The notes beneath the pieces were generated by a model. It was not told where the DNA came from. It searched no databases and saw only the letters and a list, made by a program, of their open reading frames with translations. This document shows, in pieces, positions 1-64,000 of a DNA stretch of 64,000 nt. This DNA is from Planctomycetota bacterium (lineage in GTDB: Bacteria; Planctomycetota; UBA1135; UBA2386), in the NCBI GenBank assembly GCA_965228735.1, contig OZ245838.1:3296001-3360000 (forward strand), read 5' to 3'. Made by a program: the position numbers and the translations under genes. Position 1 is the stretch's first letter; the number at the start of each line of letters is the position of its first letter.

Positions 1-2188
1 CGACCACGACGGCGCCGATCCGCGACCGGGGCCCGACCTCGAGACTGCCGGCGCGCGGCTGCGTCGAGGTCACCTCCGAGCGTTCATCGGCGACCCGCTC
101 GGGACCGAGCCCGGCACGGCGATGCCCGATCTGTTGCGCGATCTCGAGCGCTCCGAACACGCCGCCGCAGTCGCGGCCCTCGCGGCGTACATCGAGACCC
201 GACGTCGCGACGAGGCGCCGGCACGAGAACGTCCGACCAACGATCCCGAGGCCGCCGCACGCGGCGAACGACTCTGGGGCGCGATCGGCTGCGTGCAGTG
301 TCATCGCAGCGGCGATGACGATGGCGATGGCGCTGGCGCTGGCGCGCTCGATCTCGCCCACGTCGGATCGAAGTATCGGGCCGGCGCTTTGACCGCGTTC
401 CTGCTCGCGCCGCATGCCGCGCGGCCGGGCGGCCGGATGCCCGACTTCGGACTCACGCCGGCGGCGGCCAGCGACCTCGCGGCGTTCCTCGGAGGTGCGG
501 CAACCGACGCCGACGCGGCAGCGCACGAACCGGGCGGTGCTCTCGTGGCGCAGGGCCAGCGGCTGTTCGCCGAACGAGGCTGTGTCGCATGTCACGACGT
601 GACCGATGCCGACCGGCCCACTCGAACTGCCGCGAAGCCGCTCGCCGCCATCGCGCCGACAGCATCAGTGGAAGCACCGAGGACCGGCTGCCTGTCGGAT
701 CTCGCGGGGCCGTGGCCGTTCTACGCCTTGACCGACGAACAACGAACCGACATCACGGCGGCACTCACGCAGCTCGACGAGCCGCTGACGCCCGCGGATC
801 GGGCGCACATCGCGCTGGCGAGCCGCAACTGCACGGCGTGCCACATCCGCGCGACGGACTGGACGATCGACACCCCGCGCCCTCTCGAGTCGCACGTGAT
901 GGTCTCGAACGTCCAGACGCATGACCCATCGTTCCGGACCAACGATCCGACGATCGGTCAGGAAGGTCGACTGCCGCCGCCGCTCACCGGCATCGGCGGC
1001 AAACTGCAGGCCGACTGGCTGCGCGCGACGATCGCGCACGGCCAGCGCGAGCGGCCGTACCTGAGGACCCGCATGCCGGGCTTCGGCGACGCGTTCGGCG
1101 AACGGCTCTCGGCTGCGCTGACCGCGGCTGACGAAGCGCCGAAGACGGCGGTCACGCCGCTGTCGAAGGACCGCGAGAAGAAGAAGGTCGTCATCGAGCT
1201 CGGCAAGGAGCTCACGGGTGACCGCGGCATGAACTGCATCGCGTGTCACACCTTCGCGGGCGAACAGGCCGGCTCGATGGCTGCCCTCGATCTCGTCGCG
1301 ACCACCGGCCAGCGCCTGCGGCCCGAGTGGTTCGCGCACTTCCTGCGCTCGCCGTTCTCCTACAAGCCCAACACGCTGATGCCGCAGTTCTTCCCGGACG
1401 GCAGGTCGACGCGGCCGGAGATCGGCGGCGGCGACGTGCAGCAGCAGATCGACGGCCTGTGGCACTACCTCGCCGAGGGGCGCAACGTGCGCAAACCGCG
1501 CGGCCTGCGCCGGCCGCCGATCGTGCTGCAGGTCAAGGACGAGGCCGTGATGCTCCGGCGCGCGCTGCAGCACACCGGCAAGCGCGGCATCGCGGTCGGC
1601 TACCCCGGCGGCGTGAACATCGCGTTCGACGCCGAGACGCTCGGCATGGATCAGGTCTGGTGGGGCGAGTTCCTCGACGCCGGTCCGGTCTGGCGCGGGC
1701 AGGGCAGCGGCCGGGCCCATCCGCGCGGCAAGCCGCGGGTCACGCTGCCGAAGGGGCCCGCATTCGTCGTGCTCGAGAACGCTGATGCGCCGTGGCCCGA
1801 GCAGAGCCGCCGCGAGCTGGGCCACGAGTGGTTCGGCTATGACCTCGACGACAAGCGCCGCCCCGCGTTCCGGTACGCGGCGCACGGGGTCACGATCGTG
1901 GATGTTCCGCGTGAGCGCGCCGTGACCGAAGGGCAGCGACCGCACCTCGAACGACGACTGCGGTTGTCGAGCGCGGCCGCGACCCGGCTGACGTTCCGCG
2001 CGGCGCGCCATGCCGACATCGAGGCGGCGAACGATCGCTTCCTCGTCGGCCAGGATCTCGCGATCACAGTGACCGGCGCACGCGCGACGGTGCATGACGC
2101 CGGCGAAGTGCGCGAACTGCGCCTCACGATCGACGTTCCCGAAGGCGACTGTGACGTCGTCCTGACCTACGAGCCGAGGAAGCCATGA
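1..2188 (+). CDS. Multiheme c-type cytochrome domain protein (PVC type), 5'-truncated by window edge
   Basis: Four CxxCH motifs (CVQCH, CVACH, CTACH, CIACH), each followed by an L..xG.K/R...MPxF unit. The frame is open from position 2 (DHDGADPRPGPDLETAGARL...AMPDL), so the true start is upstream. Confidence 0.8.
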   Translation, partial: DHDGADPRPGPDLETAGARLRRGHLRAFIGDPLGTEPGTAMPDLLRDLERSEHAAAVAALAAYIETRRRDEAPARERPTNDPEAAARGERLWGAIGCVQCHRSGDDDGDGAGAGALDLAHVGSKYRAGALTAFLLAPHAARPGGRMPDFGLTPAAASDLAAFLGGAATDADAAAHEPGGALVAQGQRLFAERGCVACHDVTDADRPTRTAAKPLAAIAPTASVEAPRTGCLSDLAGPWPFYALTDEQRTDITAALTQLDEPLTPADRAHIALASRNCTACHIRATDWTIDTPRPLESHVMVSNVQTHDPSFRTNDPTIGQEGRLPPPLTGIGGKLQADWLRATIAHGQRERPYLRTRMPGFGDAFGERLSAALTAADEAPKTAVTPLSKDREKKKVVIELGKELTGDRGMNCIACHTFAGEQAGSMAALDLVATTGQRLRPEWFAHFLRSPFSYKPNTLMPQFFPDGRSTRPEIGGGDVQQQIDGLWHYLAEGRNVRKPRGLRRPPIVLQVKDEAVMLRRALQHTGKRGIAVGYPGGVNIAFDAETLGMDQVWWGEFLDAGPVWRGQGSGRAHPRGKPRVTLPKGPAFVVLENADAPWPEQSRRELGHEWFGYDLDDKRRPAFRYAAHGVTIVDVPRERAVTEGQRPHLERRLRLSSAAATRLTFRAARHADIEAANDRFLVGQDLAITVTGARATVHDAGEVRELRLTIDVPEGDCDVVLTYEPRKP

Positions 2189-3675
2189 CGATCCGCACTC
2201 ACCTCGTTGCCGTGGCCGTCGCGGCATGCGCCGGTCCGGCGGCGATGGCCCAGGCCCTCGGTGGCATGTGGGGCACGGCGGGCGCCGAGGCCGACTACTA
2301 CCGCATCGTCGACGTGCCCGTCCCCACCGAGCTCGCGCTCGAGGTCGGCAGCATGTGCGCGTTGCCCGACGGCCGCATGGCGCTCGGCACGCGGCGCGGC
2401 GAGATCCTGCTGCTCCGCGGCGTTTCCGACGACCGGCCCGCCGCCGAGATCCAGTGCTTCGCGGGCGGGCTGGACGAGGTCCTCGGTCTCGGCTTCAAGG
2501 ACGGCGCGTTCTACGTGACGCAGCAGACCGAGGTCTCGCGCATCACCGACACGACGGGCGACGGGCGCGCCGACCGCTTCGAGAACCTCAGCGACGTCTG
2601 GGGCTTCGAGCACTACCACGAGTTCGCGTGGGGCTCGCCCGTGCAACCCGACGGCTCGGTCTACGTCGCGCTCGGGCTGTCCGCGTCGTACCACTACAAG
2701 GCCGACTACCGCGGGTTCGTGTTCCAGGTGACGCCGGACGGCGAGTCGATCCCGATCGCGTCCGGCGTGCGGAGTGCCGGCGGCGTCGCGCCCAACGAGC
2801 ACGGCGAGATGTTCTACGTCGAGAGCCAGGGACCGTGGAACGGCTCGTGCTCACTGAAGCACCTGCGTCCCGGCGGCTTCATGGGCCACCCGGTCTGCTT
2901 TCCGGCCTACGACCTGCCGCTCGGCACGAAGCTCGGACCGAAGCCGGAGAAGCCCGAGAACCGTTCGCGGCTCGCGACCGAGAGCAAGCGCATCCCGCAG
3001 CTCGTGCCGTACGCGGTCGTGTTCCCCTATCGCCGCATGGGGCAGTCGATCACGGCCCCGCGCGTGGATCGGTCCGCGGGCAGGTTCGGCCCGTTCGAGA
3101 ACCAGATGTTCCTCGGCGACTACAGCCTGAGCATCGTGATGCGCGCGACGACCGAGCAGGTCGACGGCGTCTGGCAGGGCGCGTGCTACCCGTTCCGCGA
3201 AGGCCTCGGGAACGGCATCCTCGCGGTCGAGTTCACGACGGACGGCAAACTGCTGACGGGCGGCACCAACCGCGGTTGGCCCGTGCGCGGCAACCGGCAC
3301 TTCTGCCTCGAGCGCATCGAATGGACGGGGCGGACGCCGTTCGAGATCGAGCGCATCACGGCGCGGCCGGACGGTTTCCGCCTGACGTTCACGGTGCCGG
3401 TCGATCCCGCGACGGCCACCGCTCCACCGGCCTACGATCTGGAGGCGTTCACCCACTACTTCCAGCAGGGCTACGGCAGCCCCGAGATCGATCGCACCCA
3501 ACCGATCGTCAAGACGGCGACCGTGAGCGCGGATGGCCGCACCGTCGATCTCGTGATCGATGGCCTCGTCGAAGGCCACGTGCACGGCTTCGAGCTGATC
3601 GGTGTCAGAGCCCGCGACGGCCGCGAGCTGCTGCACCGCCAGGCGTTCTACACCCTCAACCGGATTCCGCGATGA
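2185..3675 (+). CDS. Secreted glucose/sorbosone-dehydrogenase-like beta-propeller protein (PVC type)
   Basis: Signal peptide, DTTGDGRAD motif, ASGVRSAGG, ESQGPW, GPFENQMFLGD and GGTNRGW motifs. ATGA overlap with the cytochrome gene. Confidence 0.7.
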   Translation: MTIRTHLVAVAVAACAGPAAMAQALGGMWGTAGAEADYYRIVDVPVPTELALEVGSMCALPDGRMALGTRRGEILLLRGVSDDRPAAEIQCFAGGLDEVLGLGFKDGAFYVTQQTEVSRITDTTGDGRADRFENLSDVWGFEHYHEFAWGSPVQPDGSVYVALGLSASYHYKADYRGFVFQVTPDGESIPIASGVRSAGGVAPNEHGEMFYVESQGPWNGSCSLKHLRPGGFMGHPVCFPAYDLPLGTKLGPKPEKPENRSRLATESKRIPQLVPYAVVFPYRRMGQSITAPRVDRSAGRFGPFENQMFLGDYSLSIVMRATTEQVDGVWQGACYPFREGLGNGILAVEFTTDGKLLTGGTNRGWPVRGNRHFCLERIEWTGRTPFEIERITARPDGFRLTFTVPVDPATATAPPAYDLEAFTHYFQQGYGSPEIDRTQPIVKTATVSADGRTVDLVIDGLVEGHVHGFELIGVRARDGRELLHRQAFYTLNRIPR

Positions 3676-5282
3676 GCGACAAGTCAGGCCAGTCCCTGCC
3701 GCCGAGCATCTTCAACGACGTGATCGGCCCCGTGATGCGCGGGCCGTCGAGCTCGCACTCCGCGGCGTCGGTGCGCATCGCGCGGCTCGCGCGCGACCTG
3801 TGCGGCGGCACGCCCGAGCGCGTGCTCGTCGAGTTCGACAACCACGGCTCGCTGCCGACGACGCACGTGAGCCAGGGCTCGGACATGGGACTGTTCGGCG
3901 GGCTGCTCGGCTGGGAGGCCGACGACGAACGGCTCCCCGAGTCAGCGAAAGCCCTGCAGGATGCCGGCGTCGACCTCGAGATCCGCTACGTCGACCTGCA
4001 CGACCCGCACCCCAACACGTATCGGCTGACCCTCACGCGAGCCGGCGTCGAGCATCGCATGATCGCGATCTCGACGGGCGGCGGCATGATCGAGGTGCAG
4101 TCGATCGACGACCTCGAGGTGCAGCTGTTCGGCGACCTCGCGGTGACGCTGCTCCAACTGCACGACGGGGGCAACCTCGACGAGCTGGCGAACGCCGCCC
4201 GGGCGTTGCCGATCGACGGGGTCGACATCGTGCTCGCTAGCGGCGTGCCGGCCGCCGTCGTCGTCAAGGGCCAGGCGCCGCTCACGGATGACGCGATCGC
4301 GCAGCTCCCCGGCGAGCTTCGCATCCGGCGCATGAACGCCGTCCTGCCGGTGCGCTCACGCCGCAACCTCGCGGTGCCGTTCCTGCACGCGAGCGAGATG
4401 GCTGCGGCTGCGAGTCCAGAGGACCGTCCGCTGTCCGAGTTCGCGCTCGACTACGAGTGCGCGCGCGGTGGCATCGATCGCGACGCGGTCTTCGCGATGA
4501 CGCGCAACATCCACGCGATCATCAACAGCGGCGTGCAGCAGGGCCTGCAGGGCACGAGCTACCCCGACCGCATCCTGCCGCGTCAGAGCGACCGTTTCGC
4601 GCAGCTGCTCGAGCAGGGCAAGCTGCTCGACGGCGGCATCCTCAACCGCGCGATCCTCTACGTCACGGCGCTCATGGAGGTGAAGAGCTCGATGGGCGTC
4701 ATCGTCGCCGCCCCCACCGCCGGCTCGTGCGCGACGTTCCCCGCGACGTGCGTCGCCGCGGCCGAGATGATGGCGGCGAGCGAAGAGCAGACCCTGCGTG
4801 CGATGCTCGCGGCCGGCCTGATCGGCGTGTTCGTCACGACGCGTTCGAGTTTCGCCGCCGAGGTCGGTGGCTGTCAGGCGGAGACGGGCGCCGGCGCGGC
4901 GATGGCCGCGGCGGCACTCGTCGAGCTCGGCGGCGGCACGGCCGCCCAAGGCCTGTCGGCCGCGAGCCACGCGCTGCAGAACGTGCTCGGGCTGGTCTGT
5001 GACCCCGTCGCCAACCGCGTCGAGGCGCCGTGCCTCGGCCGCAACGTGGCCGGCGCCGCGAATGCACTCGCATGCGCCAACATGGCGCTCGCCGGCTACG
5101 ACCACCTGATCCCGCTCGACGAGGTGCTCGATGCCCACCGCGAGATCAGCGAGTCGATGGCGCGCGAGCTGCGCTGCACGGCCCTCGGCGGCCTCTCGAT
5201 CACGAAGACGTCCAAGGCGATCGAGGCGCGCCTCGCGGCCGGTTGTGAGTCGGAGGGCTGCGGCTCGGGCTCCTGCGGCTAG
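3672..5282 (+). CDS. sdaA: Fe-S L-serine dehydratase, fused beta and alpha subunits
   Basis: SIFNDVIGPVMRGPSSSH (beta); IVAAPTAGSC, AEVGGCQAE and GLVCDPVANRVEAPC (alpha, three Fe-S Cys). ATG at 3672 overlaps the previous stop. Confidence 0.9.
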   Translation: MSDKSGQSLPPSIFNDVIGPVMRGPSSSHSAASVRIARLARDLCGGTPERVLVEFDNHGSLPTTHVSQGSDMGLFGGLLGWEADDERLPESAKALQDAGVDLEIRYVDLHDPHPNTYRLTLTRAGVEHRMIAISTGGGMIEVQSIDDLEVQLFGDLAVTLLQLHDGGNLDELANAARALPIDGVDIVLASGVPAAVVVKGQAPLTDDAIAQLPGELRIRRMNAVLPVRSRRNLAVPFLHASEMAAAASPEDRPLSEFALDYECARGGIDRDAVFAMTRNIHAIINSGVQQGLQGTSYPDRILPRQSDRFAQLLEQGKLLDGGILNRAILYVTALMEVKSSMGVIVAAPTAGSCATFPATCVAAAEMMAASEEQTLRAMLAAGLIGVFVTTRSSFAAEVGGCQAETGAGAAMAAAALVELGGGTAAQGLSAASHALQNVLGLVCDPVANRVEAPCLGRNVAGAANALACANMALAGYDHLIPLDEVLDAHREISESMARELRCTALGGLSITKTSKAIEARLAAGCESEGCGSGSCG

Positions 5283-5295
5283 AAGCTCGGCCGAC

Positions 5296-6033
5296 TCAGC
5301 ATCGACCGACCCGCAGATAGCGACTCGCCGTGCCGAACAGTTCCTCGCTGTGGTCCTCGACGAGTTCCAGCCCGACTGCAGCGAAGATCGGCAGCACCTC
5401 GTCCGCCTCCCAGCAGCGCAGCCGGACCGCGTCCTCGTACGCGAACGGTTCGCCGTCGATCACGCCCTCGGTCCGTTCGTCGTAGTCGAAGAGGCCGTCG
5501 CTGCCCGGCACCGGCCGCATCCGCACGCGGCGAAGGAAGTCCGGCTCCTCGTAGACACAGTCCGCGAACAGCTCGCGGTCGGCGAGATCGAACAGGAACG
5601 TGCCGCCCGGTCGCAGGCTCTGTACGACGCGTTCCGCGAGCGCCTGCAGAGCGGCGTCGTCGAGCAGATAGTTCATCACGGTGAACACGGCGATCGCCTG
5701 ATCGCAGCCGCTCGCCGGTTCGAAATCCTGCGCCGCAGCGACGCGCACGTCGATCGCGAGCCCTTCGCCGAGCGCGCGGCGCCCGAGTTCCGCCGCGAGT
5801 TTGCGCGCGGGCTCGACCGCGACGACCCGACAACCGCGGCGCGCGAGTGGCAACGCGAGCCGACCGTTGCCCGCGCCGATGTCGAGCACACGAGACGGCG
5901 GCGGCGCAACACGCTCGAGCAGCGCCACGGTCGCGGCCGTGAGGTTGTCGTAGAACTCACCGAACGACAGACGATGCACGTCGTCGTAGAGGTGGGCCCA
6001 GGAGTCGTGCGGCACGGCCATGCTCATCCACAA
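5296..6033 (-). CDS. Class I SAM-dependent methyltransferase
   Basis: VLDIGAGNGR motif I, VVAVE, LRPGGTFLFD. Start may be a few codons later (6026 or 6020 region). Confidence 0.85.
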   Translation of the reverse strand: MWMSMAVPHDSWAHLYDDVHRLSFGEFYDNLTAATVALLERVAPPPSRVLDIGAGNGRLALPLARRGCRVVAVEPARKLAAELGRRALGEGLAIDVRVAAAQDFEPASGCDQAIAVFTVMNYLLDDAALQALAERVVQSLRPGGTFLFDLADRELFADCVYEEPDFLRRVRMRPVPGSDGLFDYDERTEGVIDGEPFAYEDAVRLRCWEADEVLPIFAAVGLELVEDHSEELFGTASRYLRVGRC

Positions 6034-6128
6034 GCGTCACCTGAGGTTGGGCATGGCGCACGCCCCGGGACCGGTTTCCCGAGCGACATGCGAATCCACC
6101 CACCGCTACGATTCCCGGGAGACGAGGC

Positions 6129-6659
6129 ATGGAGACCACCCGCATCGAACCGTTCCTGTCCTTCTCCCGGTCGGTCCGCAAGCGCACGCGCGCGGCCGCT
6201 TTGGCCGTCCCGGCCGATCGACTCGAGTGGCGCCCGTTCGAGACGGCGTTCTCCGCAGGGGATCTCCTGCGCCACATCGCCGGGACCCAACGCTGGATGT
6301 TCGTCGAGAACGTGCTCGGTCGACCGAGCCGATACCCGGGTCACGGCGAAGACCTCGCGAGCGGTCATCCGGCCGTGCTAGCCTACCTGGACGGCACGCA
6401 CGAGGACGCCATGCAGCTGCTCGCCGGACTGCCGAGCGAGGACCTGCAGCGGGCCTGCACGACCGTGGCCGGGGCCGAGGTGCCGGCCTGGCTGCTGCTG
6501 CGCATGATGCTCGAACACGAGATCCACCACCGCGGTCAGCTCTACTCCCTGCTCGGCCAGCTCGGGGTTGTGCGGCCGTCGCTGTTCGGCCTCACCGAGC
6601 AGCAGGTGCTCGAGCGGAGCAGCGCTGCGAATGAGCCGGGCGATCAATCGACCATGTGA
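6129..6659 (+). CDS. DinB family protein
   Basis: WRP...SAGDLLRHIA and EHEIHHRGQ His motif. Confidence 0.85.
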   Translation: METTRIEPFLSFSRSVRKRTRAAALAVPADRLEWRPFETAFSAGDLLRHIAGTQRWMFVENVLGRPSRYPGHGEDLASGHPAVLAYLDGTHEDAMQLLAGLPSEDLQRACTTVAGAEVPAWLLLRMMLEHEIHHRGQLYSLLGQLGVVRPSLFGLTEQQVLERSSAANEPGDQSTM

Positions 6660-7417
6660 CCGCGGACGGCGTCGAGCCAGGCCTGCGCCATGAGCGCCGC
6701 CCCGGCTTGCGACGGGTGCACACCGTCCTTGGCCCAGTGCTCGGGCTCCGCGAACTCGATGGCGCGATCGAACACTGCCTGGAACGGCACGAACGTCGCG
6801 CCGTGATTCTGCGCGACCCGCAACGCGGCGGCGCGGTAGTCGTCGAACTCCGGGAACCACGATTCGTCGACGGCCCCGCAACGCAGAACGAACGGCTCGC
6901 ACACGACGAGCCGAACGTCGGGCAGATCCGTCCGCGTGCGCGTCAGCAGCTGGTTGTAGTCGCGTTCGTAGATCGCGACCGTGCCGTCGTACTTGCCGTT
7001 CTTCGTGTGCCAGATGTCGTTGACCCCGATCAGGATGCTCACGACGTCGGGCCGCAGGTCGAGGCAGTCACGCTGCCAACGCTTCGCGAGCTGGAAGACC
7101 TTGTGGCCGCTGATGCCGCGGTTGTAGATGCGCAGATCGGACGCGCGCTCGTCGACGAGCAGCCCCGCGGCGGCGAGCCAGGCATAGCCCTTGCCGAGCG
7201 CCGCACGCGAGTTCGCGGTGTCGGCGTCCTTGCGGCTGCGGCCGGCGTCGGTGATCGAATCACCCTGGAAGAGCACGACGTTGCCCGATTCGACGATGCG
7301 GCGCTGCGGAGCGGCCGCGGCATCGACTGCCGCGCACGACGTGAGCCCGGCCGCCCCGGCCGCCATCGCGGATGCGGCGAGGAAGCGGCGGCGAGGGAGA
7401 GCGGAGTCGTCGCGCAT
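6644..7417 (-). CDS. Tat-exported SGNH/GDSL hydrolase (possible lipoprotein)
   Basis: RRRFL Tat motif with LTSC; FQGDSIT, NRGISG, GVND and DGVHP blocks. Confidence 0.9.
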   Translation of the reverse strand: MRDDSALPRRRFLAASAMAAGAAGLTSCAAVDAAAAPQRRIVESGNVVLFQGDSITDAGRSRKDADTANSRAALGKGYAWLAAAGLLVDERASDLRIYNRGISGHKVFQLAKRWQRDCLDLRPDVVSILIGVNDIWHTKNGKYDGTVAIYERDYNQLLTRTRTDLPDVRLVVCEPFVLRCGAVDESWFPEFDDYRAAALRVAQNHGATFVPFQAVFDRAIEFAEPEHWAKDGVHPSQAGAALMAQAWLDAVRGHMVD

Positions 7418-7501
7418 CCCGGAACGATAGGCCGAAGCGCGCGACGGCCCTATCGAAACCGCCCGAACGCCAGCTTACCTGGAACCCTGCTGCCCGCTCC
7501 C

Positions 7502-8014
7502 TTACTTGCCGGGCAGGCTCTGCCAGAGGATGTTGCGGATCTGCCACTTGCCGTCGAACTTGCCGAGCTGCATGTGATCGACGCCCCAGACGGCCGTGAC
7601 CTTGAGCACTGCGGTCTGGTCCATGAGGTCGAGCACCTCGACCTTCTTCACGGACTCGGCGTTCGCCCGCTTGCCCGACTCGTTCCAGCTGCCGGCGAGC
7701 TTCTTCAGCTGCTCGAACGTCATCGCCGAACCGTGGTAGGGCTGGTCCGCGCCGCGCTTGTAGAAGCCGAACTTGCTGAGCTCCGGGTGAACGCTGCGCC
7801 CGATGAGCTCCGGCTTGACGTCGTAGATCGCTTCGACGTAGTCCATGCCGGCACGGACGACCGCGGCGCGTTCGGGGTGCGGCGTCGCCGCCGGCCCGGG
7901 CGGCGCCTTGCGCACCGGATCCTGCATCCCACCGGTTTCCCCGAGGGTGTAGCCCGTGAGCGACGCGGCGGCGACGGCGAGGGCGGAACAGACGAATCGC
8001 GAGACGTGGAGCAT
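7502..8014 (-). CDS. Secreted NTF2-like (putative lumazine-binding type) protein
   Basis: Signal peptide; DYVEAIY...HPEL.K.G...A.LKVTAVWGVDHMQL.K.DGKWQI.NILW. ATG at 8014. Confidence 0.75.
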   Translation of the reverse strand: MLHVSRFVCSALAVAAASLTGYTLGETGGMQDPVRKAPPGPAATPHPERAAVVRAGMDYVEAIYDVKPELIGRSVHPELSKFGFYKRGADQPYHGSAMTFEQLKKLAGSWNESGKRANAESVKKVEVLDLMDQTAVLKVTAVWGVDHMQLGKFDGKWQIRNILWQSLPGK

Positions 8015-8166
8015 CCCGCGATTGTCACCGATCCTTCGCGCGACGCCGAGGCCCGTCACCCGGAAGGGCCATCCCATCTCACCCGGGCACCAGGCCAGAG
8101 CCGACGCGGCGATCCGGGCCAGGGCAGCGGCGACGGGACGATACCCGAGCGCACACGCGCCGAGGC

Positions 8167-9510
8167 TCAGCGCTCCGCGGCGCCGGCAGGCGCGCTGGCG
8201 GCGCAGCCCGCTGGCGCGCTCGCGGCGCACGCGGACGGGACGCCGGCCACCCTCGGCGGGCCCTGAGCCTCGCCCCGGTTCCACGGTGCTTTCGCGAGCA
8301 GCAGTCCCATCCCGCACCAATCCGTGATCCCGGCAAACGTGAGACCGGCGCCGACGAACGCTGCCAGACCGTAGAAGGCCGGATGCAACCACGTGCCGAG
8401 GATGACGCCGAGCAGGACCAGGACACCCGCGCCGATGCGCACCTGCCGTTCCAGCGAGATCACACCGCGACCCGCGATCGTTTCGCCTCCCACCGCACGG
8501 TAGGCCTCGATGCCGCCCACGACGACGCGAAGCCCGCCGACCTGCTGCTCGGCCAACAGCCGCTGCGCCATCTGCGCCCGCTGCCCGGAACGACACATTA
8601 GCAGGCGCGGAGCCGGCGTCGCGCGCACTTCGTCGACCCGGCTTCCGAGCTGGTCGAGTGGAATCAACCGCGAACCCGCGATGTGCTCGGCAGCGAACTC
8701 ACCGCCCGTTCGAACGTCGATCACGCTGCTGCTGCCGCCATCCTCGACGAGCCGGGCACAGTCGCCCGCGTCGATGGTGCCCGGGATGTCCACGCCTTCG
8801 CGATTGAGTCGCAGCAGATCATCCATGTTGGCCGGACGCGGCGGCGGCGCCTCGGCAAGGGCGCTCGCGAACGCCGCACGATCGGTCATCCGGAACCATG
8901 CGTTGGAGCGCCGCTCCTCTCCGAGGGTCGTGCGCTGGCGCCCCTCGTAGTCATGCCCGGGGAACACCACGGTTTCGTCCGGCAGGGGATCGAAGACGCG
9001 ATGCAGCGAGTCGAACAGCTCGCCAGCGTCGCCCCCGAGGAAATCGGTGCGAGCGACTCCACCGATGAACAGCGTGTCGCCGCTGAGAACGACCCCAGCG
9101 GCCACCAGGACGATGTGGTCGGGAGTGTGGCCCGGAGCATGACGAACGGTGACCGCGACATCGCCGAGATGGAGCGCTTCGCCGTCTTCGGGATGTCGGT
9201 CTACCCCGGCGTGGCGGGCCAACTCATGCGCAACTCGCGTGGTCGACGTCGCAGCCGCGAGCGCCCCGGCCCCGGACGGATGATCGGCGTGTGTGTGGGT
9301 ATCGATGACGTAGCGCAACGACCAACCGGCATCCCGCACGCGCGCCGCCACCGCTTCGACGAAGTCGAGATGAACGTCGACCGCCATGGCCTGCTCGCTG
9401 ACGGGATCCACGAGAACGTAGGTCCGACAGCCTTGCGGGTGCGGCAGCACCAGGATCTGCAGAGCGCCGATCGACTCGGCTGGAGCGAAATCGTGTTCGA
9501 GAGTCGTCAT
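8167..9510 (-). CDS. Persulfide dioxygenase-like MBL hydrolase fused to rhodanese and DUF2892-like membrane domain
   Basis: DTHTHADH, PGHT, SGDTLF..G..RTDF, PGHDY; DVR..EF..EHI.GS and CRSGQR (rhodanese); SLERQVRI.AG...GITDWCGM..LL.KAPWN. Confidence 0.85.
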   Translation of the reverse strand: MTTLEHDFAPAESIGALQILVLPHPQGCRTYVLVDPVSEQAMAVDVHLDFVEAVAARVRDAGWSLRYVIDTHTHADHPSGAGALAAATSTTRVAHELARHAGVDRHPEDGEALHLGDVAVTVRHAPGHTPDHIVLVAAGVVLSGDTLFIGGVARTDFLGGDAGELFDSLHRVFDPLPDETVVFPGHDYEGRQRTTLGEERRSNAWFRMTDRAAFASALAEAPPPRPANMDDLLRLNREGVDIPGTIDAGDCARLVEDGGSSSVIDVRTGGEFAAEHIAGSRLIPLDQLGSRVDEVRATPAPRLLMCRSGQRAQMAQRLLAEQQVGGLRVVVGGIEAYRAVGGETIAGRGVISLERQVRIGAGVLVLLGVILGTWLHPAFYGLAAFVGAGLTFAGITDWCGMGLLLAKAPWNRGEAQGPPRVAGVPSACAASAPAGCAASAPAGAAER

Positions 9511-9568
9511 CGTTTGGTCCTCGGGCAGTCAGCGCGACCGGCGTGGTGTCGCCGGCGCACGCCGCCTG

Positions 9569-9600
9569 TTGATCATATGACTAATAACTCATATGATCAA
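9569..9600. promoter_or_regulatory. Perfect 12-bp inverted repeat, probable ArsR operator
   Basis: TTGATCATATGA-ctaataac-TCATATGATCAA, AT-rich, between the divergent dioxygenase and ArsR genes. Confidence 0.75.
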
Positions 9601-9603
9601 GCC

Positions 9604-9993
9604 ATGAGCAAGAACCGGAAGCCCCTGAACCGGAAACCCCTGAACCGGAAGCCCAAGAATCGGCAGCAGGGGAAGCGGCTGTCGGACGCCCAACTCGAGG
9701 CCGTGGCGCGACGGTTTCGCACGCTCGCGGTCCCGAGCCGACTCCGGATCCTCGACGGTCTGATGGCGGGACCGCTACCGATGTCGGAACTCGCCGACGA
9801 GACCGGGCTCACCCAGTCGAATCTGTCCCGCCAGGTCACCGAGCTCGAGCGGGAGGGCTGTGTCGAGCGCGACCGCCGCGGCCGCGAGGTCGTGGTACGC
9901 ATCGCGGATCCGAGCCTCGCACAGCTCTGCGAGCTCGTCTGCGGGGCCCTGCAGGAGCGCGCAGCGACGACACAGGCGCTGCTCGGCGACTGA
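9604..9993 (+). CDS. ArsR/SmtB family transcriptional regulator
   Basis: VARRFRTLAVPSRLRIL, ELADETGLTQSNLSRQV..L.R.G.V.R.R.G and a C-terminal LCELVC. N-terminus carries an NRKPL repeat from a 15-bp tandem. Confidence 0.9.
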   Translation: MSKNRKPLNRKPLNRKPKNRQQGKRLSDAQLEAVARRFRTLAVPSRLRILDGLMAGPLPMSELADETGLTQSNLSRQVTELEREGCVERDRRGREVVVRIADPSLAQLCELVCGALQERAATTQALLGD

Positions 9994-10014
9994 GCCCCGT
10001 GCAAGCCGACGCGA

Positions 10015-10623
10015 TCAGCCGCCGAATCGATCGCGCACCACGACTTCGTCGAGCGTGAGCTGACCGGGCTTCGGCCACGGGTCCTTCGTTCCGCGCCCGA
10101 CCGCGACCATCGGGCCGATGACGTGATCCGCGGGCAGGTTGACGAGCTCGGCCACCTTGTCGTGCTCGAAGCCGATCATGGGACACGACTCGTAGCCCAT
10201 CGCGGCGGCCGCGACCATGATCGTCTGCATCGCCATGCCGATCGAGCGCTGGGCCTCGTCGCGCTGCAGGTCCTCCTTGCCCTCGTGGAACGGCTCCATC
10301 CAGTTCACGAGCAGTTCGGCGACCTCGCCCGGCGCGTTGCGCCAGTAGCGCTGCGGCTCCTTCGCCCACGCCTTCGTGTCGGCGGTCATGAGAATGAGCA
10401 ACGACGCATCCGTCATCTGGGCCTGATCGTTGCCGACCGCGCGGATCTGCCTGCGCAACTCGGGATCGCTCACGATCACGAACCGCCAGTGCTGGATGTT
10501 GAAGCTCGTCGGCGACTGGATCGCAGCCTGCATGAGCTTGTCGACCTCGGCGTCGGTCAACCGATGGTCCGGGTCGAAGTGCTTGACGGCACGGCGGGCA
10601 TAGATGGCTTCGAACGTCTCCAT
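10015..10623 (-). CDS. Nitroreductase family protein
   Basis: IYARRAVKHF, SPTSFNIQHWRF, GYESCPMIGF. Confidence 0.9.
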   Translation of the reverse strand: METFEAIYARRAVKHFDPDHRLTDAEVDKLMQAAIQSPTSFNIQHWRFVIVSDPELRRQIRAVGNDQAQMTDASLLILMTADTKAWAKEPQRYWRNAPGEVAELLVNWMEPFHEGKEDLQRDEAQRSIGMAMQTIMVAAAAMGYESCPMIGFEHDKVAELVNLPADHVIGPMVAVGRGTKDPWPKPGQLTLDEVVVRDRFGG

Positions 10624-10717
10624 GCCCCCAGATACGATGCCTTCGCGCCACGACCCACCCCCGGATTCACCGATCTCCGAAATCCAACCGCGAGTCGGGT
10701 ACGGTCTCCACTCCCCC

Positions 10718-11428
10718 ATGGTGTTCGAAACGACGCGCTGGAGCCTGATCGCCCGGGCCAACGACGACGGCGAATTGGTCGCCGCCGCGAAAGCGCTCGA
10801 CGAGCTGTGCGGCATCTACTGGCCAGCGGTCTACGCGCTGTACCGGGCCGATGGGCTGCAGCCCGACGCGGCGCGGGATCTCACGCAGGGGCTGTTCACG
10901 CATCTGCTCGAACACAGGGACTTCGGGCGCGCGGATCCGGAACGTGGCCGATTCCGCGCGTTCTTGCGCACGGCCGCGCAGCACTGGGCCAGCAACGCGC
11001 GGCGGGCCGAACGGGCCAGCAAGCGCGGCGGCGACGTCCGCACGTTCACGATCGACGCCGACGGTGAAGAAGAACGTCGCAGCCTCGAACCGCTCGAACG
11101 GCTCGACGCCGCCGCGATCTTCGAACGCCGCTGGGCCCAGGCCGTGATCGAACAGGCGCTCGCGGAGCTCGAGCAGGAAGAACGGAGCGCGGGCCGCGAC
11201 GCGCTGTGGCCATACCTGCGCCCGGCGCTAGAAGGCACGCCGCAGGAACGGTCCTGGGCCGAGCTCGCCGCCGAACTCGCGACGACCGAGGGGGCGCTGC
11301 GGGTCGCGGCCCACCGACTGCGACAACGGTTTCGGGCGCGGCTCGAGGCCGAGGTGCGGGATACGCTCGCGGACCCGGAGGCCCACGGCGAGGAGCTCGA
11401 GGAGCTGCTGCGGGCGCTGCGGCAGTAG
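10718..11428 (+). CDS. ECF sigma-70 factor (kinase-associated type)
   Basis: FETTRWSLI, LCGIYWPAVY, DLTQGLF, RGRFRAFL, FERRWA, GALRVAAHRLR. Followed directly by a Ser/Thr kinase. Confidence 0.85.
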   Translation: MVFETTRWSLIARANDDGELVAAAKALDELCGIYWPAVYALYRADGLQPDAARDLTQGLFTHLLEHRDFGRADPERGRFRAFLRTAAQHWASNARRAERASKRGGDVRTFTIDADGEEERRSLEPLERLDAAAIFERRWAQAVIEQALAELEQEERSAGRDALWPYLRPALEGTPQERSWAELAAELATTEGALRVAAHRLRQRFRARLEAEVRDTLADPEAHGEELEELLRALRQ

Positions 11429-11488
11429 CTGGCACGTTTTTTCGAGAACGAGCCGTAACGCCACCGCGATGCTGGTGCATCGGCGGTC

Positions 11489-13510
11489 ATGAACGATCCC
11501 CACGAACGCAAGTTGAACCACGAGGAGCTGCTGCGTCAGGCCATGGCGGACGCCGCCTCGGACCCGGGGACCGGCCCCGGCGCGCCGCCGCTCCCCGATA
11601 TCACGGATCTACGTGCCAGGTTCCCCGAGTTCGAGATCGTCGAGCTCGTCGGCCGCGGCGGCATGGGGGCCGTGTTCAAGGCTGTGCAGCTGCAGCTGCA
11701 GCGCGCCGTCGCGCTCAAGGTCATGCCACATGAGCTCGGCCGCGACCCCGAGTTCGGCGAACGCTTCCTGCGCGAAGCGCGCGCGCTCGCCACGCTGAGC
11801 CACCCGGGGATCATCACCGTCCACGACTTCGGCGAACGCGACGGTCAGTTCTACCTCGTCACCGAGTTCGTCGACGGCGTGAACCTGCGCCAGCTCATGG
11901 CGCTCGGCGAACTGTCGCCGGCCGAAGCGCTGCGCATCGCGCCGCAGATCTGCACCGCGCTGCAGTTCGCGCACGAGCGCGGCATCGTGCACCGTGACAT
12001 CAAGCCGGAGAACATCCTCGTCGACACGACGGGCCGCGTGAAGATCGCGGACTTCGGGCTCGCGAAGGTCGCGCGCCCCGGCGACCCGGTCGCGTTGACG
12101 CGCACCACCGCGGTGTTCGGCACGCCCCATTACATGGCGCCCGAGCAGTTCCGCGGTACGGCCGGCGTCGACCACCGCGCGGACATCTACGCCGTCGGCG
12201 TCGTGCTCTACGAGATGCTCACGGGTCAGCTGCCGATCGGCCACTTCGATCCGCCGTCCCAACGCGGCGGCGTGCCGCGCGGGCTCGACGAGGTCGTGCG
12301 CCGGGCGCTCGCGCAGCAGCCGGAGAAGCGCTATCAGCACGTTCGCGAGGTGCAGACCGACGTCGAACGGCACGCGCAGGATCTCGGATCGAACGACGCC
12401 TCGCCGGGGGCGCCGGGGACGGCGGCGTCGACCACGACATCGGCAGCGGCCACGCCCAACGGCCGTCCGCGACTCGGACTCGGCTCGTTCGCCGCGATCG
12501 CCGTCTGCATCCTGACGCTCGCCGGCCTCGCCGTCGTCCAGACGATCGCCATTCGCGAGAGGAGCGTCGAGTACAAGTACGAGAACCAGTTCCGGCGCTA
12601 CACCGCCGAGGTCGAGCTCACGGCCGACGCCATCCAGCAGGGCAGCGTGCCGCCGAACCCGCTGCCGGTCCTGCCGGACGCCCCGCCACCCGGCCTCGTC
12701 GACGGCGCCCGTGAGGTCATGCTGATGCCCGCGATCGCCTTCGGCGGCGCGCTCCTCGTGCTCGCCCTCGGCTTCGGCGCCGTGCGCCGCATCCGCAACG
12801 GCAACGGCCGCTTCTACGGCCTCGGCCTCGCCGTGCCGGTCGCGTGGGCCATCCCGCTCGGCATCGCGATCGGCCTCGCATTCGCGCCCGTCACGAGCAT
12901 CAACAACCGCGACCTCGAACGCGTCACCGGCATCGCATTCGGCGCGCTGCTGGCGGCCGGCACCGTCACGTTCCTCGTCTGGGAGGTTCGCCGCCAACGC
13001 CGCCTGCTGGCCGCCGGCGTGCGGATGCCCGGCGGCGGCTGGATCGCCACCGCCGCCACCCTTGGCGTGCTCGCGCTCGGCTTCGCCGGCAGCGTCCCCG
13101 GGTTCGTGCCGCCGGAGCCGCGCACCGTCATGCTGCCGTCGGCGATGATCGCGAGCGAACTGGTCGGCGAGTCGACGACCACGGTCCTGGAACGCCTGGG
13201 ACCGCCGCTCGGGATCACCGTGACTCGTGACACCACGACGTGGAGCTACAGCGACGCGCGGGGCCGGCCGGTCACGGACGCGCTCATCGTGAGCAACGGC
13301 GAGGTTCAGGCAACCGCCCCGGACCTCGTCGTCATCGGAGCGAGCCCGCGCACCGAACGGCCGTGGATCGGCGAGCCGCTGCGCGCGTTCGTGCAGCGGT
13401 TCGGCCCCCCGGTCCGCCGGACGACCGGCGCCCTCACGACGAGGTACGGATTCGATCACGGACTGATCGTCGCGGTGCACGACGGCATCGTGGTCAGTCG
13501 CGAGAACTGA
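11489..13510 (+). CDS. Membrane Ser/Thr protein kinase
   Basis: GRGGMG, VALK, HRDIKPEN, DFG, GTPHYMAPE, then several transmembrane segments and a C-terminal domain. Confidence 0.92.
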   Translation: MNDPHERKLNHEELLRQAMADAASDPGTGPGAPPLPDITDLRARFPEFEIVELVGRGGMGAVFKAVQLQLQRAVALKVMPHELGRDPEFGERFLREARALATLSHPGIITVHDFGERDGQFYLVTEFVDGVNLRQLMALGELSPAEALRIAPQICTALQFAHERGIVHRDIKPENILVDTTGRVKIADFGLAKVARPGDPVALTRTTAVFGTPHYMAPEQFRGTAGVDHRADIYAVGVVLYEMLTGQLPIGHFDPPSQRGGVPRGLDEVVRRALAQQPEKRYQHVREVQTDVERHAQDLGSNDASPGAPGTAASTTTSAAATPNGRPRLGLGSFAAIAVCILTLAGLAVVQTIAIRERSVEYKYENQFRRYTAEVELTADAIQQGSVPPNPLPVLPDAPPPGLVDGAREVMLMPAIAFGGALLVLALGFGAVRRIRNGNGRFYGLGLAVPVAWAIPLGIAIGLAFAPVTSINNRDLERVTGIAFGALLAAGTVTFLVWEVRRQRRLLAAGVRMPGGGWIATAATLGVLALGFAGSVPGFVPPEPRTVMLPSAMIASELVGESTTTVLERLGPPLGITVTRDTTTWSYSDARGRPVTDALIVSNGEVQATAPDLVVIGASPRTERPWIGEPLRAFVQRFGPPVRRTTGALTTRYGFDHGLIVAVHDGIVVSREN

Positions 13511-13882
13511 CCACGACACTGCCGGGCCGTCACCCTACGGATCGTGGCGCTTGTGCCACGGACCGAGCGGCCCAGTCGTCACCCCCGAGGTGCCGACCTC
13601 ACCCCACGCCCCGGCGAAGTTGCGCCACGGCGCGTCGGGCGGCGACGGCAGCAGCAGCGAAGATGCCCCCACCGCGGCGGGAGCGAACGAAAGAGAGTCG
13701 GTGCATCGGAGTTGCGATAGTGGTGAATGCGACGTCATCGCCGGTATGGAGGCTGCAGGCGCAGGTCGCGCCGAGAACCGGCCGAGATGGACGCGGGATT
13801 TCCGGTTCGCCGCCGCGCGGTTGCGAGACCCCGGCCGCGACGTTGAACTGGTGAGCTCCCATCCGGACCTGGCGCCCGAACC

Positions 13883-15886
13883 ATGCCGCAAACTCCGACC
13901 TGCATCGCTCTCGCCATCGCGCTGCTGTCCGCAGCCCCCGCCGCCCAGATCGCGCCGCAGCAGTTGCCCGCCCGGACCGCGGTCGGCGCGGGCATCACGC
14001 TGCAACGCGGCGAGACCCAGGACCCGGCGGGACGACCGCAGAGCGTCGCCGCCCTGGTCGTGGACCTCGCGACACCGGGCACGCGGCTGGAGCTCGCGCT
14101 CGCCGACGGGCTCGAACCGACCAGTCTGCTCGCGCAACGCGGCGGCGCGCTCGCGGCGATCAACGGCGGGTTCTTCACGAAGGCGCGACGACCGAGCGGC
14201 ATGTTCCGGATCGGCGGCTCGACGATCACCCCGGCCGCGACGAACCGTCAGAGCGCGTTCGTGCTGGACGACGGCGGCACGCCGGGAATCACGATCGACC
14301 GGACCGGCGAGTTCGCCGGCCCGCCCAACGTGCTCGCCGCGGGCCCGTGCCTCGTACAGAACGGCGCGTTGCCCGAAGAACGCACGTGGAGCGACGCGCG
14401 GCATCCACGCAGCGCCGTCGGGCTGTTCGCCGACGACTGCGTGCTCCTGCTCACCGTCGACGGACGCCACGCCCGCGCCGCCGGGATGACGCTCGACGAG
14501 CTCGGCGAGACGTTGATCGCGTTCGGCTGCGAGCATGGCATCAACCTCGACGGCGGCGGCTCGACGACGCTGTGGGTCTCTGGTGCGCCGCGCAGCGGCA
14601 TCGTCAACCACCCGTCGGACAACAAGGCGTTCGACGACGGCGGCGAACGCCCGGTCGCCAACGCGGTACTGGTGTTCGCCGAGCCTGCGAAGGCAGCGCC
14701 CCGTGCGAGTGCCGAGGAGCGACGTTCTCGAACGGCCCGTGACTTTCGCCTCACGCGCGAGCGACTGCTCCAACAGCTCGAGCGCCGCGTGAGCGACTTC
14801 GCGCCCGGCGAACTCGACGGGTGGATCGCTCGCGGCCTCGTCGACCGCGACCCGAACGGCGGCGATGGCTTCGCGGGGCCGACCGTGAGCAACCTGTTCT
14901 TCCGCGACACTGCGATCCGCAAGCGCCGCAAGCAGGGACGGACGCATTGGCCGATGCCGACAGCGACGCGGGAGCTCAAGTTCGACATCGAGGTCGAGCT
15001 CATCGTCCAGGCGGACGCGGTGCCGGCCGGCGAGACGATCCGCGCCTGGCTGCCGTTCCCGCAGGAGTACGAGCACCAGCGCGTGATCTCGGCGGCGCAC
15101 GGCGGCGCCGCGGCTGCCGCGCCGATGCGCGCCGTGTACCTCGAGCAGGTCGCCGAAGCGGGCCAACCGACCGTGTTCGCGACCAGCTACCGCATCGCGC
15201 GTTCCGGGGTCGAGCACGGCGCGCTCGACGCGACCAACGCCCGCCTGCCGCACTCACCCGCGTTCACGACCGAACGCCAGCCGCACGTCGTGGCGACGCC
15301 GGCCCTGCGTGAACTCGCGGATACGATCGCGCGTGACGAGACCAATCCGCTGCGGATCGCGCGCGCGATCTACGACTGGTGCGGCGACAACCTCACGTAC
15401 TCGTATGCGCGCGAGTACTCGACCATTCCCTGCATCCCGTCCGAGGTGCTCCGCACGCGCCGCGGCGACTGCGGTCAGCTCACGCTCACGTTCATGACGC
15501 TCTGCCGCCTGCGCGGGATCCCGGCGCGCTGGCAGTCCGGCTGGGTGATCCAGCCGGGCAAGGAGAACCTGCATGACTGGTGCGAGATCCGCATCGCGCC
15601 GTGGGGCTGGCTGCCCGTCGACGTGAACACGGCCGTCGAGCTCAATCACGCCGACGATCTGACCCCGGAGGAACGCGCCGCGGTCCGCGACTTCGCGTTC
15701 GGCAACCTCGACGGCTATCGGCTCGTCGTCAACCGCGACCATGCCAGGCCGCTCGTGCCAGCCAAGTATTCGGAGCGCAGCGACGACGTCGACTTCCAGC
15801 GCGGCGAGGTCGAGTGGGGCACGCCCGCCAGGAACCTCTACTACGACCGTTGGAGCTACCGCCTGCAGGCGACGGTCGTGGAGTAG
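13883..15886 (+). CDS. Secreted phosphodiester glycosidase (NAGPA-like) plus transglutaminase-like fusion
   Basis: AINGGFF, RHPRSAVG, TVDGR, NLDGGGST, RPVANA; then GDCGQ...HDWCE...WLPVD (Cys-His-Asp). Confidence 0.8.
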   Translation: MPQTPTCIALAIALLSAAPAAQIAPQQLPARTAVGAGITLQRGETQDPAGRPQSVAALVVDLATPGTRLELALADGLEPTSLLAQRGGALAAINGGFFTKARRPSGMFRIGGSTITPAATNRQSAFVLDDGGTPGITIDRTGEFAGPPNVLAAGPCLVQNGALPEERTWSDARHPRSAVGLFADDCVLLLTVDGRHARAAGMTLDELGETLIAFGCEHGINLDGGGSTTLWVSGAPRSGIVNHPSDNKAFDDGGERPVANAVLVFAEPAKAAPRASAEERRSRTARDFRLTRERLLQQLERRVSDFAPGELDGWIARGLVDRDPNGGDGFAGPTVSNLFFRDTAIRKRRKQGRTHWPMPTATRELKFDIEVELIVQADAVPAGETIRAWLPFPQEYEHQRVISAAHGGAAAAAPMRAVYLEQVAEAGQPTVFATSYRIARSGVEHGALDATNARLPHSPAFTTERQPHVVATPALRELADTIARDETNPLRIARAIYDWCGDNLTYSYAREYSTIPCIPSEVLRTRRGDCGQLTLTFMTLCRLRGIPARWQSGWVIQPGKENLHDWCEIRIAPWGWLPVDVNTAVELNHADDLTPEERAAVRDFAFGNLDGYRLVVNRDHARPLVPAKYSERSDDVDFQRGEVEWGTPARNLYYDRWSYRLQATVVE

Positions 15887-15926
15887 ATCGTAAATCGCAG
15901 ATCGCAAATCGCGGATCGTGGCTCGC
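15885..15926. repeat. Degenerate heptamer tandem repeat
   Basis: AGATCGT AAATCGC AGATCGC AAATCGC GGATCGT GGCTCGC between convergent genes. Confidence 0.65.
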
Positions 15927-15954
15927 AGCGTGCAGCCGGCGCGAGCCGAGCCGG

Positions 15955-16431
15955 CTACTTCTTCTCGCGCTCGGACCCACTCTTCTTCGCGGGCTTCTTC
16001 GCGCGCTCGGGCTTGCTCGAGCCCTTCTTGGCGGGACGCTCCTTCGGCTGCCGGGGCTGCTTCTTCTGGCCCTTCTTCTGGGCCTTCTCGCGCAGCTGCT
16101 CGACGAGCTTGTTCGCGGCGGCCTCGTCGATCGAGGCCTTCACGACCTTGAGCTTCTTGGCCTTCGGAGCGGGCAGCGTGCCTTTCTCCTTGCGGGCCTT
16201 GCGCGCCTTGACCTCGGCCTTGTGCGCTTCGACGGCGTCCTTGTGCTCCTGCTTGAGCTCGGCCTTCAGCCCGGCGACTTCATCGGCCTTCACGACGCGG
16301 TACTCGTCGTCGATCTGAACGACGGCGTGCGGGATCGGCTTGCTCTCGGGCTCCTGCGCCATGGCGGGTTGCGCCAGGGTCGCGACGGCCAGAAGGAGGG
16401 AGACAGGAACGAGGGAGACTTTGATGTTCAT
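15955..16431 (-). CDS. Secreted Lys-rich hypothetical protein
   Basis: Signal peptide MNIKVSLVPVSLLLAVATLAQPAMA, GC3-rich codons, and an upstream sigma54 motif. Confidence 0.7.
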   Translation of the reverse strand: MNIKVSLVPVSLLLAVATLAQPAMAQEPESKPIPHAVVQIDDEYRVVKADEVAGLKAELKQEHKDAVEAHKAEVKARKARKEKGTLPAPKAKKLKVVKASIDEAAANKLVEQLREKAQKKGQKKQPRQPKERPAKKGSSKPERAKKPAKKSGSEREKK

Positions 16432-16474
16432 TGGAATGGGCGCCCGGCGATCTCGAGGGCGGTCGCGCCGAGAG

Positions 16475-16490
16475 AGCAACAGCCGTGCCA
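16475..16490 (-). promoter_or_regulatory. sigma54 -24/-12 promoter
   Basis: TGGCACGGCTGTTGCT matches TGGCAC-N5-TTGCW. Confidence 0.8.
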
Positions 16491-16654
16491 CGGCGAATTC
16501 GGCCGCGGCGGGCCGCCGACCGGGCCTACCGCCACCCAACCGGACGACGGACCACTCACGGCACACCCGATCGGGTGTCCCGCCTCCGATTCCGAATCGC
16601 CGGCGGACACCGCCGCTGACCCGCCAGGCGCCGCGCGCTACCGTGCGGTCGCCC

Positions 16655-18097
<1,443 letters not shown>

Positions 18098-18119
18098 CGC
18101 GCCGCGAGTTGCCGCAGCG

Positions 18120-18135
18120 TGGCACCGAGTTTGCT
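18120..18135 (+). promoter_or_regulatory. sigma54 -24/-12 promoter
   Basis: TGGCACCGAGTTTGCT upstream of the USP gene. Confidence 0.8.
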
Positions 18136-18142
18136 CTCATAA

Positions 18143-18194
18143 GGGCATCACGTTCGGGCATCACGTCCGGGCATCGCATTCGGGCATCGCATGA
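18143..18194 (+). repeat. 4 x 13-bp tandem repeat in USP leader
   Basis: GGGCATCACGTTC GGGCATCACGTCC GGGCATCGCATTC GGGCATCGCATGA; the last unit contains the start codon. Confidence 0.85.
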
Positions 18195-18682
18195 CGACCG
18201 ACCACCTCGAGCCACCGACCGGCAACCCGAGCACGACCGCTGCGCCGCGGGCCGCCCCGGTGTTCTTGCGGCGTCCGAGACTGGCGGCGCCACCACGCCG
18301 ACTCCTCGTGCCGCTGGACTTCGCACCCGGCTGCGGCGCGGCCGTCCATGCCGCGCGATCGCTCGCCGAACCCACCACCGAGTTCCGGCTGCTGCACGTG
18401 ATCGACCCCGAGCTGTTCCGCCCGCTCGCAGCTGGCGATCACCGGATCGATGCCGACTGCACGCATCACCTGCGCGAGATCGCCGTGGCGAACGGACTGC
18501 CGGACGACCGCGTGCGCATCGAGGTGCGACGCGGTGATCCGGCGACCGCGATCCTGCAGGCGATCGTCCGCCGTTCGCCGGACGCCGTCGTGCTCGGCGT
18601 CGGACGCCTGGCGCTCGGTCCGCTGGCCCGCGCGATCCTGGAATCCGCGCCGTGCCCGGCCATCGTCGTCGAACGTCGATAG
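18191..18682 (+). CDS. Universal stress protein
   Basis: LLVPLDF, LLHVI, GDPATAI, DAVVLG, ILESAPCPAIVV. Confidence 0.8.
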   Translation: MTTDHLEPPTGNPSTTAAPRAAPVFLRRPRLAAPPRRLLVPLDFAPGCGAAVHAARSLAEPTTEFRLLHVIDPELFRPLAAGDHRIDADCTHHLREIAVANGLPDDRVRIEVRRGDPATAILQAIVRRSPDAVVLGVGRLALGPLARAILESAPCPAIVVERR

Positions 18683-18691
18683 CGCGCGCCG

Positions 18692-19888
18692 TCAGTCGCC
18701 GGGAACGACCGCAGCGCTCGGCCCGGGCCAGCTCCAGGCGATCACGTTCGTGAGGCATCGAACGGTTCCGCCGCTCGGCGCGATCGCCGCGACATCGATC
18801 GGCAGCACCGCGACCCCGACCTCCCGGAAGGCCCGAGCCGCCACCTCGTCGAGCTCCGGCAACCCGTAGGCCGGCATGTAGGCCCGGCGCCCGTCGGCCC
18901 GGCGCTCGATCACGGCGTTGTTCCAGGTCAGCACGTTGCCGTCTTCGCCGTGCACGATCGGCAGCCGCCGCACGGTCAGGCCCTGGCGTTCGAGCTCGTT
19001 GAGCACGCACTCGTAGCGCGCCAGCAGACCCGAGTGCAGCGCCACCTGCGTCCACGCGTCGAAGTCCGGCACGTTGTCGGCCGGCTCCCGCCCCAGCAGC
19101 TCGAGGCCCAGAACCGGGTCGCCGAGCAACACGGTCCGTTCATCGACGACGGTCATGAACATGTCGAGGTGCTCGTGCGGCGGCGCGGGGCGGCCGACGA
19201 CGACCAGCGGACAACCGAACATGCGCGCGAACGCCGCCTCGATGTCGTCGGTCATTCCGTTCTCCAGATTGTCGGTGACCGTCTTCCAACCGATGAACGC
19301 GTGCGTGCCGTTGCACGCGACATCGCCGCCCTCGAACGAGTAGCCGGTCGGAAAGCAACGCGCGCTGGGCGCGGCCGACGCGTGTGCCCCCGCGAGATCG
19401 CCGAGGTACTCGGGGTCGACCCGATCGATCCTCGGCGTGAGGAACGCGGACCGGTCGCCGTCACGAATCGCCACGTACCGATCCCGAGCCCACGACGTCA
19501 CGGGGCGCCCGACGACGAGCGTGCACGGTCGGTCTCGGATCGCCGGCGCTTCGAGAGCCAACGCACGCGCGAGGTGGTCGGCCTCGGCCTGGCCGTGGAC
19601 CGCGATGGAGACCCGCACCGCGGGCGGCAGCGACCGCAGCAGGTCACGGCAGGTCGGCAACCATTCCGCCATCGCGTCCGGGTCGTAGTGCAGCACGATG
19701 TGGTCGATCGCGGCGCAGCCTTCCGGGAACGGCGTCGGCGGCAGCTGGGCCGACGCCCGCGCTACCGTCACCGATGGTCGGTGCGGCAACGCCTGGAACG
19801 ACTGTGCTGCCAGCGGCACCCCGCAGGCCGCCGACGAGAGCACGGTGACAAGCCAGCGGAACCCGCCGTCCCTCATGGATCGTTTCAT
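18692..19888 (-). CDS. Secreted agmatine/peptidyl-arginine deiminase-like protein (amidinotransferase fold)
   Basis: WARD, FEGGD, HLDMF and C-terminal GGTVRCLT catalytic Cys; signal peptide. Start placed downstream of the sigma54 motif (19888 or 19876). Confidence 0.7.
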   Translation of the reverse strand: MKRSMRDGGFRWLVTVLSSAACGVPLAAQSFQALPHRPSVTVARASAQLPPTPFPEGCAAIDHIVLHYDPDAMAEWLPTCRDLLRSLPPAVRVSIAVHGQAEADHLARALALEAPAIRDRPCTLVVGRPVTSWARDRYVAIRDGDRSAFLTPRIDRVDPEYLGDLAGAHASAAPSARCFPTGYSFEGGDVACNGTHAFIGWKTVTDNLENGMTDDIEAAFARMFGCPLVVVGRPAPPHEHLDMFMTVVDERTVLLGDPVLGLELLGREPADNVPDFDAWTQVALHSGLLARYECVLNELERQGLTVRRLPIVHGEDGNVLTWNNAVIERRADGRRAYMPAYGLPELDEVAARAFREVGVAVLPIDVAAIAPSGGTVRCLTNVIAWSWPGPSAAVVPGD

Positions 19889-19900
19889 CGGCGTTGCACT

Positions 19901-19916
19901 AGCAACGCGCATGCCA
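19901..19916 (-). promoter_or_regulatory. sigma54 -24/-12 promoter
   Basis: TGGCATGCGCGTTGCT. Confidence 0.75.
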
Positions 19917-20068
19917 AACCGAGAACCGCGGAATCCGGCCCGGTTCGGTCACCCGTCGGGCGCCCGGGCCCGCGATCGGAGCCGTGACACCCGATCGGGC
20001 CCGACCGCCATCGCGCTCGGCCCGGCCGAACCGCGAAACAACCGCCGACCACGCGGAGTTGTCGTCAC

Positions 20069-20668
20069 ATGACGAACGACGCCAGTGGGCCGTTCCTCGC
20101 GCGCTGTCGCGAGCTCATCGCAGCCAACGTGGAGCGGCTGCGCGGCTACGCCGGCATCACGCCGGAGATCGCGAACCGGCGCCCGGCCGATGGCGGCTGG
20201 TCGGCCGCGCAGTGCATCGATCACGCCGTGCTGACCGTCGAGCTCTACCTGCCGTTCATGGACGAGGCGCTCGCCCGCAGTCGGCCACTCGCGACGGGCG
20301 AGGTGAAGGGTCGCGGCACGCTCGTCGGACGCGTGCTGCTCGACGCGCTCGACCCGGATCGCAAGAAGCCGCGACGGATCCGCGCTCCCGGCATCTTCGC
20401 CCCGAGCCAGGAGCCGATCGACTGGCCCGCGCTGCTCGACCGCGCGCAGACCGCCCACGATCGCCTGCTCGAGATCCTCGAGCGCGGGGCCGATCGCGAC
20501 CTCGATCGCGCACGGCATCGGACGCCGTTGTCGTGGCTGCTGCGGGTCTCCCTCGCGCAGGCCCTGCAGGTGCACGCGATCCACGTGGCCCGGCACCTCG
20601 ATCAGGCGGATCGGGTCCTCGCCGCGAGCGGTCGGGCGCCGGCCGAGCCCGCGACCGCAACGGCGTAA
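20069..20668 (+). CDS. DinB_2 family protein
   Basis: RPADGGWSAAQCIDH ... H..RHLDQA. Confidence 0.8.
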   Translation: MTNDASGPFLARCRELIAANVERLRGYAGITPEIANRRPADGGWSAAQCIDHAVLTVELYLPFMDEALARSRPLATGEVKGRGTLVGRVLLDALDPDRKKPRRIRAPGIFAPSQEPIDWPALLDRAQTAHDRLLEILERGADRDLDRARHRTPLSWLLRVSLAQALQVHAIHVARHLDQADRVLAASGRAPAEPATATA

Positions 20669-20793
20669 ACCGCGCCCTCGAGTCCGGCGTCGCGCGATTT
20701 CTCCTCACCCCGGTTATCTCGGGGGCAAACTGCGTGGGCGCGGCGTAGCCCCGGTGACCGCAAGGTCCTCGACCCCTCCGCCGGAGCCGACTC

Positions 20794-21564
20794 ATGACCC
20801 GATCCCGACCGACACCGACCCGAAACTCGCGGTCCATCGCGTTCACGTTCACCTGCCTCGCGCTGATCGCCGCACCGCTCACCGCGCAGGGCCACGGCAA
20901 GGGCGCTGGCGATCGCAGCTCCGGCAAGGCCGAGGCGCGCGCCGAAGCCCGCGCCGACAGCAAGGGGAGCGGACCCCGGACGTCGCGTTCGAGCCACACC
21001 GTGACGCACCGCGTCGTGGTCGAGAACGGCCGGACGGTCGTCGACGAACGGACCGAGAACGGCCGGCGGGTGCCGACCGGCAAGGGCCGTGGACCGGGAC
21101 TCGTGCCGCCGGTCGGCGAGCCGAGCGCGCAGATCGAAGAGCTGATGGAAAGGACGCGCCGCGAGATGGAGCGCCAGGGCGCCGGCCTGCCGCCCGCTGC
21201 CAAGGAGCGCGCCGTGCGCGAGGTGGAGCGCGCAATGGACTCGGCGCGGGCGACGGATTCGTCGCGAAGTGCAGACCGGTCGTCGTCGCGCGACTCGTCG
21301 AGTTCGCGACGCTCGACCGCTGGCAGGTCACGGTCGAAGGACACTGGCTCGCGCTCCGGCACGTCGCTGCCGCGGAACCGGAACACGAAGACTCCACGCC
21401 CGACGACCGAGGTCGACCCGGGGCTGAAACGCCCGATCACGACGCCGCGGACCGCGAAACCGAAGACCGCGAAGCCGAAGACCCCGAAGCCGCCCACCGC
21501 GAAGCCGCGCGACGCCAAGGTCCAGAAGCTCCCACCGGTCGACACCAAGGGACGCCGCCGGTGA
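20794..21564 (+). CDS. Secreted low-complexity hypothetical protein
   Basis: Signal peptide, short globular part (HRVVVENGRTVVDERTENG), then Ser/Arg-rich and TAKPK repeats. Confidence 0.6.
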   Translation: MTRSRPTPTRNSRSIAFTFTCLALIAAPLTAQGHGKGAGDRSSGKAEARAEARADSKGSGPRTSRSSHTVTHRVVVENGRTVVDERTENGRRVPTGKGRGPGLVPPVGEPSAQIEELMERTRREMERQGAGLPPAAKERAVREVERAMDSARATDSSRSADRSSSRDSSSSRRSTAGRSRSKDTGSRSGTSLPRNRNTKTPRPTTEVDPGLKRPITTPRTAKPKTAKPKTPKPPTAKPRDAKVQKLPPVDTKGRRR

Positions 21565-21616
21565 CGGAGCGCGGCCCGTGGCCGAATTCGGGAGCCTCGC
21601 GTCAGGACTCGCCGCG

Positions 21617-22198
21617 ATGACGACGCCCTGGACGACGGGATCCCCGATGGCGTGGCAGGACGTCGACGACGAAACGTTGCTGGATCGGGCTGCCCGCGGC
21701 GAGGACGCCGCCGTCGACGCGTTCGTCGACCGCTTCGGTGACCGCCTCTGCAGTTTCCTCGTTCGTCTCGTGCGCGATCGCGCATGGGCCGACGACCTCG
21801 TGCAGGAGGTGCTCGTGCGCGCGCTCCACGAGGCCCACCGCTACGATCCCGAGTGGCCCGTCGTCGTGTGGCTGTTCGGCATCGCCCGCCACCTCGGCCT
21901 CGACCTGCTGCGTCGTGAAGGGGGCCAGCGGCGGCGCGCGAGCAACCTGACCCGCCCCGAACCCGCACCCGCCGCGGTGACGACCGCCGAGCATCGCGAG
22001 TTCCAGATCGCGCTCGAAGCGGCGCTGCAGCAGCTGCCCGAGGAGTATCGCTCGGTGTTCCTGCTGCGCGACGGCGAGAGTCTGAGCTACGAGGCGATCG
22101 GCGAGGTTCTCGGCATCTCACCCAAGACCGTTTCCAGTCGGCTGCACCGCGCGCGCCGCGCGCTGCGCACCGCCCTGCAGGAGCACCTGCCCAGATGA
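21617..22198 (+). CDS. ECF sigma-70 factor
   Basis: ADDLVQEV, WLFGIAR, LPEEYRSVFLLR..E.LSYEAI..VLGI..KTVSSRLHRAR. Confidence 0.9.
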   Translation: MTTPWTTGSPMAWQDVDDETLLDRAARGEDAAVDAFVDRFGDRLCSFLVRLVRDRAWADDLVQEVLVRALHEAHRYDPEWPVVVWLFGIARHLGLDLLRREGGQRRRASNLTRPEPAPAAVTTAEHREFQIALEAALQQLPEEYRSVFLLRDGESLSYEAIGEVLGISPKTVSSRLHRARRALRTALQEHLPR

Positions 22199-22231
22199 CG
22201 AGTACCGGATGACGAGGACCCGATGACGAGA
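22194..22231 (+). repeat. 3 x 14-bp tandem forming two ATGA-coupled 5-codon mini-ORFs
   Basis: GATGACGAGTACCG GATGACGAGGACCC GATGACGAGA. Confidence 0.85.
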
Positions 22232-23452
22232 ACTGGCGACTCATCGCGCTCCGACCGCGAGTGCGCCCGCGTGCAGCGCCGCGTGACCGCGTTCGTCGAC
22301 GGCCGGCTCGACGCCCGCGAACGCGCCGCGACCCAGCAGCACCTGCGGGGCTGCGCGCGCTGCATGCAGGAGGCCCGCGACCTCACGCGGCTCGCGCGCG
22401 CCACGCACAACCTGCCGCCCCACCGGGCCGAATCCGGCCTCGCCGACCGGGTGCGGCGCGGCCTGGCCGATCGTCGCTCACGCGGCCTCGCCGACCTCGA
22501 CACCCGCGCGAGCGCCCGCCACGGACGTTCGTGGCAGCGCGTCTTCCGGGCCCCGGGCCTGCGCGCCGCAGCGGCGGGCATCGCGATCGCGCTCGTCTGG
22601 GGTGCGGGCTTCGTCGCGGGCCGCAGCGTCGAATGGCTGACCGGCGCGACCGGCGAATCGGCCGGACCGGCGGGGGTCACGACCTCGGGGATCGAGCAAC
22701 GCCGCGTCACCGAAACCGTGCCCGCGATCCTCGTCGACCCGGAGTTCGTCACGACGGGCCGCGAAGTCCTCGCGGATCTCGCGTGGGCCGAGTGTCTGCC
22801 ACCGTCCGCGCGCCGCCCGATGCTCGCGAGTCAGTTCGCGCTGTTCGAACTGCGGGAGCGCGCCGAGGCCGTGCTCGAACGAGCTCCGACGACGGACCCG
22901 ACGCGATCGCTCGCGCAACTCGTCCACGACTTCGGCACGACGCTCGCTGGCCCCGGAGCGATCGACTGGCGGGCCTGGAGCAGCGCCGCGCGCGCAGTGC
23001 AACTCGCGTTGCCGACCCGCTCCCACATCGCGGCGCGTCCCATCGTCGGCCCGCCGGGAATCGAAGCGCGCCCTCGCCGCGCTCTCGAACCGACGATCAC
23101 CCACGCGCTCGCGAACTGCGGCGCCGAACTCTCACAGCACGAGCGCCGCGACCTCGCCGAACTGCTTCGCTTCAAGCAGCAACTGGTCCACGACACGATG
23201 ACGGGCGGCCCGACCGCCGCAGCGTCGCGGACGACGACGTTCTTGAGCCACTGGCAGAGTTCGACGACGAGCGGCGGCGGTCACGACGGAACGCACATCA
23301 CGACCTCGTTCCGCCTCGCGACGGGAGTGCGCGCAGCGCGCACGCTGCACGACGCCGGCCACGGCAACGCCCCCGAGCTCGCGCGGCTGATCGAACGGAT
23401 GGCCCGCGACCTCGGTCTCGACCCGGCGGTCGACCTGCCGCTCGGCCAGTAG
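22223..23452 (+). CDS. Zinc-binding (zf-HC2/ZAS) membrane anti-sigma factor
   Basis: C..V......FVDGRL........HLRGCARC followed by one transmembrane segment; lies downstream of the ECF sigma. Confidence 0.75.
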   Translation: MTRTGDSSRSDRECARVQRRVTAFVDGRLDARERAATQQHLRGCARCMQEARDLTRLARATHNLPPHRAESGLADRVRRGLADRRSRGLADLDTRASARHGRSWQRVFRAPGLRAAAAGIAIALVWGAGFVAGRSVEWLTGATGESAGPAGVTTSGIEQRRVTETVPAILVDPEFVTTGREVLADLAWAECLPPSARRPMLASQFALFELRERAEAVLERAPTTDPTRSLAQLVHDFGTTLAGPGAIDWRAWSSAARAVQLALPTRSHIAARPIVGPPGIEARPRRALEPTITHALANCGAELSQHERRDLAELLRFKQQLVHDTMTGGPTAAASRTTTFLSHWQSSTTSGGGHDGTHITTSFRLATGVRAARTLHDAGHGNAPELARLIERMARDLGLDPAVDLPLGQ

Positions 23453-23471
23453 CGGATCAGCCGGTAGCGGA

Positions 23472-25154
23472 TCAGCGACGTTCGCCGGCGACGAGATCCC
23501 ACCGGTCGCCGGGACTCAGCCAGACGGGTTCGGGCGCGCCGCCGTTGTCCGCGGCGCTCGCCTCGAGGAAACGGCCGCAGAGTCGGCGCCAATCGTAGAT
23601 CGCGATCTTCGACGCGCCGATGACCTCGAGCTCGTGCCCCGCGACGACGGCCGCGGTGCCTTCGTCGACGCCGATCCCGATGAGCTGCGGGTGGGTCTCG
23701 ATGAGGCCGGCGAGGTCACGCATCCGGTTCCGCGCGAGGAAGTGCTGATCCACCGCGCAGCCCGGCAGGAACGCGAAGCCGCGGTCGTAGCCCTCGCACG
23801 CCATGTCGCGATTGCCGAGCGGATTTCCCCGCACGAGGAAATCACCCTGAATCGTCGCGCCGGCGCTGCTGCCACCGATCACCCCGCCGCGCTCGAGCAC
23901 GGCGCGAAAGGCCGGCATCGCGAGGGTATCGGCAAACGCGTCGACGAGCCGCCACTGCCGACCGCCGCCGAACCACACGCCCGTCGCGTCGGCGAGAACA
24001 GTGAGGCGCTCGGGCGTCACTTCGTCGGGGTGCGCACAATCGAGGACCGCGACCTCGGCACCGCGCTTCTCGAACGCACCGCGCAGGTAGAGCCGCCGGT
24101 CACGCGAGCCGCCGCGGCCGCCGCGGGGCGCGGGACTCGCGCTCGGCACGAGCACGATCTTGCCATCAGCGCCGCCGGCGAGCGCGACGAAGCGGTCGAT
24201 CACGGCGGCCGGCAAGCGGCCGCCGCCGGCGAGCATGACGGCACCCGACGGCACGCGCGGCGCTGCCATCGTCGCCGGCGGCCACGCAGCGCCGACGCGC
24301 GCCGCGGCGGCGCGCTGCCAGCTCACGAGGTCCGCGCGTTCACCGGCACTCAACCGCACGATCTTCTCTTCGTGGCCCGCGCCGGCCGGCAACACGAGCG
24401 TCACGTCCGAGGCGCCGAGCACGCGCATCGCGCGCCCCTGCACGACGAGTGCAGTGCCCTCGTCGACGCCGAACCCGAACGCCCCGCGCGTCTGGGCGAG
24501 CGCTCGCCGCAGCCGCGGCAGGCGCTCCCGCGCGCGGAAGTGCTGATCGCCGATCGCGCCAGGGACGAGGTCGAGGCCCTGACCGAGCACCGGCTCGGGG
24601 TTGCCCGACTGGATCATCGTGCGGGTCTGGATCGCCAGGCCAGCCGAGCTGCCGCCGACGACACCGCCGCGGTCGAGCAACGCCATGACCTCGCGTTCGA
24701 AGCGGGTGCCGACGTAGGCCTCGGCGAGCCGGCGCTGCTGCCCGCCACCGAACCAGACCGCGGTCGCGCGGCGGAGCGGAGCGCAGAACTCCTCGTCGTT
24801 CGCGCGCTCGCGATCGCGGGTATGGAGCACGACGAACTCGGCATCGGGCCGACTCTCACGCCACTGGGCGACGAGCCGCGCCTGCGAACTCTCGGAGTCG
24901 GCGCGCGAGCTCGCCGTCGGCACGAGAACCACGACCGCCTCGTCCCCGCCCGCGAGCGCGAAGAACCGCTCGTAGATCGCAGCCGGCAACCGGCCGCCAC
25001 CCGCCAGAATGCGCGCACCCGGCACGCCGGCGGGATCGATCGCGCGAGCCGCACACGTCGGATCGGCGCGCGGCGTGGATGACTGGGCAACGGCAGTCGC
25101 GCTCGCGAACGCAAGACCGAGGCAGGCGACGAGGACGGGCAGGCAACACCTCAC
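23472..25154 (-). CDS. cphB: Secreted tandem double-domain cyanophycinase / peptidase S51
   Basis: Two repeats of LAGGG, VP(T/S)AS, VWFGGGxQ, GGSSAG, DQHF, GVDEGTA; signal peptide. Confidence 0.8.
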   Translation of the reverse strand: MRCCLPVLVACLGLAFASATAVAQSSTPRADPTCAARAIDPAGVPGARILAGGGRLPAAIYERFFALAGGDEAVVVLVPTASSRADSESSQARLVAQWRESRPDAEFVVLHTRDRERANDEEFCAPLRRATAVWFGGGQQRRLAEAYVGTRFEREVMALLDRGGVVGGSSAGLAIQTRTMIQSGNPEPVLGQGLDLVPGAIGDQHFRARERLPRLRRALAQTRGAFGFGVDEGTALVVQGRAMRVLGASDVTLVLPAGAGHEEKIVRLSAGERADLVSWQRAAAARVGAAWPPATMAAPRVPSGAVMLAGGGRLPAAVIDRFVALAGGADGKIVLVPSASPAPRGGRGGSRDRRLYLRGAFEKRGAEVAVLDCAHPDEVTPERLTVLADATGVWFGGGRQWRLVDAFADTLAMPAFRAVLERGGVIGGSSAGATIQGDFLVRGNPLGNRDMACEGYDRGFAFLPGCAVDQHFLARNRMRDLAGLIETHPQLIGIGVDEGTAAVVAGHELEVIGASKIAIYDWRRLCGRFLEASAADNGGAPEPVWLSPGDRWDLVAGERR

Positions 25155-25449
25155 GCGAGCGTTGTAGCACGGGCCCGCCGCCGGATTGTATCAAGGCGGT
25201 GAACCGCGCCTCTTGCGACGACAATCGGGCAAAGCCTTACGGCGGTGTTACGTTTGGGGCGGCAAAGCGGGCCGCGACGAAGGGGTCGGACGAACTGCCG
25301 ATCACGGCGACGATCGGAAGCTGAACTCCGCATCGAACGGAACCGGGAACTCCGATTCGGCCGGCACCGGTGTGCGCAACACGGGGCCCGTGACGCGCCT
25401 GGCCAGGATCGAAGCGGGTCGCAGCTCGGGGACCCTCGCGGGCCCGGGT

Positions 25450-25465
25450 CGGCACGGACCTTGCG
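25450..25465 (+). promoter_or_regulatory. sigma54 -24/-12 promoter
   Basis: CGGCACGGACCTTGCG; the -12 half is duplicated by a 14-bp tandem at 25459-25486. Confidence 0.7.
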
Positions 25466-25516
25466 ACTCCGGCCTTGCGACTCCGGCGCCCAACCTCGTC
25501 GACGACCGCCGCCCCA

Positions 25517-25873
25517 ATGAAGAAGATCGAAGCCTACGTCAAGCCGTTCCGGCTCGCGGAGATCCGCGACAGGCTCGCAGAACGGCGATTCGACGTCCTG
25601 CGGGTCCACCGCGCCGAAGAAGTGCGCCCCGCGGAAACGTACACGGAGACGGTGCAGGGCGTCGCCTACGAGGTCGACTCGACTCCTCGCGCATTGATCG
25701 TGTTGCTCGTCGAAGAGAAGGACCTCGAGGAAGCCATCCGCCTCATCCAGAGCGTGGGCAAGACCGACCACGCCGGGGACGGTCGCATCGTCGTCACTCA
25801 CGTCGACCTCATCGCCGCGATCAACCCGGACGAGAATCCGGACTCCGAGATCCCGGGACGGCATGTCAACTGA
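25517..25873 (+). CDS. Degenerate P-II family protein
   Basis: MKKIEAYVKPF, Tyr at position 51, TDHAGDGRIVV B-loop. Lacks GFGRQKG and the C-terminal RxR. Confidence 0.8.
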   Translation: MKKIEAYVKPFRLAEIRDRLAERRFDVLRVHRAEEVRPAETYTETVQGVAYEVDSTPRALIVLLVEEKDLEEAIRLIQSVGKTDHAGDGRIVVTHVDLIAAINPDENPDSEIPGRHVN

Positions 25874-26402
25874 CGGCCAGTACGTGCTCACCGCCCTCGG
25901 AGCGGCAATGGCCCTGCTGTCGAGCGACGCACGTCCCCAGGGGCAAGGCAACGCCATCGGGACCGTGACCATCGCGGCGCCCGTGTTGGCAGGTCCTGCG
26001 CACGCATCGGCTGACGGCCAGTTCAGCCTGCGCTGGCAGGTCTCGCTCGACGACGTCGAGGATGCGGTCGCAGCCGCAGTCGAGTTCGAACTCGAAGAGC
26101 GCGCCGGCGACGCACGGACGCTGCTCGCCGCCGGCCATCATCTGGCGGCAGCGCTCAGCGGTCGCGACGACGGCGACTACGACTATCGCGTCAGAGCCGT
26201 GCAGACCGGCCACGCGATCAGCCCGTGGAGCGAGCCCGTCACGGTGCAGGTGCGGCATCACCCTCTGGGCTTCGCGCTGCGAATGTTCGCGGTCGGCGCG
26301 GTCGTATTCCTCGCGACTGCCGCGCTCGTGCTCGTCGGGCATCGGCGCGCCCGCCCGAGCGCCCATGCGACCGCCGCCGGCGACGCCGCGACCTCCGCCT
26401 GA
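25863..26402 (+). CDS. Membrane-anchored protein with FN3-like domain
   Basis: FSLRW...EFELEE...LSGRDDGDYDYRVRA.....SPWSEP.TVQV.HH, then a C-terminal transmembrane segment. Confidence 0.65.
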   Translation: MSTDGQYVLTALGAAMALLSSDARPQGQGNAIGTVTIAAPVLAGPAHASADGQFSLRWQVSLDDVEDAVAAAVEFELEERAGDARTLLAAGHHLAAALSGRDDGDYDYRVRAVQTGHAISPWSEPVTVQVRHHPLGFALRMFAVGAVVFLATAALVLVGHRRARPSAHATAAGDAATSA

Positions 26403-26414
26403 CCTCGAAGCGCC

Positions 26415-27833
26415 ATGAACATCCAGTTCCTCGACCCATGGGTCGCCGGTGGGTTGCTTGCTGCCTTCAGCATTCTGTGGGTGTTCCTCGGCTGGTACTG
26501 GGGGCGCAAGAACAGCGACGTCGACGACTTCATGCTGGCTGGCCGCAAGGTCGGGCTCGCGCTCGGCAGCGCGACGGCGATGGCCACGTGGGTGACCAGC
26601 AACACGACTCTCGTCGCGCCCGAGCTCGCGTTCAACTTCGGCATCTGGGGCATGCTCGGCTACTCGCTCGGATGCGTGGGCCTGCTGCTGTTCGCGCCGA
26701 TGGCGTCCCGCATCAGGCACCTCATGCCCCGCGGATACACGAGCGGCGACTTCGTGCGGCTGCGGTATGGCCGGGCGGCGTGGCGGGTCTTCCTGCTGAT
26801 CTCCGTCGCCTACAGCGGCGCCTGGCTCGTCAGCCTCGGTTCCGCCGGCGGCCTGCTGATCCAGGCGCTCAGCGGCATTCCGTTCCTCGTCGGCGCGACG
26901 GTGATCCTGGTGATCTGCGTGCTCTACACGCTGCTCGGCGGCCTGCGGGCCGTGATCGGCACCGACTTCATCCAGACCATCGTGATCATCTCGGGTGTCG
27001 TACTGGTCGGCGTGATGACGCTGCAGCAGGTCGACCTGCAACAGGTTCATGCCCGCCTCAGCGATGTCCGCCCGCGCCTGCTCGACGCGCTCATGCCGGC
27101 GGCGGTGATGTTCCTCTTCAACAACCTGCTCTTCGGCATCGGTGAGATCTTTCACTCGAACGTCTGGTGGAGCCGCGCGTTCGCGTTCGACCGGGGCGTC
27201 GGGTTCAAGGCCTACCTGACCGCCGGTCTGCTCTGGGCGCCGATCCCGATCGCCGCCGGCTTCATCGCGCTCTCGGCGCCGGCCCTCGATCTCGCCGTGC
27301 CGCGCGCCGACATGGTCGGGCCGCTCGTGGCCGCGAACGTGCTCGGGGTGGGCGGCGCCGTTCTGCTGTTCATCGTGGTCTTCTCGGCGATCGCGTCGAG
27401 CCTCGACTCGCTCCTCGCAGCGACGAGCGACCTCGTCGTCGAAGACATCTACCGGCGCCACCTGCGCCCGAACGCGACTCCCACTCAGCTGCGCCGGGCC
27501 GCGTCGACCACCATCGTCGCGCTCGGCGTGCTGACCTGGGTCATCGTCGCGCTCGACATCTCGACCCTGGCCAAGCTGCTCAACTTCGCCGGTGCGCTCG
27601 TCGCGAGCACGATCTGGCCGATCGCGGCCGGCCTCTACTGGCGTCGAACGAACCCGCTGTCAGCGACGCTGGGGATGGCCCTCGGATCGATCGGCGGCCT
27701 GCTCGCCTACTTCCTCATCGACTGGTACGTCGCGGCCCTGGTCGGCGCCGCGATCTCCATGACGATCGTGCTCGCCCTCACGTTCGTGCGGCCGAGTGAC
27801 TTCGACTGGCGTCGACTGGGAGCCGGATCATGA
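26415..27833 (+). CDS. Sodium:solute symporter (SSS family)
   Basis: DDFMLAGRKV, ATWVTSNT, YTLLGGLRAVIGTDFIQ, SAIASSLDSLL; about 13 hydrophobic segments. Confidence 0.9.
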   Translation: MNIQFLDPWVAGGLLAAFSILWVFLGWYWGRKNSDVDDFMLAGRKVGLALGSATAMATWVTSNTTLVAPELAFNFGIWGMLGYSLGCVGLLLFAPMASRIRHLMPRGYTSGDFVRLRYGRAAWRVFLLISVAYSGAWLVSLGSAGGLLIQALSGIPFLVGATVILVICVLYTLLGGLRAVIGTDFIQTIVIISGVVLVGVMTLQQVDLQQVHARLSDVRPRLLDALMPAAVMFLFNNLLFGIGEIFHSNVWWSRAFAFDRGVGFKAYLTAGLLWAPIPIAAGFIALSAPALDLAVPRADMVGPLVAANVLGVGGAVLLFIVVFSAIASSLDSLLAATSDLVVEDIYRRHLRPNATPTQLRRAASTTIVALGVLTWVIVALDISTLAKLLNFAGALVASTIWPIAAGLYWRRTNPLSATLGMALGSIGGLLAYFLIDWYVAALVGAAISMTIVLALTFVRPSDFDWRRLGAGS

Positions 27834-27952
27834 CCGTTCCGCCGTTCGTCCTCGAAGCGTTGGTCTACGCCGCGCTGACCGTGAGCGCGGCCGCGCCGAT
27901 CGTGCTCCTCGCCCTGCTGTTTCGAGACTGGAAGAGAGGCAACCTGTGGTAG
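27830..27952 (+). CDS. 40-aa single-transmembrane small protein (not in ORF track)
   Basis: MTVPPFVLEALVYAALTVSAAAPIVLLALLFRDWKRGNLW*. ATGA overlap with the symporter stop, and overlaps the next GTG start. Confidence 0.75.
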   Translation: MTVPPFVLEALVYAALTVSAAAPIVLLALLFRDWKRGNLW

Positions 27953-29034
27953 CCACACCGACCCTGCATCCTCGCCTGCAAGGCCCGATCGACGTGCGCA
28001 GCCCGCACGTCGGACTCGAGCACCCGCGCCGACTGCTCGCGACGGTTCCCGAGAACCCGAGCGCCCTGCTCGCGCTCGCGACCCGTCACATCGTCTCGGC
28101 CCTGCAGTTCGACCGTGAACTCGTGACCCAGCTCTGCCGGCTCGCGGCGAGCATCGAGATGCAGCCGAAGCTGCTCCACCTGCCGCTCACGGGCAAGATC
28201 CTGATCACCGCGTTCCTCGAGCCGAGCACGCGGACGCGGCTGTCGTTCGAGAGTGCGTGGCACCGACTCGGCGGCGACATCCTGTCCATCACCGAGGCGG
28301 CAACGACGGGGATCGCGAAGGGCGAGAGCCTCCGCGACATCGCCGAGATGTTCAGCAACTACGGCGACGCGGTCGTGCTCCGTGACAACAACGAGCACTC
28401 GGTCTACGAGATGCTCGACACGCTGCGGGTTCCGATCATCAACGCCGGCAACGGCATCGACGAGCACCCGACGCAGGCACTGTCCGACATCTACGCGATC
28501 GTGAAGTGGCGCCCGCAGCTCCTGACGGACGAGCCGGGCGACCGACTGCGGATCGGCATCATCGGCAACCCGGCGAAGATGCGGACGGTTCGCAGTTTGC
28601 TGCTCCTGCTGAGCCTCTTCCCGCACGCGATCGACGAAGTCGTGGTCGTCAGCGGCGCCGGCACGGCGGATCCGTTCGATCCCGGCCAGCGCGAACTGCT
28701 CGAGGAACGCGGTCTCCGCCTCAGGGTCGAACGACAGCTCCAACACGTTCTGCAGACCCTCGATGTCGTCTACATCAACTCGATCGCGTGGATCGGCGAC
28801 ACGTTCGAGCGCCTGACGGGCGATCTCCGGCTGACCGCCGGTTCGGCCGTCAAGGACGGCGCGATCATCCTCCATCCGCTCGCCCGCGGCGCGGAGCTCG
28901 ACGTCAGCCTCGATGACACCGAGCACAACTGGTACTTCAGCCAGGCCCGCGGCGCGACCTTCCTCCGCATGGCGCTGCTCACCTGCATGGTCGAGCGCGT
29001 GCATCGCGTCGCCGACGTCGAACCCCCGGCGTAG
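27946..29034 (+). CDS. Aspartate carbamoyltransferase-like enzyme with non-canonical acceptor site
   Basis: FLEPSTRTRLSFE, KGESL, NAGNG..EHPTQAL, RTVRSL, HPLAR. The YMTRxQxER motif is replaced by YINSIAW. Confidence 0.85.
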   Translation: MVATPTLHPRLQGPIDVRSPHVGLEHPRRLLATVPENPSALLALATRHIVSALQFDRELVTQLCRLAASIEMQPKLLHLPLTGKILITAFLEPSTRTRLSFESAWHRLGGDILSITEAATTGIAKGESLRDIAEMFSNYGDAVVLRDNNEHSVYEMLDTLRVPIINAGNGIDEHPTQALSDIYAIVKWRPQLLTDEPGDRLRIGIIGNPAKMRTVRSLLLLLSLFPHAIDEVVVVSGAGTADPFDPGQRELLEERGLRLRVERQLQHVLQTLDVVYINSIAWIGDTFERLTGDLRLTAGSAVKDGAIILHPLARGAELDVSLDDTEHNWYFSQARGATFLRMALLTCMVERVHRVADVEPPA

Positions 29035-29061
29035 CGATCAGCCCAGGACACGACCGAACTC

Positions 29062-31098
29062 ATGTGTGGCATAGCCGGCATCTTCCATCTCGACCGCAAT
29101 CGCCCCGTCGACCCCGCCCTGCTCGCGGGAATGGCGGCGATCCAGCACCACCGCGGGCCCGACGGCTGTGGGCACCACGTCATCGACGATCGGGGCGTGG
29201 GGTTCGCCCACGCCCGGCTGGCGATCATCGATCTCGAAAACTCTGGACAGCAGCCCCTGGTCGCCGGAGGGCAACGCTGGATGCTCACGCACAACGGCGA
29301 GTTCTACGACTACGCCCGGATCCGGGCCGACCTCGCGACCCGCGGCGCCAGGTTCACGACGAAGAGCGACTCCGAGATCGTGCTCCACCTGGCCGAACGC
29401 CGCGGGCTGGAGGGCGCCCTGCCGCACCTGCGCGGCGAGTTCGCGTTCGGGCTCTACGACCGTGAACGGGACGAGCTCACGCTCGTGCGCGACCGCTTCG
29501 GCGTCAAGCCGCTCTACTGGACGCGAACGAGCAACGGCATCGTATTCGGGTCGGAGATCAAGGTGCTCTTCGCGCATCCCGACGTCCGACGGGAGTTCGA
29601 CGACGAAGGTCTGTTCCACCAGTTGATGCAGACCATCGTGCCCGGGTCGACCCCGTTCGCGGGAGTCCACCAGGTCAAGCCGGGACACGCGCTCACGGTC
29701 CGCCGCCAGAACGGCGATCTGCTGATCGAGGACCGCCGCTACTGGGACATGCCGTTCCCCGAGTGGAACGACCGCGGTCCGGACCGCCCGGAACAGGACG
29801 TCATCGAGGAGGTCCGAGCGCGCTTGCTCGAGGCGGTGCAGCTGCGGCTCGTCGCCGACGTGCCGGTCGGATGCTATCTCTCCGGCGGCATCGACTCGTG
29901 CTCGATGCTCGGGCTCGCGGCCGCATGCCGTCAGGACGCGGTCAAGGCGTTCACGATCGGCTTCGACAACAAGGACTACGACGAGACCGAGATCGCGCGG
30001 GAGATGGCTCGGTCGGTCGGTGCGGACCAGGACGTGCTCGCGCTGGACGCTGGCCATCTCTACGACCACTTCGTCGAGACCCACTGGCACACGGAGCGAA
30101 CGATCTACAACACGCTCGGTGTGGCCAAGCTGCTCATGAGCCGGCATGTCCACCGGGCCGGTTACAAGGTCGTGATCACCGGCGAAGGCTCCGACGAACT
30201 CTTCGCCGGCTATCCGTCCTTCCGGAACGACCTGTTCGCGCACGGCCTCGCGCATCTGCCGGCACCCGAACGGGAGGCGATGCAGGAGGCGCTGGGCCGG
30301 TCCAACGCCGTCTTCCGCGGCGCGATGCTGCCCGTCGAGACGCATGACGACCCGGATCTCGAGAGGGTGTGCGGCTTCACCCCGACCTGCCTGCAGCCGT
30401 GGCTCAATGCCTCGCGCCACGTCGCGCCGCTGATCGATGGCGACCGACGGGCGCGGCTGGCGGGCTACAGTCCGGGCGCAGCGATCGCGAACGCCCTGGA
30501 CGAGAGCGCGATGCGCGGCCGTCATCCGCTCGACGTCGCGCAGTACGTCTGGATCAAGACGATGCTCGAAGGCCAGATCCTGACCTGGGGCGGTGACCGC
30601 GTCGACATGGCCAACTCGATGGAGGCACGTCCCGCGTTCCTCGATCACCACCTGGCGGAGTTCGCCGCGACGATCCCGCCGCAGTATCGGATCCGCGGGA
30701 TCACCGAGAAGTGGGTCCTGCGTGAAGCCATGAAGGGCGTGCTGCCGCGCGTGCTCTACGAACGGGAGAAGTTCGCGTTCATGGCACCACCGGCGCACAC
30801 CGACCCCGCGAAGCGCAAGGCGCTCGGCGCCCTGACGAGCCGATACCTGAACTCAGGGTCCATCCGCCACTCCAACCTGCTCGACGAAGGCGGCGTCCGG
30901 GACGTGCTCGACCGCTACGCCGACGACAGCCGACCGCGCGATGAGCTCGTGCAGCTCGATGCCGTCGTCAACCACCTGCTCGGAGTCCAGATCCTGCACG
31001 ACCAGCTCGTCGATCAGGACGTGCCCGCGCTCGCAGCAGCGCGAGCGGACGAGCTCGGCGACGGGGTCGTCGCCGTGGCCGAGCCTGTCGCGCGTTAA
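29062..31098 (+). CDS. asnB: Asparagine synthetase B-like glutamine amidotransferase
   Basis: MCGIAG (N-terminal Cys), HRGPD, HNGEFY, RDRFGVKPLY, LSGGIDS, TGEGSDE, DRVDMANSMEAR. Confidence 0.9.
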   Translation: MCGIAGIFHLDRNRPVDPALLAGMAAIQHHRGPDGCGHHVIDDRGVGFAHARLAIIDLENSGQQPLVAGGQRWMLTHNGEFYDYARIRADLATRGARFTTKSDSEIVLHLAERRGLEGALPHLRGEFAFGLYDRERDELTLVRDRFGVKPLYWTRTSNGIVFGSEIKVLFAHPDVRREFDDEGLFHQLMQTIVPGSTPFAGVHQVKPGHALTVRRQNGDLLIEDRRYWDMPFPEWNDRGPDRPEQDVIEEVRARLLEAVQLRLVADVPVGCYLSGGIDSCSMLGLAAACRQDAVKAFTIGFDNKDYDETEIAREMARSVGADQDVLALDAGHLYDHFVETHWHTERTIYNTLGVAKLLMSRHVHRAGYKVVITGEGSDELFAGYPSFRNDLFAHGLAHLPAPEREAMQEALGRSNAVFRGAMLPVETHDDPDLERVCGFTPTCLQPWLNASRHVAPLIDGDRRARLAGYSPGAAIANALDESAMRGRHPLDVAQYVWIKTMLEGQILTWGGDRVDMANSMEARPAFLDHHLAEFAATIPPQYRIRGITEKWVLREAMKGVLPRVLYEREKFAFMAPPAHTDPAKRKALGALTSRYLNSGSIRHSNLLDEGGVRDVLDRYADDSRPRDELVQLDAVVNHLLGVQILHDQLVDQDVPALAAARADELGDGVVAVAEPVAR

Positions 31099-31568
31099 GG
31101 ACCGTCGGACTCGGCAGCGCGCTGCGGATAGAGCAGCAATGGGATCGAGCTCTTCCGAACGACGCCCTCGGCGACGCTGCCGCCGAACAGACGTTCGAGC
31201 CCGGAGCGGCCGTGCGTCGCCATCGCGATCATGTCGGCGTCGAGCGCCTCGGCCTGCTCGACGATCGTCTCCGCCACATCGAGACCGCGCACCGCCTCGA
31301 TGCCGATGCGCTCGAGCGGCGCGAAGCTGCCACGCAGTTCTTCGAGGCGCCCACGCGCGGTCTTCAGAGCCTCCTCGAGGTCCGGCGCGACCGCCGGCAT
31401 CGCGGGCACGCTCGGGATGCCGGGCGCGACGATGGTGACGGGATCGACAACGACGTGCAGCAGCGTCAGTCGTGCATCCAGAGCAAGCGCCAAGGCTGCT
31501 ACCGGCTCACACATCTGCAACGAGAGATCGGAGAAGTCCGTAGCGGCGACGATGTGAGGTGTGGTCAT
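31095..31568 (-). CDS. Universal stress protein
   Basis: IVAATDFS, LLHVV, ADMIAMATHGRSGLERLFGGSVAEGVVR. Confidence 0.9.
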   Translation of the reverse strand: MTTPHIVAATDFSDLSLQMCEPVAALALALDARLTLLHVVVDPVTIVAPGIPSVPAMPAVAPDLEEALKTARGRLEELRGSFAPLERIGIEAVRGLDVAETIVEQAEALDADMIAMATHGRSGLERLFGGSVAEGVVRKSSIPLLLYPQRAAESDGP

Positions 31569-31579
31569 CCCCGGCAAAC

Positions 31580-31595
31580 TGCAAGCCGCGTGCCC
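31580..31595 (-). promoter_or_regulatory. sigma54 -24/-12 promoter
   Basis: GGGCACGCGGCTTGCA. Confidence 0.7.
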
Positions 31596-31697
31596 TGCCC
31601 CGCGAAATCCGATCTCGCTGCAGCGCACGGACGCGGTTCACTCGTGCGATCCCCCAGATGCGGCGAGCACGGGCGAACCCGCGCTCGCGCGGCGACG

Positions 31698-32390
31698 TCA
31701 GTGCTTGCCATCCGTCATCACGAGATCGGCGCCGAGGGATGTCAGCACGGCGTCGATCTCCTGAACGGACGGACCGGCCCTGCGGCCCGCCATGCCCTCC
31801 TCCGTCGCGACCTCGTGTTCGCGAGCCGCGTAGCTCAGCCGCTGCAGCCGATCGACCTTCTGTTCCATGGTCGCCTCACCGTCCTCGAGGATGGCCACGA
31901 TCGCGGGGTGGGCCGGAGTGGCCGCGGGCAATCCGGCCTCGTGAACGGTGCCGTGATCGCGAAACGCCTCGAGCATCGCGATGTGGCCCTGCACCTGCGG
32001 GCGCAGCTGCGTAGCGACGTGATCCCTGGTCGCGGTGTCGAGCGTCGGACCGTCCAGCATCCCGTCGTAGCCGACGAGACCCTGTTGTTCACCCCGGAGC
32101 AGGACCTTGGCAGCGGCCTCTGCGCTGGCGAGCGATGCCGCGCTCGCCAGCACCTGAGCGAAGACGCCCCACGGACCGGACCGCTCCGGCGGTTCACCCT
32201 CCGCCAGGACGATCTGACTGCGGAACCACTCGACGGCAGCAGCGTGGTCGTCGCGAATGCGATGCAGCATGCGGGCGAACTCGGGCGCCGTCGCCATCAG
32301 ATTGTCGATCGCGAGTTCATAGGTCTCGACGGCGGTCATCTCACCGCGCATCAATGAAGTCAGTGAATCGGTCAATCGTTCGTCAGTCAT
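31698..32390 (-). CDS. DUF2383/PA2169-like ferritin-fold stress protein with C-terminal extension
   Basis: L.SLMRGEMTAVETYELA...DH......R..I...GE.P..SGPWG...L.RGEQQGL..Y. Confidence 0.75.
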   Translation of the reverse strand: MTDERLTDSLTSLMRGEMTAVETYELAIDNLMATAPEFARMLHRIRDDHAAAVEWFRSQIVLAEGEPPERSGPWGVFAQVLASAASLASAEAAAKVLLRGEQQGLVGYDGMLDGPTLDTATRDHVATQLRPQVQGHIAMLEAFRDHGTVHEAGLPAATPAHPAIVAILEDGEATMEQKVDRLQRLSYAAREHEVATEEGMAGRRAGPSVQEIDAVLTSLGADLVMTDGKH

Positions 32391-32402
32391 GCCCGTCCAG
32401 GT

Positions 32403-32418
32403 AACAACCGCCATGCCA
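32403..32418 (-). promoter_or_regulatory. sigma54-like promoter (GT at -12)
   Basis: TGGCATGGCGGTTGTT. Confidence 0.55.
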
Positions 32419-32550
32419 GGCGCGCAAAAGCGGCCAGCGCCCGTCCTGTGGCCGCCCCGATGCGAATCGGAACGCCACCTGCCGGCGCGACCAGAACCGG
32501 ACATTCCGAACGACGAACCCGCCGCGCGGCTGCGCGGGCGGCCGCGATCC

Positions 32551-32566
32551 TGGCACGGGGCTTGCA
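32551..32566 (+). promoter_or_regulatory. sigma54 -24/-12 promoter
   Basis: TGGCACGGGGCTTGCA, full consensus. Confidence 0.85.
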
Positions 32567-32593
32567 CCGCCTCCGCGCGGAAGCCAGCACCCC

Positions 32594-33961
32594 ATGACGA
32601 CCGAACGACCTGCGACGCAAGGCCAGGAGCGCATCACGGCCGACCTCTATTCCCCGACGGACCACGTCGAACACCACTTCGCGCGCCTCGCGACGATCGG
32701 CGTTCAACCGGACGGATCCATCAACCGGATCGCCTGGACCGACGCCGAGTCGCAGGCCATTGCGATGATCCGCTCCGAAGGCGAGGCCTTCGGGCTGACC
32801 GGCCGGTACGACGCGATCGGCAACCTGATCCTGTCACTGCCTGGCAAGGCCGAACGCCGCATCCTGGTCGGCTCCCACCTCGACTCGGTGCCGCACGGCG
32901 GCAACTACGACGGCGCGGCCGGCGTGGTTGCCGGGCTCGAAGCCATGCGGCCGCTGGTCGCCGATGCGGAGAAGCTGCAAGCCGGCGTCGATCTCGTCGT
33001 GTGGCGCGGTGAAGAACACACCTACAACGCGGTCTACAAGGGCAGCGCGAGCGCGTTCGGTAACTCCGAGACCCACATCCTGCACAACGCCTACGATGGC
33101 GTGTCGCTGCGGGATGCGATCGCGAGTCAGGGGTTCGATCCGTCCTGCATCGACGAGAGCCGCCCTTCGTTGGGGCGCGACTACATCGATTCGATCCTCG
33201 GCTACTACGAGCTCCACATCGAGCAAGGCGTTCGGCTCGAGCGCGAGAACCTCGACCTCGGTGTCGTCACCAGCATCGCTGGTGACCGCCGCTTCCTCGT
33301 CGTCCTCGAGGGTCGGTTCGACCATTCGGGCGCGACCCCGATGGGCACGAACTTTCGTTGCGACTCCAACCTCGCACTCGGCTACATCATCACGCGGCTG
33401 GACGAACTCAGTCGCGATGCGGCCCGCGCGGGCAACGTGTTCACGCAGACCATCGGGATCGTGAATGCCGACCCGGAGATCGACCGCAAGCACCCGGCGG
33501 TGCACAGCAACTCAGTCACCAAGGTCAGCGGCCTCGCGTATTTCACGCTCGACATCATGTCGGCCGACGACACGTTCATGGACTCCTACTCGGCTGACGT
33601 CCTGCGTGCGGTCTGGCAGACCGCGAAGGAGTTCCACGTCAAGGCGGTGATCGAACAGACCGACACGGCGCGCGGCCTCCGTGAACTCGACCCGCGCCTT
33701 CGGAGTCGCCTGATGGCTGCCGCGCAGGCCCGCGACTTCTCGGCGGTCGAGATGCCGAGCGGCGCGGGGCACGACGCCGTGGCTGTGGCGCACGCGGATC
33801 GCGGCCCCCTGGGGGCCATCCCGGTTGGCATGCTGTTCGTCCCGTGCCGCGCCGGCATCAGTCACGCTCCGGAAGAGTTCGCCGAGGCCGATCACGTCGC
33901 GAAGGGAGCGGCGGTGCTCTCCGACGCAATGCGTGACATCGCGCAGCGAGGCGAGATCTAG
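32594..33961 (+). CDS. M20 Zn-dependent N-carbamoyl-L-amino-acid / allantoate amidohydrolase family
   Basis: GSHLDSVPHGGNYDG, WRGEE, ELHIEQG, DHSGATPM, MPSGAGHDA, GISHAPEE. Confidence 0.9.
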   Translation: MTTERPATQGQERITADLYSPTDHVEHHFARLATIGVQPDGSINRIAWTDAESQAIAMIRSEGEAFGLTGRYDAIGNLILSLPGKAERRILVGSHLDSVPHGGNYDGAAGVVAGLEAMRPLVADAEKLQAGVDLVVWRGEEHTYNAVYKGSASAFGNSETHILHNAYDGVSLRDAIASQGFDPSCIDESRPSLGRDYIDSILGYYELHIEQGVRLERENLDLGVVTSIAGDRRFLVVLEGRFDHSGATPMGTNFRCDSNLALGYIITRLDELSRDAARAGNVFTQTIGIVNADPEIDRKHPAVHSNSVTKVSGLAYFTLDIMSADDTFMDSYSADVLRAVWQTAKEFHVKAVIEQTDTARGLRELDPRLRSRLMAAAQARDFSAVEMPSGAGHDAVAVAHADRGPLGAIPVGMLFVPCRAGISHAPEEFAEADHVAKGAAVLSDAMRDIAQRGEI

Positions 33962-34308
33962 TCCGCCCGACTCGCGCGATACGTGCGCCAGAGATCGCGC
34001 AGCGTCAGCTGCATCTGCCGGATCACGACGAGGTTGGCCACCACGATCGGCACCCATGCCCACGGGAACACCGTCGCCGGCAGCATCGCCGTCACGAGGA
34101 AGAACGCGAACAGCACGCCCGTCTGCACGGTGAGCTGCTCCGCTGCCGAACGCTCGGCGCGCACCGGGCGGCGCAACGCGCTGCCCGCGGTGACGCGACC
34201 CCGCTCACTGCGCGCGACCTCGAGTCGAGCCGGCGCAGCGACACGTGTCGCACGCGGATTGTTGGTCGTGGCGGCAGTCGGCATCGGGGTCACCGTAGAG
34301 GTCGGCAT
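33958..34308 (-). CDS. Small membrane protein
   Basis: Two C-terminal hydrophobic segments, GGAG RBS upstream, stop overlaps the hydrolase stop. Confidence 0.5.
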   Translation of the reverse strand: MPTSTVTPMPTAATTNNPRATRVAAPARLEVARSERGRVTAGSALRRPVRAERSAAEQLTVQTGVLFAFFLVTAMLPATVFPWAWVPIVVANLVVIRQMQLTLRDLWRTYRASRAD

Positions 34309-34515
34309 CGTCTTGGCTCCGTTGAGTAGCTCCGCGACGGCGCTCGTGCCTGCACGACCGTCGTCCGGTTGCGAGTTCTGACGCAGACGAGCACCGAAGA
34401 TTCCCCGGATCCGACGAAGTTGTTCGGATCGCCCGGCAGCCGGGCCGCAACTGCCGAGAGCCCAACGGGCGATTCACCCGCATCACCAACGGCATCCGCG
34501 CGGCCGGACCGCGAC

Positions 34516-35334
34516 TCAGCGCCGCCGAAACAGCGCGATCGCGAGGTCGTCCGGCTTGCCGATTCCGCCGGTGCTCTGCATCCGTTCGACGCAGCGTTCG
34601 ACGAGGCGATCCGCCGCGCGCAGCAGCGGCCCCTTGCGCACGACCTCGGTGACCTCGTCGACGTGCACGTTGTCCCACAGGCCGTCGCTCGCGAGCACGA
34701 CCGTGTCCCGCAGCGCGAGCCGGATCGCGCTCGCGATCTCGACGCGCATGCCCGCCATGCCGACGAAGTTGGAGATCACGTGGCGATCCTCGTGCACGAG
34801 CCCCGCGTCGGCGTCGAGCAGGCCGGACTCGACGGCGTAGCCGACGGGCGAGTGGCTCACGGTCTGGTGCTTGATCTTGCCGCGCTGACCGGTGATCAGC
34901 AGCTCCGAGTCGCCGGCGTGATAGCTGCGAAAGCGCTCGCCTTCGATGACGGCCGCGAGCACCGTCGTCGCGGCCCCGCCGGGTCGCTCGAGCAGCTGCT
35001 GGTTGGCCGCGTCGATCCCCGTGAGGATCGCGCTCTGGATCGACTCGACGGTCCCCTCGCTCGCGGCGACGCGATCCGCGATGCAGCGGAGCGTGAGGCG
35101 CGCCGCGAAGTCACCGTCCCCGTGGCCGCCGAGCCCGTCGGCAACGACGATCGCCGTGCACCGATCGTCCCAACGAAACAACCCAGCGACGTCTTCACAA
35201 GAGTCGTCCGCGGTCCGCGACGGGCTCTTCGCAAGCACGACCGCACAGTTGTCGACGCCGCCGCCGGCCGATTCGCGCACGACGCTCGGCGCGCCGCCCT
35301 CGAGCCAGAGCCGGCTGTGCGTCGGGCCGTTCAT
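34516..35334 (-). CDS. PP2C-type Ser/Thr phosphatase
   Basis: CED, VVADGLGGH, AATT, HAGDS, LASDGLWD, DDLAI. Confidence 0.88.
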   Translation of the reverse strand: MNGPTHSRLWLEGGAPSVVRESAGGGVDNCAVVLAKSPSRTADDSCEDVAGLFRWDDRCTAIVVADGLGGHGDGDFAARLTLRCIADRVAASEGTVESIQSAILTGIDAANQQLLERPGGAATTVLAAVIEGERFRSYHAGDSELLITGQRGKIKHQTVSHSPVGYAVESGLLDADAGLVHEDRHVISNFVGMAGMRVEIASAIRLALRDTVVLASDGLWDNVHVDEVTEVVRKGPLLRAADRLVERCVERMQSTGGIGKPDDLAIALFRRR

Positions 35335-36128
35335 CTGCCGCTCCGCCGGCGTTCGAGCCGGCGCAGGGTGAGCTTCTTGGCTTCGAGGAAGGCCTCGTAC
35401 ATGTGCGAGGCGTCCCGAAACCGCCGGCGCGTCTCGACCTGCAGCGCACGCTGCAAGAACGGGATCATGTCCGGCGCCGTTCGACGCAGACGGTCGAGAC
35501 CCGCCATCGGCCACTTGTACGGCCAGTCCGGCAGCTTGCCGCTGAGCATCCGGTAGACGATCAAGCCGGCCGAGAACACGTCCGACCGGGCCGACGGGCG
35601 ACCCATCGCCTGCTCGGGCGCGACGTAGCCGATTGTGCCGGACGACGACGCCTGCAATGTCCGCGTCGAGTGCTTGGCGAGGCCGAAGTCCCCGAGCCGC
35701 AACGCGCCGTCGGCGAACAGGATCAGATTGTCCGGCTTGACGTCACAGTGGATGACGCGGTGCTCGTGCGCGTAGGCCAACGCCTCGATCAGCTGCTCGG
35801 CGAAATCGAGCGCCTTGCTCGTCGACATCCGGTAGCCCAGCCGATCGGCCAGACTGCGCTCGCCCTTCGGATAGGCCATCGTCAGCCGCCCGTCGATCAC
35901 CTCGGCGTTCTTGAGCGACAGGATGTTCGGGTGGTCGAGCTTGGCGCTGACCTGGATCTCGCGCTCGAAGTCCGCACGGGTGTCGGGGTCGCCGTCCGCA
36001 AGGGGCACCTTCAGCGCCACGACGACGCGCTCGAGCGTGTCGTAGGCCTCGAAGACGTCCGCGAACCCGCCGCGCGCGAGTCGTCGCTTGAGCTTGTACT
36101 TACCGAGGCGCTGGCCGACGCGGATCAT
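35331..36128 (-). CDS. Stand-alone cytoplasmic Ser/Thr kinase (non-RD)
   Basis: [34 protein letters not shown]-coupled to the PP2C gene. Confidence 0.9.
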
Positions 36129-36204
36129 CCGAGGGCGTCAGTCTGCCGAACGGAGTGCGTTCTTTCCATGTCCAAGTACCGGCGGGTGCCCCTACATTGC
36201 AGCG

Positions 36205-37764
36205 ATGCCGGACGAAATCGACCTCAGTCAGTTCGAGTCCAACCTCAAGCTCGTGAAGCTGCAGGTCGACGATTTCGAACGGATCGTGGACCTGCAGCGA
36301 CGCTGCTTCCCGGGCATGCCGGTCTGGACCAAGGCGCACATCGAGAGCCAGGTCGAGCACTTCCCGGACGGCCAGCTCGGCATCACCTACGACGGCAAGC
36401 TCGTCGCGTCGTCGTGCAGCCTGATCGTCGACTACGACCTGTGCTCCGACTGGCACGACTGGAAGGCCGTGAGCGACGGCGGCTACATCAAGAATCACGA
36501 CGAGAAAGGCGACGTGCTCTACGGCATCGAGATCATGGTCGATCCGGAGTATCGCGGCATGCGGCTCGCGCGCCGGCTCTACGACGGCCGCAAGGAGCTC
36601 GCCCGGGAGCGCAACCTCAAGGGCATCGTGATCGGCGGCCGGATCCCGGGCTACGCCGCCCACAGCAGCGAGATGACGGCGCACGAATACGTGCAGAAGG
36701 TCGAGGCCAAGGTCCTCGTCGACCCGGTGCTCACGGCGCAGCTGGCGAACGGCTTCGAGCTGCGGCAGGTGATCCCCGACTACCTGCCGAGCGACGAGGA
36801 CAGCGCCGGCTGGGCGACCCACATGGAGTGGACCAACGTCGACTACCGCCCGTTCCGCAAGCGGACGATGCAGCCGACCCAGGTCGTCCGGATCTCGACC
36901 GTGCAGTACGGGATGCGCGCCATCTCGACGTTCGAGGACTTCGAGCACCAGTGCGAGTTCTTCGTCGACACGGCGGGGGACTACAAGTGTGACTTCATCA
37001 CGTTCCCGGAGCTGTTCACGACCCAGCTCCTGTCGCTCGTCGAGGCCAAGCGCCCCGGCAAGGCGGCGCGCGCCCTCGCCGACTTCAACGAGCGCTACCT
37101 CGAGTTCTTCACGTCGTTGGCCGTGCGCTACCACGTCAACATCGTCGGCGGGAGCAACTTCGCGGTCGAGGACGAGAAGCTCTACAACGTCGCCTATCTC
37201 TTCCGCCGCGACGGCTCGATCGACAAGCAGTACAAGATCCACGTCACGCCCGCGGAATGGCGCTGGTGGGGCGTGAACGGCGGCAGCACGGTCGAGGTGT
37301 TCGACACCGACTGCGGCCGCATCGCGATCCTCATCTGCTACGACATCGAGTTTCCCGAGCTCGCCCGCATCGCGGCGAAGAAGGGTGCCCAGATCATCTT
37401 CGTGCCGTTCAACACCGACGAACGCTACAGCTACCTGCGCGTTCGCCACTGCGCGATGGCGCGCTGCGTCGAGAACCACGTGTACACGGTGCTGTCCGGC
37501 TGCACCGGCAACTTGCCGCTCGTCGACAACGCCGACCTGCACTACGCCCAGTCGGGCATCTACACGCCGGCGGACATCGCGTTCTCCCGCGACGGCATCG
37601 CGGCCGAGTGCACGGCCAACGTCGAGACGATGATCATGCAGGACCTCGACATCGAGCAGCTGCGCAAGCACCGCTACAAGGGCACGGTGCAGAACTGGCT
37701 CGACCGCCGCACGGATCTGTATCGGGTGCGATACCGCGAGGCGGGCAGCGACTTCGAGGTGTGA
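36205..37764 (+). CDS. Bifunctional GNAT acetyltransferase / carbon-nitrogen hydrolase
   Basis: [15 protein letters not shown] (acetyl-CoA motif A); FPE, QYKIH and ICYDIEFPE (Glu-Lys-Cys triad). Confidence 0.9.
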
Positions 37765-37785
37765 ACGCCAGGGGCGGACCGGCGC

Positions 37786-38322
37786 CTACTGAATTGTGAA
37801 CGTCTCGCGGGCGCCGTGGCTCGTGAGCAGCCCCTGCAACGCGTCGGCTCCGACACCTTCCCGCGTTCGGCACGATACGAGACAACCGCCGCGACGCACC
37901 TGCTCGACGCGCAGCGCGGCCTCGTTCTCCGGAATCCCGAGCCCGACGAGCGCGCCGAGCAAACCGCCGGCGCCCGCGCCGGCGGCCGCGCCGCCCATGG
38001 CGGCGAGGAACGGGCCGACGGTGAGCACGCCGAACGGCCCGGCCAGCGCCGCCGCCGCGAGCCCGAACAGGGTCGCGCCGACCGCGGATCCGATCGCAGC
38101 GGCTTCCTCTGGCTTGCCCGGCCCATTCTCGAGCAGACCTCGAGCCGCGCCGCTGTCGGCCATGACGATGCCGATGTCGTCCGCATCGACGTCGAGTTCA
38201 CGGAGCTTGGCGACGGCCGCGCCGGCCGCGCGCGGCTCTTCGAAAACCGCGACCACGGTCGCCGCGGCGGCTGGAGTCGGGTGATCGGAGAACTCGTCGG
38301 AGGGGGTGGAGTCGGTGTTCAT
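37786..38322 (-). CDS. General stress protein-like membrane protein (Gly-zipper)
   Basis: VVAVF.....A..AV..L...DDIGIV, Gly/Ala-rich segment, GALVGLGIPENEA....EQVRRGG.LV. Confidence 0.7.
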   Translation of the reverse strand: MNTDSTPSDEFSDHPTPAAAATVVAVFEEPRAAGAAVAKLRELDVDADDIGIVMADSGAARGLLENGPGKPEEAAAIGSAVGATLFGLAAAALAGPFGVLTVGPFLAAMGGAAAGAGAGGLLGALVGLGIPENEAALRVEQVRRGGCLVSCRTREGVGADALQGLLTSHGARETFTIQ

Positions 38323-38368
38323 GGCTTCTACGGGCGGTGCTTCGTTCGGTTGGCGGCCGCGGTTGCGG

Positions 38369-38710
38369 TCAGCCTGACCCGGGCGACGGCCGCGCGAACG
38401 CTGCCGGGGCGGCCATCGCCAGCTGCACCGACTGCCAGGCCTCGGCGAGGTCGTGGAAACTGCGTTCGATGCGCCGCTGCGAGTCCTGCCAGCCCTCGAG
38501 GCAACGCTGCAGGCGCAGGATCGCGTTCTCCGCGCGGTCGCAGCGATCCTGGAACTCCTGCAGGAACGCGGCGCCGACCTTGCGGCGGTCGGGGTTGAGG
38601 TCCGGGTCGCGGGCGAACTCGCGCGCGTCCTCGAGACGGGCGCGCCAGCGCTCGAGGCGACAGTGCAGGGCGTCGACCTCGAGACGCAGTTCTTTGGCGG
38701 ATTCACTCAT
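38369..38710 (-). CDS. Small coiled-coil hypothetical protein
   Basis: MSESAKELRLEVDALH...; helical and charged; directly downstream of a sigma54-like motif. Confidence 0.55.
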   Translation of the reverse strand: MSESAKELRLEVDALHCRLERWRARLEDAREFARDPDLNPDRRKVGAAFLQEFQDRCDRAENAILRLQRCLEGWQDSQRRIERSFHDLAEAWQSVQLAMAAPAAFARPSPGSG

Positions 38711-38722
38711 GGAGCAGGAAGT

Positions 38723-38738
38723 CACAAGATCCGTGCCA
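38723..38738 (-). promoter_or_regulatory. sigma54-like promoter (GT at -12)
   Basis: TGGCACGGATCTTGTG. Confidence 0.6.
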
Positions 38739-38854
38739 GAAGTAGCGTCAGAACATCGGTGAGCGCGGAGCTGGTTCGAACTGGCCTTGGGAACCGGGTT
38801 GCGGCACCGTAGGAACATCGGAGACCGGCAGTTCGCGTTCCTCCGACCGGCCCC

Positions 38855-40342
38855 ATGACTTCCGATTCCGACTCTCGCCCTTCCCGTCGGCCGCGCATCA
38901 CCATCGCGCTGCCGAACGGCGCGCTGCGCGACCGCCTGCTCGAGGCGCTGCAGAAGGCGGACGTCGACCTCGACGTCGTCGACGCCGCCTCGGCGATGTC
39001 CGGGGTGGAACAGGCCGAGGGCGACATCGTGCTGCTCGGCCCGGGCCAGGTGCGAAAAGCGAACCTCGACGAGCTCGGTGAGGTCGCGCGCTCGGACGAC
39101 GAAGCCGGGCTCGCCGTCGTCGGTGAAGACGACCCGGCCAAGCGCGCCAAGCTCGTCGCCGCGGGGTTCTCGAGCGTGCTCAGTACTGATCAGTCCGAGG
39201 CCGACCTCGCGGCGTCGCTCGAGGCGCTCGCGGCGGCGGAGGCCGAGGGCGGCGTCGGTGGGCCCGAGGTCGGCGGCGCCGGGGTCGAACCGCGGCTGGC
39301 CGATTTCCTCACGCGCAGCCCGCGCATGCAGGAGTTCGTCGAACTCGTGCGGCGGGTGATCCCGGCGGACACGACGCTGCTCATTCTGGGACCGACCGGC
39401 GTCGGCAAGGAGCACCTCGCGCGCGCCATCCATGGCGAGAGCACCCGCGCGAAGCGACCGTTCGTGACCGTCAACTGCGCGGCGCTGCCCGAGCAGCTGC
39501 TCGAAGCCGAGCTGTTCGGCCACGCGAAGGGCGCGTTCACCGGCGCCGAGCGCGCGCGCAAGGGCCGCTTCGAGCTCGCAAATCGCGGTACGCTGTTCCT
39601 CGACGAAATCGGCGAGATGCCGCTGCATCTGCAGGCCAAGCTGCTCACCGTGCTGCAGCGCCACGAGGTCACGCCGATCGGCTCCGACCAACCGATCAGG
39701 GTCGACGTGCGCGTCGTCGTCGCGACGAATCGCGATCTGCAGGAGGAAGTCGCGGCCCGGCGCTTCCGCGAGGACCTGTTCTTCCGCCTCAACGTCGTGC
39801 CGCTCGAGATCCCGGCGTTGGCCGCACGCGCTGACGACATCCCGGAGCTCGTAGGCCGCTTCATCCAGCACTTCCGCGCCACGATGCCGGTCTCGAACGT
39901 CACCGCGATCGCCGACGACGCGCTCGAGCTGTTGATGCACTACTCGTGGCCCGGCAACATCCGCGAGCTCATCAACGTGATCGAACGCGCGATGCTGCTC
40001 GGGCGCGGAACTCGCATCGAGTGCGCCGATCTGCCGGCCGCCGTCACCGGCGGGAGCCCTGGCGACAGCGACGGCGACGAAGCGGGGTCGGCGTCCGCGG
40101 CGACGTCGCCACTCGGGCCGTCGTTGCCGCGATCACCCGCGCCGGACCTCGACCTCGAGCAACCGATCAAGGCCACCCGCGAACGCGCCGTCGCGAACGC
40201 CGAACGCGCCTACCTCGACGCGGCGCTGCGCCGGACGGGCGGCCAGGTCGGCGAGGTCGCGAAGATCGCCGGCATCAGTCCGCGCGCGCTCTACGAGAAG
40301 ATGAAGCGCTACGAGCTGCGCAAAGAGGATTACCGCGGCTGA
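38855..40342 (+). CDS. sigma54-dependent enhancer-binding protein, paralog of 16655..18097
   Basis: [44 protein letters not shown]; both paralogs end in LY.KMK...LRKEDYR. Confidence 0.92.
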   Translation: MTSDSDSRPSRRPRITIALPNGALRDRLLEALQKADVDLDVVDAASAMSGVEQAEGDIVLLGPGQVRKANLDELGEVARSDDEAGLAVVGEDDPAKRAKLVAAGFSSVLSTDQSEADLAASLEALAAAEAEGGVGGPEVGGAGVEPRLADFLTRSPRMQEFVELVRRVIPADTTLLILGPTGVGKEHLARAIHGESTRAKRPFVTVNCAALPEQLLEAELFGHAKGAFTGAERARKGRFELANRGTLFLDEIGEMPLHLQAKLLTVLQRHEVTPIGSDQPIRVDVRVVVATNRDLQEEVAARRFREDLFFRLNVVPLEIPALAARADDIPELVGRFIQHFRATMPVSNVTAIADDALELLMHYSWPGNIRELINVIERAMLLGRGTRIECADLPAAVTGGSPGDSDGDEAGSASAATSPLGPSLPRSPAPDLDLEQPIKATRERAVANAERAYLDAALRRTGGQVGEVAKIAGISPRALYEKMKRYELRKEDYRG

Positions 40343-40443
40343 TCGGCGGACCGGTGGTCCCGGTTCCGAAGCTTCGGAAGCGCTCGTTCTGACGTCGTCG
40401 CGCGCGAGCGCCGAATGACCGATGCCGTGGCGATGTCGGTGCA

Positions 40444-40459
40444 TGGCACGCCCCTTGCG
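40444..40459 (+). promoter_or_regulatory. sigma54 -24/-12 promoter
   Basis: TGGCACGCCCCTTGCG. Confidence 0.75.
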
Positions 40460-40472
40460 ACTGGAGGGGGCG

Positions 40473-41465
40473 ATGAGTCATTCCAGCCCCAATTGGACCC
40501 TAGACACCTACGGCTGCTCGCGCGCCGGAACGCGCTCCGGGCCGAACGGCACGCAGCCACTGAACGGCGATCACTTCCTCGTGACCGAGCTGAGGCGCGC
40601 GGCCGAAGTGCGGCGGGCAAGCCCGGACCGCGTGTCCGAAGGACGGCACGACGGTACGAGTCAGGCGCACGCGCTCGTCGTCGCCGACGGCGTGAGCGGT
40701 CACGCCGGCGCCGCGGAGGCGAGCGCGCTCGTCGTCGACGAGATCATGCACCAGATGCTCAACGCGGTGCCGTGGCAGCGCGACCTCGACCTCGACGCCG
40801 AGACCGCACTGCGTCGGGAGCTGCGCAACGCCGCCGAGCAGTGCAGTCGTCGCCTCGCCGCCGAGGCGCGCGAGCATCCCAGGCTCGACGACATGGGCTC
40901 GACGCTCACGATGGCGTTCGTGCGGCCGCCGTACGCGTTCTTCGTGCATGCCGGCGACAGCCGCGCGTATCTCGTGCGCGACGGCGAGATCCGGCAGCTG
41001 ACGCGCGATCACACGCTGGCCAACCGCCTCGCGGAGCGCGGCATCCTGTCGATCGAGGAAGCCCGCCGCTCGCCGTTCGCCAACTCGTTGTGGAACGTCA
41101 TCAGCAGCCACGGGACGGTCGAACCCGAGACATCGTCCATTCAGCTCCAGAAGGGCGATGCCCTGCTCCTGTGTTCGGACGGGCTCACCCACGAACTCGA
41201 GGACGCCGACCTGCTCCGCGCGATCACGGCGCACGGCTCCGCGCAGGCCGCATGCGAAGCACTCGCCGATGCCGCGCGCGACCGCGGTGAGTCCGACGAC
41301 GTCACAGCGACGATCGCGAGAGTCGTCGACGACGCCCGGGCGAACGAAACGTCGGCGACGCCCCCGAAGCGCCGACGTGCGGAACGGCGATCGCCACCGA
41401 CCCCGACGCCGAATTTCGTCGCGGCCGCGAACCGACCCCGAGAGGCCCGCGCCGCAGGCCAGTAG
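40473..41465 (+). CDS. PP2C-type Ser/Thr phosphatase
   Basis: VVADGVSGH, MGSTLT, HAGDSRAY, QLTRDH, LLCSDGL, DDVT. Confidence 0.88.
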   Translation: MSHSSPNWTLDTYGCSRAGTRSGPNGTQPLNGDHFLVTELRRAAEVRRASPDRVSEGRHDGTSQAHALVVADGVSGHAGAAEASALVVDEIMHQMLNAVPWQRDLDLDAETALRRELRNAAEQCSRRLAAEAREHPRLDDMGSTLTMAFVRPPYAFFVHAGDSRAYLVRDGEIRQLTRDHTLANRLAERGILSIEEARRSPFANSLWNVISSHGTVEPETSSIQLQKGDALLLCSDGLTHELEDADLLRAITAHGSAQAACEALADAARDRGESDDVTATIARVVDDARANETSATPPKRRRAERRSPPTPTPNFVAAANRPREARAAGQ

Positions 41466-41490
41466 CCAGCAGCTCTCCACGCAGGAATCC

Positions 41491-41991
41491 TTGCCCCTAC
41501 CCCACCTCGACACCCGCGCTGCCCCTGACGTTCTCGAGGCCGCCGTCCAGCTCGCGGTCAGGCTCGTCCGCCGCGAGACACCGGCCCATGCGCCGGGCAC
41601 ATTGCTGACGCTCGGCGACGCCAACGCCGTCGTGCGCTGCTCCCGCCATATGGAGGGGCTCGCGCGCGCCGGCGACGAACGGCCTCCGGAGTTGGCATCC
41701 GCCCACCTGCTCGACCCGATCGCGCAGAGCACGATCGAACGCCTGGCCCCGCCGCCGCGCGCCATCGTCGTGCGCGCAGCGGGTCAGATCGAGTCGATCG
41801 TGCGCGAGGCCGACGACCCGGACCAGACCCCCTGGCTGCCGCCGACCACCGTCTCCGCGGTCATGGTCACGCGCGCCACCGACACGATCGCGATCGCCGT
41901 GCCCGCGGACGAAGACAGCATCCGCCTGTTCCACGACGGCCGACTCGTGGACCAACTCACCGCCGACGCCGGTAGCATCGCGGATGCGTGA
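41491..41991 (+). CDS. Degenerate DisA_N/DAC-fold protein lacking catalytic motifs
   Basis: VLEAAVQLAV.L.R....GTLLTLGD...V...SR...DP..QSTI..LA...AIVV..G.I....T..T..IAIAV......IRLF..G follows the DacZ-like pattern. DGA and RHR are absent. TTG start with AGGA upstream. Confidence 0.55.
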   Translation: MPLPHLDTRAAPDVLEAAVQLAVRLVRRETPAHAPGTLLTLGDANAVVRCSRHMEGLARAGDERPPELASAHLLDPIAQSTIERLAPPPRAIVVRAAGQIESIVREADDPDQTPWLPPTTVSAVMVTRATDTIAIAVPADEDSIRLFHDGRLVDQLTADAGSIADA

Positions 41992-43145
41992 GCGAGCGCC
42001 CGACAACGACCCGGCAATTCTGGCGACCGCGCCGCATCGCGCTCGCTCTGCTCGCGCTGCTGCTCGGCGCGGCCGCCACGTGGCTCGCCTGCCGCTGGAC
42101 GTTCGTCGTTCGCCTGCTGACCTACCCCTACGAGGCGCCGACGACCACGGTCGACTGGTATCAACCGGTCGAACCGATCCCGGGCGATGGCACCGCGCAA
42201 CCGATCGCGACCGAATCGCCGGCGCAACTCGGCCTCTCGCTCACCGCACTCGAAGCCGCCGCCGACTGGGCCGACCGCCACAACACGACGGCGTTCCTCG
42301 TCGCCCGCGCGGGTCGCATCGCCTTCGAACGTTACAGGCGTGGCGGTTCGGCCACGACGCCGACGATCTCCCACTCGATGGCCAAGACGCTGCTCGCGCT
42401 GCTCGTCGGCATCGCGATCGAGCGTGGGGAGATCGCCGGCCTCGATGAGCCGATCGGCGAACTGCTGGCCGAGTGGCGCAACGACCCTCGCGGCGCGATC
42501 ACGCTGCAGCAGCTGCTGACGATGACGAGCGGCCTCGAGGGCGACAGCCTCGAGGATGGCTGGCTGCCGCCGATGGCGCGGCTGCACCTCGAAACCGACC
42601 TGCTGCCGACGCTGCTCGCCCATCCGGCCACCGGCCCGCCGGGCGTCGTGTTCGACTACAACAACTTCAACAGCCAGCTCGTCGGCCTCGCACTCGAACG
42701 CGCGACCGGGCAACGCTACGCGGAGCTGCTGTCTCGCCGCCTCTGGCAGCCGATCGGCGCGCGCGATGCCGGCATCTGGCTCGATCGGCCCGCGGGCAAC
42801 GCCAAGATCTACGGTGCGGTGATCGCGACCGCCCGCGACTGGTTGCGCATCGGCGAGCTCGTCCGCATGCGCGGCCGCGCGCACGGGATCCAGGTCGTTC
42901 CCCGCGCGTGGTTCGAGACGATCGAGCGGCCCTCGGCGCTGCAGGCCGAGTACGGCGTTCACATCTGGCTCGGCGGCGGTCCACCGACCGACCTGCCGCG
43001 GTACGTGTATCTCGACGGCAAGTCGAAGCAGCGCGTGTTCGTCGTGCGCTCGCACGAGCTCGTCATCGTCCGCACGGGCGAGAACGCGCGCGGTTGGCGC
43101 GACGACGAGCTCGTGGCGCTCGTGCTCGCCGCGGTCGAACGCTGA
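41988..43145 (+). CDS. Serine hydrolase, beta-lactamase/transpeptidase-like family
   Basis: SMAK, ITLQQLLTMTSG, FDYNN, LWQPIG, TARDW.RIG; N-terminal transmembrane segment. Confidence 0.88.
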   Translation: MSERPTTTRQFWRPRRIALALLALLLGAAATWLACRWTFVVRLLTYPYEAPTTTVDWYQPVEPIPGDGTAQPIATESPAQLGLSLTALEAAADWADRHNTTAFLVARAGRIAFERYRRGGSATTPTISHSMAKTLLALLVGIAIERGEIAGLDEPIGELLAEWRNDPRGAITLQQLLTMTSGLEGDSLEDGWLPPMARLHLETDLLPTLLAHPATGPPGVVFDYNNFNSQLVGLALERATGQRYAELLSRRLWQPIGARDAGIWLDRPAGNAKIYGAVIATARDWLRIGELVRMRGRAHGIQVVPRAWFETIERPSALQAEYGVHIWLGGGPPTDLPRYVYLDGKSKQRVFVVRSHELVIVRTGENARGWRDDELVALVLAAVER

Positions 43146-44525
43146 TCAGGTCGGCAACAACCAGCTGGTACTGCTCTGCTTGCTGTCCGTCGCGAGCGGC
43201 ACGTGCACGACGAACGCCGCGCCGCCGAGCGCGGAGTCCTCGCACCAGACGTGGCCGCCGGAGCGTTCGGCGATGGCGCGACACACCGCGAGGCCGATGC
43301 CCGCGCCGGCCGGCTTCTCCGTGAGGTGATCCGACAACTGCGTGAACTTCTCGAAGATCGTCGACCGGTCGTCGGCGGGCACGCCGGGTCCGGAGTCCTC
43401 GACGCGCAGCTCGAACTCGTCGCCGATGACGCGCCCGGCGATCCGCACGTCGCCCCCCGACGGCGTGAACTTGACCGCGTTATCGACCAGCTGAAAGACG
43501 AGCTGTTGCCATTGACGTTCATCGAGCTTCGCTTTGCGCTCGCCGACCGGCAGGTCGAGTTCGAGCTCGATGGCGCGCGTTGCCATCCGGCCCGCCAATC
43601 CGTCGACGACGCGTTGCACGACGGCGTTGGCGTCGAGGGCCGTCACGGCGAACTCGGCCTCGCCCGACTGCAGCTGCAGGAAGTCGAACAGGCCGTCGAC
43701 GAGGTTGGAGATGCGCACGCTCTCGTCGTGGATCACGCTCACGAACTCGTCCCACTCCATGCTCTCGCCGGGAACCATCGTGCCGAGGATCTCGGAGTAC
43801 GCGCGGATGCTCGTGAGCGGCGTCCGGAGCTCGTGCGAGACACTCGACAGGAAGCGATCCTTGAGCCGCTGCAGCTCGTGGTTGCGCGTCGTGTCGACGA
43901 ACAGGAACACGGTGCCGAAGTCCTGGCCCGTGACGCTCGAACGGACCGGCACGGCCGCCAGGTCGAACATGCGATCACCGCTCGGGACCGAGGCGTGCCG
44001 GACCGTCGGGCGTTCGCCGGCTCCGGTGGCGGCATCGCCGTCGAGATCGCGCAAGGCCTCCCACGATTCGCGCGTGCGATCCGCCAGTTCGTCGGGCAGC
44101 ACGTCCCACAACGTCTGCCCGATCGGCTCGACCCCGGCGTCGATCAGCCCACGGCACGCCGCGGGGTTGGCGAGCACGATCTCGCCCGCGGGATCGACGA
44201 CCACGACACCCTCGAGCAGCGACTCGACGACCGACTCCGAACGATCGCACGCGAGTTCGAGCGCGAGGATGCGCGCCGCGGCCTCGCGATCGTCATCGGA
44301 GTAACTGCGCGACGCGTGGCCATCCCGGAGCCCGCATCGGCGTTCGACCACCGCGACGAGAGCCGCCGCGAGGCCACAAGACACGGCCCCCATCGAGCTC
44401 GCCCCGAGACCGTGGGCGACCGCGCCGAAGACGAGCCCGAATCCGACCGTACGCAGCGCTGCCGCGAGGCCGTGTCGACGACCTTCCCTGGCCCGCGCTG
44501 CGGGCTCTGGGCGGGTTCTGGGCAT
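43146..44525 (-). CDS. Membrane PAS-domain sensor histidine kinase
   Basis: EGVVVVD..G.I.LANPAA, SHELRTPL, DNAVKFT, EDSGPG, GAGIGL. Confidence 0.9.
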   Translation of the reverse strand: MPRTRPEPAARAREGRRHGLAAALRTVGFGLVFGAVAHGLGASSMGAVSCGLAAALVAVVERRCGLRDGHASRSYSDDDREAAARILALELACDRSESVVESLLEGVVVVDPAGEIVLANPAACRGLIDAGVEPIGQTLWDVLPDELADRTRESWEALRDLDGDAATGAGERPTVRHASVPSGDRMFDLAAVPVRSSVTGQDFGTVFLFVDTTRNHELQRLKDRFLSSVSHELRTPLTSIRAYSEILGTMVPGESMEWDEFVSVIHDESVRISNLVDGLFDFLQLQSGEAEFAVTALDANAVVQRVVDGLAGRMATRAIELELDLPVGERKAKLDERQWQQLVFQLVDNAVKFTPSGGDVRIAGRVIGDEFELRVEDSGPGVPADDRSTIFEKFTQLSDHLTEKPAGAGIGLAVCRAIAERSGGHVWCEDSALGGAAFVVHVPLATDSKQSSTSWLLPT

Positions 44526-44654
44526 AAGGGCTCCAGTCCGAGTATCGATCCCCCCGGCAGACCCCTTGACGGGGGATTCCCCTGGGTCGGAACGCCTGTA
44601 GTCCGGGGTCGCATCGCGCCGATGAACGAAGCCGATCCAGCGAGGAACTCCGAA

Positions 44655-47348
44655 ATGGTCGTGCTCGAACTCTGCCTTCTGCCCGTGCTGTCGTTCCAGG
44701 AACCCGTCCCGGCCCAGCCGGCGACGACGACTCCTGCCCAAGAAACGCCCGTCGCATCGGCCGATCCGAAGCCCACGATCGACGCCACCGATCCGGCCCG
44801 CTGGCTGCCCGCGTCGACGTTGTTCGCGGTCACGTTCCGGCTCGGCAACGACACGGACCTGTCGGGCCTGCGCGCGCGCCTGCGGGACCTCGACCCGATG
44901 GGCACGATGGACCAGGCCGTCACCGAGATGGAGTCTCATCTCGGGCAACACGGCGTCGCGATGGACGACGTCATGGAACTGCTGCGTGGCGGCGTTGCGA
45001 TCGGCGTCACGGAGCTCGGCCCGAAGCCGCAGTTCGTGTGCGTCGCCGATCTCTCGCAGTGTGAGGATCCGATCCGGATGAAGGCGCAGGAGTTCCTCGC
45101 GAACAACACGGCGGCGGACTCCCACGGTGGGATCCGCGGGGACCGGATGATCGTCGCGAGCTCGGCCGAGCTGCTGGACGCGACGGCCCAAATCGCGGAC
45201 TCCCAGAGCGCGGACTCGGGCAGCCAGTCACTGGCCGCAACGGACGGGTACCGGAGTGCCTGCGACCGCGCTCCGCTCGCCGGGTCTGCCGCGATGACCG
45301 TCTTCGTGCAGCCGAACGCGCTCGTGGCACAGCTCATGGCGATGGTGCCGGAAGCCCAGCGAGCCGCGGCCGAGCGCGTCACGAACGCCCTGCAGATCGA
45401 GGCCATGGACCACGTCGTGTTCCGGGCCCAGGTCGACGCGCGAGATCTGCACTTCGCCGCAAGCTGCGCGCTGCCCGAAGGCGACAGCCTGCTCGGCGCG
45501 TTCTTCGGCAACCCGCAGATGCTCAGCGAGTCGCTCGCGGGCTACGTCCCGAAGAGCGCCACGGAGTTCACGTTCGCCGCCACCGACATCAGCGCGGTCG
45601 TCCGCTCGAGCCTCGAGCTCCTGAAGACGGCCGAGCCCGGCATGGGCGTCATGGCCGACATGATGGTGCAGCAGATCGGTGAGAAGGCCGAGATCGACAT
45701 CATGGACGTCGTCGTCGACGGTTTCTCGGGTCGCTCGATCGGCCTGCGGGTACCCGCCGGCACGGCGACGATGATCGGCCTCGAGGATGGCAAGGAGTTC
45801 GCAGGCGCGATCGCGAAGCTGGTGGCCGCGGCGGAGCTGCCGGTCGAAACGACGACCGCGAACGACGTCACGGTCTATCAGTTCCCGGAGGGTCAGCTGC
45901 CCGTCCCGATCTCGTTCGCGACGCTCGGCAACTGGTTCTGCATCACGGAAGGCGACGCCACGCTCGCCGCGATCGCGAAGCAGATCGACCACCCGACCAA
46001 GAACGAGGCCGCGTTCAGCGCGCTGCGCGATCGGCCGGCCGGCGCGACGATGGTTCTCGGCGCGACCGAGTGGTCGACCTCGATGACGTCCCGTCGCACG
46101 GCGAACGGAGTCGTCTGGCAGGGGACCATCGGCCTAGTGCCCGGTGGCGGCGACATCGACCTGACGATGGATTCGCCGGCGCCGCCGGAGCAGGTCATGG
46201 CGCTCGAACAGGCCGAGAACGACGCCGAGTCGACGACGGTCCCACAACTCCTGCGTCTCGCCAAGGCCGAGCACGCCGGCGTCGCCGCGCGCGCGACGTG
46301 GCTGCTGCGCCGGCGCGAGTCACCCGAAGCGCGCAAAGCACTCGGTGATCTGGCTACCGACAGCAAGCACGCCGAGGTACGGGTCCAGGCGTTCCACGCG
46401 CTGCTGCGCCTCGGCAACGCGCAGAGCGTGCCCGTCGCGCTGGCCGGGATCGACGACGAGAGCGTCGAGGTCCGCACGCTCGCCGCGCAGCTGCTCGGCA
46501 AGCTGCGGCGCCCCGAGGCGAAGGGCGCGCTGCTTGCGCTCGTGTCGGAACGCGCCAAGATCGCGGGCCCGGGAGAATCGACCACCGACCTGCAGGCGGC
46601 TCTGCTCGCGCTCACCGATCTGGAGGCCGCCGACGAACTGCTGCCGGTGGCGACCGTGCTCGACGGCAGCCGCGCCGAAGGCTTCGGCGAGGCCCTGACG
46701 TTCTACTTCCAGACGCTGTCGCCGCAGCTCGAGCCGAACGACGAGACGCCCGTCATGGTCGCGGTCCTGTCGCACAGCGAACCGGTGCTGCGACGCTACG
46801 CGATCGGGCGACTCAGCGAGCTGCGTGACCTCACGACCGTGCGCGCGCTCGAGGCGCGCCTCGCGTCGGAGGGCCCGGAGCTGCAGCCGCTCGTGGAGCT
46901 CGCGCTCGCCCAGATCCGCCGGCAGAAGCACGGTGAGGCGGAGGCCTCGGAGTCGTTCGTGGCGCAGACCAAGGCGCGCTGGAACGCGCTGACGGCGCAG
47001 CAACGGCTCATCGCCTCCGCGGTCGGCGGCGTCGTCGGACTCGGCGTGCTCATCTGCCTCGTCGTGATCGTTCGCCGCGGCAGCAGCCGCCGACGCGGGC
47101 GCAGGAGCGCGAGCGACCTGGTCGCGCCGTCGGAAGAGTACCTCGACGACCTCGAGGCCGAGTCCGACGAACTCGCGGACGAGGCCGAGGGCATCTACGA
47201 CGAGGCCGAGTCCTACGGCGAGGGCGACGACGACGAAGAGTGGCAGGACGGCGAGTACGAGGACGACGGCGAGGTCGACGAGATCTACGGCGACGATTCG
47301 TACGACGAGTCGGAAGAACTGGAAGAGCAGGACGCGCGCTACCACTGA
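44655..47348 (+). CDS. Large exported protein with HEAT repeats, C-terminal transmembrane segment and very acidic tail
   Basis: GAGGA RBS, HEAT-like repeats (EVRVQAFHAL, EVRTLAAQLLG, LRRYAIGRL), one transmembrane segment, D/E-rich tail. Confidence 0.7.
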   Translation: MVVLELCLLPVLSFQEPVPAQPATTTPAQETPVASADPKPTIDATDPARWLPASTLFAVTFRLGNDTDLSGLRARLRDLDPMGTMDQAVTEMESHLGQHGVAMDDVMELLRGGVAIGVTELGPKPQFVCVADLSQCEDPIRMKAQEFLANNTAADSHGGIRGDRMIVASSAELLDATAQIADSQSADSGSQSLAATDGYRSACDRAPLAGSAAMTVFVQPNALVAQLMAMVPEAQRAAAERVTNALQIEAMDHVVFRAQVDARDLHFAASCALPEGDSLLGAFFGNPQMLSESLAGYVPKSATEFTFAATDISAVVRSSLELLKTAEPGMGVMADMMVQQIGEKAEIDIMDVVVDGFSGRSIGLRVPAGTATMIGLEDGKEFAGAIAKLVAAAELPVETTTANDVTVYQFPEGQLPVPISFATLGNWFCITEGDATLAAIAKQIDHPTKNEAAFSALRDRPAGATMVLGATEWSTSMTSRRTANGVVWQGTIGLVPGGGDIDLTMDSPAPPEQVMALEQAENDAESTTVPQLLRLAKAEHAGVAARATWLLRRRESPEARKALGDLATDSKHAEVRVQAFHALLRLGNAQSVPVALAGIDDESVEVRTLAAQLLGKLRRPEAKGALLALVSERAKIAGPGESTTDLQAALLALTDLEAADELLPVATVLDGSRAEGFGEALTFYFQTLSPQLEPNDETPVMVAVLSHSEPVLRRYAIGRLSELRDLTTVRALEARLASEGPELQPLVELALAQIRRQKHGEAEASESFVAQTKARWNALTAQQRLIASAVGGVVGLGVLICLVVIVRRGSSRRRGRRSASDLVAPSEEYLDDLEAESDELADEAEGIYDEAESYGEGDDDEEWQDGEYEDDGEVDEIYGDDSYDESEELEEQDARYH

Positions 47349-47349
47349 G

Positions 47350-48528
47350 ATGCGTGCGCTCCGCGCCGTCCTGACCGCGGGGCTCGCGATCGCCGCGATG
47401 CTCCCCGCGCAAGCCGCGACGTCGAACGATCCGACGATCGAGTTGGCCATCGCGCCGGCCAGTCTGCGCGGTGACCTGCCGGCGCTGCTCTGGCTCTGCA
47501 GCTCGGCGCTCCCCGCGCGGAACGAGTGGCCGGACGGCTTGCAACCGGACGACAGCATCGTCGTTCGCCTGAGCCCGAACGGCCTCGCCATCGAGAAGAA
47601 CCGCGTGCTGCTGCCGCGCAATGCCGCGCTCATCGGTTCGGTCGAGTGGCCTTCGGGACCGCGCATACTGTGCGCGTGCACGGCGACCGGCTCCGAGGAC
47701 TGGTACGTGCCGCGCGAAACGCGACTCGCGCCGGAATGGCACGAGCTCCTCGATCGACTGCGAGCCGGCGAGACCGGGCGGACGCGAACGATCGACCTGC
47801 CGGTCGCGGTCGGGCACCTGCTCGGCGCGAACGCGCTCGGTGACCCGGACCGTGAACCAGTCCAGTTCGGGGCCGCGCTCTGCGGCGAAGTGACCTGGCG
47901 GTCATGGTGGACCGCCGATCACCTGCGGATTCGCGCCCGCAGCAGCGGCGGGTTGCTGCTGCCCGCGACCCTGCTCGCGCTCGCCAAACGGCTCGGGAAC
48001 GGCAGCGTCGCGGCATTGCCGATGCGGGCGTTCACCGCGCGCGACGGCGACCGCGAGGAGGCCGTGCGCCAACTCTCGCGTTCCGGCGCGCTCGACGACC
48101 GCGACGTGCTGCAGGCCATGCTGCACGGCCCGGACGAGCTGCGCCTCACGGCGATCGACAGCCTCGTTCGCCTCAGCGCGTTCGACGCGCTGCCCGCGAT
48201 CGTGGATGCGGCCGCGGTCGAGATGCCGCTCGCATCCGTCGCCGCGGTCGACGCGGTGGCGACGCTGTGGCCCCGGGCGCCGGAGACGACCCGCGACGCC
48301 ACCCGTGTGGCGCTCGATCGGAGCGAGGTCGACGCACTGCGCGAGCTCGGCGGCGCCACCCCGACGACCGGCGCGCCCCGGCCGAACCAGCTCGTGTCCG
48401 CGTCGAACGGCATCGGAGAGCCGTTCATCGTCCGCCGCTGGCGGCTGATGCTCGGTCTGTTCGTGGTGTTCGTCCTGATGTTCGGCCTGTGGCTGCGAGA
48501 ACGAGCCCGCGCTGCGATCTTCGCCTGA
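47350..48528 (+). CDS. Exported hypothetical protein with HEAT-like repeats and C-terminal transmembrane segment
   Basis: Signal peptide, ELRLTAIDSLVRL, C-terminal hydrophobic anchor. Confidence 0.6.
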   Translation: MRALRAVLTAGLAIAAMLPAQAATSNDPTIELAIAPASLRGDLPALLWLCSSALPARNEWPDGLQPDDSIVVRLSPNGLAIEKNRVLLPRNAALIGSVEWPSGPRILCACTATGSEDWYVPRETRLAPEWHELLDRLRAGETGRTRTIDLPVAVGHLLGANALGDPDREPVQFGAALCGEVTWRSWWTADHLRIRARSSGGLLLPATLLALAKRLGNGSVAALPMRAFTARDGDREEAVRQLSRSGALDDRDVLQAMLHGPDELRLTAIDSLVRLSAFDALPAIVDAAAVEMPLASVAAVDAVATLWPRAPETTRDATRVALDRSEVDALRELGGATPTTGAPRPNQLVSASNGIGEPFIVRRWRLMLGLFVVFVLMFGLWLRERARAAIFA

Positions 48529-48574
48529 CCCGCTTGGCTCACCGGCCCGCGCGCACGGTAAGCTGCCGCCCCCC

Positions 48575-50518
48575 ATGGCGACGCTGCTACCGAAGCGATT
48601 CCGCACGCTGCCGTTCTCGATCGGCCTCCTCGGCCTCGTCGGGCTGACGGCGGCGGCCACGGCGCAAGGAGCCGAGCCGGAGAACGAGTCACGCCAACCG
48701 AGCGGGAGGGTGCGACCCGACGCCGACTACGCGCGCGCGATCACGAACGGGACCCGCACCGCCGACGGCCGGCCCGGGCCGAACTCGTGGACCGACCATG
48801 CGCGCTACGTGATCACCGCCCAGCTGCTGCCCGCGGAGCACAAGGTGCGCGGCTCGGTCGCGATGACCTACCACAACCGTTCACCCGAACCGATCGAAGA
48901 GCTCGCGATCCACCTGCGGCAGAACCTGCACGCCCCGGGTGCGCGCCGCAACGTCCCCGTCGAGGTTACCGGCGGCATGACCATCGACCGCGTGCAGCGC
49001 GACGGCCGTGACGCGTTGTACTTCGTCGACGGCACCGTGATGCTGGTGGGTCTCGGCGACGGCGTCGCTCCGGGCGAGACGACGACCGTCACGATGGACT
49101 TCGCGTTCACCGTTCCCGCGGGCGAAGCACCGCGCATGGGCCGCGAGGGCGAGGAGCTCTACTTCCTCGGCTACTGGTATCCGCAGTTCGCCGTGCGCGA
49201 CGACGTCCGCGGTCTGGTCGCGGAGCAGTACCTCGGCGCGAGCGAGTTCTACATGGGCTACGCCGACTACGAGGTCGAGCTCTCGGTGCCGGCCGGCTAC
49301 CTCGTGCAGGCCACGGGCACGCTGCAGAACGAAGGCGAAGTGCTCACGGCGAAGGCGCGCGCGGCGCTCGCGAACGCCCGTTCGGGCCAGCGACCCGTCG
49401 CCATCGTCGACGCCGCGGATCTCGAGGCCGGGCAGGCGACCCAGCCCGGCACCGGTGGCCGCCTGACCTGGAAGTTCCTGGCCGAGAACGTGCGCGACTT
49501 CGCCGCTTCGGTCGCGAACTGCTACGTCTGGGACGCGATGCCGACGCCGGTCGGTGATCGCGACGGTGACGGCGCCGTCGACACCTGTCTCGCGCAGTCG
49601 CTCTATCGGCCCGAGGCCGCGAGCTGGCGCCGGTCGGTGCGGCATGCGGCCCACGCGATCCAGTGGCTGTCCGAGCATGTCGTCCCGTATCCGTGGCCGC
49701 ACGCGACCGTCGTCGAGGGCATCCTCGGCGGCGGCATGGAGTATCCGATGATCACGCTGTGCGGCGACCAGGGCAGCCCCGTCGCGCTGCAGAGCCTCAT
49801 CGCGCACGAGCTCGCGCACATGTGGTTCCCGATGCTCGTCGGCAGCAACGAGAAGGCCCACGTCTGGCAGGACGAAGGACTCGCGGACTTCTTCACCGAG
49901 TATCTCGAAGGCAGCTACTGGCGGCGCAAGGCCACGGGGCTGCGGACCGTCGGCCTCTATCGGTCGGTCGTCGAGGTCTCGGGCGACGCCCAGCCGCTGC
50001 TCACGCACTCCGACTTCCTGGTCGATCAGGACGACTACTACTACGTCGGCTACATCAAGCCGGCCGCCGCGCTCTTTCAGCTCGTCGGGCTGTTCGGCGA
50101 GGAGGCCGTTCTGGGCGCGATCGCGGACTACACGGCGACGTGGCGCTACCGGCATCCGCAACCGCTCGACTTCTTCCGTTCGATGGAGCGATCCCTCGGC
50201 GCGGACCTGAGCTACTACTGGAGCTCGTGGTATGCGAGCAACGGCACGTTGTCGCACGCGATCGCCGACGTCGAGGCGTCCGCGGATGCGACGATCGTCA
50301 CGGTCGAGGACCGGGGTGACGCCATCCTGCCAGCGGTCGTGCAGGCCACGTTCGCCGACGGCTCGACCGCAGAGCGGCGGATCCCGGCCGCGACCTGGCT
50401 CGCCGGCAAGAGGCGCGCGACCGTGCGCTTCCGGCCGGGTGTGCAGCGCGTCGTCCTGCATCCGTCGCGCTTGAGCCTCGACCTCGACGACTCGGACAAC
50501 GTGTGGCGCAAGCGATGA
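48575..50518 (+). CDS. M1 family metalloaminopeptidase
   Basis: GGMEYP, HELAHMWF, WQDEG, Y.KP; signal peptide. Confidence 0.9.
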   Translation: MATLLPKRFRTLPFSIGLLGLVGLTAAATAQGAEPENESRQPSGRVRPDADYARAITNGTRTADGRPGPNSWTDHARYVITAQLLPAEHKVRGSVAMTYHNRSPEPIEELAIHLRQNLHAPGARRNVPVEVTGGMTIDRVQRDGRDALYFVDGTVMLVGLGDGVAPGETTTVTMDFAFTVPAGEAPRMGREGEELYFLGYWYPQFAVRDDVRGLVAEQYLGASEFYMGYADYEVELSVPAGYLVQATGTLQNEGEVLTAKARAALANARSGQRPVAIVDAADLEAGQATQPGTGGRLTWKFLAENVRDFAASVANCYVWDAMPTPVGDRDGDGAVDTCLAQSLYRPEAASWRRSVRHAAHAIQWLSEHVVPYPWPHATVVEGILGGGMEYPMITLCGDQGSPVALQSLIAHELAHMWFPMLVGSNEKAHVWQDEGLADFFTEYLEGSYWRRKATGLRTVGLYRSVVEVSGDAQPLLTHSDFLVDQDDYYYVGYIKPAAALFQLVGLFGEEAVLGAIADYTATWRYRHPQPLDFFRSMERSLGADLSYYWSSWYASNGTLSHAIADVEASADATIVTVEDRGDAILPAVVQATFADGSTAERRIPAATWLAGKRRATVRFRPGVQRVVLHPSRLSLDLDDSDNVWRKR

Positions 50519-51978
50519 GCTCGCCGCCGGAACCGGAGACGCCGGCAACCGAAGCCCCGCAGGCGGGCGGGTTCTGGCATCACGTCAGGAGCAGCCTGCG
50601 CGGCGAGCAGCACGACTTCACCAAGGGCAGCCTGCCGAAGGCGATCCTGCTCCTCGCGGTGCCGATGGTGCTCGAGATGTCGCTCGAGTCGACGTTCGCG
50701 CTCGTCGACATCTGGTGGGTCAACCGCATCGACGACGGCTGGTTCGGCTCGACGCCGACGGACGGCGCCGCGGCCGCCGCGGTCGGCTCGACGGAGGCGA
50801 TGCTGTCGATCATCTACGCGATCGCGTTCGGCCTCGGCATGGCGGTGACTGCGATGGTCGCGCGCCGCGTCGGCGAGCAGGATCTGCCGGGTGCTGCGAC
50901 CGCGGGATCGCAGGCGATCGGGCTCGGCATCGCGCTCGGGGTGCTGATCGGTCTACCGTGCCTGTTCTTCGCCCCGGACCTGCTGCACTGGATGACGTCG
51001 GGCAACGCGGCCGTCGTCGAGACCGGCAGTGGCTACGCGCGCTGGATGCTCGGCGGCAACGTGATCATCACGCTGCTGTTCCTGCAGAACGCGATCTTCC
51101 GCGGCGCGGGCGATCCGATCCTCGCGCTCAAGACCCTCGCGGTCGCGAACGGCATCAACCTGATCCTCGATCCCTGCCTGCTGTTCGGCTGGGGACCGTT
51201 CCCGCAGCTCGGCGTCACGGGCGCCGGCGTCGCGACGACGATCGGTCGGTCGACCGCCGTGATCTACCAGTTCTGGCTGCTGCGCCACGGCAGCGGCCGC
51301 GTGAAGCTCGACCGACTCGTGCGCATCGATCTGCAGCCGATGCTGACGCTGGTGCGGCTGTCGTGGGGCACGATCGGGCAGTTCCTCATCGGCACGACGA
51401 GTTGGGTCGCACTCATGGCGTTCGTCAACTCGTTCGGCGAGGCCGAGGCCGCGGGCTACACGACGGCGATCCGCATCCTGTTGTTCTCGCTGCTGCCGGC
51501 CTGGGGCCTCGCGAACGCGGCCGCGACGCTCGTCGGCCAGAGCCTCGGCAGCAAGCAACCGGACCGCGCCGAGCGCGCGGTCTGGCTCACGGGCTTCTAC
51601 GACATGCTCTTCCTCGGCGGCGTGACGTTCGCGATGGTCATCTGGCCCGAGGAGATCGCCGCGCTGTTCGTCACCGATCCGACGATCGCCGGCCACTGCG
51701 TCGACACGATGCGGATCGTCGCGTCCGGCTACGTGTTCTACGCCTGGGGCATGGTCGCCGTGCAGTCGTTCAACGGCGCGGGCGACACGATCACCCCCAC
51801 CTGGCTGCACCTGATCTTCTTCTGGCTGCTCCAGATCCCGCTCGCCGCAATGCTCGCGTTCTGGGGCGAATGGGGCCTCCACGGCATCCTGTGGGCGATT
51901 CCGGTCTCGGAAGCGCTGTTCGCGATCGCCGCGGTCCTGCTCTTCCGCCGCGGCCGCTGGCGCACCGTGAAAGTCTGA
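50515..51978 (+). CDS. MATE family efflux transporter
   Basis: LLAVPMVLEM, IFRGAGD, NLILDP, LGVTGAG.AT, NAAATLVGQ.LG. Confidence 0.92.
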   Translation: MSSPPEPETPATEAPQAGGFWHHVRSSLRGEQHDFTKGSLPKAILLLAVPMVLEMSLESTFALVDIWWVNRIDDGWFGSTPTDGAAAAAVGSTEAMLSIIYAIAFGLGMAVTAMVARRVGEQDLPGAATAGSQAIGLGIALGVLIGLPCLFFAPDLLHWMTSGNAAVVETGSGYARWMLGGNVIITLLFLQNAIFRGAGDPILALKTLAVANGINLILDPCLLFGWGPFPQLGVTGAGVATTIGRSTAVIYQFWLLRHGSGRVKLDRLVRIDLQPMLTLVRLSWGTIGQFLIGTTSWVALMAFVNSFGEAEAAGYTTAIRILLFSLLPAWGLANAAATLVGQSLGSKQPDRAERAVWLTGFYDMLFLGGVTFAMVIWPEEIAALFVTDPTIAGHCVDTMRIVASGYVFYAWGMVAVQSFNGAGDTITPTWLHLIFFWLLQIPLAAMLAFWGEWGLHGILWAIPVSEALFAIAAVLLFRRGRWRTVKV

Positions 51979-51981
51979 ACG

Positions 51982-52104
51982 CCGATGGCGGTACCGAACC
52001 CGTTTCGAATCCGCCACGCCGCAGCCCGCCCGACCGCGATTCCCGCATCGACCTGACGCTACTCGCCGGTGGCGGAGCTGAAACGGGTTCGGTACGGCCA
52101 TCGG
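51982..52104. repeat. 36-bp inverted repeat pair (REP/MITE-like)
   Basis: Arms at 51982-52017 and 52069-52104 match at 32 of 36 positions; 51-nt spacer. Confidence 0.8.
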
Positions 52105-52146
52105 TGACGTGCAGCGGGCTACCTGGCGCGCTACCCTGTTCGGCCC

Positions 52147-52890
52147 ATGCAGACAGGCCTTCGCAAAGTCCTGATGGCGTCGTTGCTCGCGGCGTTCGTC
52201 GGGCAGACGACGCTGGTCTACGCGGACGACACCGCGGACCGCACGCCACCGCTCACGGGGGATGCGCTCCGTGGCCGCGAATTGTGGCACGAGCACAACT
52301 GCCAGGCGTGCCATCAGATCTACGGCTTCGGCGGCTTCCTCGGCCCCGACCTGACGAACGCGGGCTCGCGCCTCACGCAGTCGCGCTACGACGAGATCCT
52401 CACGCAGGGGAACGCGCAGATGCCGGCGTTCCACCTGGAGCCGGGCGAGATCAACGCGATCAAGGCGTTCCTCGTCGCGCTCGACAAGACCGGCATCGGC
52501 GTGCCGCGCGCGACGCTGCCGCCCGAACCCGCGAAGGTCTACGACGCGCTCACCGAGCTCACGGCCAACGCCGATTCCAACGTGCAGCAGGGCCTGCAGC
52601 AGTTCCGCGCGATCTGCGCCGCGTGCCACACGCCGCTGTGCGCGACGCCGCTCGGCCCCAACACCGCGCCCGATCTCAGTGACGTTTGCGACCGGCTCGA
52701 CAACGCGGCGATCGCCAAGGTGATCGCGGAAGGGCGACCGCTCCGCGGCATGCCGCCATGGCCCCTCGGCGACGTCATCGGCGAACAGCTCGTGCCGTTC
52801 CTCGAGTGGCTGCGTGACAACCGCGCGACGCTGCGCGACTCGGTCGGTGATGCCACGCGCTCGGGCCTGCCCTGGTGGGAGTTCAAATGA
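52147..52890 (+). CDS. NorC-like membrane-anchored diheme cytochrome c
   Basis: G.ELWHEHNCQACHQIYGFGGFLGPDLT, MPAF, and a second CAACH...GMP. Confidence 0.8.
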   Translation: MQTGLRKVLMASLLAAFVGQTTLVYADDTADRTPPLTGDALRGRELWHEHNCQACHQIYGFGGFLGPDLTNAGSRLTQSRYDEILTQGNAQMPAFHLEPGEINAIKAFLVALDKTGIGVPRATLPPEPAKVYDALTELTANADSNVQQGLQQFRAICAACHTPLCATPLGPNTAPDLSDVCDRLDNAAIAKVIAEGRPLRGMPPWPLGDVIGEQLVPFLEWLRDNRATLRDSVGDATRSGLPWWEFK

Positions 52891-54305
52891 CCAGCACCGC
52901 TGACCCTTCCACGGCCACGCAGCCACTCGGCGATTCGCCGACGCCGGCCGCGACCGACGAGACCCCGCGATGTGATGCGACCGTCGTCACATCGCTCAAG
53001 ATGGCGCTGTCGTGCATCGTGCTCGCGGTGATCGGCGGCGCGGTCGCCGCGCTGCACTACATCCCGTCGCTGTCGACCGCGCTCAACGACCTCGGGCTCG
53101 GCCTCGCGCAGCTGCGACCGATCCACACGTCGTTCGCCTCGCTCTGGATCTTCGGCGGCTCGATCGCCGTCGTCTATCACTGGCTCTCGACGACGAACGG
53201 CGGACTCACGGCCGGCGACCGTGGGCGCTTCAAGTTCCACACGGTCTGCTGGATCCTCGCCGGCCTCGGCATCTTCGTTTCTCTGTTCGCCGGCGTGTCG
53301 TCGGGCCGCGAGTACCTCGGCTTCCACCCCGCGTTCAGCGCCGTGCTGCTGTTCGGCTGGCTCGCGTTCGCGTGGAACTTCCTGCGTCGTCTGCGCCACG
53401 GGTTCTGGGCCCAGCCGATCTACCTGTGGTTCTGGACGATCGGCACGCTGTTCTTCGTCTACACGTTCGTCGAGGGCCACAGCTACCTGCTGCCCGCCGT
53501 GTTCGAGCAGCCCGTGCGCGACCTGCAGGTGCAGTGGAAGTCGTGCGGCACGCTCGTCGGCTCGTTCAACTTCATGATGTACGGCTCGCTGACGTACATC
53601 GGCGAGAAGCTGTCGGGCGACAAGGGCTACGCGCAGTCCCCTACCGCATTCTGGCTGTTCGGCGTCGGCTGCCTCAACAGCTTCACCAACTACGCGCACC
53701 ACACCTACCACCTGCCGCAGGACACGACGATCAAGTGGATCGCGTTCCTCGTGTCGATGGCCGAGGTGATCATCCTGTTCAAGATCATGTTCGATCTCGG
53801 CAAGATGGTGCGAGTCAGGGAGAAGAAGCCGTTCTGCGGCCGCGGCAGCTGGCTCACCCACGCCAAGTGGTGGACGGGCGCCATGCTCCTCACGTCGATC
53901 GTGATCTCGGTGCCCAACCTCAACAGCGTCGTGCACGGCACGCACGTGATCGTCGGTCACGCGATGGGCGCGACGATCGGCATCGACACGCTCGTGCTGC
54001 TCGGCTGCGCGAGCTGGCTGATCTGCGAGTATCGCGGTGAACGCGGCATCGCGACGATGAACGCGCCGCTGACCAGACGGGTCCTGCACGGCATCAGCCT
54101 CGCGCTCGCCGTGCTCGTCATCTGGCTCAGCGTGGCCGGCACCGCGCACGGCTGGACCCGCTTCCACGGCGAAGCGACGCCGCAGTGGGTCGTCGACAGC
54201 CGCTTCGTGCTGCCGGTGTTCGGCTCGCTGCTCGGAGTGTGCCTGCTCGTCGGAGCGTTCCGGATGCTGGGTCTGCTGCGCGGGAAGAGCGTGGCGGGGT
54301 CGTGA
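52887..54305 (+). CDS. NorB-like heme-copper oxidoreductase subunit I with atypical active site
   Basis: RPIHT....WIF.G, GREY, YAHHTYH, HGTH..VGHAM; about 12 transmembrane segments; follows the NorC-like gene. Confidence 0.75.
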   Translation: MTSTADPSTATQPLGDSPTPAATDETPRCDATVVTSLKMALSCIVLAVIGGAVAALHYIPSLSTALNDLGLGLAQLRPIHTSFASLWIFGGSIAVVYHWLSTTNGGLTAGDRGRFKFHTVCWILAGLGIFVSLFAGVSSGREYLGFHPAFSAVLLFGWLAFAWNFLRRLRHGFWAQPIYLWFWTIGTLFFVYTFVEGHSYLLPAVFEQPVRDLQVQWKSCGTLVGSFNFMMYGSLTYIGEKLSGDKGYAQSPTAFWLFGVGCLNSFTNYAHHTYHLPQDTTIKWIAFLVSMAEVIILFKIMFDLGKMVRVREKKPFCGRGSWLTHAKWWTGAMLLTSIVISVPNLNSVVHGTHVIVGHAMGATIGIDTLVLLGCASWLICEYRGERGIATMNAPLTRRVLHGISLALAVLVIWLSVAGTAHGWTRFHGEATPQWVVDSRFVLPVFGSLLGVCLLVGAFRMLGLLRGKSVAGS

Positions 54306-54353
54306 CGTGTAGCGGCTCGATCGCCGACGCGCGCGAACGGCCGCAGCGCCGCG

Positions 54354-54917
54354 CTACGGCGCCCGGACGATCTCGTCACACAGCGCAGCACACGCGCGCA
54401 GCAGATCGCCGTAGAACCCGGGGCCGGCGTTCGGCGCCGACGACTTGCTGACCCACGCGAGGTGCGTGCTCGCGAACTTCCCAGCAAACTCCGCGTCGCG
54501 ATCCCGCAGCTCGGCCCACAGCGTCAACAGACACCCGAGGTGATCCGGCGGTGCCCCGCGCGCGCCGGCCGCGAGCTGCAGACCGAGTCCTTCGGCGACG
54601 CGCCGAACGTCGACCGCGGCGTCACCGTCGTACTTGCCTTCCCGCCACAGCGAATGCACGAGCGGCGGCCGCCCCGCGGGCTGCAGCACCGTCTGGAAGA
54701 ACTCGGCACCGAGCTCATCCAGGTCGTCGGACTCGGGCAGCGTGACCCCGGCTTCTGCCAGAGCACCCGCCACGTCGGGCGCGCGCAGCTCCGCGAGCGA
54801 CTCGGCATCGAGCTCGCGCAGCAGCAGCCGGCCGAACAGCCGCGCCACGAACGTGCGCGGATCGGTCGCCGGCGTCGGCGCTCCTTCGGCGCCGGCCGAG
54901 GTTTCGGGCTCGCTCAC
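54354..54917 (-). CDS. TorD/DmsD family molybdoenzyme chaperone
   Basis: PL..SLW, PPDHLG..L, F...HL.W, FY; GTG start overlaps the catalytic subunit stop. Confidence 0.8.
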   Translation of the reverse strand: MSEPETSAGAEGAPTPATDPRTFVARLFGRLLLRELDAESLAELRAPDVAGALAEAGVTLPESDDLDELGAEFFQTVLQPAGRPPLVHSLWREGKYDGDAAVDVRRVAEGLGLQLAAGARGAPPDHLGCLLTLWAELRDRDAEFAGKFASTHLAWVSKSSAPNAGPGFYGDLLRACAALCDEIVRAP

Positions 54918-57748
54918 GTGACCTTGCGAACCGTCACGACCGTGTCGTTGAACGCCTGCTGGCCGGAGATCGGATCCGGGCAGATCGGCAGCACGTTGTT
55001 CTGCGCCCAACCCGGCCCGGTGTTGCGAACCCACTTCTTCGGATCGCCGCCGGAGCGGTCCTCCCACCACATGTTGCGCTCCCAGTCCGGGTCGCGCATT
55101 TCCTGGTTCTGCATGCCGGCGGCCTCGGAACCGAGGTCGCGCTTCTGCTTCGCCATCGCGACGCTCGTGTAGGCGCTGTGCCCGAGCGAGTTGCTGATCG
55201 CGATCGCGCGCGGGTGGACGGCCTTGGTCACGACGACCGGGATCTGCAGCTTCCGACTGATCTCGCCGTCGCCGAGGCCGAGCTGCGGCGAGATCTTGTG
55301 CAGCATCTTGCTGCGGTAGCCGGTGAGCTCGACGAAGTCGCCGCTCTTCAGCCCGAACCGCTTCGCCGTGTCCGGATGGATCCACGCCGGGTTGCTGTGG
55401 ACGATCTCGCTGCACCACTTGAGGTTCGCCGTGCGCCCGTGGTTGTGCACGTTCCACTTGAACGACGTCATGATGAGCTGGTCGTCACGCATGCCGACGT
55501 GCTCGTCGATCTGGCGGTACGTCGGCCACTCGGGGATCTCGACGTCGTTGCCCTTGTGGTAGCCGGGGCGGTTCTTGCCCTTGCTGTTGGCGAGCGCGGT
55601 CAGCTCGGACGTGTCCTCGTTGCGCCCCGTCATCGCGACGAACTTGGACCGCACCTCGAGCTTGCGCGACGGCGTCTTGAAGCCGCGCACGGCCACGCCG
55701 TCGTGCATGATGCCGATGCCCTTGCCGTCCTTGGTGATGATGCCGGTCTTTGGATCGGTCGCGCTGCCGTCGAGTTCGTCCGCTGACAGCTTCGCCATGT
55801 AGGGCTCGTAGTACGGCTTCTGGTTGGGATCCTCCCACGCACCGACATCCTCGAGGAACTCGAACGCCGAGGCGTACTTCGACCCGTCGTGCGGCACGTC
55901 CTTGACGAACTCCCGCATGTAGTCCTCGGTCGTCCGCTCCGGATAGTACTTCGCCGCCTCGCCGCCGACGCGCCGCGCGATCTCGGGAAAGATCTCGCGC
56001 ACGTCCTTGGCCTCGCCCAGCGGCGCCACCATCGGCCGGCGCATCGAGATGTACGGCTTGAGGTTGTAGGCCCCGCGCGCATCGACGTCCCAGCGCTCCA
56101 TGAACGTCGTCCACGGCAGCACCATGTCGGCGTAGGTCCCCGTCTCGTTGAGGAACGGGTTGATGCAGACGTGGAAACCGATCTTGTCCTCGTCGAGCAG
56201 GACGTTCTGCGTGACGTCCATCTCGGGCCACGTGAGCGGCGAGTCGAGGTTGTAGGTCATGTAGACCTGGATCTTGCGGCGCTCCTGCTTCAGGTACCAG
56301 TAGACCAGCTCGCCGACCTTCATCTTGTTCCAGACGTTCGCGAGCGCGATCTCGGGCGGGTCCGCGAGCAGCGACGGCGTCTTCGGCTTGGGCGCGGCCT
56401 TCGGCGGCTTGAACCGCTTGTTGTCGTAGCCGCCCGTGAACATCCAGCACCAGCCGCCGACCTTGCCGACCGAACCGACCAGCACGTTGAGCAGCCCGAT
56501 CGCGCGGTCGTTGTAGTAGCCGTTCATGTGCGCCGAGCTGCCGCGATTGCACATCGTCGTCGCGAGCGGCGCCGCGGCCGCGAACTCGCGCGCGATGCGG
56601 CGGATGTCCTTCGCCGGCACCGTGCTCTTCTGCTCGGCCCACTCCGGCGTGAACTCGGCCAACTCGGCCTTCAGCTCGTCGACCGAGCAGTTGGCCCAAT
56701 CGCCGAAGAACTTCGCGTCGTAGAGATCCTCGCTGAGGATCGTGTGCGCCATCGCGAGCGCGACCGCGCCGTCCGTGCCGGGCGCCGGCATGAAGAACTC
56801 GTCGCTGTTGCCCGCCGTGTTGGACATGCGGACGTCGAACGTGACGAACTTGGCGCCGTTCTTGAAGCGCCCGCGCTGGATGCGCTGCGCGCCCGCGACG
56901 TGACCCTGATGCGCCTCGAACATGTTCGAGCCGAAGTTGAGGATGTACTTCGCGCGTTCGTAGTCGCCGAGATCCCAGTCGCTCTCGAACAGATACGTGA
57001 GGTTGGCCGCGCGCCGCGCCGCCGAGCACAGCCCGCGGTGATTGAGCGCCGTGTTGGTCTGCATCGCGTTGAGGAACGCCCCCACCGCGTCCTTGCTGCG
57101 GTTGCGACCCTGGTGGAACGCGAACTCCTCGTGCTTGCCCTCGTCGTGCACCTTCTTGATCCGGCGCCCGATCTCGTCGAACGCCTCGTCCCAGGTGATG
57201 CGCCGCCACTTGCCTTCACCGCGCTTACCGACGCGCTTCAGCGGGTAGAGCAGGCGCTCGGGGTGGTACTGGTGATTGAGCGCAGCCTGCCCGCGCGCGC
57301 ACAGCCGCCCGCGCGAGTTGGGGTCGTTGGGATTGCCGTCGACCTTGAGGATGCGGCCGTCCTTCACCCAGCCCGTGATCCCGCAGATCGTCGAGCACAG
57401 CTGACACAGGCCGTGCACCGCCTTGGCCCCCTTGTACTTGTCGGGGTCGGGGAACTTGTGCTTCTTGTTCGGCCCGGGCAGCTCGCACACGCCCGGCACC
57501 TTCATGCCCGTGAGCTCGTAGGGCACACCGCGGCCCTGCTCCCAGATGGCCATGCTCTCGGCCTTGGTCGCCGGCGCGCGGCCGCCGCCAGGACCCTGAC
57601 CCTTCGGAGCACCCGCGCAGCCGGCAACCGAACCGGCCGCGAGCACCCCGGCGAGACGGAAGAACCCGCGGCGCGTCGGGGCGCCTGCCGCTTTCGGCGA
57701 GGGAACGGGACCGGTGTCGGGACCACGACTGTCGGTGGGCGCGCTCAC
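54914..57748 (-). CDS. Tat-exported Mo-bisPGD oxidoreductase catalytic subunit (Psr/Phs/Arr-like, Cys ligand)
   Basis: TRRGFF Tat motif, CQLCSTIC...LCARG (FS0), NHRGLC, P.PGTD.A.ALA, GFKTPSRKLE, WIHP.TA. Confidence 0.88.
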   Translation of the reverse strand: MSAPTDSRGPDTGPVPSPKAAGAPTRRGFFRLAGVLAAGSVAGCAGAPKGQGPGGGRAPATKAESMAIWEQGRGVPYELTGMKVPGVCELPGPNKKHKFPDPDKYKGAKAVHGLCQLCSTICGITGWVKDGRILKVDGNPNDPNSRGRLCARGQAALNHQYHPERLLYPLKRVGKRGEGKWRRITWDEAFDEIGRRIKKVHDEGKHEEFAFHQGRNRSKDAVGAFLNAMQTNTALNHRGLCSAARRAANLTYLFESDWDLGDYERAKYILNFGSNMFEAHQGHVAGAQRIQRGRFKNGAKFVTFDVRMSNTAGNSDEFFMPAPGTDGAVALAMAHTILSEDLYDAKFFGDWANCSVDELKAELAEFTPEWAEQKSTVPAKDIRRIAREFAAAAPLATTMCNRGSSAHMNGYYNDRAIGLLNVLVGSVGKVGGWCWMFTGGYDNKRFKPPKAAPKPKTPSLLADPPEIALANVWNKMKVGELVYWYLKQERRKIQVYMTYNLDSPLTWPEMDVTQNVLLDEDKIGFHVCINPFLNETGTYADMVLPWTTFMERWDVDARGAYNLKPYISMRRPMVAPLGEAKDVREIFPEIARRVGGEAAKYYPERTTEDYMREFVKDVPHDGSKYASAFEFLEDVGAWEDPNQKPYYEPYMAKLSADELDGSATDPKTGIITKDGKGIGIMHDGVAVRGFKTPSRKLEVRSKFVAMTGRNEDTSELTALANSKGKNRPGYHKGNDVEIPEWPTYRQIDEHVGMRDDQLIMTSFKWNVHNHGRTANLKWCSEIVHSNPAWIHPDTAKRFGLKSGDFVELTGYRSKMLHKISPQLGLGDGEISRKLQIPVVVTKAVHPRAIAISNSLGHSAYTSVAMAKQKRDLGSEAAGMQNQEMRDPDWERNMWWEDRSGGDPKKWVRNTGPGWAQNNVLPICPDPISGQQAFNDTVVTVRKVT

Positions 57749-58722
57749 TTCTCACCTCCCGGGCCGAGCGGCCCCTCGTTGTGCTTCTTCTCCTGCCACT
57801 GATAGACGCTGTAGGCCTCGGGGTCGTAACTCTGCCCCTCGCGCGGGACCTTCGGCTCCCACTCGCTGACCGGCCGATCCTTGCTCGCGGCGAACCACAT
57901 GCGCGGCTTCGTGCCCTTCTCCGGCCGCAGCTGCTCGAGCACACCTTCGGACTCGAGCTGGCTCTTCATCTTGCTGACGTCGGAGTTCGGGTCGTTGAGG
58001 TCGCCGAAGTAGAGCGCCTCGCTCGGGCACGTCGACTGACACGGCGGCGCCATGCCCATGTCGACGCGGTGCGTGCAGTTGTGACACTTCACCGCCTGAT
58101 TGGCGACCGGGTCGATGTAGATCGCACCGTACGGGCAGGCCTCCTTGCAGGCGCCGTGACCCGAACACACGTCGTAGTCGACCGCGACCGTGCCGCCGGA
58201 TGCCTTGTGCAGCGCGCCGCACGGGCACGCCTTGAGGCACGGCGCGTCCTCGCAGTGCTGACACGCCATCGGCACCATGATGCGCGCCATGCCGTCGCCG
58301 GTGCCGCCATCGCCACTCTTCTCGTAGTCGTGGTAGATCGTCTGGCGGATGTAGTTGCCGAGCGGGACGTCGTTCTCCGCCTTGCACGCGACCTCGCAGC
58401 CGTGACAGCCGAAGCACCGGCGCGCGTCGACGACCCAACCGTACTTCTTGCCGTCGTCGGGCGCCTGCATGCGATCGCGCCAGTGCTCTTCGGCGAGGAA
58501 GAGATCGGACCGCACGTTGTCCTGGCCCTGCGGGGACTGCGCCGACACGGCACCCGCACCGAGGGCAGCGGCGCCACCGGCCAGGAACTGGCGCCGATCG
58601 CGGATCGACGCCTGCCGATCGGGGGTCGACGCCGAACTATCCGTCTTGGACTCGGACGCCGCCTGATCGGGCGCTGGACTCGTCTCGCACCGGCAACCCG
58701 GGCGTTGGCAACGGTTCTGCAT
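57745..58722 (-). CDS. Four-cluster 4Fe-4S electron-transfer subunit (DmsB/NrfC-like)
   Basis: CFGCHGCEVAC, CQHCEDAPCLKACP, CSGHGACKEACPY, KCHNC...PPCQSTCP; RRQFL Tat-like motif. Confidence 0.9.
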   Translation of the reverse strand: MQNRCQRPGCRCETSPAPDQAASESKTDSSASTPDRQASIRDRRQFLAGGAAALGAGAVSAQSPQGQDNVRSDLFLAEEHWRDRMQAPDDGKKYGWVVDARRCFGCHGCEVACKAENDVPLGNYIRQTIYHDYEKSGDGGTGDGMARIMVPMACQHCEDAPCLKACPCGALHKASGGTVAVDYDVCSGHGACKEACPYGAIYIDPVANQAVKCHNCTHRVDMGMAPPCQSTCPSEALYFGDLNDPNSDVSKMKSQLESEGVLEQLRPEKGTKPRMWFAASKDRPVSEWEPKVPREGQSYDPEAYSVYQWQEKKHNEGPLGPGGEK

Positions 58723-59027
58723 CTGTAAGTTGTCCTAGCTGTGCGGCCATCAGGGGCTCAACAGGCGAAAGACAACTCCGAAGGAGCACGACCGTGCCGA
58801 GACCGTCAGGCCAACGGCACTCAGCCGAAGGGAAGGCGGCCGTCGGAAAGGCGGCCGTAGGGAACGGGATCGACCTGCACCGCGCCGCTGCTCCGCCCGG
58901 CGAACGGGCCGGATGGTCGGATCGTGGTGCGCTCCATGCCTGTGGTTATGGCGGGTCGTAGCTCCCACGGCAAGGGGGCGACGCGTCCCAGGGACGCAAC
59001 GCCCGATTCCTCCTCACGTCGCGTTCC

Positions 59028-59684
59028 TCACACCACCTTCATCACATCATCCAACGGCCGCCGCTCGAGCGCCTTGCTCGGCACCTCGCAGTCGTCCGTC
59101 GGATAACCAACCGGGATCAGCAGGAACGGGCGTTCGTGCTTCGGGCGGCCGAGGATGTCGCCGAGGAACGCCATCGGACTCGGGGTGTGGGTCAGCGTCG
59201 CGAGGCCGGCCATCTGCGCGGCCGCGAGGAACATGCCGCAGGCGAGTCCCACCGACTCCTTGAGGTAGTAGACCTGGCTGCCGTCGTCCATCTTGCTCAT
59301 CTGGAAGACGACGACGAGCCACGGCGCGATCTCGAGGAACTCCTTGTGGTCATCGGTGCCGAGCGGCGCGAGGTCCCGGAGCCACTCCTCGTTGGCGCGG
59401 CGTTCGTAGAACTCGCGTTCCTCGGCCTCGGCACCGAGGCGGATCTCCTTCTTCTTCGCGGGATCCTGCACGCAGACGAAGCGCCACGGCTGCTTGTTGG
59501 CGCCGCTCGGCGCGCTGTGCGCGCAGCGGACGAGATTCTCGATGGTCTCGCGGCTGACCGGCCGATCGCTGAACATCCGCACGCTGCGCCGGCGCCGGAG
59601 CACGTCGTAGAACTCCGCCGCGGCCTGCTCCGGCGGAACGTCGGGAACGAATCGGTCGGGGTACGGCACGAACGGCGCGGTCAT
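59028..59684 (-). CDS. Iodotyrosine deiodinase-like nitroreductase-fold flavoprotein
   Basis: RRRSVR.FS, APSGANKQPW, EEREFY, LGTD.HK.FLE.AP, TLTHTPSPM. Confidence 0.8.
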   Translation of the reverse strand: MTAPFVPYPDRFVPDVPPEQAAAEFYDVLRRRRSVRMFSDRPVSRETIENLVRCAHSAPSGANKQPWRFVCVQDPAKKKEIRLGAEAEEREFYERRANEEWLRDLAPLGTDDHKEFLEIAPWLVVVFQMSKMDDGSQVYYLKESVGLACGMFLAAAQMAGLATLTHTPSPMAFLGDILGRPKHERPFLLIPVGYPTDDCEVPSKALERRPLDDVMKVV

Positions 59685-59752
59685 GCGCTCACTGGGCCGT
59701 TGCGGCCCCGGAAGGTCAAGCCCGTATGATCGCGCCGCGACGAACCGCGCCG

Positions 59753-62278
59753 ATGACCGACGTTCCAAAAAGCCCCTCCGAGAGCAACCCGGCCGATCTC
59801 CCCGAGGCCGTCGAGGACGAGGTGCTCGCGATCCTCGAGGGCGACGACGCGGTGCGCGACACGGCGCTGCGCGATCTGCTGCAGCAGCACGCGGGCCACG
59901 CGCGCACGATCCGGGCCTGGCTCACGCGCGCGGGCGTGGCGGTCCCCGCCGTCGTGACGACGGGCGGCACCGTCGTCGAGGGCGAGGACCTCGATGCCCT
60001 GCCCACTCGCATCGGTCGCTACCTGCTGCAGGAACGGATCGGGCGCGGCGGGTTCGGCACGGTCTATCGCGCCGAGCAACAAGAACCGTTCCGGCGTCCG
60101 GTCGCGGTCAAGGTCCTCAACCCCGGCATGGACTCGCGCGAGATCCTCGGGCGCTTCTCGGCCGAACGCGAGGCGCTCAACCGCATGGATCACCCGGGGA
60201 TCGCCCGCCTGCTCGACGCCGGATCGACGGCCGCGGGACGCCCGTTCTTCGTGATGGAACTCGTCGAGGGCGCCTCACTCGCGACGCACTGCCGGCAACG
60301 CGGGCTCGGGCTGCGACGACGCCTCGAGCTCTTCCTCAAGGTGCTCGACGCGATGCAGCACGCGCACCAGAAGGCCGTGCTGCATCGCGACCTGAGCTCC
60401 AACAACGTGCTCGTCACCGAGGTCGACGGACGACTGCAGCCCAAGATCATCGACTTCGGGATCGCCAAGTCGATGGCGGACCCGCTGCTGTCGGGCGGCG
60501 CGCGGACGTTCACGGGCACGATGCTCGGCACGCCCGAGTTCATGAGCCCGGAACAGGCGGCCGGCGACGTGCGCGACGTCGACACCCGCGCCGACGTGTA
60601 TGCGCTCGGAGTGCAGCTCTACGAACTGCTCACCGATCAGCTGCCGATCCCGACGCACGAACTGCGGGCACAGGGCATCGCCGGCATGGCGCAGATCGTG
60701 CGCGACTACACGCCACGGCCGCCGAGTGCGGCGGCCGTGCATCGCTTCGCCGACGAGCTCGAGGGCGACCTCGACGCGATCACGATGCGCGCGATCCAGA
60801 AGCGCCGCGACGAGCGCTACGCGACGGTCGCCGAGCTCGCGACGGACATCCGTGCGTTCCTCGATCATGAACCGATCCGCGCACGCCCGGCCTCGCGCTG
60901 GTATCGCCTCGTCAAGTTCGTGCAACGGCGCCGGGCGGAGAGCGTCGCGATCGCGGCGGTCGCGATCGGCCTCATCGCGACGAGCGGAGCGCTGTGGTGG
61001 GCGCTGGCCGTCACCAACCAGGCGCTCGCGGACGCCGAGACCCAGAAACAGCAGATCGAGCAACGCGCGGACGCCGGCTTCCGGCTGCTGGCCAACGCGG
61101 AGAAGCTGGTCGCCGCGCGCGCGACCGCAGCCGAACTGCCGCCGCCGTGGCCCGAGAACCGCGCCGCGTTCGAGGCCTGGCTCGAGGATCGCGGCGAACC
61201 GCTCGTCGATGAGCTGCCCCAGGTGCGCGGCAAGATCACGGAGCTCGAACAACGCAACTCGGCCGACATCGTCGATCGACATCTCGAGTCCGCGCTGCGC
61301 CGACTCGCGACGAGCCTCGACCGCTTCGAGCACACCACGCTGCGGCGCGTGCGCAGCAAGCTCGCGCTGCTCGAATCCCTCGCGGCGGCTGCTGATCACG
61401 CCGCGGCGTGGGACCGGGCGATCGTCGCCGTGCAGCAGCGATACGACGGCATCACGCTGCCGCGCGTGCCCGGCCTGCTGCCGCTCGGCGAGAACCCGAA
61501 CACCGGCCTGCAGGAGTTCCTCGACCTCGCGAGCCATGCGCGCGGTGCACCGCCGCCCGGTCGCCACCCCGACAGCGGCGAGCTCGAGCTCACGCCCAGA
61601 ACCGGCATCGTGTTCGTGCTCGTTCCGGGTGAGGGCTTCCGCATCGGCGTCGCGCCGTCCCCGGGACTGCCGCTGTTCGACCCCGCGGCCGAGCCCGACG
61701 AGCACGACGGGGATCGCATGCTGCTCGACCCGTTCTTGCTGGCCAAGACGGAGGTCACCAAGGCGCAGTGGGCGCGACTGACCGGCGATGCACCGCCGCC
61801 CGACGACGGTGCGATGCTGCCGATCGCGAACCTGTCCTGGGCCGACGCGCGCGTCCTGCTGCGCCAGTTCGATCTCGATCTGCCGACGGAGGCGCAGTGG
61901 GAGTTCGCGTGCCGCGCCGACGCGGCAACGGGGCCGGGGACCGAACCGTCGACCGCCGCGGCGCACCTCACGCTGCGGTTCCAGGCGAGCAGCCCGGCAC
62001 CCGTCGCGTCGTTCCCGCCCAACGGGTTCGGGCTGTTCGACCTGCGCGGCAACGTCGCCGAGTGGTGCCTCGACGAGAAACTCCCCTACGACCAGTTCGC
62101 GGCGCGCGACGGCGACGGCCTGCGCCGCCGGCTCACCGAACGCGACGCCACGGCGCGCGTCGTGCGCGGCGGGCGATTCTACGACCCGCTCGAGAAGACG
62201 CGGCCGACGAGCCGGCACGCGATCCCGGCCGAGACGCACAACGACGGCGTCGGCGTGCGGCCGGTTCGCCACTACTGA
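59753..62278 (+). CDS. Ser/Thr kinase fused to FGE-sulfatase (SUMF1) domain
   Basis: GRGGFG, VAVK, HRDLSSNN, DFG, GTPEFMSPE; transmembrane segment; TEVT..QW, LPTEAQWEFACRA, NGFGLFDLRGNVAEWC, RGG. Confidence 0.9.
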   Translation: MTDVPKSPSESNPADLPEAVEDEVLAILEGDDAVRDTALRDLLQQHAGHARTIRAWLTRAGVAVPAVVTTGGTVVEGEDLDALPTRIGRYLLQERIGRGGFGTVYRAEQQEPFRRPVAVKVLNPGMDSREILGRFSAEREALNRMDHPGIARLLDAGSTAAGRPFFVMELVEGASLATHCRQRGLGLRRRLELFLKVLDAMQHAHQKAVLHRDLSSNNVLVTEVDGRLQPKIIDFGIAKSMADPLLSGGARTFTGTMLGTPEFMSPEQAAGDVRDVDTRADVYALGVQLYELLTDQLPIPTHELRAQGIAGMAQIVRDYTPRPPSAAAVHRFADELEGDLDAITMRAIQKRRDERYATVAELATDIRAFLDHEPIRARPASRWYRLVKFVQRRRAESVAIAAVAIGLIATSGALWWALAVTNQALADAETQKQQIEQRADAGFRLLANAEKLVAARATAAELPPPWPENRAAFEAWLEDRGEPLVDELPQVRGKITELEQRNSADIVDRHLESALRRLATSLDRFEHTTLRRVRSKLALLESLAAAADHAAAWDRAIVAVQQRYDGITLPRVPGLLPLGENPNTGLQEFLDLASHARGAPPPGRHPDSGELELTPRTGIVFVLVPGEGFRIGVAPSPGLPLFDPAAEPDEHDGDRMLLDPFLLAKTEVTKAQWARLTGDAPPPDDGAMLPIANLSWADARVLLRQFDLDLPTEAQWEFACRADAATGPGTEPSTAAAHLTLRFQASSPAPVASFPPNGFGLFDLRGNVAEWCLDEKLPYDQFAARDGDGLRRRLTERDATARVVRGGRFYDPLEKTRPTSRHAIPAETHNDGVGVRPVRHY

Positions 62279-62314
62279 TTTCCCCGCTGCGGGCGAACCC
62301 GCCCGGCGCACGCG

Positions 62315-63361
62315 CTACTCGAGCCCGAGCGCCCGCCGCACCGCGGTCTGATCGATCTCGCCGCCCGCGAAGTCGTCGAAGGCCTTCTCCGCGGGCTTGA
62401 TCATGTGCGCGGCGATGAACGGCGCGCCTTCCTCGGCGCCCTGCTGACCGTCCTTGAAGCAGCACTCCCACTCGAGCACGGCCCAGCCCTCGTAGCCGTA
62501 CTTCGTCAGCTGCGTGAAGATGCCGGCGAAATCGACCTCGCCGTCGCCCGTCGAACGGAAGCGACCCGCGCGGTTCTTCCAACTCTGGTAGCCGCCGTAG
62601 ATGCCGACGCGACCGTTGGGCCGGAACTCGGCGTCCTTCACGTGGAACGACTTGATGCGGTCGTGGTAGAAGTCGATGAACTCGAGATAGTCGAGCTGCT
62701 GCAGCACGAAGTGGCTCGGGTCGTAGAGCAGGCACGCGCGGGCGTGGCCGTCGACCTGCTGCAAGAACTCCTCGTAGCTCGCGCCGTCGTGGATGTCCTC
62801 GCCCGGGTGCACCTCGAAGCTGCAGTCGACACCGCACTCGTCGGCGTAGTCGAGCAGCGGACGCCAACGGCGCGCGAGCTCCTTGAAGCCCTCTTCGACG
62901 AGTCCCGCCGGCCGCTGCGGCCACGGGTAGACGGTGTGCCACATGAGCGCGCCGGGAAACGTCGGCATCGACGTGAGCCCCATGTTCTGGCTCGCCTTCA
63001 GGCACCACTTCACCTGCTGGCTGCCGTACTCGTGCATCGCTTCCGGGGTGTTCACGCCGTCCGGCGCGAACGCCTGGAACATCGACGCATAGGCCGGGTG
63101 CACCGCGACGAGTTGCCCCTGCAGGTGCGTGCTGAGCTCGGTGATCTCCACGCCGGCGGCCTTGCTCTGCCCCATGAGCTCCTCGCAGTAGGCCTTGCTC
63201 TCGGCGGCCTTCTGCAGGTCCATGCAACGACCATCCCAGGTCGGCACCTGCACGCCGATGTAGCCGAGGCCGGCAGCCCAGCTGCAGGCTGATTTCCATT
63301 CGTTGAGCGGCGCGTCGTCGCTCATGAACTGGGCGAGGAAGATTCCGGGTCCTTTCATCAT
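62315..63361 (-). CDS. Sugar phosphate isomerase/epimerase (xylose-isomerase-like TIM barrel)
   Basis: ELSTHLQGQ, EVHPGED, YDPSH, FHVKDAE, VLEWEC. Confidence 0.88.
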   Translation of the reverse strand: MMKGPGIFLAQFMSDDAPLNEWKSACSWAAGLGYIGVQVPTWDGRCMDLQKAAESKAYCEELMGQSKAAGVEITELSTHLQGQLVAVHPAYASMFQAFAPDGVNTPEAMHEYGSQQVKWCLKASQNMGLTSMPTFPGALMWHTVYPWPQRPAGLVEEGFKELARRWRPLLDYADECGVDCSFEVHPGEDIHDGASYEEFLQQVDGHARACLLYDPSHFVLQQLDYLEFIDFYHDRIKSFHVKDAEFRPNGRVGIYGGYQSWKNRAGRFRSTGDGEVDFAGIFTQLTKYGYEGWAVLEWECCFKDGQQGAEEGAPFIAAHMIKPAEKAFDDFAGGEIDQTAVRRALGLE

Positions 63362-63430
63362 GGCCGTCGCACAGTAGCCGCCAGCTCTCCCAGCTGCCAG
63401 CCAACCCGCTGCCAGTCAACCGGGCGACGG

Positions 63431-64000
63431 CTACTTCGGGATCTTGACCCAGCCGCCGCTCTTCACCGACTGCTGCGCCGACTCGAGCACGGCCTGCACC
63501 CGCACCCCATCGTCGAAGTTCGGCGCGAACTTCGACTTGTCGTGCAGCGCGGTGACGAAGTCGGCGAGGTGGTGCACGAACGTGTGCTCGTAGCCGACGA
63601 TGTGACCGTCCGGCCACCAGTTGGGCGCGTACGGGTGCACGTCGTCCATGCACATCACCGTGCGGAAGCCCTGCGCGTCACGCGGATCCTTGGTCGAGAA
63701 GACCTCGAGCTCGTTCATCCGTTCGAGGTTCCACCGGATCGAACCGGTCTCGCCCGAGATCTCGAGGCAGTTGTAGTTCTTGCGCCCGGGTGCGGTGCGG
63801 GTCGCCTCGAACGTGCCGATCGCACCGCCCTTGAACTTCGCGAGGAAGCAGAACGCGTCGTCGACCGTCACCTTGGCCTTCTCGCCCCGCTTGCCGGTCG
63901 GCCGCTCCTTGGTGAACGTCTGCTGCATCCCGCACACGGCGTCGAACTCGAGCCCCGTGATCGCGCGCGTCAGATCGATGAGGTGTGCGTTGAGGTCGCC
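63431..64000 (-). CDS. Gfo/Idh/MocA family oxidoreductase, 5'-truncated by window edge
   Basis: GDLNAHLIDL, VDDA, FEATR.A.GRKN, WWPDGH..GYEHTF, PNFDDG. Confidence 0.88.
   Translation of the reverse strand, partial: GDLNAHLIDLTRAITGLEFDAVCGMQQTFTKERPTGKRGEKAKVTVDDAFCFLAKFKGGAIGTFEATRTAPGRKNYNCLEISGETGSIRWNLERMNELEVFSTKDPRDAQGFRTVMCMDDVHPYAPNWWPDGHIVGYEHTFVHHLADFVTALHDKSKFAPNFDDGVRVQAVLESAQQSVKSGGWVKIPK

Follow-up and report, generated by a model that had tools for sequence, protein, structure and literature searches.

A planctomycete operon built around a pseudo-ATCase is a candidate gene set for an N-carbamoyl amino-acid amide solute

We analysed a 64,000-nt stretch of DNA from a Planctomycetota bacterium (the window) and confirmed that it contains an intact six-gene operon, followed downstream by an M20-family hydrolase gene. 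All of these genes are full length and on the + strand, and with their promoter motifs they occupy 25450..33961. The six operon genes are spaced, in order, by -11, +12, -4, -7 and +27 nt, so that the tightly coupled operon behind a sigma54 motif that had been described earlier is borne out. The features are as follows.

25450..25464, +, operon promoter motif of the sigma54 (-24/-12) type (seen in the sequence; also in the same-genus genome G007)
25517..25873, +, divergent P-II-like signalling protein (Pfam P-II and PDB P-II matches)
25863..26402, +, small exported beta-type domain with a C-terminal membrane helix (36 of 48 wide loci)
26415..27833, +, SSS-family symporter, DUR3-like (Pfam SSF; DUR3 is the best solved relative)
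27830..27952, +, 40-aa single-helix membrane micro-protein (63 distinct orthologues; complex model)
27946..29034, +, pseudo-ATCase, ATCase-like with a GTG start (motif counts in 123 homologues; fold match)
29062..31098, +, AsnB-family glutamine-dependent amidotransferase (Pfam and NCBIfam; catalytic motifs in 80 loci)
32551..32565, +, promoter motif, sigma54-type, before the M20 gene (strict consensus match)
32594..33961, +, M20-family N-carbamoyl-amino-acid amidohydrolase from a lineage of its own (TIGR01879; Met322 clade; co-occurrence)

Across the 7.19 Mb of the genome, a relaxed form of the sigma54 motif has 45 matches, or 0.4 per 64 kb; five of them lie in the window. In G007, sigma54-type motifs stand upstream of the operon and also of the M20 orthologue; the earlier note's observation that the M20 gene has its own motif holds, with a strict consensus match at 32551 and a motif in this second genome. 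The same pattern was not found in G027 or in the scanned loci of the Ectothiorhodospira order, in which the cluster has a MarR gene before it. Usp and DUF2383 genes lie between the operon and the M20 gene on the opposite strand. An osmostress role had been argued from such general-stress neighbours, but this argument is weak because these genes are not kept with the cluster elsewhere: a Usp-like match occurs in 4 of 48 loci and DUF2383 in 0 of 48. We do not count the neighbouring Usp, DUF2383, kinase/phosphatase and cyanophycinase genes as belonging to the system.

The transferase scored 180.4 bits against the ATCase model TIGR00670, under the cut-off of 236.95, and its fold match is ATCase (CAD ATCase domain; Z 36.6, rmsd 2.0, 298 aligned). 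The carbamoyl-phosphate site is kept: S94-T97, K125, R146, H174, Q177 and R213 are invariant in 123/123 aligned homologues, as are the STRT and HPxQ carbamoyl-phosphate motifs, which together with the fold place the protein in the ATCase/OTCase superfamily. It thus shares both fold and carbamoyl-phosphate site with PyrB (EC 2.1.3.2). However, the positions of ATCase R229-x-Q231 read S/A-I-A/C in all 123 homologues, so that the R-x-Q aspartate side-chain motif is absent; the loop residues that follow are also replaced, HPLP has become HPLA, and there is no pyr context. Two basic residues matching the alpha-carboxylate ligands of ATCase are retained, and position 211 is Lys or Arg in 120 of the 123. 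For R167, K84, R229 and Q231 of ATCase we assume the roles that are generally ascribed to them. The R-x-Q motif itself is taken from PMC4016543. A separate pyrB above the family cut-off is present elsewhere in the genome, and the same was observed for 4/4 other planctomycete carriers and 5/5 gammaproteobacterial carriers tested. The transferase is therefore not the only pyrB of its genome; the earlier note had named the opposite result as one that would tell against its reading. We predict that it is a non-aspartate carbamoyltransferase and a candidate L-glutamine N-carbamoyltransferase; as acceptors, Gln, Glu and Asn are not separable from sequence.

In 2013, Barba et al. described a marine 'pseudo-ATCase' group without an assigned substrate, with members in Rhodopirellula baltica (RB13301), Nitrosococcus, Synechococcus WH8102 and Kangiella, and without mention of osmolytes (PMC4016543). 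By its motifs and gene neighbours, the transferase belongs to this group. It keeps STRT and HPTQ and has the HPLA plus SIA/AIA/AIS signature of the group (here HPLA and SIA/AIA), with a Na+ symporter on one side, an asparagine-related gene on the other and a HyuC-like hydrolase nearby. In contrast to the published context, the partner is a synthetase-type amidotransferase and not the 'putative asparaginase' named there (PMC4016543), and the P-II gene and the Arg-less M20 are particular to the window's lineage. Table 1 of that paper lists the motifs under 'pseudo-ATCase 1' while its text assigns the marine context to Subgroup 3; the labels appear to be swapped. The ureidoglycine carbamoyltransferase Rxyl_2847 is also a pseudo-ATCase with a non-aspartate substrate, as is predicted for the transferase, but its surroundings are purine-catabolic and include carbamate kinase and allantoinase; nothing of this kind was seen here.

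An AsnB orthologue lies at most 3 kb downstream of the transferase in 58/58 distinct loci. The protein has intact Ntn glutaminase and ATP-pyrophosphatase motifs, and Cys2, the SGGIDS loop, E375 and K570 are kept in 80/80 orthologous loci. It scores over the broad TIGR01536 cut-off but reaches only 248 against NF006949 (cut-off 499) and 283.6 bits against the AsnO equivalog TIGR03104 (cut-off 570). The segment T322-T323-x-R325 of E. coli AsnB, which we take to be its aspartate-activation segment, aligns with N350-T351-L-G353 and is not kept, the position of Arg325 being Gly or Ala. We predict from these features an alpha-carboxyl amidating enzyme with a non-canonical acceptor segment. A precedent is AsnO, which amidates a terminal glutamine carboxyl in NAGGN (PMC8070244). 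The NAGGN system asnO-ngg (PA3458-PA3461; TIGR03104) likewise combines an N-capping enzyme, an AsnB-family amidotransferase and a hydrolase, often with a MarR gene, and NAGGN is a charge-masked glutamine derivative, as is the product proposed here. The two systems differ in the cap, which we propose to be a carbamoyl group added by an ATCase paralogue instead of an acetyl group added by a GNAT/ligase, in the dedicated symporter found here, and in the amidotransferase itself (284 vs the AsnO cut-off of 570). No ngg GNAT/ligase gene adjoins the AsnB-like gene in the operon, and no AsnO over the TIGR03104 cut-off was found in G000.

Next to these two enzymes, the operon encodes a putative carrier. 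The best solved relative of the symporter is DUR3 (E 2e-35; next family 9e-12; Pfam SSF), a urea/H+ symporter with described urea and proton sites (PMC11840088). In a pairwise alignment of low identity, DUR3 W93, T98, Y117 and W338 align with symporter W59, T64, Y83 and W274, positions at which 103-105 of the 105 family sequences agree. In contrast, DUR3 W95, Q124, N305 and Y461 align with T61, G89, G241 and L389, which give a smaller pocket lining, Y315 is replaced by Trp, and the proton-site residues D312 and E402 are not retained. With four of the nine listed pocket residues identical, the complete urea pocket and proton sites of DUR3 are not present, and we predict that the symporter carries a ureido solute larger than urea. 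The 40-aa ORF proved to be real, with 63 distinct orthologues found at the loci. A complex model of the symporter and this peptide scored 0.81 (best control, 0.00); of 157 solved pairs, 116 reach the mark, as do 2 of 215 mismatched ones. Between runs, 99% or more of the contacts agree, and the partner pLDDT is at least 84. The model suggests that the micro-protein is a symporter subunit. The exported membrane protein, found in 36 of 48 wide loci, is encoded with the SSS gene even where the cluster is split (G470, G479) and is likely an accessory transporter part. It had been labelled 'FN3-like' after a likeness of motifs, but Pfam does not support this label, giving 0 families for the window protein and, for seven homologues, only sub-threshold Ig/PKD-like matches in some. 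The P-II-like protein matches Pfam P-II (E 1e-6) and P-II structures in the PDB (E 8e-14), falls far under the NCBIfam GlnB/GlnK cut-offs, and is present in 9 of 48 wide loci. It is likely a nitrogen-status input or transporter regulator.

The M20 protein scores 230.9 against TIGR01879, over the cut-off of 204, and keeps the metal ligands and the catalytic Glu pair. In M20 carbamoylases, an Arg pairs with the substrate carboxylate in a salt bridge (Arg291, PMC10952681; Arg322, PMC12169670). This Arg is present in 141 of 146 aligned M20 sequences and is Met in one five-member clade that includes the window M20 (Met322). In the window M20, the partner Asn position is also changed, to Thr. The window M20 was rejected as the usual in-operon carbamoylase because it is 26-33% identical to those enzymes, compared to 47-93% among them, and falls in a separate clade (FastTree, local supports only, compositional bias flagged). 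Its lineage occurs in the same 4/91 family genomes as the operon, all four without the usual amidase, and in G851 an M20 of this lineage directly follows asnB. Co-occurrence and adjacency support the link between M20 and operon that had been drawn earlier. The carbamoylase assignment stands as to family score and is qualified by the separate lineage without the carboxylate-binding Arg. We predict that the window M20 decarbamoylates an amide directly.

The transferase/asnB/SSS trio is conserved across four phyla, as the earlier note had asked to be checked, and is also present in Ectothiorhodospira. Transferase carriers include gammaproteobacteria, spirochaetes, planctomycetes and Rhodothermaceae, with genes in hundreds of genomes; Leptonema illini, which is not known as a halophile, is among them. 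The system is missing from G006, a genome of the same genus that is 90% complete. The transferase gene was found in 49/55 genomes of the order of E. mobilis (mostly haloalkaliphiles; order named by inference), compared to 24/400 in a class-wide sample. E. marismortui is named as the producer of N-carbamoyl-L-glutamine 1-amide (CGA) (PMC1224877, PMC3857566). NCBI lists this species under E. mobilis, and three E. mobilis-named proteins fall in the transferase family. The G470 transferase is identical to one of these over 355 aa, though G470 may not be the CGA strain. Its MarR-M20-amidase-transferase-asnB cluster lies beside sucrose synthase, the position seen in Ectothiorhodospira loci. G470 has three ATCase/OTCase-family genes in total, and no NodU/CmcH gene or other spare carbamoyltransferase was found there. 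It also has a true AsnO, so the amidation step there has another candidate.

Taken as a pathway, the operon probably serves to carbamoylate glutamine and then amidate it to CGA, a salt-protective solute. The pseudo-ATCase would carbamoylate glutamine at its alpha-amino group, with carbamoyl phosphate as the donor, and the AsnB paralogue, by analogy with AsnO, would adenylate the free alpha-carboxyl and amidate it with glutamine nitrogen. The solute would be taken up again by a Na+ carrier of three parts, namely the SSS protein, the 40-aa helix and the exported membrane protein. In most carriers, breakdown would proceed by an isochorismatase-family amidase and an M20 carbamoylase; in the window's lineage, without that amidase, the Arg-less M20 would act directly on the amide. 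Sigma54 and the P-II-like protein may tie synthesis to nitrogen supply, in place of the gammaproteobacterial MarR regulator. CGA has been known since 1991. The literature searched, subscription journals and theses excepted, yielded reviews that name the compound but no gene assignment for CGA or for this gene set, in line with the earlier note; however, both the family of the enzyme and its genomic surroundings had been described in 2013 (PMC4016543). The pathway reading itself is partly supported: its genomic predictions held (pyrB elsewhere, a conserved trio, presence in Ectothiorhodospira), but the stress-neighbour argument is weak.

Several observations count against CGA as the product. 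R. baltica has a member of the pseudo-ATCase group (PMC4016543), and its NMR solute pool was reported as glutamate, sucrose, trehalose and MGG, without CGA; the words 'carbamoyl' and 'amide' are absent from that paper (PMC3694870). RB13301 does not appear in the salt-shock lists for R. baltica, where only two nearby ORFs are over threshold, at 300 min. As a side observation, RB13294 (182 aa; increase of 1.25 at 300 min of salt) could be the membrane-protein gene, judged from size and position alone, and we give it little weight. CGA is described as a minor solute of one organism only (PMC3857566), while the genes occur in hundreds of genomes, and in Thioalkalivibrio the literature names glycine betaine as the main solute. 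The same chemistry might instead yield another N-carbamoyl amino-acid amide (of Glu, Asn or another neutral residue), or CGA might serve mainly as a soluble nitrogen store and not as an osmolyte. The missing CGA report in R. baltica, the nitrogen control suggested by the P-II-like gene and sigma54 motifs, the dedicated uptake and degradation genes, and Lys/Arg 211 (120/123), which might in principle bind an acidic side chain, all favour this alternative. We nevertheless consider it rather unlikely, as CGA is the only described natural compound of its type found in the literature and the species that produces it carries the genes, 49/55 genomes of a mostly haloalkaliphilic order carry the transferase, and sucrose synthase adjoins the Ectothiorhodospira loci.

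The remaining alternatives change the chemistry. The symporter could import an external ureido compound and the transferase run in reverse (phosphorolysis) to give carbamoyl phosphate, as for the ureidoglycine carbamoyltransferase of Rubrobacter; the sole characterised pseudo-ATCase is catabolic (PMC4016543), and the cluster has a DUR3-like carrier and two ureido/amide hydrolases. Such scavenging is very unlikely, since carbamate kinase is over cut-off in 0/5 carriers tested (G487 has a near-threshold, unlinked gene; G000 none at all), the fixed partner is an ATP-consuming synthetase (58/58) while the hydrolases and the carrier may lie elsewhere or be absent, and a carbamoylase would render phosphorolysis redundant. 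AsnB paralogues are also reported to amidate meso-DAP, and an exported membrane protein is encoded in the operon, so that both enzymes could modify a cell-envelope or carrier-bound substrate, cf. LtsA/AsnB on peptidoglycan. However, no glycosyltransferase, flippase or carrier gene was present among the conserved neighbours examined, and small-molecule hydrolases with a solute symporter fit a soluble product, which makes this most unlikely. It is extremely unlikely that the pair is an ordinary second aspartate carbamoyltransferase with an asparagine synthetase: database names, the TIGR01536 score of the AsnB and the closest fold, ATCase, point that way, but R-x-Q is absent in 123/123, the transferase is under the ATCase cut-off, a genuine pyrB lies elsewhere and the AsnB Arg325 position is not kept.

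In its fullest form, our proposal is that this is the CGA gene set, in which one enzyme carbamoylates glutamine, another amidates the alpha-carboxyl and a DUR3-like carrier of three parts, the 40-aa peptide among them, transports the ureido solute, and that in this planctomycete lineage a carbamoylase from another branch lost its Arg and cleaves the amide directly, replacing a two-enzyme breakdown. We regard this combined scheme as tentative, possible but short of probable. New here are DUR3 as the closest solved relative of the symporter, the 40-aa peptide as a predicted subunit and the separate Arg-less M20 lineage. If true, the proposal would explain what an orphan carbamoyltransferase group, already published and named pyrB in databases, does, and would add a new activity to the ATCase family. 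A four-nitrogen solute would then be made by ~6% of sampled gammaproteobacterial genomes and nearly all of one soda-lake order, and also in spirochaetes, planctomycetes and Rhodothermaceae, far more widely than by the single known producer. In the Arg-less carbamoylase, carbamoyl amino-acid amides would have a natural enzyme, which would be of interest to hydantoinase-process biocatalysis.

We observed that the six coupled genes described in the earlier note (P-II-like, membrane protein, SSS symporter, 40-aa peptide, transferase and AsnB-like) and the downstream M20 gene are all intact and lie where that note had placed them. Pfam and NCBIfam assigned the window genes to the P-II, SSF, OTCace, Asn_synthase and M20 carbamoylase families, and the host is likely a planctomycete, since the named relatives closest to it are Planctomycetota genomes (73-76% identity). 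The gene trio is likewise conserved outside the window: an AsnB orthologue lies at most 3 kb downstream of the transferase in 58/58 distinct loci with enough flank. Partners in 48 wide loci, which were drawn by two queries, are biased to the queries' kin, keep near-duplicates and include one degenerate paralogue, were AsnB (47), M20 (43), SSS (42), membrane protein (36), 40-aa peptide (36), an isochorismatase-family hydrolase ("amidase"; 36), MarR (20) and P-II (9). Cluster hosts are Planctomycetota, Spirochaetota, Rhodothermaceae and Gammaproteobacteria. The transferase was present in 4/91 genomes of the host's family, 2/300 other genomes of its phylum, 24/400 genomes sampled across the class Gammaproteobacteria (among them the carrier on which the sample was centred), and 11/22 and 49/55 genomes of two orders.

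The sigma54-type motifs proposed ahead of the operon and of the M20 gene are present at both units and recur in the same-genus genome G007. A relaxed motif has 45 matches genome-wide, 5 of them inside the window, which also encodes two sigma54 activators. The motifs at 16490, 18120, 25450, 32551 and 40444 and these NtrC-like activators form a sigma54 island within 24 kb. Features around the operon are:

16340-18097, NtrC-like activator
18692-19912 (-), amidinotransferase/peptidylarginine-deiminase-like protein (weak Pfam match, E 8e-4)
23472-25154 (-), secreted cyanophycinase-family (S51) protein with two domains, transcribed divergently from the operon
36211-37764 (+), GNAT and nitrilase-family fusion (weak N-carbamoylputrescine amidase-like score)
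38855-40342, NtrC-like activator

The GNAT-nitrilase fusion could be an amidase source in the window's lineage; it was not seen adjoining the cluster in other loci.

The window transferase is not pyrB, scoring 180 against an ATCase cut-off of 237. As the earlier note had supposed, it is not the genome's only candidate for that role: a second gene at 2.704 Mb of the host genome passes the cut-off and retains the R-x-Q motif, and there are two OTCase-type genes besides. This true pyrB (G000:C1:2704025-2705365) has a C-terminal extension with Cys pairs that resembles a fused PyrI regulatory domain. The predicted structure of the window transferase is confident (pLDDT 90) and closest to the ATCase fold (Z 36.6, rmsd 2.0). 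Next, we aligned the best 120 of 3461 homologues with three named cluster members (n = 123). S94-T97, K125, R146, H174, Q177 and R213 are retained in 123/123, N278, W282 and HPLA are invariant, and in 123/123 the R229 position is S or A and the Q231 position A or C. In ATCase, K84 and R167 bind the alpha-carboxylate of the substrate, and R229/Q231 contact its side-chain carboxylate. Together with these ligand roles, the residues point to an acceptor amino acid whose alpha-carboxyl is free and whose side chain differs from that of aspartate. Since the alpha-carboxyl would have to be free, carbamoylation likely precedes amidation. In two degenerate paralogues (L168, G336, 9212-10363; L169, G419, 9224-10435; about 38% identity) the STRT motif is gone along with further catalytic residues; neither has an asnB nearby, and both are possibly non-catalytic derivatives.

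The AsnB-like amidotransferase retains every catalytic motif in 80 orthologous loci. Its acceptor segment has its own invariant sequence, with Gly or Ala at the position of E. coli AsnB Arg325. Its identification as AsnO was ruled out (284 bits against a cut-off of 570).

Among solved structures, the SSS protein is closest to the DUR3 urea symporters (E 2e-35, against 9e-12 for the next family). Using the urea-site residues in excerpts of PMC11840088 and a low-identity pairwise alignment, we found W93, T98, Y117 and W338 retained and Y315 replaced by Trp, and W95, Q124, N305 and Y461 exchanged for smaller residues that are near-invariant across 105 sequences. This pattern suggests that the cargo is a ureido compound bigger than urea. 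The 40-aa peptide gene keeps its place behind the SSS gene even where the cluster splits. The complex was modelled from alignments of 60 rows, made up of the window pair and 59 of the 63 orthologue pairs, and reached a score of 0.81 (best control 0.00), where the score mark was reached by 116/157 solved and 2/215 mismatched pairs; contacts agreed at least 99% between runs, with partner pLDDT at least 84. The model supports predicted binding, although it may have passed because of a resemblance to those solved SSS proteins that have an additional helix.

The M20 protein is the distinctive part of the window. Being only 26-33% identical to the in-operon carbamoylases of other loci and on a different tree branch, it was ruled out as the usual enzyme of that kind. 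Its proposed tie to the operon was supported: orthologues occur in exactly the 4/91 family genomes with the transferase (three genera, kin and so not independent), and in the carrier G851 M20 directly follows asnB. The same-genus genome G006 lacks both, and 300 other phylum genomes gave no orthologue at E 1e-60. No isochorismatase-family gene was found in the 4/4 carrier family genomes (search positive in 3/3 controls; G851 73% complete). M20 carbamoylases bind the substrate carboxylate through an Arg (excerpts of PMC10952681, PMC12169670). This Arg is present in 141/146 aligned M20s (the window, 129 of 150 library matches of 380-500 aa, and 16 loci). Met takes its place in just one clade, whose five members include the window protein. 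Since both carboxylate anchor and amidase are lost, direct action on the amide fits as the predicted activity. A nearby Lys could stand in for the Arg, but it also occurs in relatives that retain the Arg. Eight loci (L004, L016, L094, L095, L108, L111, L112, L114) have no isochorismatase-family gene and encode an in-operon M20 of a separate subtype, in which His replaces the conserved Asn and the Arg is kept; the four included in the tree group together as a clade of their own. This subtype may represent another way of attacking the amide.

Excerpts of PMC3857566 describe N-carbamoyl-L-glutamine 1-amide (CGA) as a minor solute known from a single organism, and both that paper and PMC1224877 name E. 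marismortui as producer; CGA is mentioned without genes in the portion of PMC7824335 available. NCBI files E. marismortui under E. mobilis. The cluster's anticipated presence in Ectothiorhodospira was borne out by three E. mobilis-named proteins in the transferase family, one encoded identically in genome G470. Gene order there is MarR, M20, amidase, transferase and asnB, between sugar kinase and sucrose synthase genes, with membrane protein, SSS and peptide genes grouped elsewhere. In Ectothiorhodospira loci (L160 12938-15322, 6049-6963) the enzyme module has sucrose synthase on one side and a PfkB sugar kinase on the other, an adjacency that joins two osmolyte pathways. G470 has three ATCase/OTCase-family genes (pyrB, the pseudo-ATCase and a third taken as argF) and no NodU/CmcH gene was found by a search positive in the host genome, which leaves the pseudo-ATCase as the one carbamoyltransferase in G470 that lacks an assignment within the families tested. 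G470 also encodes a true AsnO. The proposed route follows the logic of NAGGN synthesis, in which AsnO amidates the terminal glutamine (excerpts of PMC8070244).

Some observations speak against a CGA osmolyte. R. baltica carries the group, yet its NMR solutes in excerpts of PMC3694870 are only glutamate, sucrose, trehalose and MGG, and RB13301 is missing from the portion of its salt-shock tables available (PMC2754498), where only its neighbours RB13294 and RB13300 appear, at the 300 min point. In Thioalkalivibrio betaine is named as the main solute, though salt strongly induces nitrogen assimilation genes (excerpts of PMC8092127, PMC9062515). A catabolic role for the transferase is weakened, since 5/5 carriers tested had no carbamate kinase over the cut-off.

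Barba et al. 2013 (PMC4016543) reported marine bacteria with the same motifs and the same genomic setting and, in the portion available, assigned no substrate; our literature search found no paper tying either to CGA. The transferase family is published; its function is not. In conclusion, the pathway is real, conserved and uncharacterised. Its predicted product is very probably a carbamoyl amino-acid amide, and CGA serving as an osmolyte, the best single reading, is rather likely.

Follow-up and report, generated by a model that had tools for sequence, protein, structure and literature searches.

This locus raises the question of what an enzyme labeled in databases as an aspartate transcarbamylase (ATCase, PyrB) uses as its acceptor once the residues that hold the side chain of aspartate have been replaced. 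The gene is located in the window, by which we mean the whole stretch of 64,000 nucleotides that was analyzed:

27946..29034, + strand: PyrB-like transcarbamylase (marine pseudo-ATCase), GTG start, 362 aa; predicted glutamine N-carbamoyltransferase

An intact carbamoyl-phosphate site and a replaced aspartate site

The GTG start is backed by the record of an identical 362-aa protein and by relatives of 353-402 aa. Compared with E. coli PyrB, to which it is 34% identical, the protein carries an N-terminal extension of ~40 residues. It contains the Pfam domains OTCace_N and OTCace, and its AF2 model (pLDDT 84.6) has the two-domain OTCace fold, with ATCases as the top structural matches (Foldseek probability 1.0, TMq ~0.73). 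The protein matched 17 NCBIfam transcarbamylase models and scored under the cut-off in every case, including the best match TIGR00670 (180 versus a cut-off of 237 bits) and NF002032 (172 versus 263).

To map the active site, the protein was aligned to E. coli PyrB (from NC_000913); residues are given as E. coli/query pairs. The carbamoyl-phosphate site is kept (S52/S94, T53/T95, R54/R96, T55/T97, R105/R146, H134/H174 and Q137/Q177), as are the alpha-carboxylate ligands (K84/K125 and R167/R213) and T168/T214, P266/P311 and L267/L312. S80 of the E. coli enzyme falls opposite a one-residue gap in the query, where the invariant T121 is likely its equivalent. According to the accessible text of PMC4581275, R229 and Q231 hold the beta-carboxyl of aspartate, R167 and K84 hold the alpha-carboxyl, and all known ATCases have RxQxER. 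In the query this 240s loop is changed at four positions (T228>N278, R229>S279, Q231>A281 and K232>W282), and further changes are found at D162>N208, Y165>K211, G166>M212 and P268>A313. HMMER independently paired YINSIAW of the query with YVTRIQKER of the P. abyssi ATCase.

The alignment thus bears out the original prediction that STRT, the K84-equivalent, R105, HPTQ and R167 are retained while YMTRxQxER is replaced by YINSIAW, with Ser279 standing for R229 and Ala281 for Q231. We also looked for an Arg/Gln pair at 229/231 and found none in the alignment. The predicted changes of GDL to GNP and of HPLP to HPLA are present as well, and the ornithine-type (OTCase/PTCase) motifs DxxxSMG and HCLP, both of which are found in the source genome's own OTCase (L002), are absent from the PyrB-like protein as had been claimed. 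The H(T/S)LP motif of UGTCase is likewise absent, the query having HPLA.

These changes are fixed in the family. When the query is aligned with its 119 best relatives (120 rows, the identical P0002 left out), N278, W282, M212, P209, R213, K125 and HPLAR are invariant, HPLA being found in 120/120, and the carbamoyl-phosphate site (SxRT, R105, HPxQ) is invariant or nearly so. Position 279 is S in 100 rows and A in 20, and position 281 is A in 119/120. In GTDB genomes, relatives of the query were found in at least 582 stretches; the motif was checked in the best 80 of these, where YIN[SA]I[AS]W occurs in 78 loci and YINAIVW in one, with one locus not parsed, and HPLAR in 79. Because the changed residues are invariant across relatives, chance or decay does not account for them. 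A pseudogene was rejected on the same ground, together with the intact ORF and a GC3 (90%) similar to that of the neighboring genes.

A paralog apart from canonical ATCases

The source genome has four transcarbamylase genes: an OTCase, an AOTCase-like gene, the PyrB-like paralog and the following canonical gene:

C1 ~2.70 Mb (L001:604-2085): canonical PyrB of the source genome, with the motifs YMTRAQRER and HPLP

The idea that the PyrB-like gene is the only ATCase of the genome was therefore rejected. Canonical PyrB accompanies the paralog in the source genome and in 5/5 other genomes tested (6/6). At its C terminus the canonical PyrB of the source genome is extended by a segment that contains two CxxC-like pairs and resembles a fused PyrI zinc domain. 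No match to a multifunctional-type dihydroorotase at E 1e-15 was found in the source genome.

To place the family, we built a quick maximum-likelihood tree from 63 rows; it is midpoint-rooted, its placement of OTCases is not trusted, and the UGTCase sequence was left out. Nine family rows form one group (SH-aLRT 98), nested in an HPLA-type group of 29 rows (SH-aLRT 100) and apart from the canonical ATCases. The same clade contains the K. koreensis protein ACV27461.1, which is 61% identical to the query and has the motifs YINAIAW and HPLAR.

Could the protein still be an ATCase with altered aspartate binding, its carbamoyl-aspartate being amidated, for example, to carbamoyl-asparagine? Its closest sequences and folds are those of ATCases and the database names agree, but both beta-carboxylate ligands are missing family-wide, the protein falls below every ATCase model cut-off, it belongs to a separate clade in the quick tree, and a canonical PyrB is present in 6/6 genomes checked. 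We regard this reading as very improbable. A canonical RxQxER PyrB elsewhere in the genome, the retention of R167 and the family-wide replacement of the beta-carboxylate ligands instead make the protein a non-aspartate paralog. To this extent the original prediction is partly supported, and its proposed acceptor would be a new specificity; the divergent family itself had already been published in 2013.

Within Planctomycetota, matches with E below 1e-100 were found in 3/301 genomes searched, the source genome counted, and two further genomes matched at about 1e-61. None of four other genomes of the source organism's family matched. This rarity suggests horizontal spread or frequent loss. The named hosts are mostly marine, hypersaline and soda-lake genera by habitat; Kangiella aquimarina and Idiomarina are among the carriers. 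One coral-metagenome study contains 68% of the words of the source operon, and no RNA data set was listed as containing them, which says nothing on expression either way.

The tree also contains a sister clade of 14 rows (SH-aLRT 100), with proteins of 354-374 aa that are ~41-43% identical to the query (two measured): P0130, P0134-P0139, P0142-P0144, P0146, P0148, P0151 and P0163. The carbamoyl-phosphate site is largely lost in these proteins (no KGE, STRT eroded, often NPTH or HPTN), and R105- and R167-like residues are mostly retained. The genes are solitary in 3/3 loci seen (L101:401-1468, L102:5583-6716 and L103:13-801). With these features the sister proteins would seem to be pseudo-enzymes that have lost catalysis and may bind a ligand instead. 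That the degenerate proteins serve as a second subunit of the PyrB-like enzyme was rejected, as 80/80 of the loci surveyed have no second transcarbamylase-like ORF and the sister genes stand alone. More distant HPLAR-type transcarbamylases (P0124, P0125, P0127, P0129, P0132 and P0141), one of them from an Actinophytocola MAG, have the 240s-loop motifs NSIAF, NSLIW, QNALV and NSLTN and may have further specificities.

The gene is part of a conserved operon

On the + strand the PyrB-like gene is preceded by four genes and followed by one, with overlaps or short gaps throughout, and a candidate hydrolase gene lies further downstream:

25517..25873, + strand: divergent PII-like protein, first operon gene (Pfam P-II, E 2e-6)
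25863..26402, + strand: 179-aa exported or membrane-anchored protein (no Pfam or NCBIfam match)
26415..27833, + strand: sodium:solute symporter family transporter, 472 aa (Pfam SSF)
27830..27952, + strand: 40-aa single-helix membrane peptide (from its sequence)
29062..31098, + strand: AsnB-type glutamine-dependent amidotransferase, 678 aa (TIGR01536, 424 bits, over cut-off)
32594..33961, + strand: M20 N-carbamoyl-amino-acid hydrolase-like gene (TIGR01879, hydantoinase/carbamoylase family, over cut-off)

The nearest solved relative of the symporter is the urea-proton symporter DUR3 (E 2e-35; the runner-up is at 9e-12), and the transporter likely imports a urea-like (ureido) solute. The 40-aa peptide, whose gene overlaps the symporter stop (ATGA) and the start of the PyrB-like gene by 7 nt, is likely an accessory subunit of the transporter. 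The amidotransferase starts 27 nt after the PyrB-like stop. Equivalents of Cys1, R49, N74, G75, D98, SGGxDS, E348, D351, E352, Y357 and K449 are found in 73/73 full-length amidotransferase orthologs, whose glutaminase and ATP-binding residues are thus intact, and the region around AsnB D384/R387 (the acceptor pocket) aligns unreliably. The enzyme is predicted to amidate a 1-carboxylate.

Other neighbors in the window were considered and set aside. A USP gene (31095-31628) was rejected as an operon member since it lies on the minus strand, and links to three further genes were rejected because cyanophycinase-like, deiminase-like and GNAT-nitrilase genes occur in 0, 0 and 1 of 80 loci, respectively:

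18692-19912, - strand: apparently secreted protein, weakly matching the peptidyl-arginine deiminase type (E 8e-4, below cut-off)
23472-25154, - strand: cyanophycinase-like (S51) protein with two domains in tandem, apparently exported; its gene diverges from the operon
36088-37764, + strand: GNAT + carbon-nitrogen hydrolase fusion, with a homolog near the operon in L066 and L113

Gene context was surveyed in the best 80 of at least 582 confirmed genome matches, many of which are close kin and not independent. The amidotransferase is present in 77 of these 80 loci (56-76% identity) and lies directly downstream in 72. Two of the three loci without it end within 200 nt of the PyrB-like gene; in the third, Thiorhodospira sibirica (L016:7980-9056), the PyrB-like gene is solitary and an amidotransferase ortholog (64%) is found ~700 kb off on the same contig. 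The symporter occurs in 70 of the best 80 loci, and by a loose pattern test 64 of these 70 have a similar hydrophobic micro-ORF between symporter and PyrB-like gene. Homologs of the 179-aa protein are found in 49/80, an N-carbamoyl-amino-acid (M20) hydrolase in 41/80, an isochorismatase-type cysteine hydrolase, related to N-carbamoylsarcosine and biuret hydrolases, in 33/80 and an adjacent MarR gene in 14/80. The PII-like gene is present in six of the 80 (one Planctomycetota and five Leptospirales/Leptospiraceae-type MAGs) and may make the system responsive to nitrogen or energy status. Similar results were obtained from metagenomes, where we examined the top 17 of 80 loci: 14 represent the family, with the symporter in 14/14 and the amidotransferase in 13/14. 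The context of the PyrB-like gene contains no pyrimidine genes, and no dihydroorotase-like gene (cyclic amidohydrolase) was found in any of the best 80 loci. The operon partners point to ureido or amide chemistry.

Orthologs of the M20 hydrolase encoded in the Ectothiorhodospira mobilis operon (see below) are 43-100% identical to it in other loci, and the M20 hydrolase scores 386 versus a cut-off of 520 with the model of the N-carbamyl-L-glutamate amidohydrolase ErtE. The M20 gene of the window, 1.5 kb downstream of the operon, is the only match to the E. mobilis hydrolase in the source genome and is 32% identical to it. It is possibly a degradative step, judged by its family, and not the usual ortholog. 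No amidase ortholog was found in the source genome, which is 93% complete.

These partners bear on whether the pathway is catabolic. In such a salvage route the symporter would import a ureido compound that the enzyme phosphorolyses to carbamoyl phosphate, as in UGTCase, to feed pyrimidines or nitrogen recycling. In favor of such a route, the loci encode hydrolases and an importer resembling DUR3, a catabolic UGTCase function has been proven for another pseudo-ATCase subgroup (accessible text of PMC4016543), and an 'alternative pyrimidine pathway' has been suggested in print for the cyanobacterial genes asnB-pyrB2-pydC (bioRxiv 10.1101/2022.08.17.504260, in the part available). However, carbamate kinase scored over the cut-off in 0/5 genomes (the control passes in 2/14), the best 80 loci are without a dihydroorotase-like gene, and the H(T/S)LP motif that the available part of PMC4581275 gives for UGTCase is missing from the query. 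Moreover, the partner found most regularly is a synthetase that consumes ATP, and phosphorolysis would be redundant alongside the M20 hydrolase. Overall, a catabolic role appears improbable.

A candidate pathway for N-carbamoyl-L-glutamine 1-amide

Alpha-carboxylate ligands, a neutral side-chain pocket and an ATP-dependent amidotransferase lead us to infer that the product is an N-carbamoyl amino-acid amide. A compound of this type, N-carbamoyl-L-glutamine 1-amide (CGA), was described in 1991 as a salt-protection osmolyte of Ectothiorhodospira marismortui (= E. mobilis). No genes for CGA were found in the literature searched; theses and subscription journals, which may hold an earlier assignment, were beyond the search. 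In the draft genome of E. mobilis DSM 237, locus L009 contains MarR, M20, amidase, PyrB-like and AsnB-like genes, with sucrose synthase on one side and a PfkB kinase on the other. The only transcarbamylases in this draft are PyrB (next to PyrC), OTCase and the PyrB-like paralog, and a NodU/TobZ-type carbamoyltransferase was not found in it. Of the carbamoyl transferases found in the DSM 237 draft, the one encoded in the operon is thus alone in having no assignment. Another such pair from E. mobilis, WP_090484788/WP_090484786, belongs to the accession series of the DSM 4180 proteins WP_090483553 and WP_090483711, and from these accession numbers the pair would come from DSM 4180, the type strain of the producer.

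Gene context favors glutamine over asparagine as the acceptor, since a known compound, CGA, fits and the producer species carries the operon. The loss of R229 favors glutamine over glutamate, and the retention of R167 suggests that carbamoylation precedes amidation. We consider the odds slightly better than even that the PyrB-like enzyme and the amidotransferase make CGA. In the first step the PyrB-like enzyme would convert carbamoyl phosphate and L-Gln to N-carbamoyl-L-Gln, with the free alpha-carboxylate held by R167 and K84. With S/A279 and A281 the pocket would lose positive charge and gain space, and the invariant N278, W282 and M212 would line it for a longer neutral side chain. In the second step the amidotransferase would form CGA from N-carbamoyl-Gln, ATP and Gln, following the logic of Ngg and AsnO in NAGGN synthesis. 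The DUR3-like symporter and its 40-aa partner would then import or recapture the solute and, where present, the isochorismatase-type amidase and the M20 decarbamoylase would break it down again to glutamine, ammonia and CO2, the two hydrolases undoing the two caps (carbamoyl and amide).

A bolder reading goes further: a glutamine N-carbamoyltransferase, in itself a new transcarbamylase specificity, and its amidotransferase would be the missing CGA pathway, and CGA would be a widespread, overlooked solute that is made, imported and recycled across six groups, namely Gammaproteobacteria, Alphaproteobacteria, Spirochaetota, Myxococcota, Planctomycetota and marine cyanobacteria. We hold this tentatively and give it, for pathway and groups jointly, a probability of roughly 0.45.

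Several observations count against CGA. A 2013 review knew the compound from one organism only (PMC3857566, accessible text), in contrast to the at least 582 GTDB stretches that encode relatives of the query, with the motif checked in the best 80. The family is represented in R. baltica (accessible text of PMC4016543), and the solutes given in the available part of an NMR study of this species are glutamate, sucrose and mannosylglucosylglycerate; the word 'carbamoyl' does not occur in the text of that study (PMC3694870). RB13301 does not appear in the R. baltica salt-upshift lists in the accessible supplements of PMC2754498, and the ORFs within about 3 kb of it that are listed there, RB13294 (ratio 1.25) and RB13300 (ratio 1.42), go up. 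The published R. baltica data on salt induction and CGA are ambiguous. In picocyanobacteria, the available part of bioRxiv 10.1101/2022.08.17.504260 describes the asnB-pyrB2-pydC cluster as commonest in warm N- and P-depleted water and notes it for Prochlorococcus in the Red Sea. This cluster, likened to ours by gene types and not by sequence, is probably the same system as the PyrB-like/AsnB-type pair, and such a distribution sits poorly with a four-nitrogen osmolyte. In addition, the source genome has no amidase ortholog at 93% completeness and has the divergent (32%) M20 gene. The pocket changes would also suit asparagine or a hydrophobic amino acid as well as glutamine.

In an alternative reading, the two enzymes make some other N-carbamoyl amino-acid amide, derived from Asn, from Glu with one amidation, or from an amino acid that is neutral or hydrophobic. 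This amide would store nitrogen or act as a minor solute, and CGA would arise in another way. The residue map describes the pocket as non-aspartate and goes no further, CGA is not reported from carriers such as R. baltica, the PII-like gene at the head of the source operon hints at nitrogen control, and the picocyanobacterial cluster tracks N-poor water. On the other hand, the operon is found in the species that produces CGA, whose DSM 237 draft contains no further carbamoyl transferase without an assignment, and no N-carbamoyl amino-acid amide besides CGA is known to us from these bacteria. We consider this alternative rather unlikely, though a good deal less so than a catabolic role.

The divergent family and its gene context are already published; a substrate and a pathway would be new. 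If the CGA pathway is as proposed, a compatible solute that has had no genes since its description in 1991 would gain them, CGA would be no one-organism curiosity, a textbook enzyme family would acquire a new acceptor specificity, and the published pseudo-ATCase family would receive a function. The label 'aspartate carbamoyltransferase / asparagine synthase' would be corrected for many genes of marine genomes, and a nitrogen-rich, unmonitored metabolite would be predicted in seawater microbes.

Comparison with known systems

The 'pseudo-ATCases' of Barba et al. 2013 include a marine subgroup, which in the accessible parts of that paper is 'Subgroup 3' of the text and the row HPLA, AIA/AIS/SIA of Table 1, table and text numbering the subgroups differently (PMC4016543). 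The query is, by its sequence, a member of this subgroup and not an ATCase, OTCase or UGTCase, as the K. koreensis protein with YINAIAW and HPLAR, 61% identical, indicates. It shares STRT, HPTQ, HPLA and SIA with the subgroup, with no sequence difference, and the context agrees: a Na+ symporter and an Asn-synthase-type gene flank the query, and a divergent N-carbamoyl hydrolase lies 1.5 kb downstream. The accessible text gives no substrate or pathway for the marine subgroup, the assays being of a different subgroup, UGTCase (PMC4016543). We found no paper that assigns a substrate to the family in a search that left theses, subscription journals and some supplements beyond its reach.

With ATCase (PyrB, EC 2.1.3.2) the query shares the fold, the carbamoyl-phosphate site, K84 and R167; it differs in having NSIAW for RxQxER, GNPxxMR for GDLxxGR and HPLA for HPLP. 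UGTCase (Rxyl_2847) is similarly ATCase-derived, without RxQ, and acts on a non-aspartate alpha-amino acid. Its own features are H(T/S)LP and a place beside carbamate kinase and allantoinase in purine catabolism, whereas the query family has HPLA and an amidotransferase partner.

The marine subgroup, as listed in the accessible text of PMC4016543, includes Synechococcus WH8102. The asnB-pyrB2-pydC cluster of marine picocyanobacteria differs in how it is read, the available text taking it as a possible alternative pyrimidine route (bioRxiv 10.1101/2022.08.17.504260). It resembles the query system in having the same three gene types.

In NAGGN synthesis the alpha-amino group is capped by one enzyme and the alpha-carboxyl is amidated by an AsnB-type enzyme, giving an uncharged solute. 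The query system shares this logic of capping and amidation with AsnO and Ngg, and MarR is adjacent in 14/80 loci. It differs in that its cap would be carbamoyl and not acetyl, it has no peptide ligase, and its amidotransferase is far below the AsnO cut-off (284 versus 570 for the NAGGN amidotransferase model TIGR03104). No protein scored over the cut-off for Ngg (TIGR03103) in 5/5 genomes. By this analogy, the query system is not a NAGGN system but likely operates in a similar manner.
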